Of a DNA stretch of 64,000 nucleotides, positions 1-64,000 are shown piece by piece. Source of the DNA: an uncultured archaeon (GTDB lineage: Archaea > Asgardarchaeota > Heimdallarchaeia > Heimdallarchaeales > Kariarchaeaceae); assembly GCA_964645535.1 (NCBI GenBank), contig CAZYCQ010000001.1, positions 99,017 to 163,016 of the forward strand. The letters are read 5' to 3'. The first letter of the stretch is position 1; every line of letters starts with the position of its first letter. The notes beneath the pieces are model-generated. The model was not told the DNA's origin. It did not search any database and saw only the letters and a program-made list of their open reading frames with translations. The position numbers and the translations under genes were made by a program.

Positions 1-1304
1 GCAACCAATGCCTTTTCAGAATGAATCTTATGGTAGAACTCTACCCAACCCGAAATATCTTCGTAATATTCAGGGATTTGCCATACAAGCCTCCTTTCAA
101 CAGACCCGGGAGGGTTAAGGATCACGATCGTTGAGGAAACAAGAAGGATGAAGTTTTGCAGGATCAGAAAAAGAAGAACCAATCTAGGATGGCGATTTAC
201 ACCAAAAGCGCCTAAAACATTGATATTTTGAATTTCAGGGGATAGGCTGGCGTATACTTCGAGAATGCTCGCCAATACCACACCCATCAACACAAAAACA
301 GGAAGGAATAGGCTCAAGGTGGAAATTTTGAAGCCACTTTCATTCCATACCGCGAGCATTTCCTTTAATGCACCACGTCCCTTGTTTAAAATTGAAAGGG
401 TAAAGATTGCACCAACACTAAAAGAAGCCACAGCAGTTCCTTTTTGGGAAATGGTGACAATATCCAAGACATTTTCTATAACAAAAAAGAGAGTTGTCAA
501 CAACGCTTGAATTGCGAAAAGAACAAGCAATGCCCGCCCCAATTCAACTTCTGGAATCAGCCGGAATGACCCGTCAGGATCCCTGAATTTGAGTTTTGGC
601 CACCCCAATCTGAAAAAATCTTTCCAAAAACGTCCTTTTCGAACAAGTTTCAGTGTGAGCAAATCTTCACCAAGTCCGGAACCAGCCAATGCCCCAAGGT
701 TAGCCATAGGCAGAACAAGAGCCCACAAAAGGATTGCGGTTATGAAAGACGTGTGCAAAAATTGAATCAAAAGAAAAATAGGTAAAATGTAAAGGCCAAG
801 ATAAGCAACCAATGTGGCGAGAATTCGTGATTTTAATTTCTGTGCAAGATCTTCCATTAGTTCCTCAATAATGAATTCAGCAGGAATTGCAGATTCCTCA
901 CCCATTTCAGAAAGGCTGTAAAATTCAAAAAACGGGAAAATCAAAAGAAAAGCAACGGTAATAAGTATCAGGAAACGAGACAATAGAGTACTTTCTGCAT
1001 CATTCAGGATTTCTATTGAGACGACAAACAGGGTGACAAATCCCAATGCCACCAAGAGAGAGAAAAGGTAAAGCGCAATCAATCGAGAAAAAGGAAGATC
1101 CCCGACATCTGTTACTCCTGCTGTATTTTTTACTTCATCAGCAGCAAATGAATAAGAACCCAAGGTAATTAGGACAAATAAGATTGAAGCCACTCCGGAA
1201 ACGACCAATGGATCCAAAAATTGCGGATCTTGGGTAATGGTAAAAAGAAGATAATAGATAAGAACAATCATTAAACTAAGAAAAAGGGAAATACGAGGTT
1301 TCAC
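1..1304 (-). CDS. Multi-pass membrane protein of unknown function, 3' end runs off the window
   Basis: Not in the ORF track. Hand translation of the first ~800 nt from GTG at 1304 (MKPRISLFLSLMIVLIYYLLFTITQDPQFLDPLVVSGVASILFVLITLG...) gives an open frame with many hydrophobic segments; the rest is assumed to continue to the edge. Confidence 0.75.
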   Translation of the reverse strand, partial: MKPRISLFLSLMIVLIYYLLFTITQDPQFLDPLVVSGVASILFVLITLGSYSFAADEVKNTAGVTDVGDLPFSRLIALYLFSLLVALGFVTLFVVSIEILNDAESTLLSRFLILITVAFLLIFPFFEFYSLSEMGEESAIPAEFIIEELMEDLAQKLKSRILATLVAYLGLYILPIFLLIQFLHTSFITAILLWALVLPMANLGALAGSGLGEDLLTLKLVRKGRFWKDFFRLGWPKLKFRDPDGSFRLIPEVELGRALLVLFAIQALLTTLFFVIENVLDIVTISQKGTAVASFSVGAIFTLSILNKGRGALKEMLAVWNESGFKISTLSLFLPVFVLMGVVLASILEVYASLSPEIQNINVLGAFGVNRHPRLVLLFLILQNFILLVSSTIVILNPPGSVERRLVWQIPEYYEDISGWVEFYHKIHSEKALV

Positions 1305-1353
1305 GAGATAAATTATACATTATGAATTTAATAGTTTACACAATGAAAGAAGA

Positions 1354-1701
1354 TTAAAGTTCACTGCTTTCTGTGGGAGAAGGTAAATTCAAGGAGACAA
1401 CAAAAGTCATCAATATTTTCAATTCGTCTGTGGTAATTTTATCATCCAAATTTGCTACATCAAAGGCTTCTTTCAGGATTTTTGCCTTCAGTTTTTTCAA
1501 CGAATCCACTTCTTCAGGAGTGATGATCCCATCTTCCAAAGCTTCCTTAAGATGCTCGGTGAATTCTCGCATTGAAATCTCGATGTTTTTGAGAACTGTT
1601 CGTTCATCTTCTGTGATAATTCCATCTTCTGCTGCAACCTCTACTAGCTTTTTCATTTGTATAGCAAATTGCTCATCTGGTGTGGAATCCGATGAAGCCA
1701 T
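1354..1701 (-). CDS. Small acidic helical protein, TerB-like / EF-hand-like repeats
   Basis: Three copies of an A-x-x-D-[GD]-x-I-T-x-[DE]-E motif (AAEDGIITEDE, ALEDGIITPEE, ANLDDKITTDE) about 30 aa apart. Confidence 0.7.
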   Translation of the reverse strand: MASSDSTPDEQFAIQMKKLVEVAAEDGIITEDERTVLKNIEISMREFTEHLKEALEDGIITPEEVDSLKKLKAKILKEAFDVANLDDKITTDELKILMTFVVSLNLPSPTESSEL

Positions 1702-1748
1702 ACTAATAATATATCAATCAAGGTAATAAGCATCTAGGTTTAACATGA

Positions 1749-2711
1749 TCAACAATTTTCGGCAACATATGCTGCACCAAAATACCTTCGTTCATCCATC
1801 AGAAGATCGATTTTCAAGGATTTAAAGCCTGCTTTTTGGAATATGATCAACCATTTTTCAGGGCTTAGCCAGCCAGGATGGGGGCGATAATCAAACGTCG
1901 GAACATTCCACCATCCCTCAAAGAAGGCAAACATTATTTCTAAAGGCCAAGGGGCATCCGCGGAGTACGGAGATCCTTCCCCTATGACCAAAGTCCCTGT
2001 TTCCTTCAGATGGGACTTGATCCAACGCAAGGCTGCAACTATGTCGTTTGCCACGTGAATTGCATTTGTTGCGTAAATCACATCAAATTTTTGATCAATA
2101 TCGGGAAGGTTATGGAGATCTAGTATTTGAGTATGTAAAGGAAGATCTTTTGGAAGTTTTTTCTTGATTCCCTCAAGAAAATATGGCTTGATATCTGAAA
2201 AACAAAATGTCTTTGCGCGTTTAAGATCTTCGGCCAACAACAGGGCAGTTCCTCCAACACCGCCACCGATTTCTAAGACATCTGCATCTTCGATTAACGG
2301 ATGGACATATCCTGCCACCAATTCATTGAAAAAATTTTGGGTTCCATTGTTTCTATTCCAGTCTTCCCAGAGCTGGACACCACCAGCTTTGATCACCTGA
2401 CTTCCAGTAACCTTGCCCGATAGGAAATCCTCAAGATACTTATCTATAAGTTTGAGGTATTCTAGTGTGGGCCTAATTTCTTCCAAGTCAAATTTGGGCT
2501 CAGGCTGTTCTCCTCCATTAAGATGGGAAAGTATCCGTTGAGAAGTTCGGACAAGATAATTTGCTTCTGCCGAAGGAGCATCATGCCGGGAAACCCAATC
2601 CATCACTCTCGTGGCAAGTCGGAAGCAGATGGGCTCCAGATAGTCATAGTATAGAGAGAGTTTCCTGACACTTGTTTTGCAATCTATTAAGTGAATATAC
2701 AGTACCTCCAT
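1749..2711 (-). CDS. Class I SAM-dependent methyltransferase resembling PKS/NRPS C-methyltransferase domains (start may be ATG 2603)
   Basis: VLEIGGGVGG motif I, FSDIK, FDVIYATNAIH, LKETGTLVIGE, FEGWW, LSPEKW...AGF. Confidence 0.8.
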   Translation of the reverse strand: MEVLYIHLIDCKTSVRKLSLYYDYLEPICFRLATRVMDWVSRHDAPSAEANYLVRTSQRILSHLNGGEQPEPKFDLEEIRPTLEYLKLIDKYLEDFLSGKVTGSQVIKAGGVQLWEDWNRNNGTQNFFNELVAGYVHPLIEDADVLEIGGGVGGTALLLAEDLKRAKTFCFSDIKPYFLEGIKKKLPKDLPLHTQILDLHNLPDIDQKFDVIYATNAIHVANDIVAALRWIKSHLKETGTLVIGEGSPYSADAPWPLEIMFAFFEGWWNVPTFDYRPHPGWLSPEKWLIIFQKAGFKSLKIDLLMDERRYFGAAYVAENC

Positions 2712-2759
2712 ATTTCAAAAGGAAATTAGGTTTTTCAATCTTGAGAATTGGGTAGAAAA

Positions 2760-5465
2760 TCAATTCTTCAGTAATTGTGCCAAAACATAATTTAGGATGC
2801 CGCCATATTTGTAGTATTGTATCTCAATGTCAGTATCAAGTCTTGCTATGACATTGAATTCAACGGTATCTCCATTTTTCTTTCGTGCAACTACACGCAA
2901 CTTCTTTTTGGGAACCAAACCGGATTCGATGTCAAGAATGTCAAATTCTTCAGTTCCATCAAGACCGAGTTCTCTCCATCCTTGACCTTCTTCAAATTGC
3001 AAGGGAAGAACACCCATTCCAATCAGATTGCTTCGATGTATCCTTTCAATTGATTTGAAGAAAACTGCTTTGATACCTAGTAATGCAGGTCCTTTGGCAG
3101 CCCAATCACGGGAAGAACCAACACCATATTGCTTTGCACCAAGTACAAGGACAGGGGTGCCACTTTCGATGTACTTCCGGGAAGCATCAAAAGTTGTCAT
3201 AGTTTCGCCAGTAGGAACGTATTGGGTCCACCATCCCTCTTTTCCAGGTACTAGTTGGTTTTTGACTCTAACATTGGCAAAGGTTCCACGCATCATTACT
3301 TCATGATTACCTCTTCGGGAGCCATAAGTGTTGAAATCTTTTTTCTGGACACCATTTTTTATCAGATACTGACCTGCGGGGCTTTCTTCAGCGATGGCTC
3401 CTGCCGGAGAGATATGGTCTGTGGAAATCTTGTCGTCCAATAGTTCAAGCACCCTTGCACCAACAATATTTTTGGGATCTTCGGGAGTAAGAGTGAAGTT
3501 TTCGAAGAAGGGAGGATTGCGGATATAGGTGGATTTTGGATCCCATTCAAACAAGGTGCTTTTAGGAGCATCAAGGGCTTGCCATCTAAAATCACCCAAC
3601 ATGATCCGAGAATAGTGTTTTGTAAACATTTCAGGTTTGATGCCTTCTTCAATCGCTTTTTTGATTTCCTCCTGAGTTGGCCAAATGTCCTTGAGAAAAA
3701 CATCATGACCATCTTTTGATTTGCCTATTGGTTCATTGAGCAGGTCGATGTCAGTCCTTCCAGCTAGAGCATAGACTACAACCAGCATGGGGGATGCCAA
3801 AAAATTACCTCTGGTAAGTGGAGAAACTCGTCCGGCGAAATTCCGGTTACCACTTAGTACAGAGGTCACATAGAGATCCCCATCCTTGATTGCAGCTTCA
3901 ATCTGAGGAAGTAAGGGACCAGAGTTTCCTATGCATGTTGTACAACCATAACCAACGGTGTAGAAACCCAATTGATCCAAATACTTTTGTAGATCTAGCT
4001 GATTCATGTATTCAGTCACTACGAGCGATCCTGGCGCAAAGCTAGTTTTCACGTAAGGGGGTGTCTCCAATCCAAGTTCCACGGCCTTCTTTGCAACAAG
4101 ACCTGCACCAACCATGACAGATGGATTTGACGTATTTGTACAACTGGTAATCGCAGCAATCACAACACTACCGTCTTTAAGCTCTGCCTCTTTGCCATCA
4201 ACTTCTATTTTCCGACTCCTGATTTCAGCATCTTTGGATCGTTGGGAGATATAGGCTTCTTGAAATTCCATGGCTCTCCATTTTGCTTCCTTCAGTGAGA
4301 CTCTTTCTTCAGGGTTCAGGGGACCTGCAATGGATGGTTCAACAGTGGACATATCCAACTCCAGATAATCAGAATACACTGGATCAGGAGATTCATCAGT
4401 TCGGAATATATTGGCAGCCTTGGCAAATTCTCTTACGAATTCAATGTGCTCTTCATCCCGCCCAGTCAATCGGAGATAGGAAAGAGTGGTTTCATCTATT
4501 GGGAAGAACCCCATGGTTGCACCATATTCAGGAGCCATATTGGAAATAGTTGCACGATCAGGCAGTGAAAGTTGGGAGAGACCAGGACCATAAAACTCGA
4601 CGAATTTTCCGACAACGCCCTTCTTTCTCAACATTTCAGTGACGGTAAGAACAAGATCTGTCGCAGTGGCTCCTTCAGGAAGTTTACCGGTCAATTTGAA
4701 GCCGACAACTTCTGGGAGAAGCATGTAATATGGCTGACCTAACATTACCGCCTCAGCTTCAATGCCACCTACACCCCATCCCATAACCCCCAAACCATTG
4801 ATCATGGTGGTGTGACTGTCAGTGCCGACCAAAGTATCGATAATGGCAGTTTTCTGGCCATCTTTCTCTCTAATATCTGCCACTTTTGCTAAATATTCAA
4901 GATTGACCTGATGAATGATTCCAGAACCGGGAGGAACTACCTGAAAATCCTTGAAGGCTTTCTGGGCCCATTTTATCAGAGTATATCGTTCCTTATTTCG
5001 TCCATATTCCATTTCAAGGTTAATATCCAAAGAATCAGGTCTCCCATATGCATCCACCTGAACTGAATGATCTATGACCAAGTCAGTAGGAATAAGGGGA
5101 TTAATTTTTTCAGGATCACCACCATTATTATGCATGGCTTCTCTCATTGCGGCAAGATCTACAATCAGAGGAACACCGGTAAAGTCTTGGAGAACGACAC
5201 GAGCAGGCATATAAGGAATTTCCTTTTGACCAGTTCCATTTGGCCAATTTGCGACACTCATCACATCCTCAAGGGTAATGAGCTTCCCATCATAATTTCT
5301 CAAGACGTTTTCAAGGAGCACACGAATTGAAAAAGGAAGTTTTTCTACCTCTAAGCCCTTTTGGATAAGAGAATCCAACACGAACATATAGGCTTCCTTT
5401 GATCCAAGTTTCTTTTGAACTTTGGATCCAAAGATGTCCTCTTCCGTTATTTGTTGCATGGTCAA
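2760..5465 (-). CDS. acnA: Aconitate hydratase AcnA/IRP family (start probably ATG 5459)
   Basis: RVVLQDFTGVP, DHSVQVD, GTDSHTTM, AITSCTNTSNP, GYGCTTCIGNSG, STDHISPAG, GSSRDWAAKG. Confidence 0.97.
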   Translation of the reverse strand: MTMQQITEEDIFGSKVQKKLGSKEAYMFVLDSLIQKGLEVEKLPFSIRVLLENVLRNYDGKLITLEDVMSVANWPNGTGQKEIPYMPARVVLQDFTGVPLIVDLAAMREAMHNNGGDPEKINPLIPTDLVIDHSVQVDAYGRPDSLDINLEMEYGRNKERYTLIKWAQKAFKDFQVVPPGSGIIHQVNLEYLAKVADIREKDGQKTAIIDTLVGTDSHTTMINGLGVMGWGVGGIEAEAVMLGQPYYMLLPEVVGFKLTGKLPEGATATDLVLTVTEMLRKKGVVGKFVEFYGPGLSQLSLPDRATISNMAPEYGATMGFFPIDETTLSYLRLTGRDEEHIEFVREFAKAANIFRTDESPDPVYSDYLELDMSTVEPSIAGPLNPEERVSLKEAKWRAMEFQEAYISQRSKDAEIRSRKIEVDGKEAELKDGSVVIAAITSCTNTSNPSVMVGAGLVAKKAVELGLETPPYVKTSFAPGSLVVTEYMNQLDLQKYLDQLGFYTVGYGCTTCIGNSGPLLPQIEAAIKDGDLYVTSVLSGNRNFAGRVSPLTRGNFLASPMLVVVYALAGRTDIDLLNEPIGKSKDGHDVFLKDIWPTQEEIKKAIEEGIKPEMFTKHYSRIMLGDFRWQALDAPKSTLFEWDPKSTYIRNPPFFENFTLTPEDPKNIVGARVLELLDDKISTDHISPAGAIAEESPAGQYLIKNGVQKKDFNTYGSRRGNHEVMMRGTFANVRVKNQLVPGKEGWWTQYVPTGETMTTFDASRKYIESGTPVLVLGAKQYGVGSSRDWAAKGPALLGIKAVFFKSIERIHRSNLIGMGVLPLQFEEGQGWRELGLDGTEEFDILDIESGLVPKKKLRVVARKKNGDTVEFNVIARLDTDIEIQYYKYGGILNYVLAQLLKN

Positions 5466-5600
5466 ATAATTGATATTCTTGTTATAATGTTTGGGAATGA
5501 CACACTAGATTTTCCACACCTTTATATCTGAAACTCGATCAATCAAAGGAAAGACACCTAAAAGAGAATATTAATTATTGTTGAATTCCGTTCAAAGGTA

Positions 5601-6020
5601 TTGATGACCATAATTGAACATCAAGAAATCTGGAATTCCCAACTCTTGATGAAAATCATCATCGGATTGATTTCGTTGTTTCTGTATTTGGTGAGCTTTT
5701 TTGTGTTTGAGGTAATAAGGATTGGAAAGGGTATGTTTGATGCAAAAATCGTAGTTGATTTTCTTGGGATTCTCATAGCGACTTTTGCGGCCTTTGCCAT
5801 GATGCGGGTGGACAATCTTTCAAGATTACCACTTGGTTTACTTGTTTTGATCATGGCAATGGTAATTACAGGTACTGCGGATCTGGTTTTAAATACAGTT
5901 GACCCGAATCGAGAAGGAGTAAGACCTTGGATTGAATCGTATAGAATTGCAATTGTGCTTTTTGTGATCCTTGTTGGCAGCCTTATTGGAAAAAGAACAG
6001 CAAAAACGCAACAGAATTAA
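5601..6020 (+). CDS. Hypothetical membrane protein, about 4 TM
   Basis: Four hydrophobic segments; fills the gap between genes. Confidence 0.6.
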   Translation: MMTIIEHQEIWNSQLLMKIIIGLISLFLYLVSFFVFEVIRIGKGMFDAKIVVDFLGILIATFAAFAMMRVDNLSRLPLGLLVLIMAMVITGTADLVLNTVDPNREGVRPWIESYRIAIVLFVILVGSLIGKRTAKTQQN

Positions 6021-6334
6021 TATTCCATGTCTTCCAATTCCAACATTAATTCCCCTACCTTCATCAAGAGCATGTGCTCCTCATTGCTTAAATGATTGTC
6101 TTCCAAGGCAGTTGCATAGGCATTTTCCCATATTCTTTCTCTTGTCAAGAATAGAAAATGCTTGTCACCCTCATCAAAAGATCCTTCTTCATTGATTTTG
6201 GTAAGGAGAATAAAATATCTTTCAAGCCCTTCCATTACACTTTGGATGACATTCATTTCCTCTTCAGTCAGCTCATTGTCCTGCAAGGCTGTTTCTTTCA
6301 ACTCATTCCAAGCTCGCTGGAGGATGTGCTCCAC
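6017..6334 (-). CDS. Small acidic TerB-like / EF-hand-like repeat protein
   Basis: ALQDNELTEEE, INEEGSFDEGD, ALEDNHLSNEE, spaced as in the 1354..1701 protein. Confidence 0.65.
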   Translation of the reverse strand: MEHILQRAWNELKETALQDNELTEEEMNVIQSVMEGLERYFILLTKINEEGSFDEGDKHFLFLTRERIWENAYATALEDNHLSNEEHMLLMKVGELMLELEDMEY

Positions 6335-6486
6335 AACATATACCGGTCAAATCTCAATTATAACCTTTCATAATTTTGAGATTGGTTGTTTTTTTGTTGC
6401 GCAAATTTCTTCTGAATGGGTATTCTGTTTTTTTCGCTAAATAAATTGTGTGCAAGGAAAACTTAGCCCAAGGATTATTTTTTTGA

Positions 6487-7701
6487 ATGGCAACAGGATT
6501 AGAGTTTATGTCACTACGAAAGGAAGCTGAAGAAATCAAACCGAAGCTTGTGGAAATTAGAAGGCAAATTCATATGTACCCGGAACCAGGATTCGAAGAA
6601 CACAAAACCTCAAAGTTCATTCAAGAAAAACTAAGGGAATTGGGGCTGGAACCAAAAGTTTGGGCAAAAACAGGAATTACTGCGGTGATAGAAGGAGGCC
6701 AAGGTAAAGGTAAAACAGTCCTGCTCCGTGCGGATATCGATGCCCTTCCAGTTCAAGAAGCAAATGATGTGCCATACAAATCAAGAAATGAAGGATTTTC
6801 ACATGCATGCGGACATGATGCACATGTTGCATGCCTGTTGGGGGCTGCGGAACTGTTGCTCAAACATAAGGATGAATTCAGGGGAAAAGTCCTTTTGGTG
6901 TTCCAACCAGCTGAAGAAGGGCCAGGCGGTGCAAAACCAATGATTGAGGAAGGAGCAATTGGATCCCCTGAAAATCCAGATATCGACGCAGCAATGGCCC
7001 TTCATATCACAGCCATGGCAGATGTCGGTTTGATAGGGGTGACAGATGGATTACTTACTGCATCAGCAGATGAATTCTATGTGACCATCAAGGGAAAAGG
7101 AGGACATGGAAGCGCACCACATATGGCTATTGACCCCATTTACATTGCAGGGCAAATTATTACAGGAATTCAGGGGTTCATTACAAGAACAGTTGATCCA
7201 GTAGAGCACGTGGTGTTTACATGGGGGAAGGTTATCGGTGGAGAACGGCAGAATGTGATCAGTGAGACCTGCCGACTTGAAGGAACTTTGAGAACACATA
7301 ACAGAGAAGTCAGAAGTAAGCTTAAAGAGGAATTACCAAAATTCATTCAGTCGGTTGCAAAAACCTATGGAGGGAATGCGGAAGTTGAAGTGATTACAGG
7401 ATATGATGTGGGAATCAATGACAAGAAACTCAATGATTCCATTAGGAGGGCGGTAAAGAAACATTATTCAGAGGATGTGATCATTGATCGGGGGCCAATA
7501 ATGGGCGCTGAAGACTTCTTCGAATTTGCCCTAGGAGGAAAAATACCGACATCAATGTTTTGGCTGTTCGCAGGGAATAAGGAAAAAGGATTTACACATG
7601 GAAACCACAGCAACTATTTCGATTTTGATGAAGATGCCTTGCCTATTGGAACTACCATTCTTGCTCAAGCGGCCATTGATTATCTGAATAATGAAGAATG
7701 A
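6487..7701 (+). CDS. M20D amidohydrolase / carboxypeptidase (start probably ATG 6508)
   Basis: RRQIHMYPEPGFEE, LRADIDALP, HACGHDAH, FQPAEEG, GKGGHGSAPH, MGAEDF. Confidence 0.93.
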   Translation: MATGLEFMSLRKEAEEIKPKLVEIRRQIHMYPEPGFEEHKTSKFIQEKLRELGLEPKVWAKTGITAVIEGGQGKGKTVLLRADIDALPVQEANDVPYKSRNEGFSHACGHDAHVACLLGAAELLLKHKDEFRGKVLLVFQPAEEGPGGAKPMIEEGAIGSPENPDIDAAMALHITAMADVGLIGVTDGLLTASADEFYVTIKGKGGHGSAPHMAIDPIYIAGQIITGIQGFITRTVDPVEHVVFTWGKVIGGERQNVISETCRLEGTLRTHNREVRSKLKEELPKFIQSVAKTYGGNAEVEVITGYDVGINDKKLNDSIRRAVKKHYSEDVIIDRGPIMGAEDFFEFALGGKIPTSMFWLFAGNKEKGFTHGNHSNYFDFDEDALPIGTTILAQAAIDYLNNEE

Positions 7702-7746
7702 GCTAAGTGAAACTTTATCACATCTCAGTTCATTTTTAGAACAAGG

Positions 7747-8217
7747 ATGGTTGAGCTCGACAAAATTAAGTTTGTAACCATTAAATACGTAACTGAAGAA
7801 CAGGAGCTAGTTTACGAAGCAGTTAGGAGAGTGCTACCAGAACAGGTGGCAAAGTCCATAAGCCTAAAGAATTTTTCGAAGATGAGCGTTATTGGGCAGT
7901 ACGGAGATCCCATGCTTCTTATTGAGCTCGTCATCAATAAAAAGCCGAAAGAAGTCATAAAACATATCTTTTCCAAACTCACCGAGACTGAAAAAAAACG
8001 TCTCTTACACGAATTCAACACGAGATTCGATCCTGAAACAACAACCTTCTTCTTTAGGTTAGATAAATTCTCTCCACTCAAAGATGATCTTTATCTCAAT
8101 GATGGATCTGATGTGATAAAAGTTGAGCTCAAGTTTAAGGTGTATGGAAAATTGGATCCTGAAAAGATAAAAGAAATACTCCAGTCGCTAATGGGTTTAG
8201 AGGAAGATGGAATATGA
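7747..8217 (+). CDS. Archaeal RNA-binding protein of the exosome superoperon (COG1325/DUF54-like)
   Basis: TEE..LV..A, GQYGDPM, FFFRLDK, DGSDVIKV; lies directly upstream of Rpp30 and Pop5. Confidence 0.8.
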   Translation: MVELDKIKFVTIKYVTEEQELVYEAVRRVLPEQVAKSISLKNFSKMSVIGQYGDPMLLIELVINKKPKEVIKHIFSKLTETEKKRLLHEFNTRFDPETTTFFFRLDKFSPLKDDLYLNDGSDVIKVELKFKVYGKLDPEKIKEILQSLMGLEEDGI

Positions 8218-8861
8218 GAGGGATTGAATGGAGCCCATTTGTATGGAAAAATCAACTCCATATAGCAGAAAAACTTGGGATAACAGCCTGTGCAATAGAA
8301 GGAGACTTGCCAAAGAGAACCATACTTCATTGTTTTAGAAGGAAAACACTTTCAGAAATCAATGGAAAAGTTCAGAAAAAAAATCTGAAAAAAACGGTTG
8401 CTGGTCTCAGGTCGGATTTTGATTGGGTTTCCATTGAGCCCTCTTCAATTAAAGTTCTGGTCGATGCAATTGCCTTTCCTCAGGTTGATGCAATCATGTT
8501 AACTGCATCGTCACCATTGAAATTGGCTCACCAAAAATACCTTGCTCTCCTTCGTGATCATTCAAAAATTCTTGAAATTGATTTGAATCCGTTTTTCTCA
8601 TACAGGTCAAAGCAGAAAGAAATCACAAAGTTGCTCAAAATACTGAACCTAGTCCGTCAAAAACCGCCACAAGTAGTTTTTACGATCTCAGATTCAAATC
8701 CTTTTTCATTTCGCAGATACAGAAATCTCCAATCGTTGGGAAATTCCCTAGGGATTGATATCAATTATTCATCACTTCGTCCGTTTATTGAAAACATTAA
8801 ACGGAACAGGAAACGGAGAGAAGGAAAACTAATCTCAGGAGACATTGAGGTAGATAATTAA
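8214..8861 (+). CDS. rnp3: Ribonuclease P protein component 3 (Rpp30), divergent
   Basis: Position between COG1325 and Pop5; QVDAIM, ILEIDL.P and SDSNPFSFR resemble the Rpp30 TIM-barrel motifs. Confidence 0.7.
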   Translation: MRGIEWSPFVWKNQLHIAEKLGITACAIEGDLPKRTILHCFRRKTLSEINGKVQKKNLKKTVAGLRSDFDWVSIEPSSIKVLVDAIAFPQVDAIMLTASSPLKLAHQKYLALLRDHSKILEIDLNPFFSYRSKQKEITKLLKILNLVRQKPPQVVFTISDSNPFSFRRYRNLQSLGNSLGIDINYSSLRPFIENIKRNRKRREGKLISGDIEVDN

Positions 8862-9193
8862 TGACTGTGAAAATTGATAAACGGAGATACCTCTTGGTGA
8901 GATTTCTAGGTAAAAAGCCAAAGAGAGAAGAGTTTGACAAGGAAATAAGAAAAATTGTACGGTATTTCTACGGTGAACTTACACTGATTTGGAGCAACTT
9001 ACACATTGTGGATGAATGGAATGACTTCTTCATCATTCGAACCAATCACAGGTATGTTGATCAAATAGAAGCCGCAATAACCATTATGTGGTCTGAAGAT
9101 TTTATTGCAGATATAATTTGTAAATCGGGAACTATAAAAGGACTCAAACGTAGATTCAAAAATTTATTTGAGACGGCGTCCGTGAGCTCGTAG
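8861..9193 (+). CDS. rnp2: Ribonuclease P protein component 2 (Pop5)
   Basis: KRRYLLV, FYGE, IIRTNH, SGTIKGLK. Confidence 0.88.
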   Translation: MTVKIDKRRYLLVRFLGKKPKREEFDKEIRKIVRYFYGELTLIWSNLHIVDEWNDFFIIRTNHRYVDQIEAAITIMWSEDFIADIICKSGTIKGLKRRFKNLFETASVSS

Positions 9194-9751
9194 ACTTGGT
9201 CTTGCTTTTTCAACACCACGACCTTTGCGGAACAGACCCCTTGATTTCTTCCCGGCAGCAGTAAGGCCTCGGTAAGTACGACCCTTGTGAACCTTCCGGT
9301 TGATCCAAGCAATTCTTTTGTCATTGACAATTGCAGGATGAACTGGATCCACCATGATAATTTCGAACCATTTGGATCGACCATCTTGGCCTACCCAATA
9401 GGAGCCCAAAACTTCAAGATTAGGATATTTTCTTTGAGTTCTTGTTTCTGCGATCCATCTAAGGTTCCTTCCACTTGTTTTGTCAATTGCAAGGTTTACA
9501 CCTCTGCTTCTCCCTCTATTTGGACGGGACATCCGTCGGGAACCCCTTCTCACCTTCGTCCTTACCACAACATACCCCGGTTTAGCCTTATAACCCAAGG
9601 CACGAGCACGATCAATTCTTAATGGACGTTCAACGCGTACAATCGTGTTTTGTCGTCTCCATTCAATCAGGCGTGGTTTTTGGATTGCCTTGAATTCTGG
9701 TGTATTTCTTTTTCTCCAAAACATTCTGACATTTTTGTACAGATTAGTCAT
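9164..9751 (-). CDS. rpl15e: 50S ribosomal protein L15e (eL15)
   Basis: RVERPLRIDRARALGYKAKPG, YPNLEVLGSYWVGQDG, RGLTAAGKKSRGL; ATG at 9751. Confidence 0.97.
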   Translation of the reverse strand: MTNLYKNVRMFWRKRNTPEFKAIQKPRLIEWRRQNTIVRVERPLRIDRARALGYKAKPGYVVVRTKVRRGSRRMSRPNRGRSRGVNLAIDKTSGRNLRWIAETRTQRKYPNLEVLGSYWVGQDGRSKWFEIIMVDPVHPAIVNDKRIAWINRKVHKGRTYRGLTAAGKKSRGLFRKGRGVEKARPSLRAHGRRLK

Positions 9752-9764
9752 TGTTATCACTTCC

Positions 9765-9790
9765 CTGTGTCACATTACGATCATTCACAG
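9765..9790 (-). promoter_or_regulatory. Putative k-turn/k-loop leader in the rpl15e 5'UTR
   Basis: Minus strand CUGUG-AAU-GA-UC-GUAAU-GU-GA-CACAG: 5-bp C-stem, 3-nt bulge, tandem G.A/A.G, U.U pair; TTTTAAT box about 25 nt upstream. Confidence 0.55.
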
Positions 9791-9839
9791 CAAATTTTCT
9801 CTAATTCATGAGAATTAAAAACTAGCGTTAGATTTCAGG

Positions 9840-11573
9840 TCAATAACTGTTGGTTCGGAATTCAGGAATCTTAAGTTGAGGGATTTTTGTCAGATCAATT
9901 TCAAAAGCGGAAATCGGAACAATTATTCCATTATGTTCCAAGATTTCAATTTTCAGCTCTCCAATGATTCCAACTGGATTTCCGTTCACCAAAACTGAAG
10001 CAGACCTTCCAGGAATAAGGTAATTGCTTTCAGTTTCCACCAAGTCATATTCTATTCCTGTTAACCTGAAGACTGCATCAAGTACCCTATGGGCAGTTTC
10101 AAAAGTTTCATCGGACCCCGCCAAGACAACGGCAGCCTTTGTAAGGGTGACAACATCTTCACCATCTCTGATAGCCACTTCACCTGTTTCAAACACGTGG
10201 TGAGGAAATGGAACTTCAGAATTCCTCTTTACAAAACGGATCAGGCCAGGAAGAAGATCGGGACGAAGGTATTCAAAGGTTGAGGTAACAGGATTTGTTA
10301 GACGGATGACATGCTTTCGCAGAAAATCATCATCCCTCAACACAGCATCGGTAATGGTTGCTCGATCAGTTAAATTGTAGTTCATCACTTCCTGCAATCC
10401 ACAGCCTACCAAAATTTCTCGGACAAGGTTTTCCTTTTGGGTGGAAACATGGAGCCCGCCTACTGTAAAGAGGTTGGCTGTTGATGGACCTATTTTATTG
10501 TAATCTGCTGCAATTGCAACCTCTTCAGAAATATCCACCCAATGCATGATGTCATGTCGCCAAGGGCCATACAAAACAACCAACTTGTCTTTGTTGGAAC
10601 CGTTCCTGACATCATGACGTCTTTTCTTAATCAATTTCTTGATTTGTGTTTTGGTAAAACTAGTTCCCAAGTACTTGTTGATTTCCTTCACATCAACCTC
10701 GATTTCACCAGGGTCTTGAGGGGGATAAATCATTTCGGTAAAATCGTAACCTTCAGGATAGTGAACCTTGACTTGACCCACTTCAGCACCTCGATCTGCA
10801 AGGTTTTGAGCCAGAAGGGAAATGACAACCTTGACAGCTTCATGGTTGGTACCAGTGACCTCGACGAGGATATCAGTGGTTTCTTCAGTCACTCTTCCCA
10901 CATCATTCGAGTTGATGATTGGAGGAAGAGAGAGAACTCCACCTTCTGCATCTACTAAAATTGGGACTTCATCAAAACCTGAAATGATGTGCCCATATTC
11001 AATTCCTTTAGGATGTTTTTCCAGGATTTCCTCTATTGTCATCTCGGTTTCAAAACCCAGAGGAACAAATTTGAATGATTTAGGAACGGTTTTGTATTGG
11101 ATGGGAGAGGTGATCATGTTGAGGTTATAGATGCCGATGGAAGTTCTTTTCCTTCTTCTTCCAAAGGAGAAGTCCACCTTATCTTGAACCTGTATCAGTT
11201 GCTTGATCAGGAAATCATTCAGCTTAAGTCCTTTAGCAACAACTGCCGCAACATATGGACGAATTGACTGAACACCTTTACTGACTTCAATGGAATACCC
11301 GGAGTCAGGGAATTTTAACTTTGGGAGTCCAGGTTTATCTAGCAGTCCACGAATTTCACGTGCCAATCCTTCAGCACTCCAAAGATCTGGACGGCTTGCA
11401 GTTTTGATGTCTATGGATATCTTGGTATGTCCGTTCTCATCTGGACCTTCAGGGTCTGAATCCACCTCTGCCTTTGCAAATGATACAAGGTCATCAAGTT
11501 CGGATGGAGACAGTGCCTGCTTCAGACCGAGAAGTCTTGAAAAATCTTCAATTGAGATATCGATTGTAACCAT
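9840..11573 (-). CDS. pheT: Phenylalanyl-tRNA synthetase beta subunit (archaeal/eukaryotic type)
   Basis: RPDLWSAEGLAR, VLSLPPIINS, RHDIMHWVDISEEVAIA, LRPDLLPGL. Confidence 0.96.
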   Translation of the reverse strand: MVTIDISIEDFSRLLGLKQALSPSELDDLVSFAKAEVDSDPEGPDENGHTKISIDIKTASRPDLWSAEGLAREIRGLLDKPGLPKLKFPDSGYSIEVSKGVQSIRPYVAAVVAKGLKLNDFLIKQLIQVQDKVDFSFGRRRKRTSIGIYNLNMITSPIQYKTVPKSFKFVPLGFETEMTIEEILEKHPKGIEYGHIISGFDEVPILVDAEGGVLSLPPIINSNDVGRVTEETTDILVEVTGTNHEAVKVVISLLAQNLADRGAEVGQVKVHYPEGYDFTEMIYPPQDPGEIEVDVKEINKYLGTSFTKTQIKKLIKKRRHDVRNGSNKDKLVVLYGPWRHDIMHWVDISEEVAIAADYNKIGPSTANLFTVGGLHVSTQKENLVREILVGCGLQEVMNYNLTDRATITDAVLRDDDFLRKHVIRLTNPVTSTFEYLRPDLLPGLIRFVKRNSEVPFPHHVFETGEVAIRDGEDVVTLTKAAVVLAGSDETFETAHRVLDAVFRLTGIEYDLVETESNYLIPGRSASVLVNGNPVGIIGELKIEILEHNGIIVPISAFEIDLTKIPQLKIPEFRTNSY

Positions 11574-11574
11574 T

Positions 11575-13074
11575 TCATTCCACCTCTATTCCAGAGCTGA
11601 CTTCTACATTCCGAAGCCAATTCAAGTCTTGCGAAAGTAATTCCCTGATGTCATTGATTTGGTTTTTGACCATGAACAACCTGTCAATTCCTAAACCCCA
11701 CGCAATAACAGGATAATCGACCCCATAAGGTCTAACTACTTCCGGACGGAAAATTCCAGCTCCACCGAACTCGATTCTTCCCAATACAGGATGTTTTGCG
11801 CTCAATTCAACCGAAGGGGAGGTGAAGGGATAATAATCCGGACGGAAATTCACTTCTGTGGCACCCGCGATGTCCTCTGCAAAAACCTTCAGAATGCCGA
11901 GCAGATCCCGGAAGGTGATTGTAGGATCGCAAACAATACCCTCCACCTGATAGAATTCCACGCCATGTGTTGCGTCTATGTCATCTGGACGGAAACATTT
12001 GGCAATTGAAAAGTATTTTTCCGGAGGATTGACTTTTCTTAAGGTTCGTGCAGAAATTGCGGTTCCTTGAGGTCGCAAAAGTAAACGTGCAGCCTTTTTT
12101 GGATCCCATCTGTATTTGTAACCTCTCGAACCGGTAATCCAACCATCTTCATGTGTTTGTTTTACATTGTCCACAAATGCCTCATTAGGAAGGTTACCAT
12201 GTGTAGGGGAATCGATTAGGAAGATATCCGAATCTTCACGGGCCGGATGGTCTTGAGGGGCAAAAAGAGAATCAAAATTCCAGAATTCCTGTTCAATGAG
12301 TGGCCCTTTCATCTCCTTGAAACCCAAGGCAATCAGTTTTTCCCTTAGGTGATCGTGGAAATGACGGTATGGATGGTATTTTCCTGGAAAAAGGGTTCGG
12401 GGTTTGCTTTTGATATTATAGGGTTTGAATTTTACCTTTTTCCATTTTCCGCTAATAATCATTTGAGGTGTGATCTGACTTACTTCCTCCTCCACTATTA
12501 TCTCATATCTGTCAACAGGGACTGCGTTGACCTCCACAATATTGCGGATCTGTCTTTCCACAAGACCTCGTGAATGAAGGGTTTGAGCAATGGCTGGATC
12601 AACCTCTTTACCCTCTGCCACAAGTGAAAGTCCTGTCTGTAAATCATTTGAGACATCATCCACGAATGTTCCATCAGTTAGGGAAACCGTACCTTTTTCG
12701 ATTTTAATCAGACCTGACTTTTTCAAAACGCCAATCCCTGCAGATAGATCGGGTTTGGAAAGTCCCAATGTTTTCCCAGCATCGGACATATGGAATGAAC
12801 CAACCTTGGCTAAATGATTTGCAATTCTTCTTTCCACGAGACCCTGTTCCAAAGCCTCTCTCCCCCTGTCTGTCAGGGACAATGTTTCTTTTTCAATGAC
12901 TTGCTTTTCTACGAGACCTTCTTTTGCGAGAAGCTCGACAAGAGAACTGACTTTACCCAATTCAAACCCAGTCTTCTCCGATAGCTGGTTCAGATTTGAG
13001 GTTCTTAGATTGAGAACCTCATCAAGTACTCGGGCTGCGTCAGGGGTTAATTTTACGCGCTGTTTTGACATCAT
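11575..13074 (-). CDS. pheS: Phenylalanyl-tRNA synthetase alpha subunit (archaeal/eukaryotic type)
   Basis: FWNFDSLFAPQDHPARE, FRPDDIDATHGVEFYQVEG, YYPFTSPSVE, AWGLGIDRL. Confidence 0.97.
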   Translation of the reverse strand: MMSKQRVKLTPDAARVLDEVLNLRTSNLNQLSEKTGFELGKVSSLVELLAKEGLVEKQVIEKETLSLTDRGREALEQGLVERRIANHLAKVGSFHMSDAGKTLGLSKPDLSAGIGVLKKSGLIKIEKGTVSLTDGTFVDDVSNDLQTGLSLVAEGKEVDPAIAQTLHSRGLVERQIRNIVEVNAVPVDRYEIIVEEEVSQITPQMIISGKWKKVKFKPYNIKSKPRTLFPGKYHPYRHFHDHLREKLIALGFKEMKGPLIEQEFWNFDSLFAPQDHPAREDSDIFLIDSPTHGNLPNEAFVDNVKQTHEDGWITGSRGYKYRWDPKKAARLLLRPQGTAISARTLRKVNPPEKYFSIAKCFRPDDIDATHGVEFYQVEGIVCDPTITFRDLLGILKVFAEDIAGATEVNFRPDYYPFTSPSVELSAKHPVLGRIEFGGAGIFRPEVVRPYGVDYPVIAWGLGIDRLFMVKNQINDIRELLSQDLNWLRNVEVSSGIEVE

Positions 13075-13196
13075 GTTTCACTCCAGTATTTGTACTCTGA
13101 CTCAATTTCGGTTGCTTGCGAATCTTTCTTTGATCGGATTTTATCTCAAAATAAATTCCAAGGCACCTAACCTCTTAATTGAATTTTTCTGAGTTG

Positions 13197-13796
13197 TTAC
13201 TTAAACTTTTGTGCTTTTTCTCTCTTTGTTTGCTGATTATGTTTTTCGATGAAATATTCGATCATGTGGTTAAAGGCTTTTTCAATATTTTCTCCTGTTT
13301 TAGCGGAGGTGTAATAAAATTTTATTGGATTCCCTGTCCGCAGGGAAAGTGCTTCAACTTTTTTCTCGATTTCTTCCTCTGAGACTGCCGCTTGTTTCTC
13401 ACCATTTTGGATAAGATCCACCTTGTTCCCCAAAACGATGATGGGAACTTTCATTTCATGGCTATAACTGATTTCATTGAGGAATTCTTCAAGAAAACCA
13501 TCAAGATCATCAAAGGATTTGCGGTCAGTAATATCAAAAACAATGAAAGCTCCATCTGATGCGCTGTAATATAATTTTCGTACATGATGAAAGGTTTCTT
13601 GACCGGCTATGTCCCATATCTGGAGAATAAATTCACCCAAAGGATGGTCGATACGTTTAACCGCAAAGTCAGCGCCAATAGTTAGGGAGTAATTATGTTG
13701 AAATTGTTCACCGAAGTAATTTCTTCTGATACTGGTCTTGCCAACCCGTTTCCTTCCTATGAGAATTACCTTGAATTGTTTTGGAATGTTCAACAC
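13197..13796 (-). CDS. Rab-like small GTPase (Ras superfamily)
   Basis: G1 GRKRVGKT, switch I TIGADF, G3 WDIAGQE, G4 NKVD, G5 SAKTG; no C-terminal Cys prenylation motif. Confidence 0.93.
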   Translation of the reverse strand: MLNIPKQFKVILIGRKRVGKTSIRRNYFGEQFQHNYSLTIGADFAVKRIDHPLGEFILQIWDIAGQETFHHVRKLYYSASDGAFIVFDITDRKSFDDLDGFLEEFLNEISYSHEMKVPIIVLGNKVDLIQNGEKQAAVSEEEIEKKVEALSLRTGNPIKFYYTSAKTGENIEKAFNHMIEYFIEKHNQQTKREKAQKFK

Positions 13797-14071
13797 GGAT
13801 TACTTGCTTTTTAAGTAAATAAGTATTCTCGTTTTTCAAGATGTTTGACGAGGGATTTAGACTTGAAACAAAAGCATCAGTTTTTTATTCATGTTGGAGG
13901 AACAGATTATTTTATTCTGCACAACAAAACTGTTTCAATTGGTTGACTCGACATTTCAGGGATGCAAGGGCTTACTAGATTTGATGAATCTTAATTATAG
14001 CCTATTCTTGTTTTTCGCTTTGCCAATCATTTATCAAAAAGTCCATTCATGGCCAATTTCGCAAACCAAGC

Positions 14072-14077
14072 TTAATA
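14072..14077 (+). promoter_or_regulatory. Putative TATA box of the 14101 RNA
   Basis: TTAATA located 24-29 nt upstream of G14101, preceded by A-rich CAAACCAAG. Confidence 0.5.
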
Positions 14078-14100
14078 TTCTAGTGATTGATTCAATATTT

Positions 14101-14176
14101 GCCGGTGAGGAGCGGGAGAATCTTCGGATTCGATGAGCAATTAATCGGGGAAACTTGAGGGTTTGCTCCTCCCGGT
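14101..14176 (+). ncRNA. Candidate structured small RNA, three-way junction, family unknown
   Basis: 5' and 3' ends pair over 15 bp (GCCGG-u-GAGGAGCGGG with UUUGCUCCUC-CCGGU); hairpin GAAUC-UUCG-GAUUC; hairpin UCGGG-GAAA-CUUGA; GC-rich island in AT-rich DNA followed by a T-rich tract. Confidence 0.65.
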
Positions 14177-14220
14177 TTAATTTAGCAAAAGGTTAAATTA
14201 ATTATTTCCAATGCGATTTC

Positions 14221-15018
14221 ATGCAAACAGTACTTATAACTGGCGCTTCAACAGGAATTGGTCATTCTACAGCCCTTTTCCTTGCTGAACGGGGGTTCTA
14301 TGTTTTCGCGGGGGCTAGAAAACAGGAGGATATCGATGCCCTCAATGCAATCGACAATATTGAAGGAATAAGATTGGATGTCACCTCCTCAACGGACATT
14401 GAGAAGGTTGTCGAAAGAATTAGTCAAGACGGATTATATGGCTTGGTAAACAATGCAGGAATTGCCATTGCTGGTCCATTAATGGAAATTGAAAAGGAAC
14501 AATTGGAATTGCAATTCAATGTCAATGTTTTTGGCCTTCATGAACTTACAAAAGCTTGTTTTCCACTTTTAAGAGATTCTGAAGGACGCATTGTCAATAT
14601 TAGTTCTGTGGCGGGACAGATTGCGCCGCCTTTCATGGGACCTTACTCAATGTCTAAATTTGCTTTGGAAGCATACTCTGATAGTTTAAGAAGGGAACTT
14701 GACCCATTTGGGATTAAGGTGTCAATCATAGAACCAGGAGATGTGAAAACCCCAATTTGGGACAAGAGATATATAGATCAGAAGAAAATTGATGCATCAC
14801 CCTTTGCATCCAGAGCCAGAAAAATGGAGCGATATCTTGTTTCTCGTGCAAAAAAGAGCGGGATGGATCCAATAAAAATCAGTAAAGCAATTCATCATGC
14901 ATTGACAAGTAAGAAACCAAAAATCAGATATTTGATCGCCAGAAGTAACCTGATGCATCGGTTGACAACCCTACTGCCAGCCAGCATGGTGGATCGATCA
15001 ATAAGAAAAAATCTTTGA
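14221..15018 (+). CDS. Short-chain dehydrogenase/reductase (17beta-HSD/RDH-like classical SDR)
   Basis: TGASTGIG, VNNAG, NISS, YSMSK, IEPG. Confidence 0.93.
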   Translation: MQTVLITGASTGIGHSTALFLAERGFYVFAGARKQEDIDALNAIDNIEGIRLDVTSSTDIEKVVERISQDGLYGLVNNAGIAIAGPLMEIEKEQLELQFNVNVFGLHELTKACFPLLRDSEGRIVNISSVAGQIAPPFMGPYSMSKFALEAYSDSLRRELDPFGIKVSIIEPGDVKTPIWDKRYIDQKKIDASPFASRARKMERYLVSRAKKSGMDPIKISKAIHHALTSKKPKIRYLIARSNLMHRLTTLLPASMVDRSIRKNL

Positions 15019-15066
15019 TATTTCCCAAGATGGAAGAGCCCACAAATTAAATATCAATACAAAGTT

Positions 15067-15738
15067 ATGGGGTTTTATTTTTTTTATAAGAAAATATTTA
15101 TTTTAAAATTTCCAAATCTATTTATGACTGGAGAAGTAATTGCAGGATTTCAAAAAGAAATTTTCTTTGGGGTACTGGCAGGGATAATTGCTTGTATATT
15201 GTTTTTGTTCCTTCATCAGTTTACGATTGTTGACATTTGGTTCTCTTCTCCATTCATGCTGATTATTTCTGCATTGGTGGGATTTGGGCTTACTAAGGCC
15301 TATTTTGCCTTGTTTGAAACATACAGGTTTATTACATGGTTTGGATTCATTACCTATTTTGTCCTAAGTTTAGGATTCATTTCATTATTATCGATGATAA
15401 TTTTTACTCCCGCCATATCAAGCGAGGATCTCTTAAGTACAAATGCAGGACCACCCAATTCATTAATTTTTAAAGGCCTTCCGCTTATAATTGGTTGGTT
15501 TTTGATTTCTACTTTGATATTAGTCTATTCAGTAACTCGAAGCTTTCAGCAATATCTATTCGTAGTTGCAGCCACATTTCTTCTTTTCTTGACACTTGGA
15601 CTCAATTTTGCCCTGTTAGGGTTTGTAGATGTCGCACCAAGGCATCAATTCCTAGTACAGAAATTTTTTGCGCTTAATGCATTTCTGGGATATACATTTC
15701 TTTTCGCTTTTGATTTGCTGGAACGTTTTGTGAAATGA
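15067..15738 (+). CDS. Hypothetical multi-pass membrane protein (start likely ATG 15124)
   Basis: About 6 hydrophobic segments. Confidence 0.6.
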   Translation: MGFYFFYKKIFILKFPNLFMTGEVIAGFQKEIFFGVLAGIIACILFLFLHQFTIVDIWFSSPFMLIISALVGFGLTKAYFALFETYRFITWFGFITYFVLSLGFISLLSMIIFTPAISSEDLLSTNAGPPNSLIFKGLPLIIGWFLISTLILVYSVTRSFQQYLFVVAATFLLFLTLGLNFALLGFVDVAPRHQFLVQKFFALNAFLGYTFLFAFDLLERFVK

Positions 15739-15761
15739 AGCCCCCAAACATTTTTTTTAAT

Positions 15762-17018
15762 TTAATGGGTTTTGGGTTTGATTCTCTGAGCATTGTGATT
15801 TTCGATGGAAATGAAGAATTTGGGCTCTCGTCCAATAGACACGAAAACCAACCCTAGCATTCCCACAATTGAAAAGGAAAAAATTCGAAATGAGACCTCC
15901 AATGTGAAACTGTTGTAAAGAAATCCGACATACATCGTTGACAAGGCTCGTCCCAATGAAACATAAACGCCTAGGACGCCGAGAGCAGACCCTCGTTGCG
16001 AGGTAGGCGCACGTGCAGCTGAACCCTTGTTGACAGAAGTATAACTGGCAATCATTGCTCCTAAAAAAATACATTGGATCATTAAAAGACCAAAAAAATC
16101 CGTAGTCAATGTAGTTAGAGTAATAGAGGCAGAAATCAAAATTAATCCCACGGTGACTACAGTTCTCAATGAAAATCGGTCAGATAGACTTCCCAGAAAT
16201 GGTTTAAAGAAAATAAGAATAAGTGTAGCGTAGAGTGAAATTAGACCGACATCACCTCTGGAATACCCATACGAAACAAAAAGAGATGGAAAAAAGGAAA
16301 TAAAGCCAAATGCTGCAAAAGAAATCAGAATTTGGAAAGAATACACTGGCAAAAGTTTTGGATAGGTGGTGAGCTGAGCAACTGTGCGAACAACCTTGGA
16401 AATTGAGTGGATAAAGAAAGAGAAGGGGTTCTCCACAGAAATTCGATCTTCAGGTGTCAAGGACTCGGGGAGCAGAATCATACCAAGAAAGGTAAATCCA
16501 AGTCCAATGAAACCGATCACCAAATAAAATTGGCTCAAATCCAAGGAAATGGTATCAAGAAAATAATCAGCAAGCAAAGAGCCTAAGATCACCCCTACAT
16601 CACCCATCTGGAAAATTCTACCATTCGAACGACCATAACTTCCAAGTGAAACGTCACCTATGAAGGAGAAGGTAGCGGGCCAAAAACAACTCATCCCAGT
16701 ACCAAACAAAAGAACACTTACAAGGGCATGTCGCCAATCAGTTGAGAATCCGAGAACAAATATCGAAACCGTGTATAAAGCAATACCAGTCACTATTATT
16801 GGTTTTCTCCCTATTGCTTGCGAGAGCTTCCCAAAAGGTACCCGAAAGGGAATTTGCATGAAATTGACCAAGGAGACCAAAATTGAAAGTATCAAAGCAG
16901 AAGTCATTAGATCTTCGTCTAAATAGATTACAAGATAAGTTCTGTATGCAAAAGCAAGAAAATTGCCGAATAGGGTTACTAGACCAAGTCTGAATATTGG
17001 GTCTCCAGAATGCACCAC
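15762..17018 (-). CDS. MFS transporter
   Basis: About 12 TM; motif A-like GKLSQAIGRKP and GSLSDRFSLR; P..QRGSALG. Confidence 0.9.
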   Translation of the reverse strand: MVHSGDPIFRLGLVTLFGNFLAFAYRTYLVIYLDEDLMTSALILSILVSLVNFMQIPFRVPFGKLSQAIGRKPIIVTGIALYTVSIFVLGFSTDWRHALVSVLLFGTGMSCFWPATFSFIGDVSLGSYGRSNGRIFQMGDVGVILGSLLADYFLDTISLDLSQFYLVIGFIGLGFTFLGMILLPESLTPEDRISVENPFSFFIHSISKVVRTVAQLTTYPKLLPVYSFQILISFAAFGFISFFPSLFVSYGYSRGDVGLISLYATLILIFFKPFLGSLSDRFSLRTVVTVGLILISASITLTTLTTDFFGLLMIQCIFLGAMIASYTSVNKGSAARAPTSQRGSALGVLGVYVSLGRALSTMYVGFLYNSFTLEVSFRIFSFSIVGMLGLVFVSIGREPKFFISIENHNAQRIKPKTH

Positions 17019-17071
17019 GGGTTAATGGAAAAACAATATCTTTTAACCATGAGGATTTCACCCACATTGAT

Positions 17072-17803
17072 TTACTCAAGCACCCAAACCAATGCCCCAC
17101 CCAACCTATCCCGAGGAGGAGATTCATCATATCCTCCATAAATTTCTACCAGATTCCAGCCCGTTTGGGAAGCAAGCTCTTTCAACAATGGCAAAGAAAT
17201 AGAGTAAAGAGAATGAACAGACTGCGAAACATATTTGCCATCCTTGAATACATTGAAATGAAGTTGGTGCGTGCTTTCGCCAATTGAAATAGGGATAATG
17301 AGCCTTTGGACAAGATATGCTTCTCCATCAATAGTGCAAGATCTCAAAGGAAGGTAAACAATTTCTGTTCCTAATTGAACTGTTTGTCCGATCAGCCTTC
17401 CGGATGGAATCAACTCCCTTAATTTTTCAAGACACTTTTTGACCCCAGATCGGCTTTCCATGTTTGCCAAAGTATTTGCCAGAATTATTCCTCCTTCAAA
17501 AGTACCTAAATCTTCTGAAGATTGATCCAATATGTTGCCATGAATTAGTGTAACCTGCTTTTCCGTGCCTTGAACATTCTCATTGGCTTTCAATATCATT
17601 TGCTGATTAATATCGACGCCGACAACATCAAACTCACATGCAAGAGCAGCAGTATGCCTTCCTGTGGAACATGCTACCTCTAAAACACGATTTGCGGGTT
17701 TGAGCCTAGAAATTAGAAAGGGCAATTCTCGTTCCAACCTTCTCTCCCAATCAATCATTGAATCGTAAACTTGAGCCATTGCATCAAATTCTTTGTCTTC
17801 CAT
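17072..17803 (-). CDS. Class I SAM-dependent methyltransferase
   Basis: YDSMIDW..RL.RE, VLEVACSTGRH, VVGVDIN..M. Confidence 0.85.
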   Translation of the reverse strand: MEDKEFDAMAQVYDSMIDWERRLERELPFLISRLKPANRVLEVACSTGRHTAALACEFDVVGVDINQQMILKANENVQGTEKQVTLIHGNILDQSSEDLGTFEGGIILANTLANMESRSGVKKCLEKLRELIPSGRLIGQTVQLGTEIVYLPLRSCTIDGEAYLVQRLIIPISIGESTHQLHFNVFKDGKYVSQSVHSLYSISLPLLKELASQTGWNLVEIYGGYDESPPRDRLGGALVWVLE

Positions 17804-17840
17804 GAGATTCGTTCTATTTTAGGTATAAATGTATGAGCAT

Positions 17841-18734
17841 TCAATTAACAATATTTTTCCTTTGAAATAGAGATGTGTCTTCCATGAAAAGCATGGACAG
17901 TGTCAAAATCAACTCAGGCATTTGACTAAGGAGCCGATGCTTCATTTCTTCAAAGGTGATGAGTACTGAATTCGGAAGATAAGAATGCAACTTTGCCGTA
18001 TCGTCATAAGGAATGACTTTGTCATCTTGACCTGCAAGAATCAATATGGGAGAATGGATTTGCTGCAATTTTTCCACATCAACAGAATACGAAGCAAGAG
18101 TTTCTTCTACAATCTTCTTCTGAATTTCCAAAGGTGCATTGATTAGACGATCGAAAAATTTTCGGTAATCATTCATCTCTTTTTCTGATGCAAAAAACTT
18201 GATTGATTGCTCAAACACCTTTGCTGTAAGTTTGATAAGCTTCTTAGGTGAAACACGGGCTAAACTTTTCAACCAAAGCGGAATTGAAAATTTGGTGGTG
18301 GGGGAGATGAGAACCATTTTTTCCACAAATTGGGGATATTTCTGTGCATAAGTCAATGCAACAGCAGCCGATAAGGAACTCGCAATGAAGCTTGCTCGAT
18401 AATTTTTACCCAAAAATTGGGAGAGAACACAATGAATATCCGCAGCCAATTCATGGATTGACCAAGAACGATCAAGTGGCGAATCTGAATCACCATGACC
18501 TCGCAAGTCGAATGCAAACAGATTATATCGATCTTGATATTTCTGTAATGCGAAATTGAAGTCTTCACTAGATCCAAACCAGCCATGCAGAAAAACAATA
18601 TTGGGGCGGTCTGGATAAACCTCCGTCCGCTTCAGGGAGAGAAGAAAGAAACTGTTGGAATCCACAGGTTCAGCAATTGAACATTCAAATCCTGAACCAT
18701 GGTAAACTGGAACAAAGCTTTCGATAACTGACAT
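17841..18734 (-). CDS. Alpha/beta hydrolase fold protein with atypical nucleophile elbow
   Basis: FLHGW, FDLRGHGDS, elbow ASSLS, GQDDKVIP, EMKH. Confidence 0.85.
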   Translation of the reverse strand: MSVIESFVPVYHGSGFECSIAEPVDSNSFFLLSLKRTEVYPDRPNIVFLHGWFGSSEDFNFALQKYQDRYNLFAFDLRGHGDSDSPLDRSWSIHELAADIHCVLSQFLGKNYRASFIASSLSAAVALTYAQKYPQFVEKMVLISPTTKFSIPLWLKSLARVSPKKLIKLTAKVFEQSIKFFASEKEMNDYRKFFDRLINAPLEIQKKIVEETLASYSVDVEKLQQIHSPILILAGQDDKVIPYDDTAKLHSYLPNSVLITFEEMKHRLLSQMPELILTLSMLFMEDTSLFQRKNIVN

Positions 18735-18945
18735 ATAGATGACCTCGATGCATTTGTGCGTCGATATAGATGCAATATTCCCCTTGGATGATGGGTACCA
18801 AGGGGTTTTGCTTACCTTATACTAGTGTCGATACGCGAATATAAATGCTGTGTAATAAAATCAAAGAAGTAATGGACAGAATTTTTTGCAAATGGAGATG
18901 ATGGAGAGTTTTTTAACATTCAATGAGACAAATGCATTGTAATAC

Positions 18946-20892
18946 ATGAGCAACCTTGAAACTAAATGGCAGGATTTCTTTCCGTATGATCCAAGACCTG
19001 CACAACTGAAGATTTTGAATCCATTGGAAAAGCTGATTGCAGAAGGAAAACATTGTATCATTGAGGCAGCAAATGGAACAGGGAAGACCATTGCCGCACT
19101 TTCAGCAGCCCTTCCTGCAGCCAAACGGCATGACAAGGTTATCGTCTATTTGGCAAGAACTCATTCCCAGATGGACAGGGTCATTGAAGAATTGGGTAAG
19201 ATCAACGAAATCAAATCAGTAAAGGTTTCTGGATTGACAATGCGAGGAAGAAATTCCATGTGCCTAAATGACCTAGTCCTCAAATTTGCAACCAATCCTA
19301 GGTCTGCAGGAGAAATGTGCACGCAATTGAAGTCGCTAAAAAAATGCCAGTATTTCAAGAACATGGCTGATGAAACAACAATGGCACCTGTCTTCAATGA
19401 ACTCCAGAGAAAGCCTGCAACCGCGGAAATCATATTTGAATTGGCGGAAGCAGCAGCAATCTGCCCTGCTGAAACCGCAAGAAAATTGCTCTCAAGTGTT
19501 GATGTAATAGCTGGCAGTTACCTATACATGTTTGATCCAAGAATCAATACAATGTTCCTTGACCAGACAGGTGTTGAACTTGATGATCTCATCCTTGTAG
19601 TGGATGAATGCCATAATCTTCCAGATACAGCCATTGATATAGGATCTGATGAACTCACCACTTTTTCTTTCAGCCGTGCAATAAGAGAGGCAAGGGATGA
19701 AGGGCAAACAAACATTATCCCCTTCTTTGATGCATGCCAAGAGTTTTTTGCAGAACTATCAGTACGCAATAAGATTGGACAAGAGGTGCCAATTGATGCA
19801 TCTGAGATTCTTGAAAAGTTGGAACTCATGTGTGACCTTGAATTGGATGATGAATTTTTTGATGATTTGATCACCCTTGGAATCAAAATTCGAACCAAAT
19901 TACTTCGAAAAGGCAAGGAACCAAGATCGAGTATTGGAAGAATTGGAGAGTTTTTTTATTTATGGTATGAGTCTATTGGAAGGAATGAATTTACCCATTC
20001 AGTGGAAGTAAAAACCATTGAGGGAAATCAAAGAAATCGTTATGCCATTTTGCGACTTTCAAGTCTCGATCCGAGGAGAGTTTTGATGCCGATTCTATCG
20101 GAAGTATATGCTTCAGTCCATCTGACAGGCACCTTGGGGGATCCAGAAGCCTATGCAAAACTGACAGGTCTTGAAAACCTTCCCCACGAAAAAATTATTC
20201 TTCCGTCCCCTTATGAAAGAAAGAATATTGCGGCATATTTTACAGGAAAATTAAGTACCCTCTATAGCCATAGAAGCCCTGAAACCTACAGAAAAATTGC
20301 AGATCTGGTCATGGTTGTAGCGGATGAGACACCGAAAAACATTGGAGTATTTGCACCAAGTTACCAAATAGTTGAAGAGCTTTTCAGGAACGGATTGGAT
20401 CAATATCGAACTAAACCGATTTTCAGAGTCCCTTCTGAAGCAACATCTGAAGAAAATGACAGAATTGTAAAAAGGTTCAAGAAAGAAGCATCCAAAGAAG
20501 GAGGGATCTTGATTTCCGTATTGGGAGGCAGATCATCCGAAGGAACTGATTTTCCGGGTCACTTGATGAATTCCGTAGTTGTCATAGGAATACCCTATGC
20601 CCCTCCAAATCCTCGGATCCAAGCAAAAATCAATTTTCTCGAAGAGAATTTCCCAGGTCTTGGAAGAACTTTGGGATATGAAATCCCTGCAGTCAACAAA
20701 GCAAGTCAGGCAGCAGGTAGAGCCGTCCGATCATTGGATGACAGAGCATTCATTTTATTCGTTGACTTCAGGTATGGATCCTACAAGGTCAAGAAACTAT
20801 TGCCAAATTGGTTGCGGACAGGTTTGAAGAAGATTGATCCTAAACCAGAAAATATTGAGCGAGCAATCAGAAATTTTTTTGAAGAAAAATAA
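18946..20892 (+). CDS. XPD/Rad3/DinG family Fe-S DNA helicase
   Basis: Q motif RPAQ, AANGTGKT, RTHSQ, four Fe-S Cys, VDECHNL, SEGTDF, QAAGRAVR. Confidence 0.93.
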   Translation: MSNLETKWQDFFPYDPRPAQLKILNPLEKLIAEGKHCIIEAANGTGKTIAALSAALPAAKRHDKVIVYLARTHSQMDRVIEELGKINEIKSVKVSGLTMRGRNSMCLNDLVLKFATNPRSAGEMCTQLKSLKKCQYFKNMADETTMAPVFNELQRKPATAEIIFELAEAAAICPAETARKLLSSVDVIAGSYLYMFDPRINTMFLDQTGVELDDLILVVDECHNLPDTAIDIGSDELTTFSFSRAIREARDEGQTNIIPFFDACQEFFAELSVRNKIGQEVPIDASEILEKLELMCDLELDDEFFDDLITLGIKIRTKLLRKGKEPRSSIGRIGEFFYLWYESIGRNEFTHSVEVKTIEGNQRNRYAILRLSSLDPRRVLMPILSEVYASVHLTGTLGDPEAYAKLTGLENLPHEKIILPSPYERKNIAAYFTGKLSTLYSHRSPETYRKIADLVMVVADETPKNIGVFAPSYQIVEELFRNGLDQYRTKPIFRVPSEATSEENDRIVKRFKKEASKEGGILISVLGGRSSEGTDFPGHLMNSVVVIGIPYAPPNPRIQAKINFLEENFPGLGRTLGYEIPAVNKASQAAGRAVRSLDDRAFILFVDFRYGSYKVKKLLPNWLRTGLKKIDPKPENIERAIRNFFEEK

Positions 20893-20910
20893 TTTCAAGA
20901 AATTTTTTTA

Positions 20911-21522
20911 TTGGTTGGTACAAGTAATATTTTGGTGACCACACAATCCCGCAGAGAAGACATCCTGCGATTGATTAACAAATTCTTTCAAGATTTTGAT
21001 CTCTTGTTCAATTCAATAGACAAATTGAATGATCCTGATAAAATCATTGAAATGATTCAAGAAGCAAAAGACGACAAGATTGCTGTTCAGCTAGTTTTTC
21101 GGTTAGCCTATTTGGACGAAAAGAAAATTGCCAAATTACTAAGGGAAAGTAAGGACGAGATCATTAAACAGTTTGGAATTTTCATCCTGAAAGATGAAGA
21201 AACCTTAGGTGAAATCGCGAGAAATGAAAAATCGATATGGACGGCATTAAGTGCAGTAGCTAAAATTACAGATCAGAGCATTCTTTTTGAGCTTGCATCC
21301 AATCCAACTTTGTTTTCATCTGTTAGATGGGAAGCACTTAGGAGAATCAATGATGAGGAGTTATTGATTAAACTGGCAGAAATAGACGTTGATGAGCATT
21401 GGGTAAAGGCAGTAATATCTAAAATTGAGAGTGAAGAAAATCTCCTTATCCTTAGATTGACCTTGAAGGACAAGTTTCAACCTTATATTTCCAATCGTCT
21501 GCAATCACTCTCTGCTATTTAA
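20911..21522 (+). CDS. Helical repeat protein (HEAT/LRV-like, ~24-aa repeats)
   Basis: Repeating unit I.D.E.L..IA (LKDEETLGEIA, ITDQSILFELA, INDEELLIKLA, IESEENLLIL). Confidence 0.65.
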   Translation: MVGTSNILVTTQSRREDILRLINKFFQDFDLLFNSIDKLNDPDKIIEMIQEAKDDKIAVQLVFRLAYLDEKKIAKLLRESKDEIIKQFGIFILKDEETLGEIARNEKSIWTALSAVAKITDQSILFELASNPTLFSSVRWEALRRINDEELLIKLAEIDVDEHWVKAVISKIESEENLLILRLTLKDKFQPYISNRLQSLSAI

Positions 21523-23032
21523 TGCTTGGAATGTTTTCCCCTTTTGTAAATTGAGATGATTTCAGAAGGGAATCGAGGATTCGTTCAATTGAGGCGTAAT
21601 TTACTTTTATCTTATCTGGATTACGAGGACCAGCCCAAATTAAATTGTATTTTTTCAGGGTTTTGAGCATCTTTCTGATGGATTTCCTGTTAACTCCGAT
21701 CTCTTTAGAAATAAGGGAGATGTTCCAATCAATGTCATCATATGAAAGTAGGTATTCCAAGAAAGTAATGGCATGCTTTGATCTTAGTTCCAATTCAGCG
21801 CCCTTCAGGTTTTCGTCAAAGTCAGAAATAAATTCTGAGGCGATGTAAACATTGTATCTTCCAATTTTACGTTTTTCAATCCATCCATAATCTTCTAGAA
21901 TTTCCAAGTGCCACAGGAGGTTCCCCATTCCGACATCAACTGCCTTTTTGATCTCACGTAGATGAGCACCTGACGAACCCATGAATTCCAAATACTCCAG
22001 AATGGCACGCCTAACGGGGTTCATCAACAATTGACCCTCAGTCAATTGACGGTTTTCAGGTTGATAGATGGAGGCGATAACAAATACTGTTAATACCCAG
22101 ATTCTTTCGATAAGCCATTTGAAAAATGAAATTATTTGCCTGAAAAATAACCCGATCAGTCCTAAAACAATGAGAAGTGAAATGAGTGGGGAAGGGACAT
22201 TTAATTGGGGCAACTCACTGGGAAGTGGATTCACATTAGAATCGCTAATGCTCGAATTAGTCGTTGTATGAACTGGATTAGTGATTAAACTCGTTCCCAA
22301 AATACTCTGGAACTGATTCAAACGAAGAGTAAGCAATTCCTTTATCTTCGCTTTAAGAAGGTCAGATAAACCAGCCAAAAAAAATCCTTGCCGGTGGGCA
22401 GTATTCTGTTCATCTCCACTTTGATAATCAAATGCAAAGGTAAGAGAATAGTAAGTTGAAGAATTTCTTTCTAGAATGATGGGTTCATTCCCGGTTATTT
22501 CGGTTTGAAGAGAGGAATCATTCGTGGAAAGAATTGTACCTAAGATGGATGCATCCAAGGTTGGTTCAATCAAAGCCATTTCTCCCTTATATGAAACCTG
22601 GGTTCCATTAAAGTCAATTTGCCAACCTGTTTCTTCATCTCCAACCTCTTTAAGGTAATTTTCAACACCCAAAAAGCGTCTGAGATCACCTGAAAACTGG
22701 TCAGTTTCAGATGTTATGGTTATGAGGGCTTTGAACGAGGTACTTGTAATATAATTGTCCAAAGAATCTCGGATCGCTCCATCAATTTCACCATTGCTAT
22801 CTGCAATGATGATTAATTCATAATTAGCAAAAGAACCAGGAGTTTCATTCTCGGTTTCCAATAGATCAATATTGACATTCAGATCTTGAAAAAAGCTTGA
22901 AAATACATTTCCTTCTTCAGGCTCGGAATAAATCACCAGAATGTCAATCGAGGATTGTTGAGCCGTTATTGGAATTAGAAACAACCAATTCAAGGCCAGA
23001 ACCATCATTAATATTGTACCGAGGTATCTCAA
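21515..23032 (-). CDS. Membrane-tethered transcription regulator: signal peptide, extracellular alpha/beta domain, TM, C-terminal tandem wHTH
   Basis: N-terminal signal; S/T/P linker; TM LISLLIVLGLIGLFF; NPVRRAILEYL...GAHLREIKKAVDVGMGNLLWHLEILEDYGWI; second HTH ISLISKEIGVNRKSIRKMLKTL. Confidence 0.85.
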   Translation of the reverse strand: MRYLGTILMMVLALNWLFLIPITAQQSSIDILVIYSEPEEGNVFSSFFQDLNVNIDLLETENETPGSFANYELIIIADSNGEIDGAIRDSLDNYITSTSFKALITITSETDQFSGDLRRFLGVENYLKEVGDEETGWQIDFNGTQVSYKGEMALIEPTLDASILGTILSTNDSSLQTEITGNEPIILERNSSTYYSLTFAFDYQSGDEQNTAHRQGFFLAGLSDLLKAKIKELLTLRLNQFQSILGTSLITNPVHTTTNSSISDSNVNPLPSELPQLNVPSPLISLLIVLGLIGLFFRQIISFFKWLIERIWVLTVFVIASIYQPENRQLTEGQLLMNPVRRAILEYLEFMGSSGAHLREIKKAVDVGMGNLLWHLEILEDYGWIEKRKIGRYNVYIASEFISDFDENLKGAELELRSKHAITFLEYLLSYDDIDWNISLISKEIGVNRKSIRKMLKTLKKYNLIWAGPRNPDKIKVNYASIERILDSLLKSSQFTKGENIPSIK

Positions 23033-23272
23033 TCGCTTTCAAAATTTAATATCTTTGCAATTTAATAAAAAGATTGGAACAGAGTTGCCCATCTTCAGAA
23101 TGGATAGTTGATCTGAAGGGAGGAAAGAGGTAAATGCAGAATTAATGGCAAATGCCTTTTACGTAGGAATTTCAGGAAAAACAGCCATTTTTCACACAAA
23201 TCGGTAAAAAACAAATCCATTTTCTCACTACAGAGACAAAGGTATTTATTTATCTGAGTTACATCCACTTTA

Positions 23273-26200
23273 ATGATCGCCAGATCACTAACACGGAGTA
23301 GTGCAAAACAAAGATTGGCGGTAGTCATTTTCCTTTTTGGGATCCTTGTTTTTTCAGGGTTCCTGCCGGCAACCGCGCATACAGAAAGGAACAACAGATC
23401 ATTTTCTGAAACAGTATCTTCTGTTGATCCTAATAACAGGCAAACAGTGGAACAGACCACATATTCAGCCAATTCAGGAAGAAATCTACCATTCCTTGAA
23501 CAAGATCGAAGGTACGATCTTCTTCGGAAAGAACTCAAGAATAAAGGATTGGAACTCAATTCAAAGGTAGTTTCTCCTTTTCTTTTGAATTTGCAAGGCA
23601 AAGATTTCCAAGCCAATCCTGATGGAACCTTGGATCTCATAATTTCAACAACAGGAGAAAAACCGATGACCGATATGCATTCTTTGGCGAATATGTTTGG
23701 CTTTGAAATGCTGAGAACAATTCCCCAGTTGGATGCATACGTCTTTCGAGGAAGAATTGCAGATTTCAATGCATTTCTGCTCAAAAACAGTAGATCTCTT
23801 GATGTAAAGTATGTTGCTCCTCGAACCACTTACCAAATCGAAGGGTTCCAATCCAGCAATTCAATTCAATTGGATGGAACACCGAATGATCCTAGATGGA
23901 ATGATCAATACGGACCACAAATCATTCGAGCCGATAAGGCATGGAGCCAGATCAGTAGTCCCCCTACAGACCCAGTCATCATAGGTGTAATCGATACGGG
24001 AATTGATTACAATCATCCGGATTTAGATGGAGTCTATCTTCCCGGAGGATATGATTGGGTCAACGATGATACCGACCCTATGGATGACAATAACCACGGA
24101 ACACATGTTGCTGGAATCATTGCGGCAGAAATCAACAATAGTCTTGGTATTGCTGGAGTTGCCGGATTTGGTTCAAGTTACGTCAAGGTAATGGCTGAAA
24201 AGGTGTTCACTTCATATGGTGGAGGAAGTGATGACGTAATCGCACAAGGCATTGTGCATGCAGTTGACTTTGGTATTGACATTATGAGCAATTCGTGGGG
24301 AGGTGGCCCTTCTGATTTAATTGAAGAAGCCATGGAATATGCTAGAGACAATGGAGTGATTATTATTGCCGCCGCAGGAAACGGTTTTGGACCCGATGCA
24401 GACCTGCATTATCCTGCATCTCTTCCATATGTCATTTCCGTATCCTCTACGGATAGAAATGATCAATTGTCTTTCTTCAGTTCCTATGGCTATACTGTAG
24501 ATGTAGCAGCACCAGGTTCAGATATCCTCTCATCCATAATAGGAGGAGATTATGCTGAATTCTCAGGCACAAGCATGGCGACACCTCATGTATCTGCCAC
24601 TGCTGCATTGATGCTTCTGAAACAACCAGACCTTTCTCCCTTTGAAGTGCGGACTTTATTGCACGACACAAGTGTTGATCTTGGAACACAGGGATTTGAC
24701 ATTAAGTTCGGATATGGAAGGATTGATGCATTCAATGCTACAGTCGCAGCAGAAAGGCCAGATATTGATTTGAGAGCAACAATTTATGTACCCCAGCATC
24801 CAATAGTCACCAATTCCATCATTGACATTACAATTGGTCTGTTCAATTTTGGAACTACAAACCAAGATCTGGACTATACAATCAAGAGAGATGGAAAGGT
24901 GATAGACAGCGGCACCTATACGAATTTCTCTGCCGCAAGTGAAATCATGCTTCAAGAACAATTGTTTGTTGTAGACCCAAAGGATGTAACCCTTGAGGTA
25001 TTTATTACGCCAGTGACTGGTGAAACAAATCTTGAGAACAACAACGCCACCCAAGTCTTGAAATTTGGACAACAGACCTATCAAATGATAGCTGAAGAAT
25101 TCAGTTGGGATGATGCAAGAAATGGTGGGTATGATGCAGGGTTGCAAGGGGATGATACGGCAGTTGAAGTACCCTTACCGTTTTCCTTCGAATTCTATGA
25201 AGGATTTAACTTCGAGACGGTATTTGTCAGTTCTAATGGGTACGTCTCATTCATTGATCCTTTCCCCAGCTATTACTATCCGTCAATGTTTCCTGATGAT
25301 TTCAATCCATTCGTCATTGCACCCTTATGGACTGATCTTGTGATGATGGACTTTTTCGGAAACACAACAGCGGATTCACCGAAGTTGTGGATTAAGGAAA
25401 GAAATGACTCTGTCATCTTTCAATGGACTAATGCACATTTGTTTTTCAACCCTAGCGCAAATCTTACCTTCCAGATGGTGCTGTATACCAATGGCGACAT
25501 TAGGTTCAATTATTTGAATGCGGCAACTGATTTCGCAACCATAGGTGTGAACAAAGGATTAAGATCCAATGATTACACCCAATATTGGTCACCCCAACAG
25601 GGACCTGTTGTCTTGGAGAACATGTCATTACTCTTTACGAGACAAAATGTAAAGGTACAAAACGATGTTGGAGTCATGATGTTGACAATGCCTGAAACTG
25701 GATTGCCAAATGACAATTACACCATTGAATTTGCAGTTGTCAATTTCGGGCTGAATGACGCAACGGGTGTTTCATATGATTTGAAAATAAATGGAACGTC
25801 TGTTCTTTCAAATACAACAGATGTGGAATCAGGGTTTGGTCAAGTGTTCATTTATCACTGGACACCAACTACAGAAGGTCTGTACCAGTTCAACCTATCT
25901 GTAAGTCCATATCTCAACGAAACCAACCTTGGAAACAATGTGTTCGAAGCAGAGATTTCCATTGTATCTTCAAATCTGAATATCCCATTCGATGCAACCA
26001 TGGAATACCTGTTTGATAGCACATTCTTTGGCGGATCCCAAAATGAATGGCCCTTATTGACAATGTATATTGAGCCTTCAGGAAGTGATCCGGTAATTGC
26101 AAGGTTCTGGTTAAGCTACACTGACATGAGAACAGGAGACCTCATGTTCGAGTTTTTCTTCGAATTCAATATCTTGACCTTTGAAATTGTAGATTCCTTT

Positions 26201-27781
26201 GGAGAACGGATTCCCTTCGTTCTTCCTGCATTTGCGGATATTGGATATGAGAACTCCTTTGGAACCATCGTAGCAACAACAACATTCAATTATCAAGGTC
26301 AAACATTAAACGCATTCCGTCTTGAAAATGGATACGGTCAGCAAGTATTTTATGATCAGGTTACCGGGGCAATGCTTTTGGATATAGAACAAGTCTGGAA
26401 TGGAACTGAGCAGGTTACAGCAGAAGTTGAACTATTTTATGCACCGGAGGTCATCTCTCCACCTTCAGTCAATCAATTGGTAAAGATTTTTGCTCCTGAT
26501 GGACCTAGTGGTGGAGAGACGACTGCTTTCATGTATGTCAGAAACACCGGAGCAACAGCAGTCAGCGGAACAACACTTTCTGTCACACTCGACGGATCTG
26601 TCTTTGAAACAACACAGATGGGAGCTCTGGCACCAGGGGAATCACAAGTCATTCAATCAACAGTCCCAGCTCAGGAAGGAGTACATACCATCTCAGCCAA
26701 TATTTCAGTGGCGACAGGTGAAACGGACGTTGAGGATAATTTTGATACAACTACATTCAGAGGAATCGGGATGATTGCAGTATTCCAAGACGATTATCCG
26801 TTTTTCTCATTCATGATGGAGGATGTCATCACTTATGAACTTGGAAAAGGGGTTATGTACTTCACTTCTTCTGATATCGGAAATGTCAACATCTCAGGCT
26901 ATGATCGGGTGGTCATTGCTTCTGCTCAGTCCGCCTCCTTTAGGCTTGCTGTTTCGAACAATGTGGAATGGTTCGAAGCCTATGCAGAACAAGGAGGAAT
27001 CTTGGAAATTCATGCAGGATCTGAGAATGGACGATATCTTCAACTTCCAGGAGGAATAGATGTGATTGGGGATGTTTTTTACAATGAAATCACCATTGAA
27101 GATCCCAATTCAGATGTTTTCAAGACACCTTACCTTGTGACTTCCCAAATGTTGAGCAACTGGTATTGGTCAGCCCTAGGTCATTTAACCAATTTGAACC
27201 CCTTGACAAAAGTCTACGCAACTGAAGGTGAGAGTGGTGAATCAAATCCTGTCCTTGCAGCGCAGGCACAGGGTTCAGGTTATATCATATATACCACTCT
27301 TGGTGTCGAAGCTTGGTGGGCAAGCTACGAATTCCTGAGTAACCTATTGCAGTTTGTTCCAACTGATGTACCTGTAAGTGGAGTTACTCCGGAGATCCAA
27401 GGAAACGAGGAAGTGGTGATGTATAATGACCAATATGAAACATTGATGTACATCCTTGAAAGTCCGTTCCATGACACCTATAAGGTAACTGTGGATGGTG
27501 TCGACACAATTTATGATTGGGACGAACCAATTGCAATCGTAACTGTTGAAACACAGGGATGGACGGTAGGTACTCATACAGTCCGTATCGAAGCAACGGA
27601 TACAATTGGTCAGACAACCGTAATGGAAACCACGGTTGAGGTTCTTCAAGCACCAACAACAACTGTGGAGAGCTCATCCAGCACTTCCGATAATGGACCA
27701 CTTGATCTGTGGATCTTCATTGCAGGTCTTGGAATGTTGGTTGCAATTCCCATTCTAAAAAAGAAAAATAGGAAGATATAA
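23273..27781 (+). CDS. Large membrane-anchored subtilase (S8) with CARDB-like, NIDO-like and GATase/GIFT-like domains
   Basis: Triad VIDTGID, HGTHVAGII, GTSMATPH; CARDB-like GETN..NN motifs; NIDO-like LPFSFEFY..VSSNGYVSF..IAPLWTDL; C-terminal TM plus KKKNRKI. Confidence 0.93.
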   Translation: MIARSLTRSSAKQRLAVVIFLFGILVFSGFLPATAHTERNNRSFSETVSSVDPNNRQTVEQTTYSANSGRNLPFLEQDRRYDLLRKELKNKGLELNSKVVSPFLLNLQGKDFQANPDGTLDLIISTTGEKPMTDMHSLANMFGFEMLRTIPQLDAYVFRGRIADFNAFLLKNSRSLDVKYVAPRTTYQIEGFQSSNSIQLDGTPNDPRWNDQYGPQIIRADKAWSQISSPPTDPVIIGVIDTGIDYNHPDLDGVYLPGGYDWVNDDTDPMDDNNHGTHVAGIIAAEINNSLGIAGVAGFGSSYVKVMAEKVFTSYGGGSDDVIAQGIVHAVDFGIDIMSNSWGGGPSDLIEEAMEYARDNGVIIIAAAGNGFGPDADLHYPASLPYVISVSSTDRNDQLSFFSSYGYTVDVAAPGSDILSSIIGGDYAEFSGTSMATPHVSATAALMLLKQPDLSPFEVRTLLHDTSVDLGTQGFDIKFGYGRIDAFNATVAAERPDIDLRATIYVPQHPIVTNSIIDITIGLFNFGTTNQDLDYTIKRDGKVIDSGTYTNFSAASEIMLQEQLFVVDPKDVTLEVFITPVTGETNLENNNATQVLKFGQQTYQMIAEEFSWDDARNGGYDAGLQGDDTAVEVPLPFSFEFYEGFNFETVFVSSNGYVSFIDPFPSYYYPSMFPDDFNPFVIAPLWTDLVMMDFFGNTTADSPKLWIKERNDSVIFQWTNAHLFFNPSANLTFQMVLYTNGDIRFNYLNAATDFATIGVNKGLRSNDYTQYWSPQQGPVVLENMSLLFTRQNVKVQNDVGVMMLTMPETGLPNDNYTIEFAVVNFGLNDATGVSYDLKINGTSVLSNTTDVESGFGQVFIYHWTPTTEGLYQFNLSVSPYLNETNLGNNVFEAEISIVSSNLNIPFDATMEYLFDSTFFGGSQNEWPLLTMYIEPSGSDPVIARFWLSYTDMRTGDLMFEFFFEFNILTFEIVDSFGERIPFVLPAFADIGYENSFGTIVATTTFNYQGQTLNAFRLENGYGQQVFYDQVTGAMLLDIEQVWNGTEQVTAEVELFYAPEVISPPSVNQLVKIFAPDGPSGGETTAFMYVRNTGATAVSGTTLSVTLDGSVFETTQMGALAPGESQVIQSTVPAQEGVHTISANISVATGETDVEDNFDTTTFRGIGMIAVFQDDYPFFSFMMEDVITYELGKGVMYFTSSDIGNVNISGYDRVVIASAQSASFRLAVSNNVEWFEAYAEQGGILEIHAGSENGRYLQLPGGIDVIGDVFYNEITIEDPNSDVFKTPYLVTSQMLSNWYWSALGHLTNLNPLTKVYATEGESGESNPVLAAQAQGSGYIIYTTLGVEAWWASYEFLSNLLQFVPTDVPVSGVTPEIQGNEEVVMYNDQYETLMYILESPFHDTYKVTVDGVDTIYDWDEPIAIVTVETQGWTVGTHTVRIEATDTIGQTTVMETTVEVLQAPTTTVESSSSTSDNGPLDLWIFIAGLGMLVAIPILKKKNRKI

Positions 27782-27814
27782 AACCATAAAAGATTGTCAA
27801 ACAAGAATTAATTA

Positions 27815-28420
27815 TTGAAATTCAATGAATTCATCAATGCCTTAGGAGATTACTTGGAAAAAGGAACTTTTACACAATCCAAAACACCTATAGCATCTGT
27901 CATGATTCCATTTTTCGAGAGAAACAATGAACCTTGGATCATATTAACAAAACGCGCAAGCCATCTCAAAAAACATTCAGGACAAGTTTCATTTCCGGGG
28001 GGTAAGGCAGATCCGGAAGATAGGAACCCTTTGGAAACAGCATTTAGAGAAACACAAGAAGAGCTAGGAATACCACCACAGGAAATAAGGCTATTGGGAA
28101 GGTGGAATGATTTCTGGACACCATATTATGACAATGTTGCCACCTATATTGGAGTACTGGATTCCATGAAAAATTTGCGACCATCAATTGATGAAATTGA
28201 AAAGCTTATTTTTGCACCCTTGAAGATTTTTGGAGATGAAAGTAAGCATTGGATTGAAGAAAGAGTCCATGAAGGGAAAAAATATCATGTCCACTACTTC
28301 AAAGTAGATGGGGAAGTTGTGTGGGGAGCTACAGGAGGTGTGATCTTTTACTTGCTGCGGGATTTGGGGGTAATTTCCTATGGTAAAGAATTTGAGCCCA
28401 CCAACAGCGGACTGACTTAA
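27815..28420 (+). CDS. Nudix hydrolase, CoA pyrophosphatase (NudL/Pcd1-like)
   Basis: LTKRASHLKKHSGQVSFPGG, TAFRETQEELG, VWGATG. Confidence 0.92.
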   Translation: MKFNEFINALGDYLEKGTFTQSKTPIASVMIPFFERNNEPWIILTKRASHLKKHSGQVSFPGGKADPEDRNPLETAFRETQEELGIPPQEIRLLGRWNDFWTPYYDNVATYIGVLDSMKNLRPSIDEIEKLIFAPLKIFGDESKHWIEERVHEGKKYHVHYFKVDGEVVWGATGGVIFYLLRDLGVISYGKEFEPTNSGLT

Positions 28421-28803
28421 AGACCCTTCTCTTCCTTGATTTCCTTCATTACCTTTAGACCTTCCATGGCTTGCGGGAACCCGATAAACATTGAAAGATG
28501 GATGAACACTTCAATTAACGAATGGAATGGAATTCCGATTTTCAAGGCGGCAAGAAGATGAGACTTTAGCTGTTCCTTCAGCCCCAAACAGGTCAGAGCC
28601 GTAACTGCAATGAGTTCACGCTGATCCAATGATAATCCTGATCTCGGATAGACAGACCCATAAGGAACTTCAACAATAAACTTTGCATAATCGCTATCCA
28701 AATCCGCCAATGTCTTTTTGATTCTTCTCCAATTCCTGCCATAAAGTTGTTCTCCGATTTTGTCGGCCTGCACCATTCTATCTTCCTTGATCACAGTATC
28801 CAT
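28417..28803 (-). CDS. Carboxymuconolactone decarboxylase family protein
   Basis: YG.VY.RSGLSLDQRELIAV, QLKSHLLAALKIG, FIGFP.A. Confidence 0.88.
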   Translation of the reverse strand: MDTVIKEDRMVQADKIGEQLYGRNWRRIKKTLADLDSDYAKFIVEVPYGSVYPRSGLSLDQRELIAVTALTCLGLKEQLKSHLLAALKIGIPFHSLIEVFIHLSMFIGFPQAMEGLKVMKEIKEEKGL

Positions 28804-28911
28804 AAGTCATCAAGCCATTTCCTGCTTTAGCTTTATCGATTGTTGGAACAACAGATAACAGAATCCAACGAAAGTATTTGTACCTTTATAAGGAGAGATG
28901 AGAACCTCTAG

Positions 28912-29406
28912 ATGATGATCGAGCCAATCGAAAAAAATGAGCTCCACAACAAACTTGTGACAACAGGACACACCCTTCTTTCTCTCTTTTGGGGCAAAAA
29001 ACCAAGTCAGGTAAATGTCAAATCATCAAATCCAGAAATCAAGTATTCAGCACTTGAGTATTTGATGATACTCAGATATGCTTCCGATCTTTTCACAGGA
29101 AGAGTTGAAAGAATGTTGAAACGCGAGGATGTGCCTGAAACCCATGATTTCGACATCGATAAATTTTTGGAAACGGAGGATATCGAAGATCAAAGTCTAA
29201 AGGCCAACATTGAAGAATTCATGGATTCTAGAGCAAAGCTGTTGAGACTTCTCAATCCATTGAAGGATGAAGAGTGGGATTCCTACAAAATTAATCATGA
29301 AAAGTTTGGAGAGCTTACACTCCGGCAATTGCTCACTCTTTTGGCGAACTATGAAGAGGAATGGGTAAACAATATCAAAACAATTCTCAAAGAACATGAT
29401 CTATAA
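28912..29406 (+). CDS. DinB-like four-helix protein, degenerate
   Basis: KYSALEYL, F...R..LL.LL..L.DEEW, H.KFGELTLRQLL. Confidence 0.6.
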   Translation: MMIEPIEKNELHNKLVTTGHTLLSLFWGKKPSQVNVKSSNPEIKYSALEYLMILRYASDLFTGRVERMLKREDVPETHDFDIDKFLETEDIEDQSLKANIEEFMDSRAKLLRLLNPLKDEEWDSYKINHEKFGELTLRQLLTLLANYEEEWVNNIKTILKEHDL

Positions 29407-30867
29407 ACCGTAATAATCCTCGTAATAAACGAATTGTGAAGACATTGTCAACAGATCTTCATCCAACCAGTTGGTAAGTTCCAACCATAATGTCCCGTTG
29501 GCCAAATCATTCAGCAAATCTTCAAGGGTGTCGCTTTTGGTCATGATAGAAGGGTCATCTTCCCCGGAATAACGATCAGGAGCTCCAAAAATATGGCTCA
29601 ATTCATGTTGGAAAAGATTGTCTGCCCAAGATGGTTGCAATCGAAAGCCATTTGCGTTTAGGCTCCCTCCAGCATTTGCTGCCATGTTGAATCCACCAAT
29701 TGCGTCACCAATGACCATCCCGTAATTTGACATGGTTTTGTTTGTATTGAACAAAAGAATATCCAAACCCATGTTGTTCAGGGCTCGACCTCTTTGGTGA
29801 GACCATTCCTCTCCAGGAAGATGCAATCTAGAACCAAATTCTTTGATGGTAAAATCAAAAGCGGAGGGTAGGAATGTCGATCCCTGATAGTCCACAGGCA
29901 AAATTATCGATACAAGGAAGCTTACATTGAACCATTTTTCAAATCGAGTGTTTACTTCATCCAGTATCTCTTGATGAGATGGAAAAGTATCGGACCAATG
30001 ATCGTCAGCAATCCCCACCAAAAGAACCTTTCTTTGGTTCAACAATGTGAAATTGAAAGCCATTTCATTGAACGATGCGTTGAAAGAAAGTGAAATATTT
30101 TGAAAACCAATGATGTTGGCAAGATTAAGATGAATTTCAGTTCCAAAAAGTTGGAATTTTGATGGCCCAATTTTTAGTACACCTGAAAAATTGTTTGAGG
30201 CCAATAACTGAAAATCGTAGGCGCCTGTCAAATCAATTTCATTCCAGACAGTAGCATTGGAGAAGCTGGAGGCAGATGTTTCTAAACTCAAATAGTCACC
30301 TTCATTCTGTGTAATTGCGATCTTATCTGAGACAAGGTTCCAATCGGTTCCCTCAAACATGTTTACTTCAGGAATGTTCTGAACGGTTAATGTTTGATTA
30401 ATGCTTATTCCGGCATGAATTGTCTGACCTTCTACCATAAAAGTGGAGTTGACCCTCTGCAACAGATAGTTGCCATCTGATAAGGCAAAGAATAAATCAT
30501 CTTCATATGCCCAAATACCCGGAAGGAACACCACCTGAAAAACGTGGATTCCTGGAGAATATGTTTGATTGACGGTTTGAAGAGCGTGGGAAATACGTTC
30601 GCCTCTTGCCATCTCTATGACAATGTCAACAATAGTGACGTTATATTTAGTTACATTGATCTTAATGTCAAGCCTAAGTTTTTCTCCCCTGAAAAGTTGA
30701 GAACTAGAATTTACCGAAATGATGGACAGTGCTTTCTCAAGAGGGAACAAGTCCTCTTCCGTCTTATTGGACGAATTAAGCAAGAAAATTGATATGCCAA
30801 CTAAAGAGAAAATGATAAGTCCCGATAGGATCACAGTCAAAATCAGTCGTTTTTGCCGATCCATCAT
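29401..30867 (-). CDS. Membrane-anchored zinc metalloprotease (metzincin)
   Basis: N-terminal TM; HELSHIFGAPD (HExxHxxGxxD) followed by a Met-turn (SIMT). Confidence 0.8.
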   Translation of the reverse strand: MMDRQKRLILTVILSGLIIFSLVGISIFLLNSSNKTEEDLFPLEKALSIISVNSSSQLFRGEKLRLDIKINVTKYNVTIVDIVIEMARGERISHALQTVNQTYSPGIHVFQVVFLPGIWAYEDDLFFALSDGNYLLQRVNSTFMVEGQTIHAGISINQTLTVQNIPEVNMFEGTDWNLVSDKIAITQNEGDYLSLETSASSFSNATVWNEIDLTGAYDFQLLASNNFSGVLKIGPSKFQLFGTEIHLNLANIIGFQNISLSFNASFNEMAFNFTLLNQRKVLLVGIADDHWSDTFPSHQEILDEVNTRFEKWFNVSFLVSIILPVDYQGSTFLPSAFDFTIKEFGSRLHLPGEEWSHQRGRALNNMGLDILLFNTNKTMSNYGMVIGDAIGGFNMAANAGGSLNANGFRLQPSWADNLFQHELSHIFGAPDRYSGEDDPSIMTKSDTLEDLLNDLANGTLWLELTNWLDEDLLTMSSQFVYYEDYYGL

Positions 30868-30897
30868 TATCTAGGATTGCATGGGCATATAAGAGTG

Positions 30898-31260
30898 TTA
30901 ATTCTGGATTTCGTCTGGGTCAATCTCAATCAATTTTTTGAAAACATCCACGAATGCAGGTTTGGGATATGCACCTACGAACCTACCAACAGGCTTTCCA
31001 TTCTTGAATGCCCAAAAAGTTGGAATACTAGTAGCACCGTATTTCATGGCAGTTTGAGGATTTTCATCTACATTGAGTTTGCCAACCCAGACCTTCCCCT
31101 TATATTCCTCTGCAAGTTCTTCCAAAATTGGAGCAACCATTCTGCATGGACCACACCATGCTGCCCAAAAATCAACAAGGATAATCGGAGCTTCCTGTAT
31201 GGTTTTGTCGAAGTTCTCGTCAGTTAATTTGATCGGTTTTCCTGTTGCTTCTAACATCAT
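30898..31260 (-). CDS. trxA: Thioredoxin
   Basis: [15 protein letters not shown]. Confidence 0.95.
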
Positions 31261-31645
31261 TTTTCCTCCATTACAATGTGCTTTACTTTTGCACTTAACA
31301 AAATGTTCCTTCTCTTACTATAAATAAAATTGCTTAGGTATAAAGTAGTCTGTCAAAAGGTAAGACAATCTAAATTAGCAAGGAGTAAATTTTTGTTATC
31401 AGAGGCTCTTCCATCAAATTTCGCACAAATTTCGGATAGAATTTCATCGTTAGCACGAAAAATGCTTTCTTCGGTTATACGAATTGCCCATGTTTTTTGA
31501 AATCAATGGATGATTTTTGATTTTTGAACAAAGGCTTGATTTTCATCCCTTCCTTAATTTTGTACTGCGCAAAAGGCGAATCACTTAATTAATACTTGAA
31601 GATTAAACAAATTGAACAGTGCCATAGGCACTATAGGTGATTACC

Positions 31646-31966
31646 ATGCCAATCGACGAAGATTTCAAGGACAAATTATCTGTTGTTGCACAACACCCCG
31701 AATATGGATATGATATCTGGGGAGAATACAATCCACCTGAAAAACTCGGAATTCACGGGTCAAGGGTTGCTGTAGACTTCGACATCTGCATTGGAGATGG
31801 CGCATGCGTAGATGTATGCCCTGAAGAGGTTTTTGAGTGGGTTGAATATCCGGGACATCCAGCATCAGACAAAAAAGCAGCCCCGGCACGTGAAAGCGAT
31901 TGCATCGAATGCCTTGCTTGCGAAGACGACTGTCCAGTTGTTGCCATTAAGATTTTCCCAGAATAA
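31646..31966 (+). CDS. Dicluster (7Fe-type) ferredoxin of the Sulfolobus Zfx type
   Basis: PPEKLGIHG, CIGDGACVDVCP, PGHPASDKKA, CIECLACEDDCP; SD AGGTGA before ATG 31646. Confidence 0.92.
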   Translation: MPIDEDFKDKLSVVAQHPEYGYDIWGEYNPPEKLGIHGSRVAVDFDICIGDGACVDVCPEEVFEWVEYPGHPASDKKAAPARESDCIECLACEDDCPVVAIKIFPE

Positions 31967-31970
31967 TAAA

Positions 31971-32411
31971 TTATCTACATGTTTTTTTTAGAAATTCTAT
32001 TGAATTTGGACTTTGCAATGAACTTGGACGTTTCATTTGAACCTCTTGTACAGCATCTCTCCAAGAATATCCGTATGTCTTGCACAAATAGTATGCCAAG
32101 AAGATTCCAGTTCGCTCCTGACCGAATTGGCAATGGACTAATGCTTTACCACCTTTTGATTTCACTTCTTCAACCTTGTGGACAAAATCATCAAGCTGCT
32201 GGATTTCGGGGACACCATAAACCGGAATATGAGTGATTTTCAGGGGAAGATTGAGGTCAGGAATCATTTTTTCTGCCAATGTCAGCTCAGGAGTGAGCAC
32301 AAATATATCTGTGATGCCATGATCGACAAGAAACATCAGGTCAGATGTATGGTACGGGGCTTCAGATCCAGCGAGTTCTGGTCTAAGAAAGGAAAAGTTT
32401 TGAAGGGGCAT
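31971..32411 (-). CDS. Dual-specificity / tyrosine protein phosphatase
   Basis: CX5R motif VHCQFGQERTG; LAGS..P; RPSSLQS. Confidence 0.88.
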   Translation of the reverse strand: MPLQNFSFLRPELAGSEAPYHTSDLMFLVDHGITDIFVLTPELTLAEKMIPDLNLPLKITHIPVYGVPEIQQLDDFVHKVEEVKSKGGKALVHCQFGQERTGIFLAYYLCKTYGYSWRDAVQEVQMKRPSSLQSPNSIEFLKKTCR

Positions 32412-32415
32412 TTTG

Positions 32416-32754
32416 TCAGAGGTTTTCCAACTGGTTTTTTAGGATATCGATCAAAGCTGCCTCATCGTTGGTGATTACGCCATCCTTTTGAGCTACGGCA
32501 ACACTTTTCTCAATCATGTTCTGCAATGCAACTTTGTAGAGGTTTTTAGTTGGCTGATCTGGATTTTCTTTTTTTAGGTTCATGATTTCTTTTTCTAAAT
32601 CCCTGACATCCAATTGAATCTGATGAATTACCTCGGCCTCATCATGAGAAATGTAACCGTCTTCCTGAGCTTTCTTGACCAATCTAATGAGCAAATCATC
32701 AAGGTTGTATGGAATTTTGTCTCGCGGCATCATAATGTGATAGAACAATCTCAA
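32416..32754 (-). CDS. Small TerB-like / EF-hand-like repeat protein
   Basis: AQEDGYISHDE and AQKDGVITNDE motifs. Confidence 0.65.
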   Translation of the reverse strand: MRLFYHIMMPRDKIPYNLDDLLIRLVKKAQEDGYISHDEAEVIHQIQLDVRDLEKEIMNLKKENPDQPTKNLYKVALQNMIEKSVAVAQKDGVITNDEAALIDILKNQLENL

Positions 32755-32865
32755 ACAAAAATATTCGTCTTTTTTTGGAAACTATTTGTCAAAGACCGCG
32801 ACTTACTTGAGGAGGAAGGGAATGGCAAGTTATATAATTGACCAATCGAGGATGGAATTGAAAGA

Positions 32866-35649
32866 GTGGTTCAGATGGATAAAACGGAATTGAAAAAAAT
32901 ATTCACTCCAGAGCAGTATCGGGTCAAACTCTTTGAAGACATGGGTCATGAGCGGAGAAAATGCATTTCCTGTGGAAAACATTTTTGGTCGATTGATCCG
33001 GACAGAAAAGTTTGTGGAGATACCGTCTGTGAAGGTGGATACAAATTCATAGGAAGAGAAGGTAAAAATTGGGATTTCCACCAGACCATCAAAAAGCTGA
33101 CTGATTTTTTCAAGAAAAACGGACATGAAGTGATTGATCGTTATCCCGTTGTTGCAAGATGGAGGGCAGATCTGGATTTCACCATTGCCAGCATAGCCAC
33201 TCTTCAGCCTTGGGTGACCAATGGAACTGTTGACCCTCCAGCAAATCCATTGGTGATTGCCCAGCCTTGCCTTAGGTTCGGTGGTGAATTCAACGATCTA
33301 GATAATATTGGAAGAACCGGCAGACACCTGTCATCTTTTGTGATGTTCGGCCAGCATGCGTTCAACAGTGAAAGATTAACTACAGGCTACTGGATGGACA
33401 AATGTATCGATCTAAACTTCAGATTCCTCAATGAAGAATTGGGACTGAAACCAGAAGAAATCACCTATGTCGAGGATATTTGGGCAGGAGGAGGAAACTT
33501 CGGTCCAAACTTGGAAAGTATGGCGTTGGGATCAGAAATTGTTAATTCCGTCTTTATGCAATATGCACTGACCAGAGACGGGTACAAGGAGATGGACATT
33601 AAGGTAATCGATGTCGGCTGGGGTGTTGAACGTGTCAGCTGGTTCTCCCAAGGGACACCAACTATCTATGAAGCGACCTTCGGACCAGTGTTTGACTACA
33701 TGGTGACGAAATCGGGAATTGAGATTGATCAAGACCTTTTGAGACGCTATTCGGTTCAAGCAGGTCTTCTCAACATTGATGATGTCGCCGATGTAAAATC
33801 TGCAAGATCAGGTATCGCTCAGGAACTGGGGCTCACATTGGATGAGTTGAATAGACGTCTTGGCCCTGTTGAAGGATTATATGCAATAGGAGACCATACA
33901 AGAACTATCGCGTTTGCATTTGCTGATGGAGCCATTCCAAGCAATGTGGGAGGTGGATACAACCTCAGAGTCGTTCTCAGAAGGATTTTCAACATCAATG
34001 AACTTTATGAGTTTGACTTGGATATTACCGATCTTATCTTGAGACAGATAGATTATGTTTCGAAGTCCTATCCGAATCTGAAAGAAGCTAAGGATTATGT
34101 CCATACGCTTGTGGATTTGGAATATAGGAGGCTTCAATCAACCATAAAGAAGGGTAGAAACTATGTCAATCGGTTATTGAAAGGGAAAAAGAAAATAAAC
34201 GAGGAAAAGCTCATCGAGTTGTACCAAAGCCATGGAATGCCTCCAGAAACAGTCCAAGCCATTGCAAAGGAGAAAGGCATTGAAATAGACATTCCACAGG
34301 ACTTTTATCAGAAGGTAGGGGCACTTCAGACGAACAATAGCAAGGAGCAGACAGAAGAAGCGCCATTTGATTTAGATGAAGTCAAAGGATTGGAGACAAT
34401 ACAGGAGTACTATGAAATTCCCTATAAGTATGAAAGCCAAGGAACTGTACTCAAAGTGCTGGATGACCTCAATTTTGTCCTTGATAAAACCATCATCTAT
34501 CCCATAGGTGGCGGACAACATGAAGATCATGCAACCATCAAGATTGGCCGGTCAAAAGGAAGAGTGATCGATTCAAGAAAATATGGAAAAGCCATTGTTC
34601 ATACTCTCGAAAAGCCTATTAAGGGACTCAAAGAAGGTGCAAAAGTCAAGATTTTCCTTGACGTTCAAAGAAGAAAAACTCTCATGCGCCATCACTCTGC
34701 GGTCCATATTGTGGGAGGGGCTGCACGTAAAGTGCTTGGACCACATGTATGGCAGACAGGTACGGACAAGTCGGTTGAAAAGGCTCGACTTGACATCACC
34801 CACTGGGATAACCTGACAACTGAGGAAATTGAAGAAATTGAACGGGTGGCCAATGAAATTGTTGTAGCGGATATGGAAGTACCAAAGCACGTGATGGAAA
34901 GAACAGAGGCTGAAAAGAAATTCGGCTTCACCATCTATCAGGGACCAGTCATTCCTGGAAGAGAATTAAGAATAATTGAAATTCCAAAATTTGACATCGA
35001 AGCATGTGGAGGGACACATGTGGTAAGAACTGGTGAAGTTGGCTATATCCGGATTTTGGGAACAGAAAAAATCCAAGATGGTGTAATCAGGATCAACCTT
35101 ACTGCGGGACTTAGAGCAGTAGAAACTGTTCAAGAACAGACAAGATGGATGAAAGAAGCAGCGGAGACATTCAAAGTAAATGTTGATCAGTTACCAGCCA
35201 CTGCAAAACGTTTCTGGAATGAATGGAAAGAACAAAGGAAGAAAATTGAAAAACTTACCAAAGAACTCGCAGAGGCAAAAATTCCAGTGGCCATTGCAAA
35301 TGCGGAGGAAGTTCAAACCTCACAAGGTTCTGTGAAATTGATTGTTCTTAGACATGATGGAGATCAAAATGAGCTTATCAAGATTGCAGAGAACATTTCT
35401 GTTCAAACAAGCGATGAAGGTAATTATATCGCGTTGATACTTGGGGAGTACCAAGGAAGAGCACTTGCAGTAGTTGCTAGATCCAAAGGGTCAACATATA
35501 ACTTGAACCCAATCATCAGAGGAATCGGAAGAATCATTGGAGGAGGAGGGGGAGGAAAAGGAGATGTCGTCGCAGGAGGAGGATCAAAACCTGAAAACCT
35601 CCCAGAAGCTCTAAAAAAGGCAAAAGAGATTGTGTCCTCATCAATTTGA
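32866..35649 (+). CDS. alaS: Alanyl-tRNA synthetase (archaeal type)
   Basis: N-terminal CxxC, YPVVARWR, QPCLR, TGRH, DVGWGVER, editing RHHSAVH and ACGGTHV, C-terminal GGGGG. Confidence 0.97.
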   Translation: MVQMDKTELKKIFTPEQYRVKLFEDMGHERRKCISCGKHFWSIDPDRKVCGDTVCEGGYKFIGREGKNWDFHQTIKKLTDFFKKNGHEVIDRYPVVARWRADLDFTIASIATLQPWVTNGTVDPPANPLVIAQPCLRFGGEFNDLDNIGRTGRHLSSFVMFGQHAFNSERLTTGYWMDKCIDLNFRFLNEELGLKPEEITYVEDIWAGGGNFGPNLESMALGSEIVNSVFMQYALTRDGYKEMDIKVIDVGWGVERVSWFSQGTPTIYEATFGPVFDYMVTKSGIEIDQDLLRRYSVQAGLLNIDDVADVKSARSGIAQELGLTLDELNRRLGPVEGLYAIGDHTRTIAFAFADGAIPSNVGGGYNLRVVLRRIFNINELYEFDLDITDLILRQIDYVSKSYPNLKEAKDYVHTLVDLEYRRLQSTIKKGRNYVNRLLKGKKKINEEKLIELYQSHGMPPETVQAIAKEKGIEIDIPQDFYQKVGALQTNNSKEQTEEAPFDLDEVKGLETIQEYYEIPYKYESQGTVLKVLDDLNFVLDKTIIYPIGGGQHEDHATIKIGRSKGRVIDSRKYGKAIVHTLEKPIKGLKEGAKVKIFLDVQRRKTLMRHHSAVHIVGGAARKVLGPHVWQTGTDKSVEKARLDITHWDNLTTEEIEEIERVANEIVVADMEVPKHVMERTEAEKKFGFTIYQGPVIPGRELRIIEIPKFDIEACGGTHVVRTGEVGYIRILGTEKIQDGVIRINLTAGLRAVETVQEQTRWMKEAAETFKVNVDQLPATAKRFWNEWKEQRKKIEKLTKELAEAKIPVAIANAEEVQTSQGSVKLIVLRHDGDQNELIKIAENISVQTSDEGNYIALILGEYQGRALAVVARSKGSTYNLNPIIRGIGRIIGGGGGGKGDVVAGGGSKPENLPEALKKAKEIVSSSI

Positions 35650-35736
35650 TTTAAGAATGATGGGAATTCAGTAATTTAGAGAAGTGCTTTAAAATACAAG
35701 CAAGAGTTTGATTCGTTTTAATCCACTGAAAAGGAT

Positions 35737-36897
35737 GTGTTCAAAATAGGACTGCTTCTAGAATATGAAGGCAAACAGCTCTTCAAGAAATATAAAATAC
35801 CAGTAGTGAATTCCATGCTCGTAACAAACGAGGAGGAAGCAAAACAGGCATCCCAGACCCTTGGTCTGCCTGTTGCAGTCAAGGCGCAGGTTCTTTCAGG
35901 CAGACGTGGGAAACGTGGCCTGATCAAAATCGCCAAGACTGCTGATGAAGTGATCGAATATTCCAAACAGATTCTATCAATGGAATCAGATGGCAGACCC
36001 GTCACGCATCTTCTTATTGAAGAGGGAGCAGATATTGACAAGGAATTTTTCATTTCCATGATTTTTGATCCCAATACATATGATCAGCTGATTCTCTTTA
36101 GTACTGAAGGAGGAGTGGATATTGAAGAATTGGCTCAAGAGCGACCAGAAGCCATTGAAAAGATAAGGATGCCATTTGGAAAAGAGATTTTCCCCTTCCA
36201 TTTCATTGATCACTTAAAGAAAAGGGGACTCGAAGGCAAAGTATTGACCCAAACAGCTTCAATAATGGCAACTCTTGCCAAAATGATGTATGCCGAAGAT
36301 TTGACTCTTGCAGAAATCAATCCACTAGTGGTTACCAAAAGTGGTGAGGTGATTGCTCTGGATTCAAAGGTCGGTGTCGATGATGATGCAATGTTCCGCC
36401 ATCCAGAACGCAAGGAATACCTTTCCGAAAAATTGAGGTACACAAAGGAAGAAAAGGAAGCAAAGGAAAAAGGTCTCGCATATGTTGATCTTGGAGGAGA
36501 TATTGGGATGCTTTCCTGCGGAGCAGGCATGGGAATGGCAACTGCTGATCTGATAGAATATTTTGGCGGCTCACCAAGAAACTTCTTGGATGTTGGAGGT
36601 GGAGCTTCACCAGAAAAAGTTGAGGAAGCATTAAGAATCATGACATCCGTGCCAGGACTCAAGTCCATCCTCATCAACGCATTTGGTGGAATTACAAGAC
36701 TTGATGACGTTGCCAAAGGAATTATCGAAGCCAAGAAGAAATACAATATCAATATCCCAATGGTCATCAGGTTTTCAGGAACCAATCAGGAAGAAGGTGT
36801 TAAACTATTGAAGGAGAACGGCCTAGATGCCTACCTTGACATGGAACCGGCAATCCAGAAGGCTGTTGAACTAGCAAAGGCGCAGGAGGAAAATTAA
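35737..36897 (+). CDS. sucC: Succinyl-CoA synthetase beta subunit
   Basis: EYEGKQLF, KAQVLSGRRGK, GGVDIE, EINPL, GAGMGMAT.D, NFLDVGGGA. Confidence 0.95.
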   Translation: MFKIGLLLEYEGKQLFKKYKIPVVNSMLVTNEEEAKQASQTLGLPVAVKAQVLSGRRGKRGLIKIAKTADEVIEYSKQILSMESDGRPVTHLLIEEGADIDKEFFISMIFDPNTYDQLILFSTEGGVDIEELAQERPEAIEKIRMPFGKEIFPFHFIDHLKKRGLEGKVLTQTASIMATLAKMMYAEDLTLAEINPLVVTKSGEVIALDSKVGVDDDAMFRHPERKEYLSEKLRYTKEEKEAKEKGLAYVDLGGDIGMLSCGAGMGMATADLIEYFGGSPRNFLDVGGGASPEKVEEALRIMTSVPGLKSILINAFGGITRLDDVAKGIIEAKKKYNINIPMVIRFSGTNQEEGVKLLKENGLDAYLDMEPAIQKAVELAKAQEEN

Positions 36898-37761
36898 ATG
36901 GCAATTCTATTGAATAAAGATACCAAGGTTATTGTGCAAGGGATAACAGGTTACCAAGGAAAATTCCACGCAAAGAAAATGAGGGAATATGGAACCCAAG
37001 TTGTTGGAGGAGTCCGTCCTGGAAAAGGAGGACAGGAAGTCGAGGGTTTCCCTGTGTTTGATAGCGTCAAGGAGGCAATGGAAAAAACTGGAGCAACAGC
37101 TTCAGTCATATTCATTCCAGCTTCTGGAACAAAATCTGCTGTTTACGAGGCAGTTGAGGCAGGAATAGAGTTATTGGTGGTTATTACCGAAGGTGTTCCA
37201 AAAGTAGATGCCATTGCATCAGTGAAAAAAGCAAAAGAAAACAATGTCGTCATGATTGGTCCCAATTGTCCAGGTCTGATCACACCCGGAGAGGCAAAAA
37301 TAGGTATTATTCCAGGGAATATAGTCAGCAAGGGCAATGTCGGAGTTGTTTCCCGTTCAGGCACCTTGACCTATGAAGTTCTAGAACAATTGACTAAAGC
37401 CGGTATCGGTCAGTCAACCTGTGTTGGCATTGGAGGAGACCCATTCAAGGGATCAAATTTCATAGACATCCTTGAGAAATTCCAGAACGATCCAGAGACC
37501 GAAAAAATTGTGATGATAGGAGAAATTGGAGGGAATGCGGAAGAACAAGCAGCCGATTACATTAAAAAACATGTAACAAAACCTGTAGTAGCTTTTATCG
37601 CTGGAAAAACAGCAAAAGAAGGAAAAACCATGGGACATGCAGGAGCAATAGTACACGGAAATGTAGGAACTGCTACCGGAAAGATCAAGGCTCTAGAGGC
37701 AGTAGGAGTCAAGGTTGCAGAAAAACTGTCAGACATTCCAAAATTGATTCAAGAATCTTAG
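36898..37761 (+). CDS. sucD: Succinyl-CoA synthetase alpha subunit
   Basis: [33 protein letters not shown]. Confidence 0.97.
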
Positions 37762-37844
37762 GAACTATATCCGCGGTTAGTAAACTAAATTGACTTCTAA
37801 ATTGCTGACTTCTGAAATTGAAATAACCAAAATGACATATGAAA

Positions 37845-38034
37845 TTCGGGCATCCGAAAGGAACATGCCCAATTTACAGCCCATAATTCGGACATCCGAA
37901 AAAAATTACCTCGAATTCATTACTTTTATGAAAGCATTTACAGGAGATATTATACTGGAAATTTGTCAGATACTTTAAATAGAAAAGAACTTGTAATTTG
38001 ATTGTAATTCCGAAGTTATATTCGTATGACCGAA
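37845..38034. promoter_or_regulatory. Repeated palindromic operator TTCGG-N4-CCGAA upstream of the FTR1 permease
   Basis: TTCGG-GCAT-CCGAA 37845-37858, TTCGG-ACAT-CCGAA 37887-37900, TTCGT-ATGA-CCGAA 38021-38034, half site CCGAA 38010-38014. Confidence 0.7.
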
Positions 38035-38052
38035 TTAAATGGTGAAAACAAA

Positions 38053-38910
38053 ATGGTAGCATTTTCAACCGCTTCGTTCCTCCTAGTTTTGAGGGAAACA
38101 ATTGAGGCAGCACTCATTGTCAGCATTCTCTTGGCCTATCTGGATAAAACCAGTAACATCAGGTTCAAGAAAGACATTTGGATCGGTACAATCATAGCAG
38201 TCATCTTTTCGATGATTGGCGCAGTTGTATTCACGCAATTCCTTGGAGGATTTGAAGGATCAGCCGAAAAATTGTTTGAGGGAATTGTGATGGTTCTTGC
38301 AGCAAGCGTTCTTTCTTGGATGATCATCTGGATGATGAGAAATGGACGGTTTATCAAGCAGGAACTTCAAGAAAAAGTCGATTTGGCAATGTCAGAGGAA
38401 AAGAAATATGCCCTCATTTCCCTTGCTTTCATCTCAGTATTCAGGGAAGGAATTGAAACCATTCTCTTCATTGGAAGCATTTCTGCATCCGAAGATCCAA
38501 CAGGCGTACTCCTTTCTGCTCTTATCGGTGCACTTGTTGCTGTTGCCCTAGCCATCGGTCTTTTCAGAGGAGTAATCAATTTGGATCTGAAAAAATTCTT
38601 CAATGTCACCAGTATCATCCTCATCCTTTTTGCAGCAGGACTTTTTGCCCATGGAATTCACGAATTCCAAGAGTTGGGCTGGTTTGGCCCTGAGGATACA
38701 TTCTTGAATACCCCACTGTTTGTAATCCCCTTAAGTGACAAGGAAGGTATTCTTGGACCCCTATTGAGAGCACTGTTTGGTTACCAAGATAAACCTACAC
38801 CTATTGAAATAATTGCCTACCTTTTCTATTGGGTGGCCATCGGTTTCGTCTACACCAGAATTAAAGCCCAATTTGCTCGAAAAGAACCGAAAACCGCAAT
38901 TACTGCCTAA
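38053..38910 (+). CDS. FTR1/EfeU family iron permease
   Basis: Two RExxE motifs (RETIE, REGIE); about 7 TM; GIHEFQE; SD GGTGA before ATG 38053. Confidence 0.93.
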   Translation: MVAFSTASFLLVLRETIEAALIVSILLAYLDKTSNIRFKKDIWIGTIIAVIFSMIGAVVFTQFLGGFEGSAEKLFEGIVMVLAASVLSWMIIWMMRNGRFIKQELQEKVDLAMSEEKKYALISLAFISVFREGIETILFIGSISASEDPTGVLLSALIGALVAVALAIGLFRGVINLDLKKFFNVTSIILILFAAGLFAHGIHEFQELGWFGPEDTFLNTPLFVIPLSDKEGILGPLLRALFGYQDKPTPIEIIAYLFYWVAIGFVYTRIKAQFARKEPKTAITA

Positions 38911-38987
38911 ATATTTAGTGACCAAATTATTTCATTTTTCATTCAAGAAAAAGAAGTACCTTTATAGGTTTAGTCAGTTCAGAAAAC

Positions 38988-39599
38988 ATGAACATTTCCG
39001 AGATTCTGGATATGCTTGAACAAGAAGACGATAGACAAAGATCAGAAGGTTTTGACCCCAGTAAGAGAAATAATTCCATTCCAAGAGATGTTGGAGAATT
39101 TACCTCTGTCCTTATTAGGCTTGTAAAGCCGAAAACAATCTTGGAAATCGGCACGTCTGTAGGTTATTCAACCATTTGGTTAGGGGTTTCTGCTGCTTCA
39201 TATGGAGGAAGGGTGATAAGTTATGAAAAAGATGCAGAACGTGCGCAAATTGCCAAAGAAAACATCGCAAAGGCAGGTCTTGATGGAGTTGTGGAGATCA
39301 GAAATGAAGATGCCCTTGAAGCAGAACTTCCTTCCTGTGATTTTGTGTTCCTTGATGCCGAAAGGGATGATTACGTTGATCATTTTGACCATTTCTTCCC
39401 AAAATTGAATCAGGGAGGAGGTATCCTAGCAAATAATACTTTAGGTTATTTCGAACAACTTCGAAAATACATTGAAAAGGTCAGAGACCATCCAGAATGT
39501 AATTCTGTTTTGGTAGCGATAGGACATGGGCTTGAACTGACCTACAAGTTTTCAAATAGCGAAAACGAAGCCTTCAGAAGATTTACCATGGTCAGGTAA
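38988..39599 (+). CDS. O-methyltransferase (YrrM/COMT-like)
   Basis: ILEIGTSVGYSTIWL, DFVFLDAE, GGGILANN. Confidence 0.9.
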   Translation: MNISEILDMLEQEDDRQRSEGFDPSKRNNSIPRDVGEFTSVLIRLVKPKTILEIGTSVGYSTIWLGVSAASYGGRVISYEKDAERAQIAKENIAKAGLDGVVEIRNEDALEAELPSCDFVFLDAERDDYVDHFDHFFPKLNQGGGILANNTLGYFEQLRKYIEKVRDHPECNSVLVAIGHGLELTYKFSNSENEAFRRFTMVR

Positions 39600-39663
39600 T
39601 AGCTTCCATAAAATAACTTATATAGGATAAAATCATAGAATTCGTAAAATCGAGGTAATCAAA

Positions 39664-40014
39664 ATGCCACTTTACGGAAGTTATTTATGTGAAGGTTGCT
39701 TGAGACCTGTTCCCAAACCGGGTAAATGCAACAACTGTGTTGCTAAGGAAATTGCCACAATCCGAGCCGGAAATTATTGCGATCATTGCCACAAACATGC
39801 TTTGGAAACACAACTGTACCTTAACATCAAGACGAGAACCCGATATTGCAGCGAGTGCATCGCTCAATTCAGAAGTGGTCTGATTTGGAGAGGAGCTTTT
39901 ACGGCAGAGCAAGCAGAAAAGATTATTGCAAATGATTTTGTACCCATCACCAATCCAACAAGAAAACCGAAACTCCACAATAAACCGAGAAAACGACCAG
40001 ATCCTATCGAGTAA
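39664..40014 (+). CDS. Small Cys-rich putative zinc-binding protein
   Basis: Four CxxC pairs (CEGC, CNNC, CDHC, CSEC); SD GAGGT upstream. Confidence 0.65.
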   Translation: MPLYGSYLCEGCLRPVPKPGKCNNCVAKEIATIRAGNYCDHCHKHALETQLYLNIKTRTRYCSECIAQFRSGLIWRGAFTAEQAEKIIANDFVPITNPTRKPKLHNKPRKRPDPIE

Positions 40015-42796
40015 AATGTTTAATTCGGATGAGAAGCAACCCAGGAAAGAGATAGGTTCTTAGGATAAAAGTGTCAAAAAAGATAGAAACAACAAGAATC
40101 AAACCTGCATGAATAAGAATTGGAAATGTACTGAAGAAAAGAGAGGAGAAGCTTGCCAACATGAGAAGTCCACTTGATCTGATGCTGAGACCTGAATAAT
40201 TCATTGCACGTGAAAGTGCAATTCGGGGATTTTCGATTTGTTTTCTTTCCTCAAGGAACCTTGAAAAAAGATATACATCGAAATCGATTGCAAAGGCAAA
40301 GAGAATAAATACTGAAAACACGAAGACCCCCAGATTCAGGGAAAATCCAAAGAACACATTTGAAACGACACTGGTAATGGCAAGACTTACAGTGGCGCTA
40401 ATGAAAACGGAGGAAAGTAACCGTAACGGAACCTGGACAACAGATTGAAAGATAATTGCCAAAAAGACAGACAATAGAACTATGGAAAGCAGAAACTTAG
40501 GAGGGGCATCCTCCAACATTCTTTGGTTGAGTTTAGCAACTGATGGAATGAAACCGGTAATGCTCAGAAAGGTAAGGTTGGAAAAAGATGAGAATTTTCT
40601 TGAAATTTCCTCAATTTTCTTCACAGGCTCAATCAGGTCTATTTGATTGTCTGATTTTTGTAATGAAACCAGAATATAGGTGATGTTACCGTTGATGAAT
40701 TGTTTTGATGACGCAATAGCCGTTTCTTTATAGATTAAGCCCAAACTTTCATTAAAGAAATCGACTGGACTACCCAATGGCCAAGCAGCACTGAGAATCT
40801 GACGGACAAAGGCAATTTCGACAAATTCGCCACTCAATTCACCCACTTCAGAAATCAACGGAAGATTCAAGGATCCATTCTCAAAGATTACATCATTCTT
40901 AGCTTGCATGGAAACAATGACTTGGGAAAACACACTCTCTTCAAACCCCTCATAAATCTCTTGCAATGCCAAAGACTGTTCTTCATCAAGACTGACAAAA
41001 TCATTCGGAGACGATTTAGGAATAAAATTTGAAAGAACTAGGATAGAAAGAACAATCATTAATGTTACAGTTAGAATTAGACTTTTCGGATTTAACAACA
41101 ATACCCTTTTTGGAGAAATCTTGGTTTTTGAAATTGATGGGGTTTTCAAACGATCCGCGATAATCAGGAAAAATGAGGGAAAGATCAAGAGGATTGCCAT
41201 TAGCTGGATTAATAGACCAACTATAGTGAGGGTACTGATTGATCGAAAGAGGGGCACCCTGCTGAATGTCAGTGGAATTAGAGAAAGAACAACGGCAGTG
41301 CTGGAAATCATGATTGAATGACCCGCCTTCTCCAAGCAGGTTTGAATAGCTGCATCAATATCGGTTTCTTCTATGGCTTCAAAAAAACGGAACATCAGAA
41401 AAATGGAATAATTCAGCCCAGCGCCATAAATTATTACACTTGAGATCATCATGTCGACTTGAGTGGGGTTTAGGAAACCAACAAGAAAAATAACAAGAAT
41501 ACCACGAATAACAAGAAGGGAAAAAACGTTTATGGAAATCGCAAGAATTGAATACGATATTTTCCTGAATAGAAAATAGAACAGAGCAAAACCAGATACT
41601 GTTGCCACCAAATCTATGATGGAAAGGTCTTCCTGAAATTGAATTTCCAATGCATGTGCCATTCCGGCAATGTTGAGGAATGAAATTTTCACACCCAATG
41701 ATTGCAGATCATCAACCAAATCCATTGATTTAAGGGATTCAATCAAATCATTGGTTTCTTCCGGAGTAATGCCTAAAACCAATGGGACACGTATAAGTAT
41801 TCTGTTGGCAATACCTGTATTTGGATCAAAGTCAGAATAAAGAGACAAATAGAGATCCAAAATTGTTTCGTTGAATCCAATTGGAACGTATTCCCTGTTC
41901 AAAAAGGAGATAATCTTTTCCCTTGCCAGTTGAATTGGGTAAATCAAATTGCCATTTGCATAAGTGTCTTTCAAAAATGCAATTGTGGGATTATCAGAAT
42001 TGCCTAAAAGTAGATTTCCAGAAAATAGGAAGAACTCATTTGAAGTTATCAAGTCGCCAAATTCAAACTTTTCCAAAATTACTTCAGCAAAATCGGAAAT
42101 TGGGCTATTCCCAAACAAACTTCTTGGAGAAGGAATCATATCCCTAATCTGAGAAACAAAATCCTTGAAATCAGAAGCTTGTATTGACATCCATGATTGC
42201 AAATTGTCCTCTATTGAAGTAAACCATACCTCAACTAGATCAGTCACAAAAACTCCTAATGGTTTACTCTGCAATTCGGCAATTGTCTGGTTGACATCAG
42301 TTCTATATTGGAAAAGTAGATCTTCAAAAGTCCGATTGGATTCCATCCCTTCGAAGAATTGCTGAAGGATTTGCCCAGTCTGCTCAATCAGGACAAAGTA
42401 ACTGAGGTTCAACCCTATTAAGGCGAGTTGGATGTTCCTTAAATACGAACTCAGCAGGGTATTACCCAACCAGAAGATATCCAACTTATCTTCCCTGAAT
42501 TCAATAAAGTCAGTAAATTCCTTATCCAATTCGAATTTGAAGAATTCTGTCCAATTTTTTACATCTTCCGTCAATATGGTTCCGTCAGATTTTGTAAGAA
42601 GAACAATGAGATCGTTTGTTCCTTCAAAAAAGACAGGGATTTCAGAAGAAGAAGATTCCCCGATCAAATTATCTGTAGAGCCCTTTCCAACTTTATCAAA
42701 ATTAAGCGCATAGGGAAATGCAAGAACGAGGATGAAAAAGAACATGAAAATGACTAGCTTTGGTTTCCGAGGAATGAAAATATGCGCTAGATGCAT
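40004..42796 (-). CDS. MMPL/RND family transporter
   Basis: Two (1 TM + large loop + 5 TM) halves; GAGLNYSIFLMFRFFE and FAIDFDVYLFSRFLEE. Confidence 0.85.
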   Translation of the reverse strand: MHLAHIFIPRKPKLVIFMFFFILVLAFPYALNFDKVGKGSTDNLIGESSSSEIPVFFEGTNDLIVLLTKSDGTILTEDVKNWTEFFKFELDKEFTDFIEFREDKLDIFWLGNTLLSSYLRNIQLALIGLNLSYFVLIEQTGQILQQFFEGMESNRTFEDLLFQYRTDVNQTIAELQSKPLGVFVTDLVEVWFTSIEDNLQSWMSIQASDFKDFVSQIRDMIPSPRSLFGNSPISDFAEVILEKFEFGDLITSNEFFLFSGNLLLGNSDNPTIAFLKDTYANGNLIYPIQLAREKIISFLNREYVPIGFNETILDLYLSLYSDFDPNTGIANRILIRVPLVLGITPEETNDLIESLKSMDLVDDLQSLGVKISFLNIAGMAHALEIQFQEDLSIIDLVATVSGFALFYFLFRKISYSILAISINVFSLLVIRGILVIFLVGFLNPTQVDMMISSVIIYGAGLNYSIFLMFRFFEAIEETDIDAAIQTCLEKAGHSIMISSTAVVLSLIPLTFSRVPLFRSISTLTIVGLLIQLMAILLIFPSFFLIIADRLKTPSISKTKISPKRVLLLNPKSLILTVTLMIVLSILVLSNFIPKSSPNDFVSLDEEQSLALQEIYEGFEESVFSQVIVSMQAKNDVIFENGSLNLPLISEVGELSGEFVEIAFVRQILSAAWPLGSPVDFFNESLGLIYKETAIASSKQFINGNITYILVSLQKSDNQIDLIEPVKKIEEISRKFSSFSNLTFLSITGFIPSVAKLNQRMLEDAPPKFLLSIVLLSVFLAIIFQSVVQVPLRLLSSVFISATVSLAITSVVSNVFFGFSLNLGVFVFSVFILFAFAIDFDVYLFSRFLEERKQIENPRIALSRAMNYSGLSIRSSGLLMLASFSSLFFSTFPILIHAGLILVVSIFFDTFILRTYLFPGLLLIRIKHFTR

Positions 42797-42864
42797 GAAT
42801 CAGCCAATTTGCTAAATTTGAAAAAGGTCACTGAATATCAAATGGTTTTTTTGTTAAACTAAGA

Positions 42865-44637
42865 TTATTTTTTCCTTCTGAGAACAGGAGCCACCATCAG
42901 CATTGCAGCAAAGGCAATGAAACCTTCAAACCCTGGCAGAGGGTTTTGGATAGATGGTTCAGCACTACCAGTGGTTGAATTGTTTCCACCAGCAGTTGTG
43001 TTGGTTGGATTTAATTGATTAGCAGCATTATCAAGGAAGCCTTGAGTATCGGGTGTCAAAGTGCTACTGACACTCAATGTAAGGTTGAAATCAGTAATGT
43101 CAAACAGGAAGTTCATTTCATTATGGATGATTGTTGCACCGGAACCCAGATCAGCTTCATGATAAATGCTAGTTGCATCCACATGCATTTCTCCAGTAAG
43201 AGAAAGGTCATTGAGGTGACCTCCAATGTTCATCGAACTCCTGAAACTGACACTACTATTGAAAACTATATTCACATAATTCCACCATTCAGTGAAACCA
43301 TCAGTATCGGATGAGTTTGCCTCCAAAGCAAAGTTCAGGTCAGCATCAACTTTTGTGCTGTAACCGCCATCATCAGTAGGACCAGATGTAAAGGATGGGC
43401 TTGAGGAATAATCGAAGTGGAGAACACTGTCTTCAGCGAGAATTGCCTCAGCAATCTGCTCACCGACGGTACCTACAACACTCAATTCAAATACATGAGT
43501 GAGATCCCACGCTGCAAAAATCTGATAATCAGTGGTTACAACAGGACCTGTCATGAAACCAGCATCCGGTGCACCCATATTGAGCAATAATGAGGTTCCA
43601 AAGTGGACATCAAAGGGAAGTCTTCCGAAACCTGCAAACCAGATCGGTTCAGGTACAGGATCCATGGTTCCAGTAGTGGAGTTATAGACTTTTGCATCAA
43701 CTTGGTAATACAAACCATTGATGTCAGTAACTTCCATGGAAATCACAGTTTTACCTTCAAGAGCATTCAATTCATTCTTTGCCTCAGAAAGTCCCTGTGA
43801 GACATTAGCATCGCTTGTGGTGAACGAGAAGTCAGCACTGTCTGCAATAATGTCAAACTTGTCTCCTACTGACAGGAACAGACCATTATGTACCTTTTCC
43901 TTAAATGAAAAGGCAATGTCAATCAAATCAAGTCCACTTGTTCTGTTGGTGATGGTCATGTCAATGGAATTCAACATTCCATCCGGTTTTGACCAAGTAA
44001 CGGCACCATTCAGGTCTATCCTGCTTGAACCACCATCATTCAAGTTCACATTGGTCGCGCTAATCCTAAACTGTGCAGCGTCATTGACCACAGAGATACC
44101 TGAAGGAGTATTGGGATCATTGATCGCAGCCTGAATGACCGCCTCATGAAGATCAAAATCATCACTGAGGAAAATTGGGAAGGGAAATGCAGGCATGCTT
44201 ACGTTAAACATGGTCACAGAACTGAATATGAAATTGATGGGGATTGCCATCCCTTGTGGCATAGTAATAGTTGTACCATTCAAATCAAAATCAACAGGGG
44301 CACCAAGAATGGCACCTGCTGTAACATCCACTACGGGAACATTACCTGAAACCATTGTAGATGTTCTTGGATCCCAATATGTTCCCAAAGTTTCTCCAAC
44401 AGCCATTACCTTTACATAAATTTCAGATGTGGAAAGGTCTAGGACAGAATCCAAGGGGAAATCGGCACCAAGATTGCCACCGGCAAGTGCCTCAAAGTTT
44501 ATTTTGAAAGTGGTAACGTCGTACCAAACTGTGTCACCAGGATCAGCAGTGACTGCTGCTCCATGGACGGGAGAAGTGGAGAACACTGTCAGTGCAGAAA
44601 ATACTAACAATGTCGCCAAAAATATTCCTTTTCTCAT
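42865..44637 (-). CDS. Secreted surface (S-layer-like) glycoprotein with PGF-CTERM-type anchor
   Basis: Signal peptide, many NxS/T sequons, Thr-rich linker, C-terminus LPGFEGFIAFAAMLMVAPVLRRKK. Confidence 0.8.
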   Translation of the reverse strand: MRKGIFLATLLVFSALTVFSTSPVHGAAVTADPGDTVWYDVTTFKINFEALAGGNLGADFPLDSVLDLSTSEIYVKVMAVGETLGTYWDPRTSTMVSGNVPVVDVTAGAILGAPVDFDLNGTTITMPQGMAIPINFIFSSVTMFNVSMPAFPFPIFLSDDFDLHEAVIQAAINDPNTPSGISVVNDAAQFRISATNVNLNDGGSSRIDLNGAVTWSKPDGMLNSIDMTITNRTSGLDLIDIAFSFKEKVHNGLFLSVGDKFDIIADSADFSFTTSDANVSQGLSEAKNELNALEGKTVISMEVTDINGLYYQVDAKVYNSTTGTMDPVPEPIWFAGFGRLPFDVHFGTSLLLNMGAPDAGFMTGPVVTTDYQIFAAWDLTHVFELSVVGTVGEQIAEAILAEDSVLHFDYSSSPSFTSGPTDDGGYSTKVDADLNFALEANSSDTDGFTEWWNYVNIVFNSSVSFRSSMNIGGHLNDLSLTGEMHVDATSIYHEADLGSGATIIHNEMNFLFDITDFNLTLSVSSTLTPDTQGFLDNAANQLNPTNTTAGGNNSTTGSAEPSIQNPLPGFEGFIAFAAMLMVAPVLRRKK

Positions 44638-44983
44638 AATTTACAACACCTCTTTTGTTGTGATTGATTGTTGTCATAGATATTGTAGTGAACACAAATA
44701 AATAGGTTTAGAAACGCATAAATTCGAAAAATGTAGGTAAATTGGCAAGATCATATTCCTAAATGCTATTTTTATGCCCATGTTTTTTGATGATAGAATA
44801 TTTTTTTCATTTTTTGACAGACGTGATATAAAAAACGAATATACTTGACGAAATCATCTTGTCGATAATATCAACCAAAAGACCTCAAGTCAAATTACTA
44901 ATCAATAATGTCACTCCAGCTTTGTAAACTTCAAGTAGTATTAAAAATGGGTCAATTCTAGCAGGAATAATCACTAGAGTTGA

Positions 44984-46876
44984 ATGAAAATGAATGTCAA
45001 GATGAACATTAAAGGGATTATATTTTTGGCGTTTCTTATGGGAATGCTGCTGGCTCCGAATACACAAGGAGTGAGTGCAGAGCAACATTTCCTCCCGATA
45101 ACTGATGTACCGCCAATCATTGATGGAAACATTACTACGCAAGAATGGAATGAAAGCGTCCAATTCAATGCCACCATCGGAGGAGGCCATGCGGATGTGT
45201 TGCTCACAACCACTAATACCTCCCTCTTCTTTGCACTTAATTTCACTAATCCCGAATTTGTCATCGTCAATGCCTCGAATCCAATTAATCAAACACATGA
45301 TTTCGTAGCATTGCAGATCGACAGAAATCTTGACAAGAAAGATCTTGGAACAGTTGAATCACCAGATGACGTATTAGTGGTCGACCAATACAACGCAACT
45401 TCATATGATGGGGTAACCACCACTAATGCAAGTGCTCCATTGCAGGCAGATGTTGCCATCAATGGAACCAATGATGGAAATGCAGTCAGACTGAATCAGA
45501 CACGAAATGGAGAGACTATCCTTTCCTATGAATTTACAAAACCTGCGAGTGGAGAGGATGTCAATGGATCAGATTACAACCTTCATGATACCAATTTCCT
45601 CCAATTCAGGTTTGTAGTTTGGTTCAATGCTTCTGCAAATGCAACCTTTTCTGATGCACTGACAACGGAATGGTTCACACTCAGGGTTAATGAGACAGGA
45701 ACTGGTTTTGCTCTTGCCCCCAGACCCGAGGATACAAGAATTTATATCGATTCTTTGGGTCAAGGAGACGAAGAAGGGTTGAAATCAGTTCTTGAACTTT
45801 ATGGATACAACTTCACACTCAACAAAGATGACAGTGTGTTTAATACCACAGAAGTTGAAGATGATGCTTTGGTCATAGTTATGGTTGGAAAAGATGGGTA
45901 TTCCTCATCCTACATCAATGAACTGACTGATTTCATTCGACTGGGAGGTCAAGCCATCATCCTATTGTCCAATGCATCCAATTCGGCACTTACCGCTTCA
46001 AGATCCATCGCAAGTAAATTTGGAATTGATTTCCTTGAAAACAGGGTTCTCCAGAACGGAGATGATGTCATTTCAATTGATTCCTCCAACTTTAATTCCC
46101 GACTGATCTTTACCTCAGGAAATTCAACTGCGCTTAATAGGGAAGCCCAAGCAGTTCAGTTTACTTCTGGAGTGCTTAATATCTCAAAAGCCCTTGATGA
46201 GGAACTTATCCAATCTCAAAAGTTTGCAATCTATAACCTGTTCGAAGGAATGAACGACCTGGTTTATGATGAGAACGGTAATCTGATCCCAGATCAGGCA
46301 GAATCATACAATGAGAACCTCAGTCTCGGTGTTGCCATGGACTTTCAGCTCGGGGGAAGACTGGCAATGTTCCCAACTAATTTCCTCACCGATGACTATC
46401 TGACCGCTGCTGACAATATTGAATATCTTCTTAGAATGGTACCTTGGGCAGCAAAACAGATTGGGAGGATTCAAGTCAACAACTTCACCATCTCCATCAG
46501 CAATGCTACCTACAATGATATTGTCCAAATCACTGCAAATGTGACAGACAACTTTGGCGGAATTATCGAGGATGCAACCGTCAAGGTTGTTCTTAGAAGG
46601 GCTGGTCAACCACAACTGGATCTCACACTCTTCCACTCCGGAAATGGACTGTTCACTGGAGAATTCACTCCAAAGACCTATGGATGGCAAGAACTTGAGG
46701 TTGATGTCTTCTTTTATGGATATGGATTTGCAAGCGCCTCAAATGTACCACTCTTCGTCCAAAAACCGGAACCAACCTTCAATTCGCTCAGTGATTTGAA
46801 CATTTTCCTTGTCATCACGGGTGTTGCATCAATAGCCTTGTTCATAACAACCTATACCAGAATCAAAAAGCTTTGA
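44984..46876 (+). CDS. OST48/Wbp1-like type I membrane protein with extra N-terminal DOMON/CBM9-like domain
   Basis: PPIIDGNITTQEW start of the N-domain; FIRLGGQAIIL...KFGIDF, VPWAAKQIGRIQV and PKTYGWQELEVD...GY match OST48 segments recalled from memory; single C-terminal TM. Confidence 0.65.
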   Translation: MKMNVKMNIKGIIFLAFLMGMLLAPNTQGVSAEQHFLPITDVPPIIDGNITTQEWNESVQFNATIGGGHADVLLTTTNTSLFFALNFTNPEFVIVNASNPINQTHDFVALQIDRNLDKKDLGTVESPDDVLVVDQYNATSYDGVTTTNASAPLQADVAINGTNDGNAVRLNQTRNGETILSYEFTKPASGEDVNGSDYNLHDTNFLQFRFVVWFNASANATFSDALTTEWFTLRVNETGTGFALAPRPEDTRIYIDSLGQGDEEGLKSVLELYGYNFTLNKDDSVFNTTEVEDDALVIVMVGKDGYSSSYINELTDFIRLGGQAIILLSNASNSALTASRSIASKFGIDFLENRVLQNGDDVISIDSSNFNSRLIFTSGNSTALNREAQAVQFTSGVLNISKALDEELIQSQKFAIYNLFEGMNDLVYDENGNLIPDQAESYNENLSLGVAMDFQLGGRLAMFPTNFLTDDYLTAADNIEYLLRMVPWAAKQIGRIQVNNFTISISNATYNDIVQITANVTDNFGGIIEDATVKVVLRRAGQPQLDLTLFHSGNGLFTGEFTPKTYGWQELEVDVFFYGYGFASASNVPLFVQKPEPTFNSLSDLNIFLVITGVASIALFITTYTRIKKL

Positions 46877-46934
46877 AGTGAAAAAAACGACCATCCCAGT
46901 TAAACATTAAATATTCATCCGTCCCAATAACATT

Positions 46935-47288
46935 ATGCTCTTCACAAAAAAAGAGGATAAAGCACATAATGGATGGGAATGTTGGTTCTGTAACAGAGGA
47001 ATTACCAAGGAAGGGGCTTTTCTTACCCCAGAAGAAGTGAAGTCTGTTTTCCAGGACGTCTTTACTGAAACAGAAATCACAATAGATCTATCTAATTTCG
47101 GAGTTTGTCAGATTTGCGCAGGATTGCAGAAATTTATTGCGCAGGATTCTGTTGCTGCCAAAATCAAAATCAATGAAACTAGTGCAAAAATCAAGGATAA
47201 GGCAGGTGTTATGAAGGAATCACTTAAATCAAAGGCATTTTCGCTTAAAAGCAAAATCGATGAACGAAGAAAAGAGGGCGACCAATGA
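46935..47288 (+). CDS. Hypothetical protein with two CxxC motifs
   Basis: CWFC...CQIC and a helical C-terminus. Confidence 0.6.
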   Translation: MLFTKKEDKAHNGWECWFCNRGITKEGAFLTPEEVKSVFQDVFTETEITIDLSNFGVCQICAGLQKFIAQDSVAAKIKINETSAKIKDKAGVMKESLKSKAFSLKSKIDERRKEGDQ

Positions 47289-47329
47289 CAAAATAAGTTA
47301 AATACAAGCCTGACCATTCAGAATTTGGA

Positions 47330-48181
47330 ATGGATATCCCCTTTGCTTCTAAAAAAAGTGTTTCACCGATTGTTTCCGCGATCTTTCTCATGGGAGTCAT
47401 GCTGGTAGCCATCACGGCAACAGTTACACTCATTTATCCCAACATTGTCAAGCTGGAAGATGAGCAAAGACTTTCCACAACAACAACCCAATTTTCTCAA
47501 CTTGATCAAACTCTTCAGACCTTGATGAATCAAGGAAAAGGAGCTTCTGTAGGACAACCTTTTTCCTTGGATCAATCAGCCTTGTTTGCAGACAATACCT
47601 CGGTGATGGAGCTTCGCTTCACCTACGATTCCACAGCCTTTTCAAAATCGGCAACCATAAATTATACACGACTTGTAGCCCAAATACCCATCAAAAGCCA
47701 AATTCTCGATGTAGGGCAGAAAAAGTATTACAAAGGGATACAGGCACAAAACTTCTTTGCTCTCAATTCCTCCACCTTGGGTTATTATCCTTGGGCAATC
47801 ATTAATGCAACCAGACCGCAAACACAAGACACCCATGCCAATGTGTCTTTCAGCTACAGACCAAAATTCTTTGCCAATTTTGAAGGAACAACACTTGTCC
47901 TAAAAATAATTTTCGTCTCATTCAAATTTACAGGAGAAAGGGTGGCCACATCCTCTGAACCAGTCATACAATATACATATGATGGCCTCATTGCAAATGA
48001 AACGCAAATGTTTGATGGCTCACAATTCTTCCCCGCTGGAGGAACCCTATCTGTCACTTTAACAACAACACTTAGTGATGGCAGTCCACCTTTTATTGAG
48101 GTTCCTTTCAAATATGGGGTAAGCTCATTCTTCCTTAAGACAGAAGTCCAATTCCACCAATTTACCGTCCATATACCATGA
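47330..48181 (+). CDS. Archaeal type IV pilin-like protein (class III signal peptide)
   Basis: KKS/VSPIVSAIFLMGVMLVAI followed by a hydrophobic helix and P.I. Confidence 0.8.
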   Translation: MDIPFASKKSVSPIVSAIFLMGVMLVAITATVTLIYPNIVKLEDEQRLSTTTTQFSQLDQTLQTLMNQGKGASVGQPFSLDQSALFADNTSVMELRFTYDSTAFSKSATINYTRLVAQIPIKSQILDVGQKKYYKGIQAQNFFALNSSTLGYYPWAIINATRPQTQDTHANVSFSYRPKFFANFEGTTLVLKIIFVSFKFTGERVATSSEPVIQYTYDGLIANETQMFDGSQFFPAGGTLSVTLTTTLSDGSPPFIEVPFKYGVSSFFLKTEVQFHQFTVHIP

Positions 48182-48230
48182 TACTAAACAAAAAATAAAT
48201 AACCAGCAACAATTATGCTTGAATCAGCAA

Positions 48231-48303
48231 GGGTTTGTAGTTCAGTTGGAAGAATGTCGGTCTGCGGAACCGATGGTCGGGGGTTCAAATCCCCCCAAAC
48301 CCG
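48231..48303 (+). tRNA. tRNA-Arg (anticodon GCG), intronless, CCA not encoded
   Basis: GGGTTTG/CAAACCC acceptor stem, TCGGT-CTGCGGA-ACCGA anticodon arm, GGGGG-TTCAAAT-CCCCC T arm. Confidence 0.96.
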
Positions 48304-48429
48304 TTTTCATTTTTTGATGATCATAAGAATTTGCTGAATCGAATTTATACATATTGCAATTAGCGTCTAAATCATTATTTTTTGAGTTTGATAATGATGG
48401 GGAAAGGTGATCTGACCTAATTTTCCAAT

Positions 48430-49161
48430 TCAAATCTCAACCATCTTTATTGGATTAAAGAGAATATTGGGCTCTTCATGCTCATAACCTCTAGGATTAC
48501 AGACAACTCTGGTTTTGTCGATGTTGTAATCCATTGATTTGTGGATATGGCCGTGTATCCAAATTTTTGGCTGACAGGTTTCAATCAACTAATCTAGTTC
48601 ACTGAAATAAGTTCCAGCAACATTTGAAGAATGATAAGATGGATGAAGACTTTTCCGGGATGGCAGATAGTGTGTAACAACCACTTTTCTGCCATTTACC
48701 GATCCAAGTGCCTTTTCAAGCCATTCAACACTTTTCTGATGAAGGGTAATGGTTTCATCAGGAGTTAATAGGTGATCACCATTCCAAATGAGTTTGTAAT
48801 CATTCAAATTGGATTTGGCAAGTGATTTGGTAACGGGGTCCCCATTGAGCATATCAGACCAAAGGGTGCATCCAAGAAAGGTTATTCCCCCGATTTCAAT
48901 TGTATCCCTTTCAAGGACATATAAACCGTCAAGTTCAAGGTTTTGCCAATATGCAAGGGTTTGTTCGAAATGGTTGTTCTGAAATTCATGGTTTCCTAGA
49001 ACATAGATAATCTCTGAAAATTCAAGTTGTGCTTCAATAAATGGTTTCGCAGCCTTTCCTTCACCAATATCTCCAGCAAGTATAAGAAGATCCCTTTCCA
49101 CTTTATCGAGAGGGAAAGGGTCATATTTGATATGAAGATCACTTAGGATCTGAATTTTCAT
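48430..49161 (-). pseudogene. Calcineurin-like metallophosphoesterase interrupted by an in-frame TAG at 48589-48591
   Basis: SDLH, LAGD, GNHE, VVTH precede the TAG. The same frame continues LIETCQPKIWIHGHIHKSMDYNIDKTRVVCNPRGY to TGA at 48430. Confidence 0.8.
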
Positions 49162-49217
49162 AATTTGAATTCGAACAACTCTTAAATTAGTTTTTCCCAC
49201 AGCCAATGAACGCGGTT

Positions 49218-50069
49218 TCAATAATTGTCGGCGATATAGTATGTCAAGAGCCTTTCAGTGAACATTCCAACAACCTCACCATCTTTGGTGAGCGGTACAC
49301 CTCCAATATTGTGTTGGTTCATGAATTCAACTGCTTCATAAAGATTGGTTTCAACAGGCAAAGTCAGGACATTCTTTGTCGAAAGGAACTGGGCAGTTAG
49401 ACTTTTGAGAAAGTTCGGGTTCATGGTAAATTCATCTCTTTCCATAGCAATGAGATGAGTGATGTCGTTTGCAGAGATTATTCCATCCACCTTTTCGTTT
49501 TCATTGACAGTAAGGATACGAAATGCCAGATTGTCAGCCATGTATGCCAAAATTTCAGTAAGGGGGGTGTTGGAAGGAAGTTTGTGCATATCTTTTTCAA
49601 GCTTTTCCCCGAAGTCCATGAGAGAAACATCCTTCCATGCTTCATCCCTGCAATGCTTGAGAATATCCCTTTCAGTCATTATTCCCTGAAGCTTATGGGG
49701 AACCTTCCCGACCACGATCAAGGATCCAAAGCCCCCTTCCTTCATGACCTTTGCGGCTTCAACCACAGTTTTGTCAAGTACAATGGTTTTTGGATTAGGG
49801 GTCATGTAATCTTGGATTTTTTCCTTGAAGGCTTCAGGAAGACCTTTTTCCTTGACTGCACGCATGAGATCCGTGACAGTCAATATCCCATGTATTTTTC
49901 CGATTTTGGTGATAGGCAATCTTCTGAACTTTTGCCGACCCATAATCAAGAATGCCGAAAGTAGGGTTCTGTTGGGTGCCCCTTCGGCGACATCATACTT
50001 TGTAGCTATATCCCATACATGTAATTCGGTTAACACGATTCTTATCTCCTGACAATGATTTCTGCGCAA
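49218..50069 (-). CDS. CBS-domain protein (four CBS motifs)
   Basis: FRRLPI..GILTVTD, FGSLIVV..GIMTERD, IGGVPL..GMFTER. Confidence 0.9.
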   Translation of the reverse strand: MRRNHCQEIRIVLTELHVWDIATKYDVAEGAPNRTLLSAFLIMGRQKFRRLPITKIGKIHGILTVTDLMRAVKEKGLPEAFKEKIQDYMTPNPKTIVLDKTVVEAAKVMKEGGFGSLIVVGKVPHKLQGIMTERDILKHCRDEAWKDVSLMDFGEKLEKDMHKLPSNTPLTEILAYMADNLAFRILTVNENEKVDGIISANDITHLIAMERDEFTMNPNFLKSLTAQFLSTKNVLTLPVETNLYEAVEFMNQHNIGGVPLTKDGEVVGMFTERLLTYYIADNY

Positions 50070-50152
50070 AATGCAGGATACCTGTTTAAATGAAATAGGC
50101 CATCCTTTCTTTTAACCTTTACGTGAGTTGATGGTTCAATTCGATTAAAACT

Positions 50153-50833
50153 CTAATTTTGCTGGATTTCCTGAATTCTTTTTTTGGTCTGTCTAATTTT
50201 CTTCTGGTTATTCGCTTGTGTAAAGTATTCCAAGGCAGTGGTAAAATATTTTAGGGCAACCTCTTCGGAAGCAAAATTTGGATCGTTGAGTTTGAGCTCA
50301 GCCTGTCCTATATACAAATCCCCAAATTCTTCATAGATTTGGATCTGTTTGGCCTTGTCTTTTAGCGCAATAGCCACCTTTATGGCTTTTTCATATTTCA
50401 GTATCCGATCCGTAAATTCTAGGTCAACCTGTCGGGCAATCAACAGAAGGTCTTTCAGAAGGAGATTTTGAGCCTTTTCGATATCTTTCTGCTTACCAAA
50501 AATTTTGAGGGAATCAATGGCTATCTGGAGGATCGGAATCCTTTTTTCGGGATCTTTTACCTTATTTGCGGTTTCAATTGCTACGCGAGCGGTGTTTTTA
50601 AGGGAAAACATGGCCAACCTTGCCCAAGCATCGACAAGCTTGTCTTCATGTTCGGTCATTTTCCATGCGAGAATTTCCCGGTAAAAGAAGTATATCGTAT
50701 CTTCAAATTCCTCATTTGCCACCGCTGCACTAGTGAGGTACTTGAAGGAATTGGCAGCATTCTCAAAACGACGGGTTGAATAATTGGCATGTCCTTCATT
50801 GTAAATGGTTTCAATTTCGCTGACCATACACAA
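50153..50833 (-). CDS. TPR/SNAP-like alpha-helical protein
   Basis: TPR-like segments (YNEG..NY..RRFENA..SF; YEEFGDLY; ALKYFTTALEYF). Confidence 0.6.
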   Translation of the reverse strand: MCMVSEIETIYNEGHANYSTRRFENAANSFKYLTSAAVANEEFEDTIYFFYREILAWKMTEHEDKLVDAWARLAMFSLKNTARVAIETANKVKDPEKRIPILQIAIDSLKIFGKQKDIEKAQNLLLKDLLLIARQVDLEFTDRILKYEKAIKVAIALKDKAKQIQIYEEFGDLYIGQAELKLNDPNFASEEVALKYFTTALEYFTQANNQKKIRQTKKRIQEIQQN

Positions 50834-50868
50834 TATTTAGAAATTAGATTTATAAAGGAGTTAAGAAA

Positions 50869-51564
50869 ATGTGGAAAAAATTACAGGGCTTCAATCAACA
50901 CGATTCAGATCAATGGTTGTTGGCAAGCTCTTTGATTTCCATCCTGCTTGTCCCATTTGCGGTTACCTTTTCCATTCTGCTCTATCCAGACTATCCTGCA
51001 AATGAAAATTTGTCCTCCTTAGGAGCAAGAAGCCCAGCATTTTCCAACGTGACAAAACAATATGTTCAACCGATTTACCCGGAATTATTCAACATTCCGA
51101 TCATGATCGCAGCCTTGGGATTGATGGCATTGCCAATTTTGCGGCAGAGAAAATTAAGGACAAAGCTCCCAAATTGGGTTCTGACTTTGATGAATTTACT
51201 CCAGACATGTGCATTTGTATTCCTTTTCTTGTTGGGTATCTTTGATCTCGGTTTTATTAGGTATGTACATGACCGAGTTGCCCAATATTTTTTTTATCTA
51301 ATAATGGCAATGTTCCTTCTGTTTGGAATCTCCCTTACGATCTATCGGGAGCGAATTTATCAAAGATGGCGGCTCATGCTGGGAATAACCATCTATCTTT
51401 TTTTAATTTCAATTCAGCGCCAATTGTCCATGTGGAAAGTGATAACAGATCCCTACTACCTTTCCAATGGACCGTACCAAAAGCTTTGGGGAGTGGGATG
51501 GATACTTTTGACACTTGTGGAGATTGAAGGACTATTTTCATTGAATCATAAGGAATTGGACTAG
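50869..51564 (+). CDS. Membrane protein (DUF998 / Frag1-DRAM-like)
   Basis: YPDY..ENLSSLG, FN, LLGIFD, VHDRVA..FF, YQK; about 6 TM. Confidence 0.6.
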   Translation: MWKKLQGFNQHDSDQWLLASSLISILLVPFAVTFSILLYPDYPANENLSSLGARSPAFSNVTKQYVQPIYPELFNIPIMIAALGLMALPILRQRKLRTKLPNWVLTLMNLLQTCAFVFLFLLGIFDLGFIRYVHDRVAQYFFYLIMAMFLLFGISLTIYRERIYQRWRLMLGITIYLFLISIQRQLSMWKVITDPYYLSNGPYQKLWGVGWILLTLVEIEGLFSLNHKELD

Positions 51565-51607
51565 CTGAAGCAATAATCCTTACAAATAAAGCTCAAAAGG
51601 AGGAGTA

Positions 51608-53386
51608 ATGGTAAAACTAGCACATGGAGGAGACCTAATAGCATATGCCCTTCAAAAGCATGGAGTCAAGTATATGTTTACACTGACAGGAGGTCATATC
51701 TCACCGATCCTCACGGGTGCAGAGAAACTAGGCATTGAGGTTGTAGACGTTCGACACGAGGCAACTGCTGTATTTGCAGCGGATGCAGTTTCCCGTCTTT
51801 CTGGCATTCCCGGAGTGGCTGTGGTGACAGCGGGTCCAGGAGTTACCAACACCATCACACCCTTGAAGAACGCACAAATGGCTCAATCTCCCTTAATTCT
51901 CTTTGGAGGAGCAACAGCACTGGTGTTGAAAAATCGAGGGTCTTTGCAGGATATTGATCAACACTCAATCGTAAAAAGTATGGTAAAGTGGTCCACCACT
52001 ATCAAGCGACTGAAGGAAATCCCCGCAAAGGTATCTGAAGCCTTTTTCCGGGCTCAAAGTGGAGTTCCTGGACCTGTATTCATTGAGGTTCCTATCGATG
52101 TACTTTATCCAGAACATCTTGTACGGGAAATGTACGGAATTGATAAAATCAAAGGAAATGGTATGGCACAGCGTCTAACTCGGTGGTACCTTACGAGAAC
52201 TTTGAACAAAATATTCGGAGAAGCAGATTACAATCCAGAAATAACTATCCGTAGACCAGAGGTGAAAAAGGCTCCCACCTCAAAGTTGATCCAAGCAGCC
52301 ACCCTTCTGAGTGAAGCAAAGAAGCCATTGGTTATTGCAGGAAGTCAGTTGGTTCAGAACCATAAACTTCTCCAGAAAACAAGAAAGATAATTGAGGAAT
52401 TGTCTATCCCGATTTATCTATCTGGAATGGCGAGAGGAATGTTGGGACGGGAAAGTCAAATCCAATTTCGACATAAAAGAAGGGAAGCCATCAAAAATGC
52501 AGATGTGATCCTTCTTCTCGGTGTTCCTCTCGATTTCCGTCTTGATTACGGACGTTTGTTCAAACGAAGTTCCAAAGTAATTTCGATCAATCGTAGCGTC
52601 AAAGATCTGAAATTGAATAAGGATCTTAGAGGAGTTGACCTTCCAATCCTTGGTGACCCTGCTGAAGGTCTTATTCGCCTTAGTGAACTCCTTCATTCTA
52701 TTCGAACGGAAGAAAGTTATCTATCTTCAGAGGGAGTTAAGCACGATTGGTTAAAAGAGCTCGAAAACAATGAAGCGAAACGAAATGAGGAAATTGACCG
52801 AATGTCAAAGGAGAAGTCAGAAAAGGTCAATCCATTGTTTCTTTGCAAGCTTATGGATGAGCACATCCCTGACAATTCGATTCTGATTGGTGATGGTGGA
52901 GACTTCATAGCTACTTTCTCATATATTGTCAAGCCAAGAGCTCCACTCTCATGGCTTGACCCTGGGGTTTTTGGCACTTTGGGGTCAGGTGGCGGTTTCG
53001 CTTTAGGGGCAAAAAAAGTCTTCCCGGACAAACATGTCTTCCTCATCTATGGAGATGGTTCGTTCGGTTATTCCTTGGCAGAATGGGACACTTTTGTACG
53101 ACATGGAATCCCTGTTTTCGGACTTATCGGAAACGATGCACAATGGGCGCAGATAGCAAGAGAACAGACAGAGTTACTTGGAAGTGGAATTGCAACAGGC
53201 CTTGTACCTACCAAATATGAAAAGGCAGTGGAGGGATTGGGTGCAAAAGGATATCGTATCGAGACCGATAAGGAAGTTGAACAGACATTGGAAGCCGCAA
53301 TTGGATCATTGAAAGAAGGCAATCCAGTACTTGTCAATGCAATCATTTCAAAATCAGACTTCAGAAAAGGGTCACTTTCAATGTAA
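51608..53386 (+). CDS. ThDP-dependent enzyme, ILVBL/HACL2-like (2-hydroxyacyl-CoA lyase / acetolactate synthase-like)
   Basis: [41 protein letters not shown]...GND, C-terminal DFRKGSLSM. Confidence 0.88.
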
Positions 53387-53443
53387 TGTACCCTTTCCGA
53401 TGCTATATAATCCTGAAAAGGAATTGGTAATTGGTGAAACAAT

Positions 53444-55246
53444 TTGTCAGAGACAACAGAAGGAAGGGTAAGAGCCCCAATTGGAGTCATTATGGGTCAT
53501 GTTGACAGCGGAAAGACATCCCTTCTTGACAAGGTTCGTAAATCAGCGGTACAAGCAAGAGAAGCAAAGGGGATTACACAACATATCGGAGCGAGCTTTT
53601 TTCCAAGTGAAACAATTGAACAGGTCGGATATGTGCTCCACGGAGGAAAGGTCAAGCTAAAAATACCGGGAATCCTCATGGTGGATACGCCAGGTCACGC
53701 TGCCTTTATGAATCTACGATCTCGAGGAGCCTCAGTTGCAGACATTGCCATCCTTGTCGTTGATTTGACTTCTGGATTTCAAGCACAGACCTACGAGAGC
53801 ATTCAGACATTGAGGAGAAGAAAGGTGCCTTTCATAGTTGCGGCAAACAAGATAGATCGACTTTCAGGATGGAAGGGACATAAGGACGAACCTTTTGTGA
53901 AAAGCTATCAAAAGCAGATTCCGGCAGCGAAAGCTGCTTTGGACACTAAAATTTATGAGGTCATGGGAGAACTGTCCCAATTAGGTTTTGAATCGGATAG
54001 GTATGATCGCGTAAAAGATTTCACTAAAAAAGTGGCCATCATCCCTACATCCGCGGTGACTGGCGAGGGAGTGGCCGACCTTTTCCTTGTACTTGCTGGG
54101 TTGACACAGCAGTTCTTGATGAAAAAGTTAAGAACCACTGATACACCAGGAAAAGCTGTTATCCTTGAAGTCAAAGAAGAAACAGGTCTGGGGACGACCT
54201 TGGATGTCATCCTTTATGACGGCTCAATTTATTCAGATGACCTGATTGTCGTTGGTGGGAGAAATGGACCAATCATCACAAAAATGAGAGCCATGCTTGA
54301 ACCTAAGCCGCTTGATGAGATGAGGGATCCAAGAGACAAGTTTATCCAAGTTGACGAGGTTCATGCCTCCGCTGGTGTCAAGATTACTGGTCCCAACTTG
54401 GAAGATGCCATGGCAGGGGCACCGTTATATGTGGCAGAGGATAAAAAAGATGCAAAACGGCTTGCAAAAATGATCGAGGAGGAACTGGCGGAATTTCAGA
54501 TCAAGACCGATGATGAAGGGATAGTTCTTAAGGCAGATACATTGGGGAGCCTTGAGGCCTTGGTTGGAATGATCAGGGAAAGAGGAATCCCAATCAGAAA
54601 AGCAGATGTAGGAGATGTGTCGAAACGTGATGTACTTGATGCAGTCATTACCGCAAACAAGAAACCCGAATATGGTGCCATCTTATGTTTCAATGTGAAG
54701 ATAACTGATGATGCACAGGAATATGCAGATGTCGAAGGGGTTCAGGTCTTTAAGGACAATGTTGTCTATAACCTTCTGGATAAGTATATTGAATGGCTGA
54801 ATGAAATGCAGGCAATTGCAAAGAAGGAAGAGGAAGGACAGATCAAGAAACCCACCAAATTCAGAATCATGCCAGAATTCATCTTCAGGAAAAGCAAACC
54901 TGCCGTCGTTGGTGTTGAGATCCTTGCGGGAGAGCTTGAACCTAGAGACATCCTGATTGATGAAAACAATAAAAGAGTTGGCAGCATCGTCCAAATCAAG
55001 CACAATAATGAGAATATCAAGAAAGCCACCAAAGGAATGCAGGTTGCGGTCAGTATCAAGGGGCCTACAGTCGGAAGGCAGATTCATCCAGACCAAATCC
55101 TATATGTGGATCTCAGGCAACCAACTGCACTGAAATTGATGACCAAATACCATGACAAGCTGACAGAGGATGAAAAAGAGGTATTTTCTGAACTTGAAAG
55201 AATGAAGAAACGGGCAGGATATAAATTCTGGCCATTTGCTAACTAG
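53444..55246 (+). CDS. infB: Translation initiation factor IF2 / aIF5B
   Basis: MGHVDSGKT, GITQHIGA, DTPGH, NKID, SAVTGEG, DTLGSLEAL. Confidence 0.97.
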   Translation: MSETTEGRVRAPIGVIMGHVDSGKTSLLDKVRKSAVQAREAKGITQHIGASFFPSETIEQVGYVLHGGKVKLKIPGILMVDTPGHAAFMNLRSRGASVADIAILVVDLTSGFQAQTYESIQTLRRRKVPFIVAANKIDRLSGWKGHKDEPFVKSYQKQIPAAKAALDTKIYEVMGELSQLGFESDRYDRVKDFTKKVAIIPTSAVTGEGVADLFLVLAGLTQQFLMKKLRTTDTPGKAVILEVKEETGLGTTLDVILYDGSIYSDDLIVVGGRNGPIITKMRAMLEPKPLDEMRDPRDKFIQVDEVHASAGVKITGPNLEDAMAGAPLYVAEDKKDAKRLAKMIEEELAEFQIKTDDEGIVLKADTLGSLEALVGMIRERGIPIRKADVGDVSKRDVLDAVITANKKPEYGAILCFNVKITDDAQEYADVEGVQVFKDNVVYNLLDKYIEWLNEMQAIAKKEEEGQIKKPTKFRIMPEFIFRKSKPAVVGVEILAGELEPRDILIDENNKRVGSIVQIKHNNENIKKATKGMQVAVSIKGPTVGRQIHPDQILYVDLRQPTALKLMTKYHDKLTEDEKEVFSELERMKKRAGYKFWPFAN

Positions 55247-57633
55247 TTTTCGAATCTGATTCTAATAGCCACTGCAAGAATGATTTTCCGGATATACCGT
55301 ACGGCTAACCAAACACCTACAAACAAACCCAAGAAGGTGATAATTGATCCGATCACATAAGTTAGAGGAGAAATGAAAGTTTTGATGGTCATGAAATCAG
55401 CGGCCGTCTCAGTGACCAATGATTCAGTGACAGGAGGAACAATTACAAAATTCAACCCAATGGTCAGAATGGCAATCAAGTAAATTTGGGTAGCCACTAT
55501 TTTGAAAATATGCAATGATGTCCCACCATTGGCACGAATATTGACGAATTCCCTCTCTCGCTCGATTGTGTCTACGACAACAACATTGATGGAAAACAAG
55601 GCGAGAACAAGAAATCCGATCACAACAATTGCACCAATGAAGCCTAACAAAGCTTCCATCAAAGTTAAAATGGATTCACGGGATTTTTCTTTGCTCAGAA
55701 CGGATTGTACACCGATGGAGAGATCCAGGAGATCACGAGTAAGTTTCTCAGCGTCTATTTCAGGACCTTTCAGATAGAAAGTCATGCTTTTCCCATCAAG
55801 TCCCATTATCGTTTCTGCAATATCATAACTCAAGAAAACACTGATATCCAATAGTTCTTCCGCAATTCCGGAAATCCGAAAATTTCTTGTTTCTGCTGTA
55901 AAGGTTTGGAAATTGAATAATGTAAGATTGACAGTATCCCCAACCCATGCATTCAATCGTTCCGCAAGAACTTTACCAATGACAATCTGGCCTTCAACAA
56001 AACGACCCTCTGCAACAGATATGGAACGCATTTTTGAAGATGGAACATAGGCTTCTAGAATTGCTGTTTCATTGTTGCCATCAAAAGTAACCAAGGTTTC
56101 TGACTTGATTCCTTCCTCAACCTCAAATGAAGGATTGTAATCATGTATCACATCTTTTACATGCGATACGTCAAGGGGTGCTGCCAGTGTGACTTCATAA
56201 TCATATTTGACATTCCCGAGGTAATAATTGTCAATCTGTTTGAACATCGAATCCATGAAACCCAAACTTGACAATGCTAACAGGCTCGCTACTGAAATCG
56301 TGATCGCGGTCAGCACAGTTCTTCTTCTCCGGTAAAGGACGTGTCTCAGAGGAATCCGAAGAGTGTAACCGATCTTGCCAACTCTGAAAAGTGTATTCTC
56401 AACAGACCATTTTTTCTTGACCGGAAACGGGATATTTCTATCTTCAAGTGCCTCAACCGGTTTCATTCGAGTTAACGACCATGTGCCGACAATTGCTGCA
56501 AATACAGTTGTCACTAAAGCCAGAAGGATCGGTTCAGTAAACGGTTGAAAATTGAATTTGATTATTATTTCTGGCAGACCAATAACATTATTGTATTCCT
56601 CAACAAAGCTGAATGTAATAACATATCCCAATGGAAAACTGAGTACAATACCTGCCCCCGTCATCAGGAGAGACATCTGGACATAATGCATCATTATGCT
56701 TTTTCGATCGGCACCCAATGAAAGAAAGAGACCGATCATCTGTTTTTGTGATTTGATTATCTTGGTTACTGTATCATAAATCACTGTTGCGGCAACGAAA
56801 AGCACAACTACACCAATGGCAATTGCGGTCTCTTCAAGAGCATCAACATCTGTTTGCATGGTTCGATAATCTGCCTCTTCCTTTCCTTCAATGATTGTTG
56901 CAGGGATACCGTTTTTCTTGAAGGTGGTTGAAAGATGGCTTTTGACGGAAGCAATATCCGAATGGTCTTTCAATTTAACTGCAATTTCATTGATCATGCC
57001 TTCTTTTTGGAATATTTTCTGAAGGGTGTCCATAGATATCCAAATTGGAGCAAATGAACCGGGTTCGGGTATTCCAGTCACCGGATTTACATTGTACTTG
57101 TATTCCGGAGAGAAAACAATCCCAACAACCTTTAATTCATATTGGGTGTTGTTGAATTTGAAATCTATAGAATCTCCGACATTGATTCCATTTGCATTTG
57201 CAAATGAACTAGTCAGAAGGATTTCATTTGATCCTTTTTGGAAGGCAGTACCTTCAAAATAATGAAACTTATTGACCGAGGGCTGATTTTCCACCAGATT
57301 TATTCCGGTTATCCTCGAAAAATAATTCTTCCCAGCAATCTCGATGACAATATCTTCTGCCAATCTGAAGCTGTATGCATCAACATTTTCCAATCCAGCA
57401 CTAAAATTCTGGACTTGAACTTGGGGAATATCGCCCAAGAAGGAAATCCGAAAATCCTCATAATTCAATTTTTCCAGTTCGGAATCTCGGGATGCAAAAA
57501 TACTATCTTGCATCAGAAGAAGACCCGCATATAGCGAGATGGCAAGAGCGAATGAAAAGATGACCACAAGAGCCTTCCATTTCATTCCAACGAGTTCTCT
57601 CAGGAGTTTTTTGTGCATCATGTTCATTGACAT
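55243..57633 (-). CDS. ABC exporter permease, duplicated MacB/FtsX type
   Basis: Two MacB-like periplasmic plus FtsX halves; IG...SLGA, EREREF..IRANG. Confidence 0.88.
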   Translation of the reverse strand: MSMNMMHKKLLRELVGMKWKALVVIFSFALAISLYAGLLLMQDSIFASRDSELEKLNYEDFRISFLGDIPQVQVQNFSAGLENVDAYSFRLAEDIVIEIAGKNYFSRITGINLVENQPSVNKFHYFEGTAFQKGSNEILLTSSFANANGINVGDSIDFKFNNTQYELKVVGIVFSPEYKYNVNPVTGIPEPGSFAPIWISMDTLQKIFQKEGMINEIAVKLKDHSDIASVKSHLSTTFKKNGIPATIIEGKEEADYRTMQTDVDALEETAIAIGVVVLFVAATVIYDTVTKIIKSQKQMIGLFLSLGADRKSIMMHYVQMSLLMTGAGIVLSFPLGYVITFSFVEEYNNVIGLPEIIIKFNFQPFTEPILLALVTTVFAAIVGTWSLTRMKPVEALEDRNIPFPVKKKWSVENTLFRVGKIGYTLRIPLRHVLYRRRRTVLTAITISVASLLALSSLGFMDSMFKQIDNYYLGNVKYDYEVTLAAPLDVSHVKDVIHDYNPSFEVEEGIKSETLVTFDGNNETAILEAYVPSSKMRSISVAEGRFVEGQIVIGKVLAERLNAWVGDTVNLTLFNFQTFTAETRNFRISGIAEELLDISVFLSYDIAETIMGLDGKSMTFYLKGPEIDAEKLTRDLLDLSIGVQSVLSKEKSRESILTLMEALLGFIGAIVVIGFLVLALFSINVVVVDTIEREREFVNIRANGGTSLHIFKIVATQIYLIAILTIGLNFVIVPPVTESLVTETAADFMTIKTFISPLTYVIGSIITFLGLFVGVWLAVRYIRKIILAVAIRIRFEN

Positions 57634-57642
57634 TCACCTCGT

Positions 57643-58302
57643 TCAATTCACAATAACTCCGTCATGAAGCTTTACCACCCTGTCTGCATAGCTTTCAAGG
57701 TTGGGATCATGGGAGATCAGAATGAAAGTGGTACCTAGATCTTTGTTAAGCTGTTTTAGAACCTCAATCACTTCTTTTCCAGTTTTGCTGTCAAGATTTC
57801 CTGTAATTTCATCTCCCAACACAAGAGGCGGTTCCTTCACCAATGCTCGTGCCAAAGCCACTCGTTGTTGTTGACCACCACTAAGCTGTGAAGGGAATTT
57901 GTCCATATGTTCCTCAAGACCAACCTTTTTGAGAATCTCTTGGCTTCTTTTTCTCATGTCCTTCTTATCTCCCGCCAACTCAAGCGAGAGAGCTACATTT
58001 TCCAATGCAGTAAGAGAGGGAATCAGATTATAGAATTGGAATACCCAACCGATCATTTTTGCCCGTACTTTGTTCAATTCCTTTTCTTTCATTTTGGACA
58101 AAGGTCTGCCTTTAAGGTAAACCTCACCAGAATCCGGTTTATCCAGTGCGCCAATCTGGTTCAACAAGGTCGTTTTTCCAGAACCTGAAGGGCCATAAAT
58201 CAATACAATTTCTCCTTCCTCTATATCCAAATCAATCCCTTTTAGAACTTCTTGGATCTGATCTCCAGTCTTGAAAGACTTTCTAACGTTTTCAAGTTTC
58301 AC
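57643..58302 (-). CDS. ABC transporter ATP-binding protein (LolD/MacB type)
   Basis: GPSGSGKT, FQFYNL, LSGGQQQRV, DEITGNLD, ISHD. Confidence 0.95.
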   Translation of the reverse strand: MKLENVRKSFKTGDQIQEVLKGIDLDIEEGEIVLIYGPSGSGKTTLLNQIGALDKPDSGEVYLKGRPLSKMKEKELNKVRAKMIGWVFQFYNLIPSLTALENVALSLELAGDKKDMRKRSQEILKKVGLEEHMDKFPSQLSGGQQQRVALARALVKEPPLVLGDEITGNLDSKTGKEVIEVLKQLNKDLGTTFILISHDPNLESYADRVVKLHDGVIVN

Positions 58303-58317
58303 AATTGTTTCCTTCGT

Positions 58318-58884
58318 TCATTCCACCTCCTTTGGAAGAAGTGACAAAGCAGCCTTAATGAAGCCCATAATCTTTGCATCGGTGTAATATTTAGGACGTA
58401 ACCAAACGTGAATCACAAACCCATCTATCAAGGCAAGAAACACGTTCAATAGGTTTTCATCCGTGATCCCCAACTGTTCACCAAATGAGATGGTTTCCAT
58501 AAACATCTCAGAAATGACGTTTTCCAATTCCAACGAAGCATCCTCATTGGTTATTGCAGTGGTCAATTGGAAAAGTAGCATCATCGACCCTTCGCGTTTT
58601 CGTGCATCTTTTGCTAAATGGAATAGAAAATCAGTCAACCTTTTTTGAGAATCTTCCCTCGTAAAATCAATGCTCAAAAAAGCATCAATTTCATCCTTCA
58701 GGATTTCCCCAATAACAGCAACCGCAAGATGATCCTTACTAGGGAAATGATGGTACAAGGTTCCTTTTGCAACACCAGCTTCTTTGATTATTTCGGTTGT
58801 TGAAACTCGGTGATAACCTTTTGTCAAGAACAGATGTTTGGCTGCATTGATTATCTGGACTTCACCAGCTGAACGCTTTGTCAC
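58318..58884 (-). CDS. TetR/AcrR family transcriptional regulator
   Basis: IINAAKHLFLTKGY...IIKEAGVAKGTLYHHFPSKD. Confidence 0.93.
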   Translation of the reverse strand: MTKRSAGEVQIINAAKHLFLTKGYHRVSTTEIIKEAGVAKGTLYHHFPSKDHLAVAVIGEILKDEIDAFLSIDFTREDSQKRLTDFLFHLAKDARKREGSMMLLFQLTTAITNEDASLELENVISEMFMETISFGEQLGITDENLLNVFLALIDGFVIHVWLRPKYYTDAKIMGFIKAALSLLPKEVE

Positions 58885-58917
58885 TGAAAGGCAATCTCAT
58901 TTGGATAATAAAAAGAT

Positions 58918-58939
58918 ATCGACCGACCAGTCGGTCGAT
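58918..58939. promoter_or_regulatory. Probable TetR operator (perfect inverted repeat)
   Basis: ATCGACCGAC-CA-GTCGGTCGAT, just upstream of the TTTTATT box of the tetR-ABC operon. Confidence 0.8.
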
Positions 58940-59013
58940 TGTATGGTTTCAATCAAGAAATGATAAAAAAGAAAGGAAGGAGAGAAAAAATGAGATTGAA
59001 ATTATCCAGATCC

Positions 59014-59385
59014 TTACTTCACTTTAATGGTATGAACTTCTCCTTCATAGGGTTTGACTGTCAGGGTCAAGATACCATTCACCATTGAGGCATCCACATC
59101 TTCTGGTCGGATGGGATACCTAAAGGTGAAGGTTCTCTTGAAGAACCTGTGATCATTCAATCCCTTGATCGTAAGTTCGTTTTCCTTGAGTTTAATTTCG
59201 ACATCGTCCTTGCCTATTCCAGGCATCTCCGCAACGATGGTGTAGACATCAGTTTTCTCGTTGCGGGTAACGGTCACCCTCGGAACACGAAGTGGAGGTG
59301 TCCGAGTTGTAGGAGATGTGCTTTCAGTAGTCTGGATTTCTTGGGTCTCTCTCTTGGCAAGTTTGCTTTCACTCATTTGCATCAC
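59014..59385 (-). CDS. Small heat shock protein (Hsp20)
   Basis: AEMPGIGKDDV, ASMVNGILTL; SD GGAGAGGTGA. Confidence 0.9.
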   Translation of the reverse strand: MMQMSESKLAKRETQEIQTTESTSPTTRTPPLRVPRVTVTRNEKTDVYTIVAEMPGIGKDDVEIKLKENELTIKGLNDHRFFKRTFTFRYPIRPEDVDASMVNGILTLTVKPYEGEVHTIKVK

Positions 59386-59391
59386 CTCTCC

Positions 59392-59751
59392 TTATTTGAT
59401 TTTTACAATTTTCTCTTCAGGAGAGTGGACTTTAGCAGTAATGATCAGAAGTCCATTCTCCATGGTTGCATTCAAGGAATTCTGGTCAATGTCCTTGCCA
59501 AGGTAATATCTTGCGTTGAACTCCCTACCAAGTTCTTCATTCTTGGCATTGATGACCAAGTTGCCGTCAACAACCTTGATTGTGACATCCTCTTTGGTCA
59601 TCCCAGGAAGTTCAACTTCAACAGTCCAAGTTTTGGTTTCTTCGTCATAGTAAGCATTGCTGAAGGGTTGATCCGTCCAAGGATCTTCCCAGTCAAAGTC
59701 TGTGAAAAATCGGAATGGCTTGAACATCTCTTCAAGAGTTCTTGCCAGCAT
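59392..59751 (-). CDS. Small heat shock protein (Hsp20)
   Basis: VELPGMTKEDV, ATMENGLLII; SD GGAGGTGA before ATG 59751. Confidence 0.9.
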   Translation of the reverse strand: MLARTLEEMFKPFRFFTDFDWEDPWTDQPFSNAYYDEETKTWTVEVELPGMTKEDVTIKVVDGNLVINAKNEELGREFNARYYLGKDIDQNSLNATMENGLLIITAKVHSPEEKIVKIK

Positions 59752-59926
59752 TACAATCACCTCCACTGCTATGATATCAGTAGAGTAGTACCTATGATAT
59801 AATAGCAACCCATGCAATTTATAATTTTCTATTGATGTCAACTAAAACATTTACCTGAACATCAATTTGCATAGGACAGCTGCTAGTCAACTTAAGAATG
59901 CTTACAAAAATCTGATGCAATAGCTT

Positions 59927-61150
59927 TTGAACCAACCCCCTAACAGTTCCCTTTTCAAGAAAGTTGCAGAACTAAATATAGTGATCCCAAACCAGAATGA
60001 TACTTTCCCCATGATCGAAAACGTCATCTATTTGGACAATGCCACAATGAATCCAATTCCCAAAACAACGTTGAGAAGAATGCAGGAGGTAATGCAAAGA
60101 TCAATTCCCTCGTATGATCTTAGCATCCATTCAATTTCAAGGGAGGCAGCAGACCTCCTTGAACAGGCAGAAGTTGAGATATGTAAATGGTTCGGGATGG
60201 AAGAAGGAAAAATTCAGTGGGCACCAAGTCGAGATTTTGCTACAAATCTTGCAATACGATCCATGGCGAAGAACAGAAAAGTATTCATGTCAATGTATGA
60301 TGACTTGGCAATCCACGGATCAAGCATTGCAATGCAGCAGAAAACAGTCCTTGTCGATGAAAGAACCATGACTTGGGAGGAGGAGCTTGCAGAGAAAGGG
60401 GAGAATGAAGACATTGTTGTGATCAATCAAATTTCTCCGGCCCTTGGGACGGTAAGAGATATAAAGAAGATAATAGAGATTGCCAACGATCTCGGATTGA
60501 AAACGGTTGTGGATTTTTCATTCTCGGCAGGCCAATTCAACGTCAGTTCCTATTTGGATGAAGTTTCCGTTGCAATTATCGATGGAACAAAGGATCTTTT
60601 CGGACCTATGGGATCAACAATTCTCATTGACAACACGCAAATTGAAAGACCGATATTTATGGGAACAAGAAACATACTGTCCTATGCATCACCATCCGAA
60701 TATCAAATCAACCGTAAGTCATTGGAATTAGGATTGCCCAATCTCCATTCGATCGTGGGTTTGGCCCAATCCATCCGTTTTCTAAGTGGAATTGGACGTC
60801 AAGCCATTGCAGACAAGAGGAATGAATTGGTTTCGAAATTGGAAGATGTCTTGACTGAAAGAAATGATCTCTTAAGACCGCATATATCCTATGGACAGGC
60901 CAATTTTACGGAAGAGAAATCGCCGATCCAAACCTTTTCTTTCCCAAAGGCTTCCGCTCACGATTTTGCCCTGATTAGTGATGAAATCTTCGGCCTGAAA
61001 GTAAGATCCGGACTTCTTTGTTCACATATCGCAATGAAAAAGCTTGGATGGAATGATGCAGTTCAAGTATCGACCCATTGCTACAATACACTTGAAGACA
61101 TTGATTTCCTCCAAAAGGCAATGGATGAGTTCAAGATGTTTATGATTTAG
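59927..61150 (+). CDS. Class V PLP-dependent protein, divergent SufS/CsdA-like
   Basis: IYLDNATM, DGTKDLFGPMG, ELGLPN, VRSGLLCSH, HCYNTLED. Confidence 0.8.
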   Translation: MNQPPNSSLFKKVAELNIVIPNQNDTFPMIENVIYLDNATMNPIPKTTLRRMQEVMQRSIPSYDLSIHSISREAADLLEQAEVEICKWFGMEEGKIQWAPSRDFATNLAIRSMAKNRKVFMSMYDDLAIHGSSIAMQQKTVLVDERTMTWEEELAEKGENEDIVVINQISPALGTVRDIKKIIEIANDLGLKTVVDFSFSAGQFNVSSYLDEVSVAIIDGTKDLFGPMGSTILIDNTQIERPIFMGTRNILSYASPSEYQINRKSLELGLPNLHSIVGLAQSIRFLSGIGRQAIADKRNELVSKLEDVLTERNDLLRPHISYGQANFTEEKSPIQTFSFPKASAHDFALISDEIFGLKVRSGLLCSHIAMKKLGWNDAVQVSTHCYNTLEDIDFLQKAMDEFKMFMI

Positions 61151-61190
61151 TTGACGAAACCTTTTTTTTTGATAAAAAGATTAGTTCCAC

Positions 61191-61652
61191 ATGTTTTCGG
61201 CCCTCTTCATTGTTGACGGATCTGGAGTGCCCCTATTCCAGATGACAGGATCCAATCCATCAGCGGAAGAGGGATTTAGTGCTGAACCGTTTTTGCTTTC
61301 AGGGTTCCTTACAATAACCTCGTCTTTTCTTGAGGATTTGGAGCATGGTACCCCAACAGAATTCAAAACCGACAAGTATACATTCTTTGTCTATAAAGAT
61401 CAAATATTGTTGACTGTGCTCGTTTCTCAAAATCTTGGCGCTATTGATTCCAAGTCTGTCATGTCCGCACTTGAAAAGATCCATGCGGAATTTGCGCTCA
61501 CCTACATGAGCAAGTTCAAACCCGGACAAATAATTTCCATAAATCACTATGAACAAAAGTATTTTGAGAAAAGAGCAAAAGAGCTATTGAAGCAAGCTCT
61601 CTATCAAAATGGCGACAAGGCTGTCAAGAGGATAAAGGAAAGCTTATGGTGA
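61191..61652 (+). CDS. Longin-like domain protein
   Basis: LFIVDGSGVPLF, LLSGFLTITSSF, LEKIHAEF..TY pattern typical of longin/TRAPP-like domains. Confidence 0.72.
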   Translation: MFSALFIVDGSGVPLFQMTGSNPSAEEGFSAEPFLLSGFLTITSSFLEDLEHGTPTEFKTDKYTFFVYKDQILLTVLVSQNLGAIDSKSVMSALEKIHAEFALTYMSKFKPGQIISINHYEQKYFEKRAKELLKQALYQNGDKAVKRIKESLW

Positions 61653-61730
61653 TACGGGTTCAAGAGGTGGACTAATTCCGAAACATGATAGTAAGAGCCA
61701 TTAATTCAAGCAGGAAGGAGAAGTGAGCGG

Positions 61731-62636
61731 ATGACGATCTATATCAAATATTGGGCAAATGGAACAATCGAGCTCATCTATATCAAGACTGGTTGGAGAA
61801 AGAAACGATATCATTTCCTGATTAATCCACAAGACGTAGCCCAAATCATTTCACCACAAGGAGAGATCAACTATGAAAGTGTGACACACATCATTGCTTT
61901 GGAGACCCCTTTTGCCAGTGAAGATTTTTATGAAAAGGTCGTCGAGATCTCCGAATGGCTAAATAAACCAATAATCACATCACAAGAAAGCTTTCCCGAA
62001 TTGAGAAAAAGAGGGGTGCCGGTTAGCCAATTAAGGTCAATAGAAACATTGGAAGAGATTTTTCAAGAAATAGACTTGGTTCCGGTCAGATACACGAAAG
62101 CCAGGTTTGACCCAAAGAATGAGAGGGTAAAACCCACAGAACAGGCAAATAGCCAAGTTTTCGTGGATGAAATCCTTCCTGAAACAGTTGTTGGATTTGT
62201 TGGTCTTGCCTTACGTCCCTTTCAACTATTGACCAAATTCTTTTTTTCTGCCTTTAAGCGCCAAATCAATCCGTTGACGATCTTACCCCTGACCAAGACA
62301 AAAAGGAGAGAGAGAAAAACGAACAATCACCAAATACCGGAACGGCATGTCTTTTTGGATTGCCTCATCAATCGCATAAGAGTTTTGATTCCACTAGATT
62401 CAGTGGGAAAGGAGAATCTGCCCAAGGCCATTCTGCAGATCAATCCGGACATTGTGATATCATGGGATCTCAATCTATCGGAATTGTTCTCATTCCCTGA
62501 AGGACCTCACAAGCTGATTTTGTTAGATTCAAGTTATTTCAAGGAAGAACCCACTTTTATTCCCAGAACATTCAATAAGCATTTACCGTTTGATGTAATT
62601 CTAAGTGGAAAAAATCAATGGGTGGAACTAACCTGA
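61731..62636 (+). CDS. Hypothetical protein
   Basis: 301-codon ORF filling the gap, with a purine-rich SD; no recognisable catalytic motif. Confidence 0.6.
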
Positions 62637-63856
62637 GCCCAATTTGGTGCAGTTGCTTTGATTGCCTCTTCAATCACTGAGAAAGCCCAATCTATCTGTT
62701 CTTTGGTGATAATCAGAGGAGGTGCAAATCGGATGGTAGTTTCGTGAGTTTGCTTCGCCAAAAGCCCACGTTCCTTCATGGCAAGGACATACGGTTTTGC
62801 CTTGCCTGCCTCTTCGGTAAATTCAATTGCCAACAAGAGACCTTTACCCCGGACTTCCTTCACCACGTGTTTCGGAAGTGTCTTGAGTTTGGCCAAGAAA
62901 TATTCACCTAGTTCAGCGGCCCTCTCGGGAAGCTTTTCTTCAACCAATACATCTATTGCTGCGGATCCAACTGCACAGGCAAGAGGATTTCCACCGAAGG
63001 TTGATCCATGAGATCCGCTTGTAAGAACACTCATGACATCCCGTGAACCCAATGTTGCAGAAATAGGCATTATTCCTCCACCAAGAGCCTTGCCGACCAA
63101 GACAATATCAGGCTTGATTCCTTCATGCATGAAGCAGAAAGGCTTTCCAGTCCGTCCAAACCCAGTTTGGATTTCGTCTGCAATAAGAAGAACATTGTTT
63201 TCCTTGCAGATCTCGGCAACTGCTTTCAGATACCCCTCAGGAGGAACGATGACACCAGCCTCCCCTTGGATCGGTTCTACCAAAAATGCAACAGTGTTGG
63301 GAGTGATAGCCTCCTTCAGTGCTTCAGCATCACCAAATGGAATTTTCTTGAATCCAGGTGTGGGAGGACCAAAATCGCCGTAAGTTTCCGGATCTGAAGA
63401 AAAACCGACAATGGTCGTTGTGCGTCCATGGAAATTGTTCTCACAGACTATGATTTCTGCCTTGTCTTTCTCAACACCCTTTACTCGGTATCCCCAACGC
63501 CTTGCCACCTTAATTCCCGTTTCGACAGCCTCAGCACCAGTATTCATTGGACAGGCCATTTCATAGCCCGCATATTCACATAACTTCTTCAGGAAGCTTC
63601 CCAACCGGTCGTTGAAGAATGCACGTGAAGTCAAGGTAAGCCGATGCAGTTGTTTTTCTGCTGCCTCGACGATTTTGGGATGACAGTGACCCTGATTGAC
63701 TGCCGAATAAGCAGAAAGACAGTCCAAGTACTTCTTCCCTTCAACGTCATAGACATAAACCCCTTCCCCTTTCGAAAGGACGACAGGGATAGGTGTATAA
63801 TTGGGAGATGCCCAAGTTCTCTCAAGTTCGATGTATTCTTCAGTTTTGCTACCCAT
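62615..63856 (-). CDS. rocD: Ornithine--oxo-acid aminotransferase
   Basis: [61 protein letters not shown]. Confidence 0.95.
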
Positions 63857-63926
63857 AAGCACCTGACATGCCTTAGATAGTCTAGTATAAGAAATTTCCA
63901 ATGGCTGTCTTCAACCGAAGCTGAAT

Positions 63927-64000
63927 TTATTTGAATTCAGTATGTCCACAGTGCCCGCAGGTGAATCTGTCTTTGTGCTCAGCCATGAAGTAGCCCTCAC
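63927..64000 (-). CDS. rps27ae: 30S ribosomal protein S27ae (eS31), 3' end only
   Basis: Hand translation EGYFMAEHKDRFTCGHCGHTEFK-stop; not in the ORF track. Confidence 0.9.
   Translation of the reverse strand, partial: EGYFMAEHKDRFTCGHCGHTEFK

What the first reader, a model, noticed from the sequence alone, without database searches (positions are those of the whole stretch)
14072..14185. Unannotated stand-alone ~76-nt three-way-junction RNA with UUCG and GAAA tetraloops
Seen: a GC-rich island in a ~420-bp AT-rich gap. P1 pairs 14101-14116 with 14162-14176 (15 bp, bulged U14106). P2 is GAAUC-UUCG-GAUUC, with the extra-stable C(UUCG)G loop. A 13-nt linker GAUGAGCAAUUAA follows, then P3 UCGGG-GAAA-CUUGA (GNRA loop). 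Six G.U pairs and both tetraloops work only on the + strand, which points to selection on RNA rather than a DNA palindrome. TTAATA sits 24-29 nt upstream and TTTAATTT directly follows. The downstream SDR gene has its own TTAAAT box (14193-14198), so this looks independently transcribed. It does not fit a tRNA, SRP RNA, hammerhead or SECIS. It has weak echoes of C/D boxes (UGAGGA, CGAUGA, UUGA) and of glycine-aptamer words (GGAGA, GAGCAA, GAAAC). Inference: a possibly undescribed Asgard small RNA, between a Rab-like GTPase gene and an SDR gene.
Basis: partly seen in the sequence, partly recalled or inferred. Interest (0 to 1): 0.85.

Follow-up and report, generated by a model that had tools for sequence, protein, structure and literature searches.

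The report
Kink-turn small RNA of Asgard archaea
A short, apparently separately transcribed RNA gene, found only in one family of Asgard archaea and in no RNA catalogue, carries a conserved kink-turn (the docking site of protein L7Ae) beside an unchanging 8-letter word, so it is a real new small RNA whose job, perhaps pairing with ribosomal RNA, is still unproven.

Summary
The element (14101-14176, +) is real. It is single-copy and has no Rfam match. Homologues of about 70-130 nt occur in 8 of 12 genomes of one Heimdallarchaeia family; none was found in other Asgard genomes, GTDB species or viruses searched. All eight keep an AT-rich TATA-like box 26-30 nt upstream, a 5' GCY start, a terminal stem, a covarying capped hairpin P2 and an A/U-rich tail, while gene neighbours and orientation change. 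So it is a stand-alone ncRNA, not an SDR leader. The conserved core is a canonical kink-turn (GGA / P2 / GAU-GA; 3n=G, -1b:-1n C:G or U:G) followed by invariant GCA-N3-4-AAUCGGGR. It fails the C/D tests (no second box pair, no N+5 guide) and the H/ACA tests (no GA stem, no ACA). Best reading: an L7Ae-bound small RNP that presents the invariant word to an RNA partner. The top rRNA site is the 23S peptidyl-transferase loop, but it is no better than shuffled controls by energy. No expression data exist. New family; function inferred.

The parts
14072..14077 (+). TATA-like box (TTAATA) 24-29 nt before the predicted start
   Evidence: an AT-rich box begins at -26 to -30 in all eight homologues; background is AT-rich, so modest evidence alone
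14101..14176 (+). small non-coding RNA gene, 76 nt (homologues about 70-130 nt), starting GCY in all eight
   Evidence: transcription not shown
14101..14113 (+). P1 5' arm (12 bp with 14165-14176, bulged U14106); sequence variable, pairing kept
   Evidence: 12-15 bp in five homologues, a perfect 7-bp stem in three; mean arm identity 44% vs core 90%
14115..14117 (+). kink-turn non-bulged strand: G3n, G2n, A1n (invariant GGA)
   Evidence: invariant in 8/8; nomenclature from PMC4316175, PMC8191799
14118..14131 (+). P2 = kink-turn C helix capped by a variable loop; 4-10 bp in homologues
   Evidence: 100% of cells paired, 3 of 5 pairs change on both sides, 2/500 shuffles as high
14132..14137 (+). 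kink-turn bulged strand: loop GAU (L1-L3), G1b, A2b, G3b
   Evidence: invariant in 8/8
14137..14150 (+). conserved segment GCA-N3-4-AAUCGGGR: candidate antisense or protein-binding word
   Evidence: invariant but for one G>A; no covarying partner inside the RNA
14165..14176 (+). P1 3' arm
14176..14183 (+). U-rich tail, probable terminator; no ACA box
   Evidence: A/U-rich tail after P1 in all eight
14193..14198 (+). separate TATA-like box of the SDR gene, 23-28 nt before its ATG
   Evidence: sequence only
13197..13796 (-). neighbour: Ras/Rab-like small GTPase gene (divergent); not a constant neighbour
   Evidence: PF00071, E 2.5e-40
14221..15018 (+). neighbour: short-chain dehydrogenase gene; adjacent only within the genus, and divergent in one species
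   Evidence: PF00106, E 1.2e-44

Best explanation
A stand-alone small RNA, transcribed from its own TATA promoter from G14101 to a U-rich tail. P1 closes the ends. P2 caps a kink-turn that binds L7Ae. Next to it the RNP presents the invariant GCA-N3-4-AAUCGGGR strand, which pairs in trans with a conserved stable RNA, as a chaperone or atypical modification guide. The top candidate is the 23S peptidyl-transferase loop (about E. coli 2498-2515, numbering from memory): AUCGGGG pairs with CCUCGAU and GAGC with GCUC, looping out GUCG. Shown: conservation, covariation of P2, P1 pairing, independence from neighbours, kink-turn letters. Inferred: transcription (about 0.9), kink-turn folding and L7Ae binding (about 0.7), trans pairing (about 0.4), the 23S site (about 0.15-0.2).
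For: Eight homologues, one per genome, in 4 of 6 genera of the family. P2 covaries while the GGA and GAUGA letters around it never change, matching the standard k-turn: 3-nt bulge then G.A and A.G (PMC4316175). -1b:-1n is C:G (6) or U:G (2) and 3n is G (8); C:G and 3n=G are combinations that fold well (PMC8191799, PMC4382518). P2 length (4-10 bp) and loop are free, so it does not dock; it caps a peripheral protein site, as in C'/D' and H/ACA k-loops (inference). The genome encodes an L7Ae/L30e-family pair, Nop5 and Cbf5, and an H/ACA-looking guide elsewhere uses the same NGA-G..C-GAUGA layout. Neighbours differ: SDR, LRR, HIT, nuclease/HAD, TFB/GTPase; the RNA is divergent from or convergent with them in several genomes. 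The peptidyl-transferase site ranks first of 1156 rRNA windows by mean duplex energy over the eight cores, and only 0.2-4.6% of letter permutations find such a conserved bipartite site (post hoc).
Against: The best duplex energy (-17.5) equals that of column-shuffled cores (-17.6 +/- 2.0; 47% as good), so no target is shown. One homologue has A opposite C2498, the G.U at 2500 never becomes A-U, and GAGC pairing would use k-turn letters. No Watson-Crick variant of the guide was found in 83 genomes of the class. There is no NC helix in cis beyond 3b.3n, so the k-turn would sit at an open junction. Thermodynamic folding (which has no k-turn bonus) prefers other folds in several homologues, including this one, and RNAalifold offers a rival GAU/AUC hairpin. 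The 3n=G signature is that of self-folding riboswitch and ribosomal k-turns, not of box C/D (PMC5689011). Only eight related sequences.
Confidence: 0.4

Rival explanations
1. A self-folding structured RNA whose invariant letters form a tertiary pocket or a protein-binding surface (aptamer or RNP scaffold), with no pairing in trans. It uses either the k-turn fold or a P2 + GAU/AUC-hairpin junction, possibly switching between them when L7Ae binds.
For: 3n=G and -1b:-1n C:G predict protein-free folding like riboswitch k-turns (PMC4382518, PMC8191799). AAUCGGGG has no significant RNA complement. Y-GAU can pair with AUC-G in 8/8, and the spacer always offers a U for a further pair. Variable P1 and P4 around a fixed core is typical of aptamers (own knowledge).
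Against: The GAU/AUC helix shows no covariation. The P2 loop and length are unconstrained, unlike the SAM-I k-turn arm whose loop docks (PMC4316175). No expression platform or constant downstream gene.
Confidence: 0.3
2. A degenerate or circularly permuted box C/D sRNA: NGGA as box D, AUGAGCA as box C, and the following 11-12 nt as a guide for 2'-O-methylation.
For: The motif has D-stem-C order; about 11-12 nt follow the C-like box; UUGA follows in five homologues; Nop5 is present; a permuted 5S exists in this genome (finding e1-5626320).
Against: Boxes differ from RUGAUGA/CUGA at 3b, 4b, 3n. UUGA lies 2-7 nt after the guide or is missing, which breaks the N+5 rule (PMC6009581). The strand 5' of the D-like box is variable and paired in P1. 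A canonical C/D sRNA exists elsewhere in the genome for comparison.
Confidence: 0.1
3. An atypical H/ACA-like pseudouridylation guide with one 3' guide (AUCGGGG).
For: K-turn orientation is as in H/ACA guides; AUCGGGG starts 7-8 nt after the GA, near the usual GA-stem length; Cbf5 is present; truncated ACA-less guides exist in Pyrobaculum (PMC4652768).
Against: No GA stem (5-13 bp required, PMC4652768) can form in any homologue; no ACA/ANA at 14-16 nt; no two-sided pocket.
Confidence: 0.05
4. A cis-acting leader or riboswitch of the SDR gene.
For: It lies about 30-65 nt upstream of the SDR gene, same strand, in three species of the genus.
Against: Divergent from the SDR in a fourth species; tail-to-tail with the next gene in two other genera; the SDR has its own TATA-like box; no Rfam riboswitch match at E<=10.
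Confidence: 0.05
5. A self-cleaving ribozyme (hammerhead-like, from GAUGAG ... GAAAC), or a functionless repeat or terminator relic.
For: GAUGAG resembles part of the hammerhead core; GAAAC occurs in this copy.
Against: The CU of CUGAUGA is absent, GAAA is not conserved, no stem II. Single copy per genome and covariation argue against a relic or mobile repeat.
Confidence: 0.06

Closest known systems
Archaeal box C/D sRNA (C'/D' k-loop; PMC6009581)
   Same: D-like NNGA, short capped stem, then C-like RUGA; L7Ae-type k-turn; small, single-copy, mobile between gene neighbourhoods
   Different: one motif only; 3b.3n G.G instead of U.U; no terminal C/D pair; long terminal stem; no N+5 guide
[quoted passage not shown]
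   Same: hairpin-like RNA with own promoter, closing stem and an apical k-turn in the same orientation
   Different: no GA stem, no two-sided pocket, no ACA; conserved strand lies only 3' of the k-turn
SAM-I riboswitch P2 k-turn (PMC4316175, PMC4382518)
   Same: 3n=G k-turn closed by a capped C helix; GGAG...CGAUGA letters (SAM-I letters from memory)
   Different: none of the SAM-binding core; loop does not dock; not 5' of metabolic genes; no Rfam hit
Orphan k-turn ncRNA motifs drum, HOLDH, Actinomyces-1, RAGATH-18 (PMC8191799)
   Same: intergenic structured RNA with a standard k-turn predicted to fold in metal ions, found by comparative genomics
   Different: described from bacterial intergenic regions; no Rfam match to this RNA; this one is archaeal and lacks a regular NC helix
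Eukaryotic bipartite guides SNORD13/snR4/snR45 (from memory)
   Same: if the 23S site is real: two antisense blocks flanking a looped-out target
   Different: those are full C/D snoRNAs guiding acetylation at CCG; here no boxes, loop GUCG, target unproven

Membership tests
standard kink-turn | 3-nt bulge followed by G1b.A1n and A2b.G2n | tested here: met
   GAU-GA and GGA invariant in 8/8
standard kink-turn | canonical C helix 5' of the bulge | tested here: met
   P2, covarying
standard kink-turn | NC helix resumes regular pairing after the G.A pairs | tested here: not met
   only G3b.G3n, plus C-G at 4b-4n in 3/8; P1 follows on the 5' strand but the 3' strand carries a 13-27 nt insert
standard kink-turn | kinked fold and L7Ae binding | not testable with these tools
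   needs EMSA/FRET; L7Ae-family genes present
box C/D sRNA | terminal C (RUGAUGA) and D (CUGA) boxes | tested here: not met
   5' UGAGG in 4/8 only, no conserved CUGA
box C/D sRNA | internal D'/C' k-loop | tested here: inconclusive
   NGGA / AUGAGCA has the geometry but departs at 3 box positions
box C/D sRNA | guide at a fixed distance 5' of a D/D' box (N+5), at least 8 bp to rRNA or tRNA | tested here: not met
   UUGA spacing 2-7 nt or absent; no conserved 8-mer target
H/ACA(-like) guide | GA stem of 5-13 bp below the k-turn | tested here: not met
H/ACA(-like) guide | ACA/ANA box 14-16 nt after the pocket top | tested here: not met
   tails are U/A-rich without a conserved ACA
H/ACA(-like) guide | guide pairing that leaves a UN unpaired in rRNA or tRNA | tested here: inconclusive
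   several 7-bp sites, none above chance
riboswitch (SAM-I, glycine, TPP, others in Rfam) | Rfam aptamer match | tested here: not met
riboswitch (SAM-I, glycine, TPP, others in Rfam) | constant position 5' of a co-oriented, functionally related gene | tested here: not met
hammerhead ribozyme | CUGANGA / GAAA / UH core with stems I-III | tested here: not met
   GAAA not conserved, no stem II
tRNA / tRNA-like | T-loop, anticodon arm, ARAGORN or Rfam call | tested here: not met
   three homologues have a 7-bp stem plus A but no T-loop
SRP RNA, RNase P RNA | match to RF01857 / RF00373 | tested here: not met
   both genes lie elsewhere in the genome
Y RNA | Ro60/TROVE partner in the genome | tested here: not met
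   PF05731 not found in 12 family genomes
SECIS | bulged AUGA strand 5', long helix II with apical AAR, in a selenoprotein mRNA | tested here: not met
   strand order is reversed, no helix II, stand-alone gene (definition from memory)
expressed small RNA | discrete transcript | not testable with these tools
   no RNA holder listed

The most novel reading that the evidence does not exclude
A third kind of L7Ae guide RNP in Asgard archaea, neither C/D nor H/ACA: a single k-turn RNA that clamps the 23S peptidyl-transferase loop on both sides of GUCG (about E. coli 2505-2508) to chaperone its folding or expose it for modification, in the manner of eukaryotic bipartite snoRNAs.
Probability: 0.15. 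Interest if true: 0.85.

Novelty: new variant of a known kind. Interest (0 to 1): 0.55.

Why it matters
Four literature searches aimed at Asgard RNAs (plus 110 on the family name) found no described non-coding RNA family of Asgard archaea beyond the universal ones. This is a covariation-supported, 76-nt candidate that can be made in vitro and tested with L7Ae at once. Its k-turn is of the guide-RNA layout but fits neither known guide class. If it pairs with rRNA, it would show that non-canonical L7Ae RNPs, like eukaryotic processing and chaperone snoRNAs, exist in close archaeal relatives of eukaryotes. If not, it is a new lineage-specific structured RNA. The narrow range (one family, eight sequences) and lack of expression data limit the claim.

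Tried and rejected
Rfam on the element, the window and seven homologues: nothing near a gathering score. Other copies in the genome: none. Three-mismatch pattern over 400 Asgard genomes: one new homologue, the rest without the hairpin. Metagenome scan: only copies of the G008 locus were real. GTDB-wide and viral scans: the seven hits above 42 bits are the known homologues; the rest score 32 bits or less and look like chance pattern matches. A model hit in another Asgard family (L250, E 5.5e-4) is the antisense strand of a small zinc-finger gene. A hit in G018 lies in an ORF. The perfect 8-nt complement in one 16S is absent from the other 16S of the genus. The 23S UCCCGAU site pairs 7 bp in all carriers and fits the G>A variant, but UCCCGA is also there in families without the RNA and is not above chance. 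Two tRNA-Gln T-stems match with one wobble; not general. No complement in SRP RNA, RNase P RNA or the 5S halves. Four mRNA starts match by chance-level counts. The 81-codon ORF 13891-14136 has no counterpart in homologue loci. The G011 neighbourhood is rearranged in G006 and holds no RNA. Sequencing runs: no RNA holder listed; the one DNA run, probably the source, shows no differences. The sigma-70 and terminator scan is not suited to archaea and found nothing relevant.

Full report
Observation. The described letters, pairings and AT-rich boxes are all present at the stated coordinates. The 76-nt element is 55% GC in a 424-bp gap that is otherwise 31% GC, between a divergent Ras/Rab-like gene and a co-oriented SDR gene. 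It folds better than shuffles (z -2.99 on +, -2.70 on -) and than 99.8% of non-coding 76-mers of the genome. It is single-copy and has no Rfam match. SRP RNA and RNase P RNA lie elsewhere in the genome.

Homologues. BLAST found four, a mismatch pattern a fifth, and a covariance model built on five sequences recovered that one and two more. A rebuilt model scores all eight at E <= 2e-7, by construction, and nothing else below E 0.01 in 83 genomes of the class. Carriers are 8 of 12 genomes of the family, in 4 of 6 genera; the four without are 68-84% complete. Record titles name six of the seven homologues' hosts Candidatus Heimdallarchaeota; that the family is Kariarchaeaceae is my inference. 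The source is probably a hot-spring metagenome. A sample of 150 Asgard genomes gave one candidate, which proved to be coding. Metagenome, GTDB-wide and viral pattern scans added no new lineage. It was not found outside the family in those searched.

A stand-alone gene. All eight begin GCY, 26-30 nt after the start of an AT-rich TATA-like box, and end in a terminal stem followed by an A/U-rich tail. The SDR gene is downstream in three species, divergent in a fourth. In other genera the neighbours are an LRR gene (tail-to-tail), a HIT gene, a nuclease and a convergent HAD gene, or TFB and a small GTPase. This rules against a riboswitch or leader. Transcription itself is not shown.

Anatomy. P1 keeps its pairing while its letters change (arm identity 44%, core 90%): 12-15 bp in five homologues, and a perfect 7-bp stem plus an extra helix P4 of variable size in three, giving lengths of about 70-130 nt. 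P2 is 4-10 bp with a free loop; all 38 cells pair, three of five pairs change on both sides, and 2 of 500 shuffles do as well (the alignment was fitted to this helix and the sequences are kin, so this is supportive, not a p-value). The invariant letters are GGAG before the hairpin, GAUGAGCA after it and AAUCGGGR 3-4 nt later.

The core is a kink-turn. G14115, G14116 and A14117 are 3n, 2n and 1n; P2 is the C helix; G14132-U14134 is the 3-nt bulge; G14135 and A14136 are 1b and 2b. This is the standard definition (PMC4316175). The -1b:-1n pair is C:G or U:G and 3n is always G; C:G and 3n=G predict folding in Mg2+ alone, unlike box C/D k-turns (PMC8191799, PMC4382518, PMC5689011). One feature fails: no regular NC helix follows, because the 3' strand carries the conserved insert. 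A rival fold pairs GAU with AUC (RNAalifold), without covariation; energy models cannot decide between them. Because P2 length and loop are free, the k-turn is most likely a protein site rather than a docking arm (inference). L7Ae/L30e-family proteins, Nop5 and Cbf5 are encoded, and an H/ACA-looking guide elsewhere in the genome uses the same k-turn layout and has an obvious 23S target, a positive control for the target search.

Target. I searched family 16S and 23S, this genome's tRNAs, SRP, RNase P and mRNA starts. No conserved 8-bp complement exists. The best site is the 23S peptidyl-transferase loop: AUCGGGG on CCUCGAU, GAGC on GCUC, and GA two positions further, looping out GUCG. It ranks first by mean energy over the eight cores, and a strict permutation test gives 0.2-4.6%. 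That test was designed after seeing the match, and the unbiased energy test is null (47% of column-shuffled cores do as well). One homologue mismatches the end pair, and no Watson-Crick version of the guide turned up in the class. It is a lead only.

Membership. It works like an L7Ae-type k-turn RNA. It is not a box C/D sRNA (no C/D pair, no N+5 geometry; PMC6009581) and not an H/ACA guide (no GA stem, no ACA; PMC4652768). It is not a known riboswitch, hammerhead, tRNA, SECIS or Y RNA. The nearest category is the orphan k-turn RNAs: the motifs of PMC8191799 and the unknown L7Ae-bound sRNAs of Sulfolobus (PMC5539422). Literature searches found no description of it.

Verdict. A real, new, family-restricted small RNA gene. 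Functional ncRNA about 0.9; k-turn with L7Ae about 0.7; trans-pairing guide or chaperone about 0.4; self-folding aptamer or scaffold about 0.3; the 23S site about 0.15. Interest 0.55.

Noticed in passing
L247:74-128 minus strand (G000:C10, from 22827 down): Unannotated H/ACA-looking guide of about 55 nt: lower stem, two-sided pocket, upper stem, k-turn, no ACA. Its pockets match 23S GACUC-U-C-UUAAG, present in all eight full 23S held; no Rfam hit.
   Followed up: partly
G000:C50:19273-19324 +: Canonical-looking box C/D sRNA (C, D', C', D with about 12-nt guides); another C'/D'-like stretch lies near the Nop5 gene on C3.
   Followed up: no
L248 minus strand (G000:C60, from 3319 down): Stand-alone hairpin RNA candidate of about 68 nt with a long terminal stem after a TATA-like box; no convincing Rfam hit.
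   Followed up: partly
L249:125-155 (G000:C1 about 24177): A second GGA-stem-AAU-GA kink-turn-like stretch in non-coding DNA, without the AAUCGGGG word.
   Followed up: partly
G000:C18 about 33270-33420 +: 5S rRNA halves in permuted order; Rfam RF00001 finds no 5S in five genomes of the family, so the permutation may be family-wide.
   Followed up: partly
L246 (G000:C60:15100-15800): GC-rich, hairpin-rich stretch of over 150 nt outside long ORFs, after an AT-rich box; no Rfam hit.
   Followed up: partly
window 14178-14200: Perfect 7-bp AT-rich inverted repeat with a 9-nt spacer overlapping the SDR gene's TATA-like box; possible operator, not seen in the homologue loci.
   Followed up: no
L250 about 1400-1570 minus strand; L252-L261: A small (about 55 aa) cysteine-rich zinc-finger-like ORF conserved in ten genomes of another Asgard family.
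   Followed up: partly
L149, L150 (16S of two genomes of the genus): Strongly diverged 16S rRNAs with an unusual 5' end; several family rRNA genes are hundreds of bases longer than usual (23S of G008 3864 nt, 16S of G009 1634 nt), probably introns.
   Followed up: no
L123, L118, L119: Three homologues carry an extra helix of about 20-60 nt just inside the terminal stem; in G004 it contains a short tandem duplication.
   Followed up: partly

What the first reader, a model, noticed from the sequence alone, without database searches (positions are those of the whole stretch)
21515..27781. Membrane-tethered wHTH regulator divergent from a subtilase with a site-1-protease-like architecture
Seen: a regulator with signal peptide, extracellular alpha/beta (GATase/GIFT-like) domain, S/T/P linker, TM and cytoplasmic tandem wHTH shares a 240-bp divergent promoter with a 1502-aa membrane-anchored S8 protease. 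That protease also has a GATase/GIFT-like domain (about 26770-27360; IAVFQD...YDRVVIAS...YAEQGGIL) before its TM. Established: eukaryotic site-1 protease is an S8 + GIFT-domain + TM protein that cleaves membrane-tethered transcription factors (SREBP, ATF6). Inference: a one-component transmembrane sensor that controls the protease and may be cleaved by it, i.e. an Asgard analogue of regulated proteolytic signalling. The simpler reading is a nutrient-scavenging protease with a local activator.
Basis: partly seen in the sequence, partly recalled or inferred. Interest (0 to 1): 0.7.

Follow-up and report, generated by a model that had tools for sequence, protein, structure and literature searches.

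The report
Membrane-tethered regulator beside surface subtilase
A Heimdall-group archaeon encodes a single-pass membrane protein with a sensor-like domain outside and two DNA-binding domains inside, sitting next to a big surface protease; comparison with relatives indicates the two are chance neighbours, and the regulator instead appears to control itself and a few surface proteins.

Summary
The described anatomy is real. The 505-aa protein (21515-23032, minus) has a signal peptide, a class-I-glutamine-amidotransferase (GATase)/ThuA-like ectodomain (AF2 pLDDT 84; Z 15 to GH42/ThuA folds, Z 10.4 to the site-1-protease GIFT subdomain), an S/T/N/P linker, one TM helix and two cytoplasmic winged helices. 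The 1502-aa subtilase (23273-27781, plus) has an intact triad, CARDB-type domains, a GATase-like domain (weaker evidence) and a C-terminal anchor.

The site-1-protease reading is not supported. The regulator occurs in 9 of 11 other genomes of its family, but the protease ortholog was found in only one of them. One same-genus genome keeps the synteny without the protease. The S8 domain is thermitase-type, and the genome has 41 S8 matches.

A 16-bp motif, TGGGCA-N3-YTGTTCC, lies 43-68 nt upstream of the regulator gene or its operon in all four genomes of the genus. It also precedes the acidic about-390-aa surface-protein genes and a secreted prenyltransferase-toroid gene. Homologs of both lie in the regulator's operon in other genera. 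There are 4 exact copies in the genome against 0.19 expected.

Best reading: an autoregulated transmembrane one-component regulator of a small cell-surface regulon, with the protease a lineage-specific neighbour. The scan noted this family before in another genome (e1-5627770).

The parts
21515..23032 (-). Transmembrane transcription regulator gene, 505 aa from TTG 23032 (a 497-aa form starting at the internal Met is on record as P0003)
22313..22960 (-). Ectodomain aa 25-240, class I GATase/ThuA-like fold, no cysteine, so no amidotransferase triad
   Evidence: AF2 pLDDT 83.8; Foldseek E 3e-7 to GH42 mid-domain; VIA Z 15.0 4oif, 14.8 4jqs, 12.9 IFT52, 10.4 S1P 8uw8; Cys count 0
22190..22312 (-). 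S/T/N/P-rich linker aa 241-281
22130..22186 (-). Single TM helix aa 283-301, followed by the invariant juxtamembrane stretch S-x-Y-x3-N-R-Q
   Evidence: hydropathy, 7 of 7 homologs; invariant columns
21830..22027 (-). Winged helix 1 (ArsR/HTH_20-like), aa 336-401
   Evidence: PDB 3f6o ArsR family E 7e-5
21602..21814 (-). Winged helix 2 (TrmB/DUF4423/HTH_36-like), aa 407-477
23076..23091 (-). Candidate operator TGGGCAACTCTGTTCC, just upstream of a TATA-like box, 43 nt before the regulator's TTG start and 181 nt before the protease ATG
23033..23272 (.). 240-bp divergent intergenic region; TATA-like TATTTATTTAT about 20-30 nt before the protease ATG
23273..27781 (+). 1502-aa surface-anchored subtilase
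23975..24718 (+). Peptidase S8 domain, thermitase-type, triad D241/H275/S434
25664..25948 (+). CARDB beta-sandwich domain (one of several between the S8 and GATase-like domains)
26765..27382 (+). GATase/ThuA-like domain aa 1165-1370, no cysteine
   Evidence: ThuA E 0.011; low-confidence model matching only GATase-like folds; conserved in L081 and L082 subtilases
27701..27757 (+). C-terminal hydrophobic anchor after an S/T-rich stretch, followed by the KKKNRKI tail
   Evidence: no Heimdall-CTERM hit at E<=1

Best explanation
The 505-aa protein is a type-I single-pass transmembrane one-component transcription regulator. A non-catalytic GATase/ThuA-like ectodomain faces the outside. One TM helix links it to two cytoplasmic winged-helix domains that stay at the membrane and bind DNA. 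Its likely operator is the non-palindromic 16-bp site TGGGCA-N3-YTGTTCC. The two half-sites are one helical turn apart, which suits one tandem-wHTH polypeptide. The site lies immediately upstream of the TATA box. Through it the protein would autoregulate and control a small cell-surface regulon. That regulon comprises acidic about-390-aa C-terminally anchored surface proteins, which may be a co-component partner, and a secreted prenyltransferase-like toroid protein. The neighbouring 1502-aa protein is one of many surface-anchored degradative thermitase-type subtilases of this organism, and it lies beside the regulator only in a sub-lineage. Shown here: the domain anatomy, the folds, the phyletic pattern, and the motif's enrichment and placement. 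Inferred: that this regulator binds the motif, the direction of regulation, and the signal sensed.
For: Anatomy and folds.

Family range: of 83 genomes of the class searched (G000 included), 36 have a match. Without G000, that is 9 of 11 in f1. Only the TM + wHTH part matches in f5 (21 of 22) and f6 (2 of 2).

Gene neighbourhood: homologous 378-386-aa acidic secreted proteins (33-43% identical to each other) lie directly upstream on the same strand in G045, G043 and G049. In G039 the upstream same-strand genes are a transglutaminase-like gene and two prenyltransferase-toroid genes.

Motif enrichment: 4 exact copies in the 3.6-Mb genome, against a mean of 0.19 and a maximum of 2 in 295 composition-matched permuted patterns. 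With up to 1 mismatch there are 20 copies against 6 for the reversed pattern. G047, G048 and G049 have 4, 3 and 3 exact copies against 0, 0 and 0 reversed.

Motif placement: it lies 43-68 nt before the start codon (my count on the printout) of the regulator gene in G000, G047 and G048, and of the 379-aa-plus-regulator operon in G049. It precedes all 5 unlinked acidic-protein paralogs found: 4 exact, 1 with one mismatch. It also lies 36-65 nt before the prenyltransferase-toroid gene in G000 (1 mismatch), G047 and G049. That gene is 43% identical to the gene heading the G039 operon.

Variants: motif variants head the regulator-containing gene clusters in G045 and G039, and a half-site does so in G043.

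Protease as ordinary: 41 S8 matches in the genome; thermitase-like; the same S8 + CARDB + GATase-like layout occurs in g14 subtilases whose regulator homologs are on other contigs.
Against: There is no binding, expression or cleavage data.

Another transcription factor could recognise the motif.

Two exact or near-exact sites do not fit a surface regulon: one lies 173-175 nt upstream of coaBC in two genomes, and one precedes a 39-aa ORF.

In the window genome the acidic-protein genes are unlinked from the regulator, about 24 kb away and on another contig.

The motif does sit in the shared intergenic region, so an effect on the protease promoter 181 nt away is not excluded.

All genomes are incomplete MAGs (63-94% complete among f1), so absences are provisional.

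The model of the protease's C-domain has low confidence.
Confidence: 0.55

Rival explanations
1. Local regulator of the protease: the membrane-tethered regulator binds the single site in the 240-bp divergent region and thereby also switches the adjacent subtilase gene, for example in response to extracellular polymer or peptide supply.
For: The genes are divergent and adjacent in the window and in G047. The motif lies between them. Orthologs of both proteins (P0004, P0008) have the same longest-contig length, 631115, so they probably share a contig in a third genome.
Against: The motif is 181 nt (window) and about 130 nt (L001) from the protease ATG, but 43-60 nt from the regulator start. No second site was found with up to 4 mismatches. 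The motif is kept in G048, which lacks the protease. The protease ortholog was found in only 1 of the 9 other f1 genomes that have the regulator. Near the protease start only a TATA-like box is conserved between the window and L001.
Confidence: 0.2
2. Site-1-protease-like regulated proteolysis: the anchored subtilase sheds the regulator's ectodomain at the S/T/P linker. An intramembrane protease then releases the tandem wHTH. This would be an Asgard analogue of SREBP/ATF6 processing.
For: The protease has S8 + GATase-superfold domain + TM + basic tail, in the same order as S1P. The regulator has an exposed linker and an invariant juxtamembrane stretch. Three M50 (S2P) genes and one rhomboid gene exist in the genome.
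Against: The pairing is not conserved. The S8 domain is thermitase-type. There are no Pfam MBTPS1 or GIFT (ABC_transp_aux) hits at E<=1 and no PDB sequence hit of the C-domain profile to S1P. About 670 residues lie between the S8 and GATase-like domains. S2P and rhomboid ring in 14 of 14 control genomes, so their presence is uninformative, and they are unlinked. A prokaryotic regulator can act from the membrane without release (abstract and passages of PMC10269533).
Confidence: 0.05
3. The 16-bp motif is the site of a different transcription factor, or a lineage-specific promoter element of surface-protein genes. The tethered regulator would then have other, unidentified targets, and it simply belongs to that co-regulated set.
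For: No direct link between protein and site was tested. Sites upstream of coaBC and of a small ORF do not fit a surface regulon.
Against: The site heads the regulator's own transcription unit in four genomes of the genus, and variants head it in two other genera. Two gene families carrying the site are the same families that are operon neighbours of the regulator elsewhere. That is the usual signature of an autoregulated local regulator.
Confidence: 0.2

Closest known systems
Transmembrane transcription regulators (TTRs: ToxR, TcpP, CadC, TfoS; archaeal examples regulating motility and pili), as surveyed in PMC10269533
   Same: One polypeptide combines an extracytoplasmic domain, TM helix or helices and a DNA-binding domain. 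[quoted passage not shown] The class is reported in 367 of 404 archaeal species. Some have an operon-encoded membrane partner ('co-component' systems such as ToxRS and TcpPH). This comes from the abstract and passages read.
   Different: Here the polarity is type I: a signal peptide, then an N-terminal ectodomain and C-terminal cytoplasmic DNA-binding domains. ToxR and CadC have an N-terminal cytoplasmic OmpR-type wHTH (recalled, not checked here). This protein has two tandem ArsR/TrmB-like wHTH domains and a GATase/ThuA-like ectodomain. The words Asgard and Heimdall do not occur in that paper's main text; its supplementary lists were not opened.
Eukaryotic site-1 protease (MBTPS1; PDB 8UW8, PMC11231238)
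   Same: S8 catalytic domain, a later GATase-superfold (GIFT) domain, then a C-terminal TM. VIA Z 9.1 for the protease's C-domain and Z 10.4 for the regulator's ectodomain against 8uw8_A.
   Different: The S8 domain here is thermitase-type. There is no P-like subdomain directly followed by a GIFT domain packed on the catalytic domain; CARDB/NIDO-like beta-sandwich domains intervene. There is no sequence-level match to MBTPS1 families. The Z-scores to S1P tie with, or lie below, those to generic GATase and ThuA proteins. No conserved membrane-tethered substrate partner was found.
Thermitase / AK.1 protease (PDB 1thm, 1dbi) and archaeal/bacterial multidomain surface subtilases
   Same: The S8 domain matches at E 1e-59 and 8e-55 over the whole catalytic domain, with an intact triad.
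   Different: This protein has about 1000 extra residues: CARDB-type domains, a GATase-like domain, an Ig-like domain and a C-terminal anchor.
ThuA-like / GH42 middle (trimerisation) domain / non-catalytic GATase1-like proteins (PDB 4jqs, 1t0b, 3rht, 4oif)
   Same: These are the best structural matches of the regulator ectodomain (Z 14.1-15.0, 177-196 aligned residues, rmsd 3.1-3.3) and of the protease's C-domain (Z 9.5-10.3).
   Different: There is no significant sequence similarity: none at E<=1 for the ectodomain and ThuA E 0.011 for the C-domain. Here the domains are extracellular and fused to a TM regulator or a protease.

Membership tests
Site-1 protease (MBTPS1/S1P) | S8 catalytic domain of the S1P/proprotein-convertase kind | tested here: not met
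   An S8 domain is present, but its nearest solved relatives are AK.1 protease and thermitase (E 1e-59, 8e-55), then subtilisins. S1P is not among the 60 listed of 189 hits with E<=1e-5. The remaining 129 hits were not displayed.
Site-1 protease (MBTPS1/S1P) | P-like subdomain followed directly by a GIFT subdomain that packs on the catalytic domain (PMC11231238 passages) | tested here: not met
   About 670 residues with CARDB and NIDO-like hits lie between S8 (ends aa 482) and the GATase-like domain (starts aa about 1165). Packing could not be modelled.
Site-1 protease (MBTPS1/S1P) | Sequence match to MBTPS1-specific Pfam families | tested here: not met
   The Pfam scan at E<=1 lists only Peptidase_S8, CARDB, NIDO and LacZ_4. 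That Pfam holds MBTPS1-specific models is recalled, not checked.
Site-1 protease (MBTPS1/S1P) | Cleaves a membrane-tethered transcription factor | not testable with these tools
   The comparative proxy, conserved pairing with the regulator, fails.
GIFT domain (IFT52, OST48/Wbp1, GldG, S1P) | Specific structural or sequence affinity to GIFT members above other GATase-superfold proteins | tested here: inconclusive
   Regulator ectodomain: IFT52 Z 12.9 (rank 11), OST48 12.3, S1P 10.4 (rank 47), against ThuA/GH42 14-15. Protease C-domain (low-confidence model): IFT52 9.8 and OST48 9.8 (ranks 4-5), S1P 9.1, against a best of 10.3, all within a tie. No Pfam hit to a GIFT-type family at E<=1 or E<=10.
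Class I glutamine amidotransferase-like superfold | Flavodoxin-like alpha/beta fold matching GATase/ThuA/GH42M structures over the whole domain | tested here: met
   Regulator ectodomain: Z 15.0-13.0 with 177-196 of 216 residues aligned; Foldseek gives 153 matches with E<=0.001. Protease C-domain: all 50 listed entries are of this superfold, but the model pLDDT is 48.
Class I glutamine amidotransferase (enzyme) | Cys-His-Glu catalytic triad | tested here: not met
   Both proteins contain no cysteine at all. Across the ectodomain alignment only G98, W113, G126 and P160 are invariant.
Transmembrane transcription regulators (one-component, membrane-bound) | A predicted TM region plus a DNA-binding domain in one protein (definition in PMC10269533) | tested here: met
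   One conserved TM helix in 7 of 7 homologs; HTH_20 above its Pfam cut-off and further HTH hits.
Transmembrane transcription regulators (one-component, membrane-bound) | Binds DNA and regulates transcription while membrane-bound | not testable with these tools
   Only indirect evidence: a conserved, enriched motif at its own promoter and at the promoters of genes that are its neighbours in other genomes.
Peptidase S8 (subtilase) | Asp-His-Ser triad in D-H-S order, with the oxyanion Asn | tested here: met
   PF00082 E 1.2e-60; D241, H275, N340 and S434 lie in the canonical motifs.

The most novel reading that the evidence does not exclude
In the sub-lineage that carries both genes, the anchored subtilase with its GIFT-like membrane-proximal domain could act as a site-1-type sheddase on the regulator's S/T/P linker. 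An S2P or rhomboid enzyme would then cut next to the invariant juxtamembrane S-x-Y-x3-N-R-Q stretch. That would be a prokaryotic, convergently built counterpart of SREBP/ATF6 processing in the archaeal group closest to eukaryotes.
Probability: 0.05. Interest if true: 0.8.

Novelty: new variant of a known kind. Interest (0 to 1): 0.35.

Why it matters
The link between an Asgard gene pair and eukaryotic site-1-protease signalling does not survive comparative testing. The architecture shared with S1P is best read as convergent domain shuffling in an organism with dozens of subtilases.

What remains is an uncharacterised, Heimdall-restricted family of type-I membrane-tethered tandem-wHTH regulators. 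It now comes with a concrete, testable operator sequence and a predicted regulon of cell-surface proteins. Signal transduction and envelope biology of Asgard archaea are almost unexplored experimentally. A 16-bp site plus a soluble 180-residue DNA-binding fragment is a simple entry point.

Tried and rejected
- Complex prediction (regulator ectodomain with the acidic surface protein) was not available, so no binding test was made.
- The metagenome-contig scan with the regulator alignment gave only three remote wHTH-only hits.
- hhalign of the two GATase-like domain alignments gave probability about 1% and E 0.057. No sequence homology between the two domains was shown. BLASTP of the two whole proteins gave nothing.
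- The profile of the protease's C-domain against PDB sequences gave only two chance-level hits at E 0.7-1.3.
- ESM Atlas feature search for the C-domain returned unnamed Bacteroidota clusters, DUF4960, MJECL34 and DUF2194 at 0.89-0.92, near the chance range. It had no structure search.
- The word-index searches found only 4 relatives each for the regulator and for the protease's C-domain. The exhaustive phmmer search of the ectodomain found 5.
- No inverted repeat was found in the window's intergenic region.
- The literature search for 'Asgard archaea' together with 'site-1 protease' found 0 papers. A mixed-term search was uninformative.
- The NCBIfam Heimdall-CTERM model did not hit the protease's C-terminus at E<=1. 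It hit two of the four acidic proteins scanned, and only below its cut-off.

Full report
**What is there**

They are divergent, with 240 bp between them. The surroundings are archaeal housekeeping and miscellaneous genes: XPD-type helicase, NUDIX, CMD, a DinB-like gene, an M12-like peptidase and AlaRS. Related loci come from Heimdallarchaeota MAGs.

**The regulator**

- Pfam gives HTH_20 at aa 336-383 (27.6 bits, cut-off 27). It also gives a cluster of sub-threshold HTH families (TrmB, DUF4423, HTH_36, HTH_11) at aa 407-477.
- Homologs in another genus score HTH_20 at E 5e-11 in that second position.
- The first wHTH is nearest to an ArsR-family structure (3f6o, E 7e-5).
- Hydropathy shows an N-terminal signal-like segment and one strong TM helix at about aa 283-301 in 7 of 7 homologs. 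A short second hydrophobic stretch is not conserved as a TM helix.
- Positive charges follow the TM helix. The most plausible topology is therefore ectodomain outside and wHTH domains inside.
- The ectodomain (aa 25-240) has no Pfam hit at E<=1. An exhaustive phmmer search found it in only 5 cluster representatives, all about 500 aa long.
- An AF2 model from a 6-sequence alignment reached pLDDT 83.8.
- Foldseek and VIA-align place it firmly in the class I GATase-like superfold:
  - GH42 middle domain 4oif: Z 15.0 (177 aligned residues, rmsd 3.1)
  - ThuA-like 4jqs and 1t0b: Z 14.8 and 14.1
  - GIFT-domain proteins, further down the list: IFT52 Z 12.9, OST48 Z 12.3, S1P 8uw8_A residues 614-874 Z 10.4 at rank 47
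- The protein has no cysteine, so the domain cannot be an amidotransferase.

**The protease**

- Peptidase_S8 matches at aa 235-482 (E 1e-60), and D241/H275/N340/S434 are present.
- The nearest solved relatives are AK.1 protease and thermitase (E 1e-59 and 8e-55). S1P is not among the 60 listed of 189 hits.
- CARDB and NIDO-like beta-sandwich domains follow the S8 domain.
- The AF2 model from 4 sequences was poor (pLDDT 48). Even so, all 50 listed VIA matches are GATase-superfold proteins: 3rht Z 10.3, IFT52 9.8, OST48 9.8, S1P 9.1. Foldseek returns the same set.
- I therefore accept 'GATase-like'. Whether it is GIFT-type or ThuA-type remains a tie.
- A profile comparison of this domain with the regulator's ectodomain is not significant.
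- The same domain, 31-32% identical in the alignment, sits in 1932-aa and 2038-aa S8 + CARDB subtilases of another family of the class. S8 + beta-sandwiches + GATase-like is thus a recurrent Heimdall subtilase design.
- The genome has 41 S8 matches.

**Is the pair conserved?**

It is not. I searched 83 genomes of the class.

| Feature | Result |
|---|---|
| Regulator profile, own family f1 | 9 of 11 other genomes |
| TM + wHTH part only, f5 | 21 of 22 |
| TM + wHTH part only, f6 | 2 of 2 |
| Partial matches, f4 | 3 of 3 |
| Protease C-domain, all 83 | 5 of 83 |
| Protease C-domain, f1 | 2 of 11 other genomes |
| True protease ortholog | only G047, where it is again divergent from the regulator |

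- G048 is in the same genus and 82% complete. It keeps XPD, the 193-aa ORF, the regulator, NUDIX, a DinB-sized ORF and the M12-like peptidase in order. The protease is missing at that spot and was not found elsewhere in that genome.
- G049 (93% complete) also lacks it.
- Orthologs P0004 and P0008 probably share a 631-kb contig in a genome not held here. Their adjacency could not be checked.
- In the two g14 genomes with an S8-GATase-like subtilase, the regulator homolog is on a different contig.
- S2P (three genes) and rhomboid (one gene) exist, but they are unlinked. They also ring in 14 of 14 control genomes, so they carry no information.

**What the regulator is linked to instead**

- In G045, G043 and G049 a homologous 378-386-aa protein lies directly upstream on the same strand. 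It has a signal peptide, a D/E-rich stretch, a conserved about-250-aa domain and a C-terminal anchor. The anchor gives sub-threshold Heimdall-CTERM hits in the two of these proteins that were scanned (G049 and G045).
- In G039 the upstream same-strand genes are a transglutaminase-like protein and two prenyltransferase-toroid proteins.
- The window genome has two unlinked paralogs of the acidic protein.

**The 16-bp motif**

Aligning the intergenic regions of the window and L001 revealed one conserved block. Its core is TGGGCA-N3-YTGTTCC. The same core is present upstream of the regulator in G048, which has no protease.

- The window genome holds 4 exact copies, against a mean of 0.19 (maximum 2) for 295 permuted control patterns.
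- The three sister genomes hold 4, 3 and 3 exact copies, against 0 for the reversed pattern.
- By my count on the printouts, the sites lie 43-68 nt before the start codons of:
  - the regulator gene in G000, G047 and G048;
  - the 379-aa-plus-regulator operon in G049;
  - all five unlinked acidic-protein paralogs found (one with a single mismatch).
- The sites lie 36-65 nt before a secreted prenyltransferase-toroid gene in G000 (one mismatch), G047 and G049. That gene is 43% identical to the one heading the G039 cluster.
- Each site is followed within about 10 nt by a TATA-like box.
- Variants stand at the head of the regulator-containing clusters in G045 (TGGGACAGATGTGTTCC) and G039 (TGGACATAGTTGTTCT). 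A half-site does so in G043.
- Two further conserved sites, upstream of coaBC and of a small ORF, do not fit neatly.
- In the window's intergenic region there is only this one site. It is 43 nt from the regulator start and 181 nt from the protease ATG. No second site was found with up to 4 mismatches.

**Mechanism proposed**

Two independent lines tie the regulator to the same two gene families: operon neighbourhood in other genera, and a shared promoter motif within this genus. The site also heads the regulator's own transcription unit. The simplest model is an autoregulated transmembrane one-component regulator. Its tandem wHTH would read two half-sites one helical turn apart, beside the TATA box. 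Its regulon would be a handful of cell-surface proteins. The acidic anchored protein may be a co-component partner, in the sense described for ToxRS and TcpPH (passages of PMC10269533). All binding steps are inferred, and the co-fold test was not available. The sensed signal is unknown. The ectodomain's nearest folds are non-catalytic ThuA/GH42M-type domains, and that alone shows no function.

**Comparison with known systems**

- Passages of PMC11231238 confirm that S1P is built as S8 + P-like + GIFT (617-998) + TM, and that the GIFT subdomain packs against and stabilises the catalytic domain.
- The window's protease shares the list of modules and their order. It does not share the S8 subtype, the contiguity, or any sequence-level signal, so I do not file it as an S1P relative.
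- The regulator belongs to the known class of transmembrane transcription regulators. It has an unusual polarity and domain set.
- An earlier report of this scan (e1-5627770) described a look-alike protein in another genome in the same terms. My fold and topology results agree with it. The motif and regulon are new here.
- No paper in the held library combines 'Asgard archaea' with 'site-1 protease'.

**Verdict**

The S1P-analogue interpretation is not supported, and I give it about 5%. 'Local activator of the protease' is possible but has no positive evidence (about 20%). The best-supported reading is an autoregulated membrane-tethered regulator of a small surface-protein regulon, with an ordinary surface subtilase next door (about 55%).

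Noticed in passing
window 20911-21522 (+): A 203-aa ORF is convergent with the regulator and overlaps its 3' end by 8 nt. It is conserved at the same place in L001 (195 aa) and L002 (193 aa), and has no Pfam or NCBIfam hit.
   Followed up: partly
G000:C1:95991-96968 (+), about 3 kb before the window's start, and G000:C28:23512-24543 (-): Two paralogs of an acidic about-400-aa secreted, C-terminally anchored protein family. Each is preceded by the TGGGCA-N3-YTGTTCC motif. Orthologs are operon partners of the regulator in three other genomes, and there is a weak NCU-G1 Pfam hit in one.
   Followed up: yes
G000:C22 near 29726-29741 (locus L064): A secreted 487-aa prenyltransferase alpha-alpha-toroid protein with the motif (1 mismatch) 36 nt before its start. 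Orthologs in G047 and G049 carry exact sites.
   Followed up: yes
L043 (G039) 518-9710: A same-strand cluster: a 773-aa prenyltransferase-toroid protein, a 1364-aa fusion of prenyltransferase toroid + 7TM_transglut + sugar-transfer ATP-grasp, a 384-aa transglutaminase-like protein, then the regulator homolog.
   Followed up: partly
L046-L050 (genus g14 of the same class): About-500-aa proteins share only the TM + tandem-wHTH part of the regulator. They sit next to three large conserved proteins (about 480-550, 565-610 and 850-880 aa). In the two loci scanned (L046, L048) these have no Pfam hit at E<=1e-4. This may be a different sensor module on the same output.
   Followed up: partly
G000:C7:9792-9807 and G047:C143:5696-5711: An exact motif copy is conserved 173-175 nt upstream of coaBC (DFP/Flavoprotein) in two genomes. 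It does not fit a surface-protein regulon.
   Followed up: partly
window 29401-30867 (-): A 488-aa ORF with a weak reprolysin/M12-like hit, kept in synteny in L001 and L002. It is a second putative secreted peptidase in the neighbourhood.
   Followed up: no
L042 6196-6813 (+) (G043): A Ras/Roc-family small GTPase gene lies immediately upstream of the acidic-protein-plus-regulator pair, on the same strand.
   Followed up: no
whole genome G000: 41 Peptidase_S8 matches in a 3.6-Mb, 89%-complete MAG. This is a large subtilase expansion.
   Followed up: no
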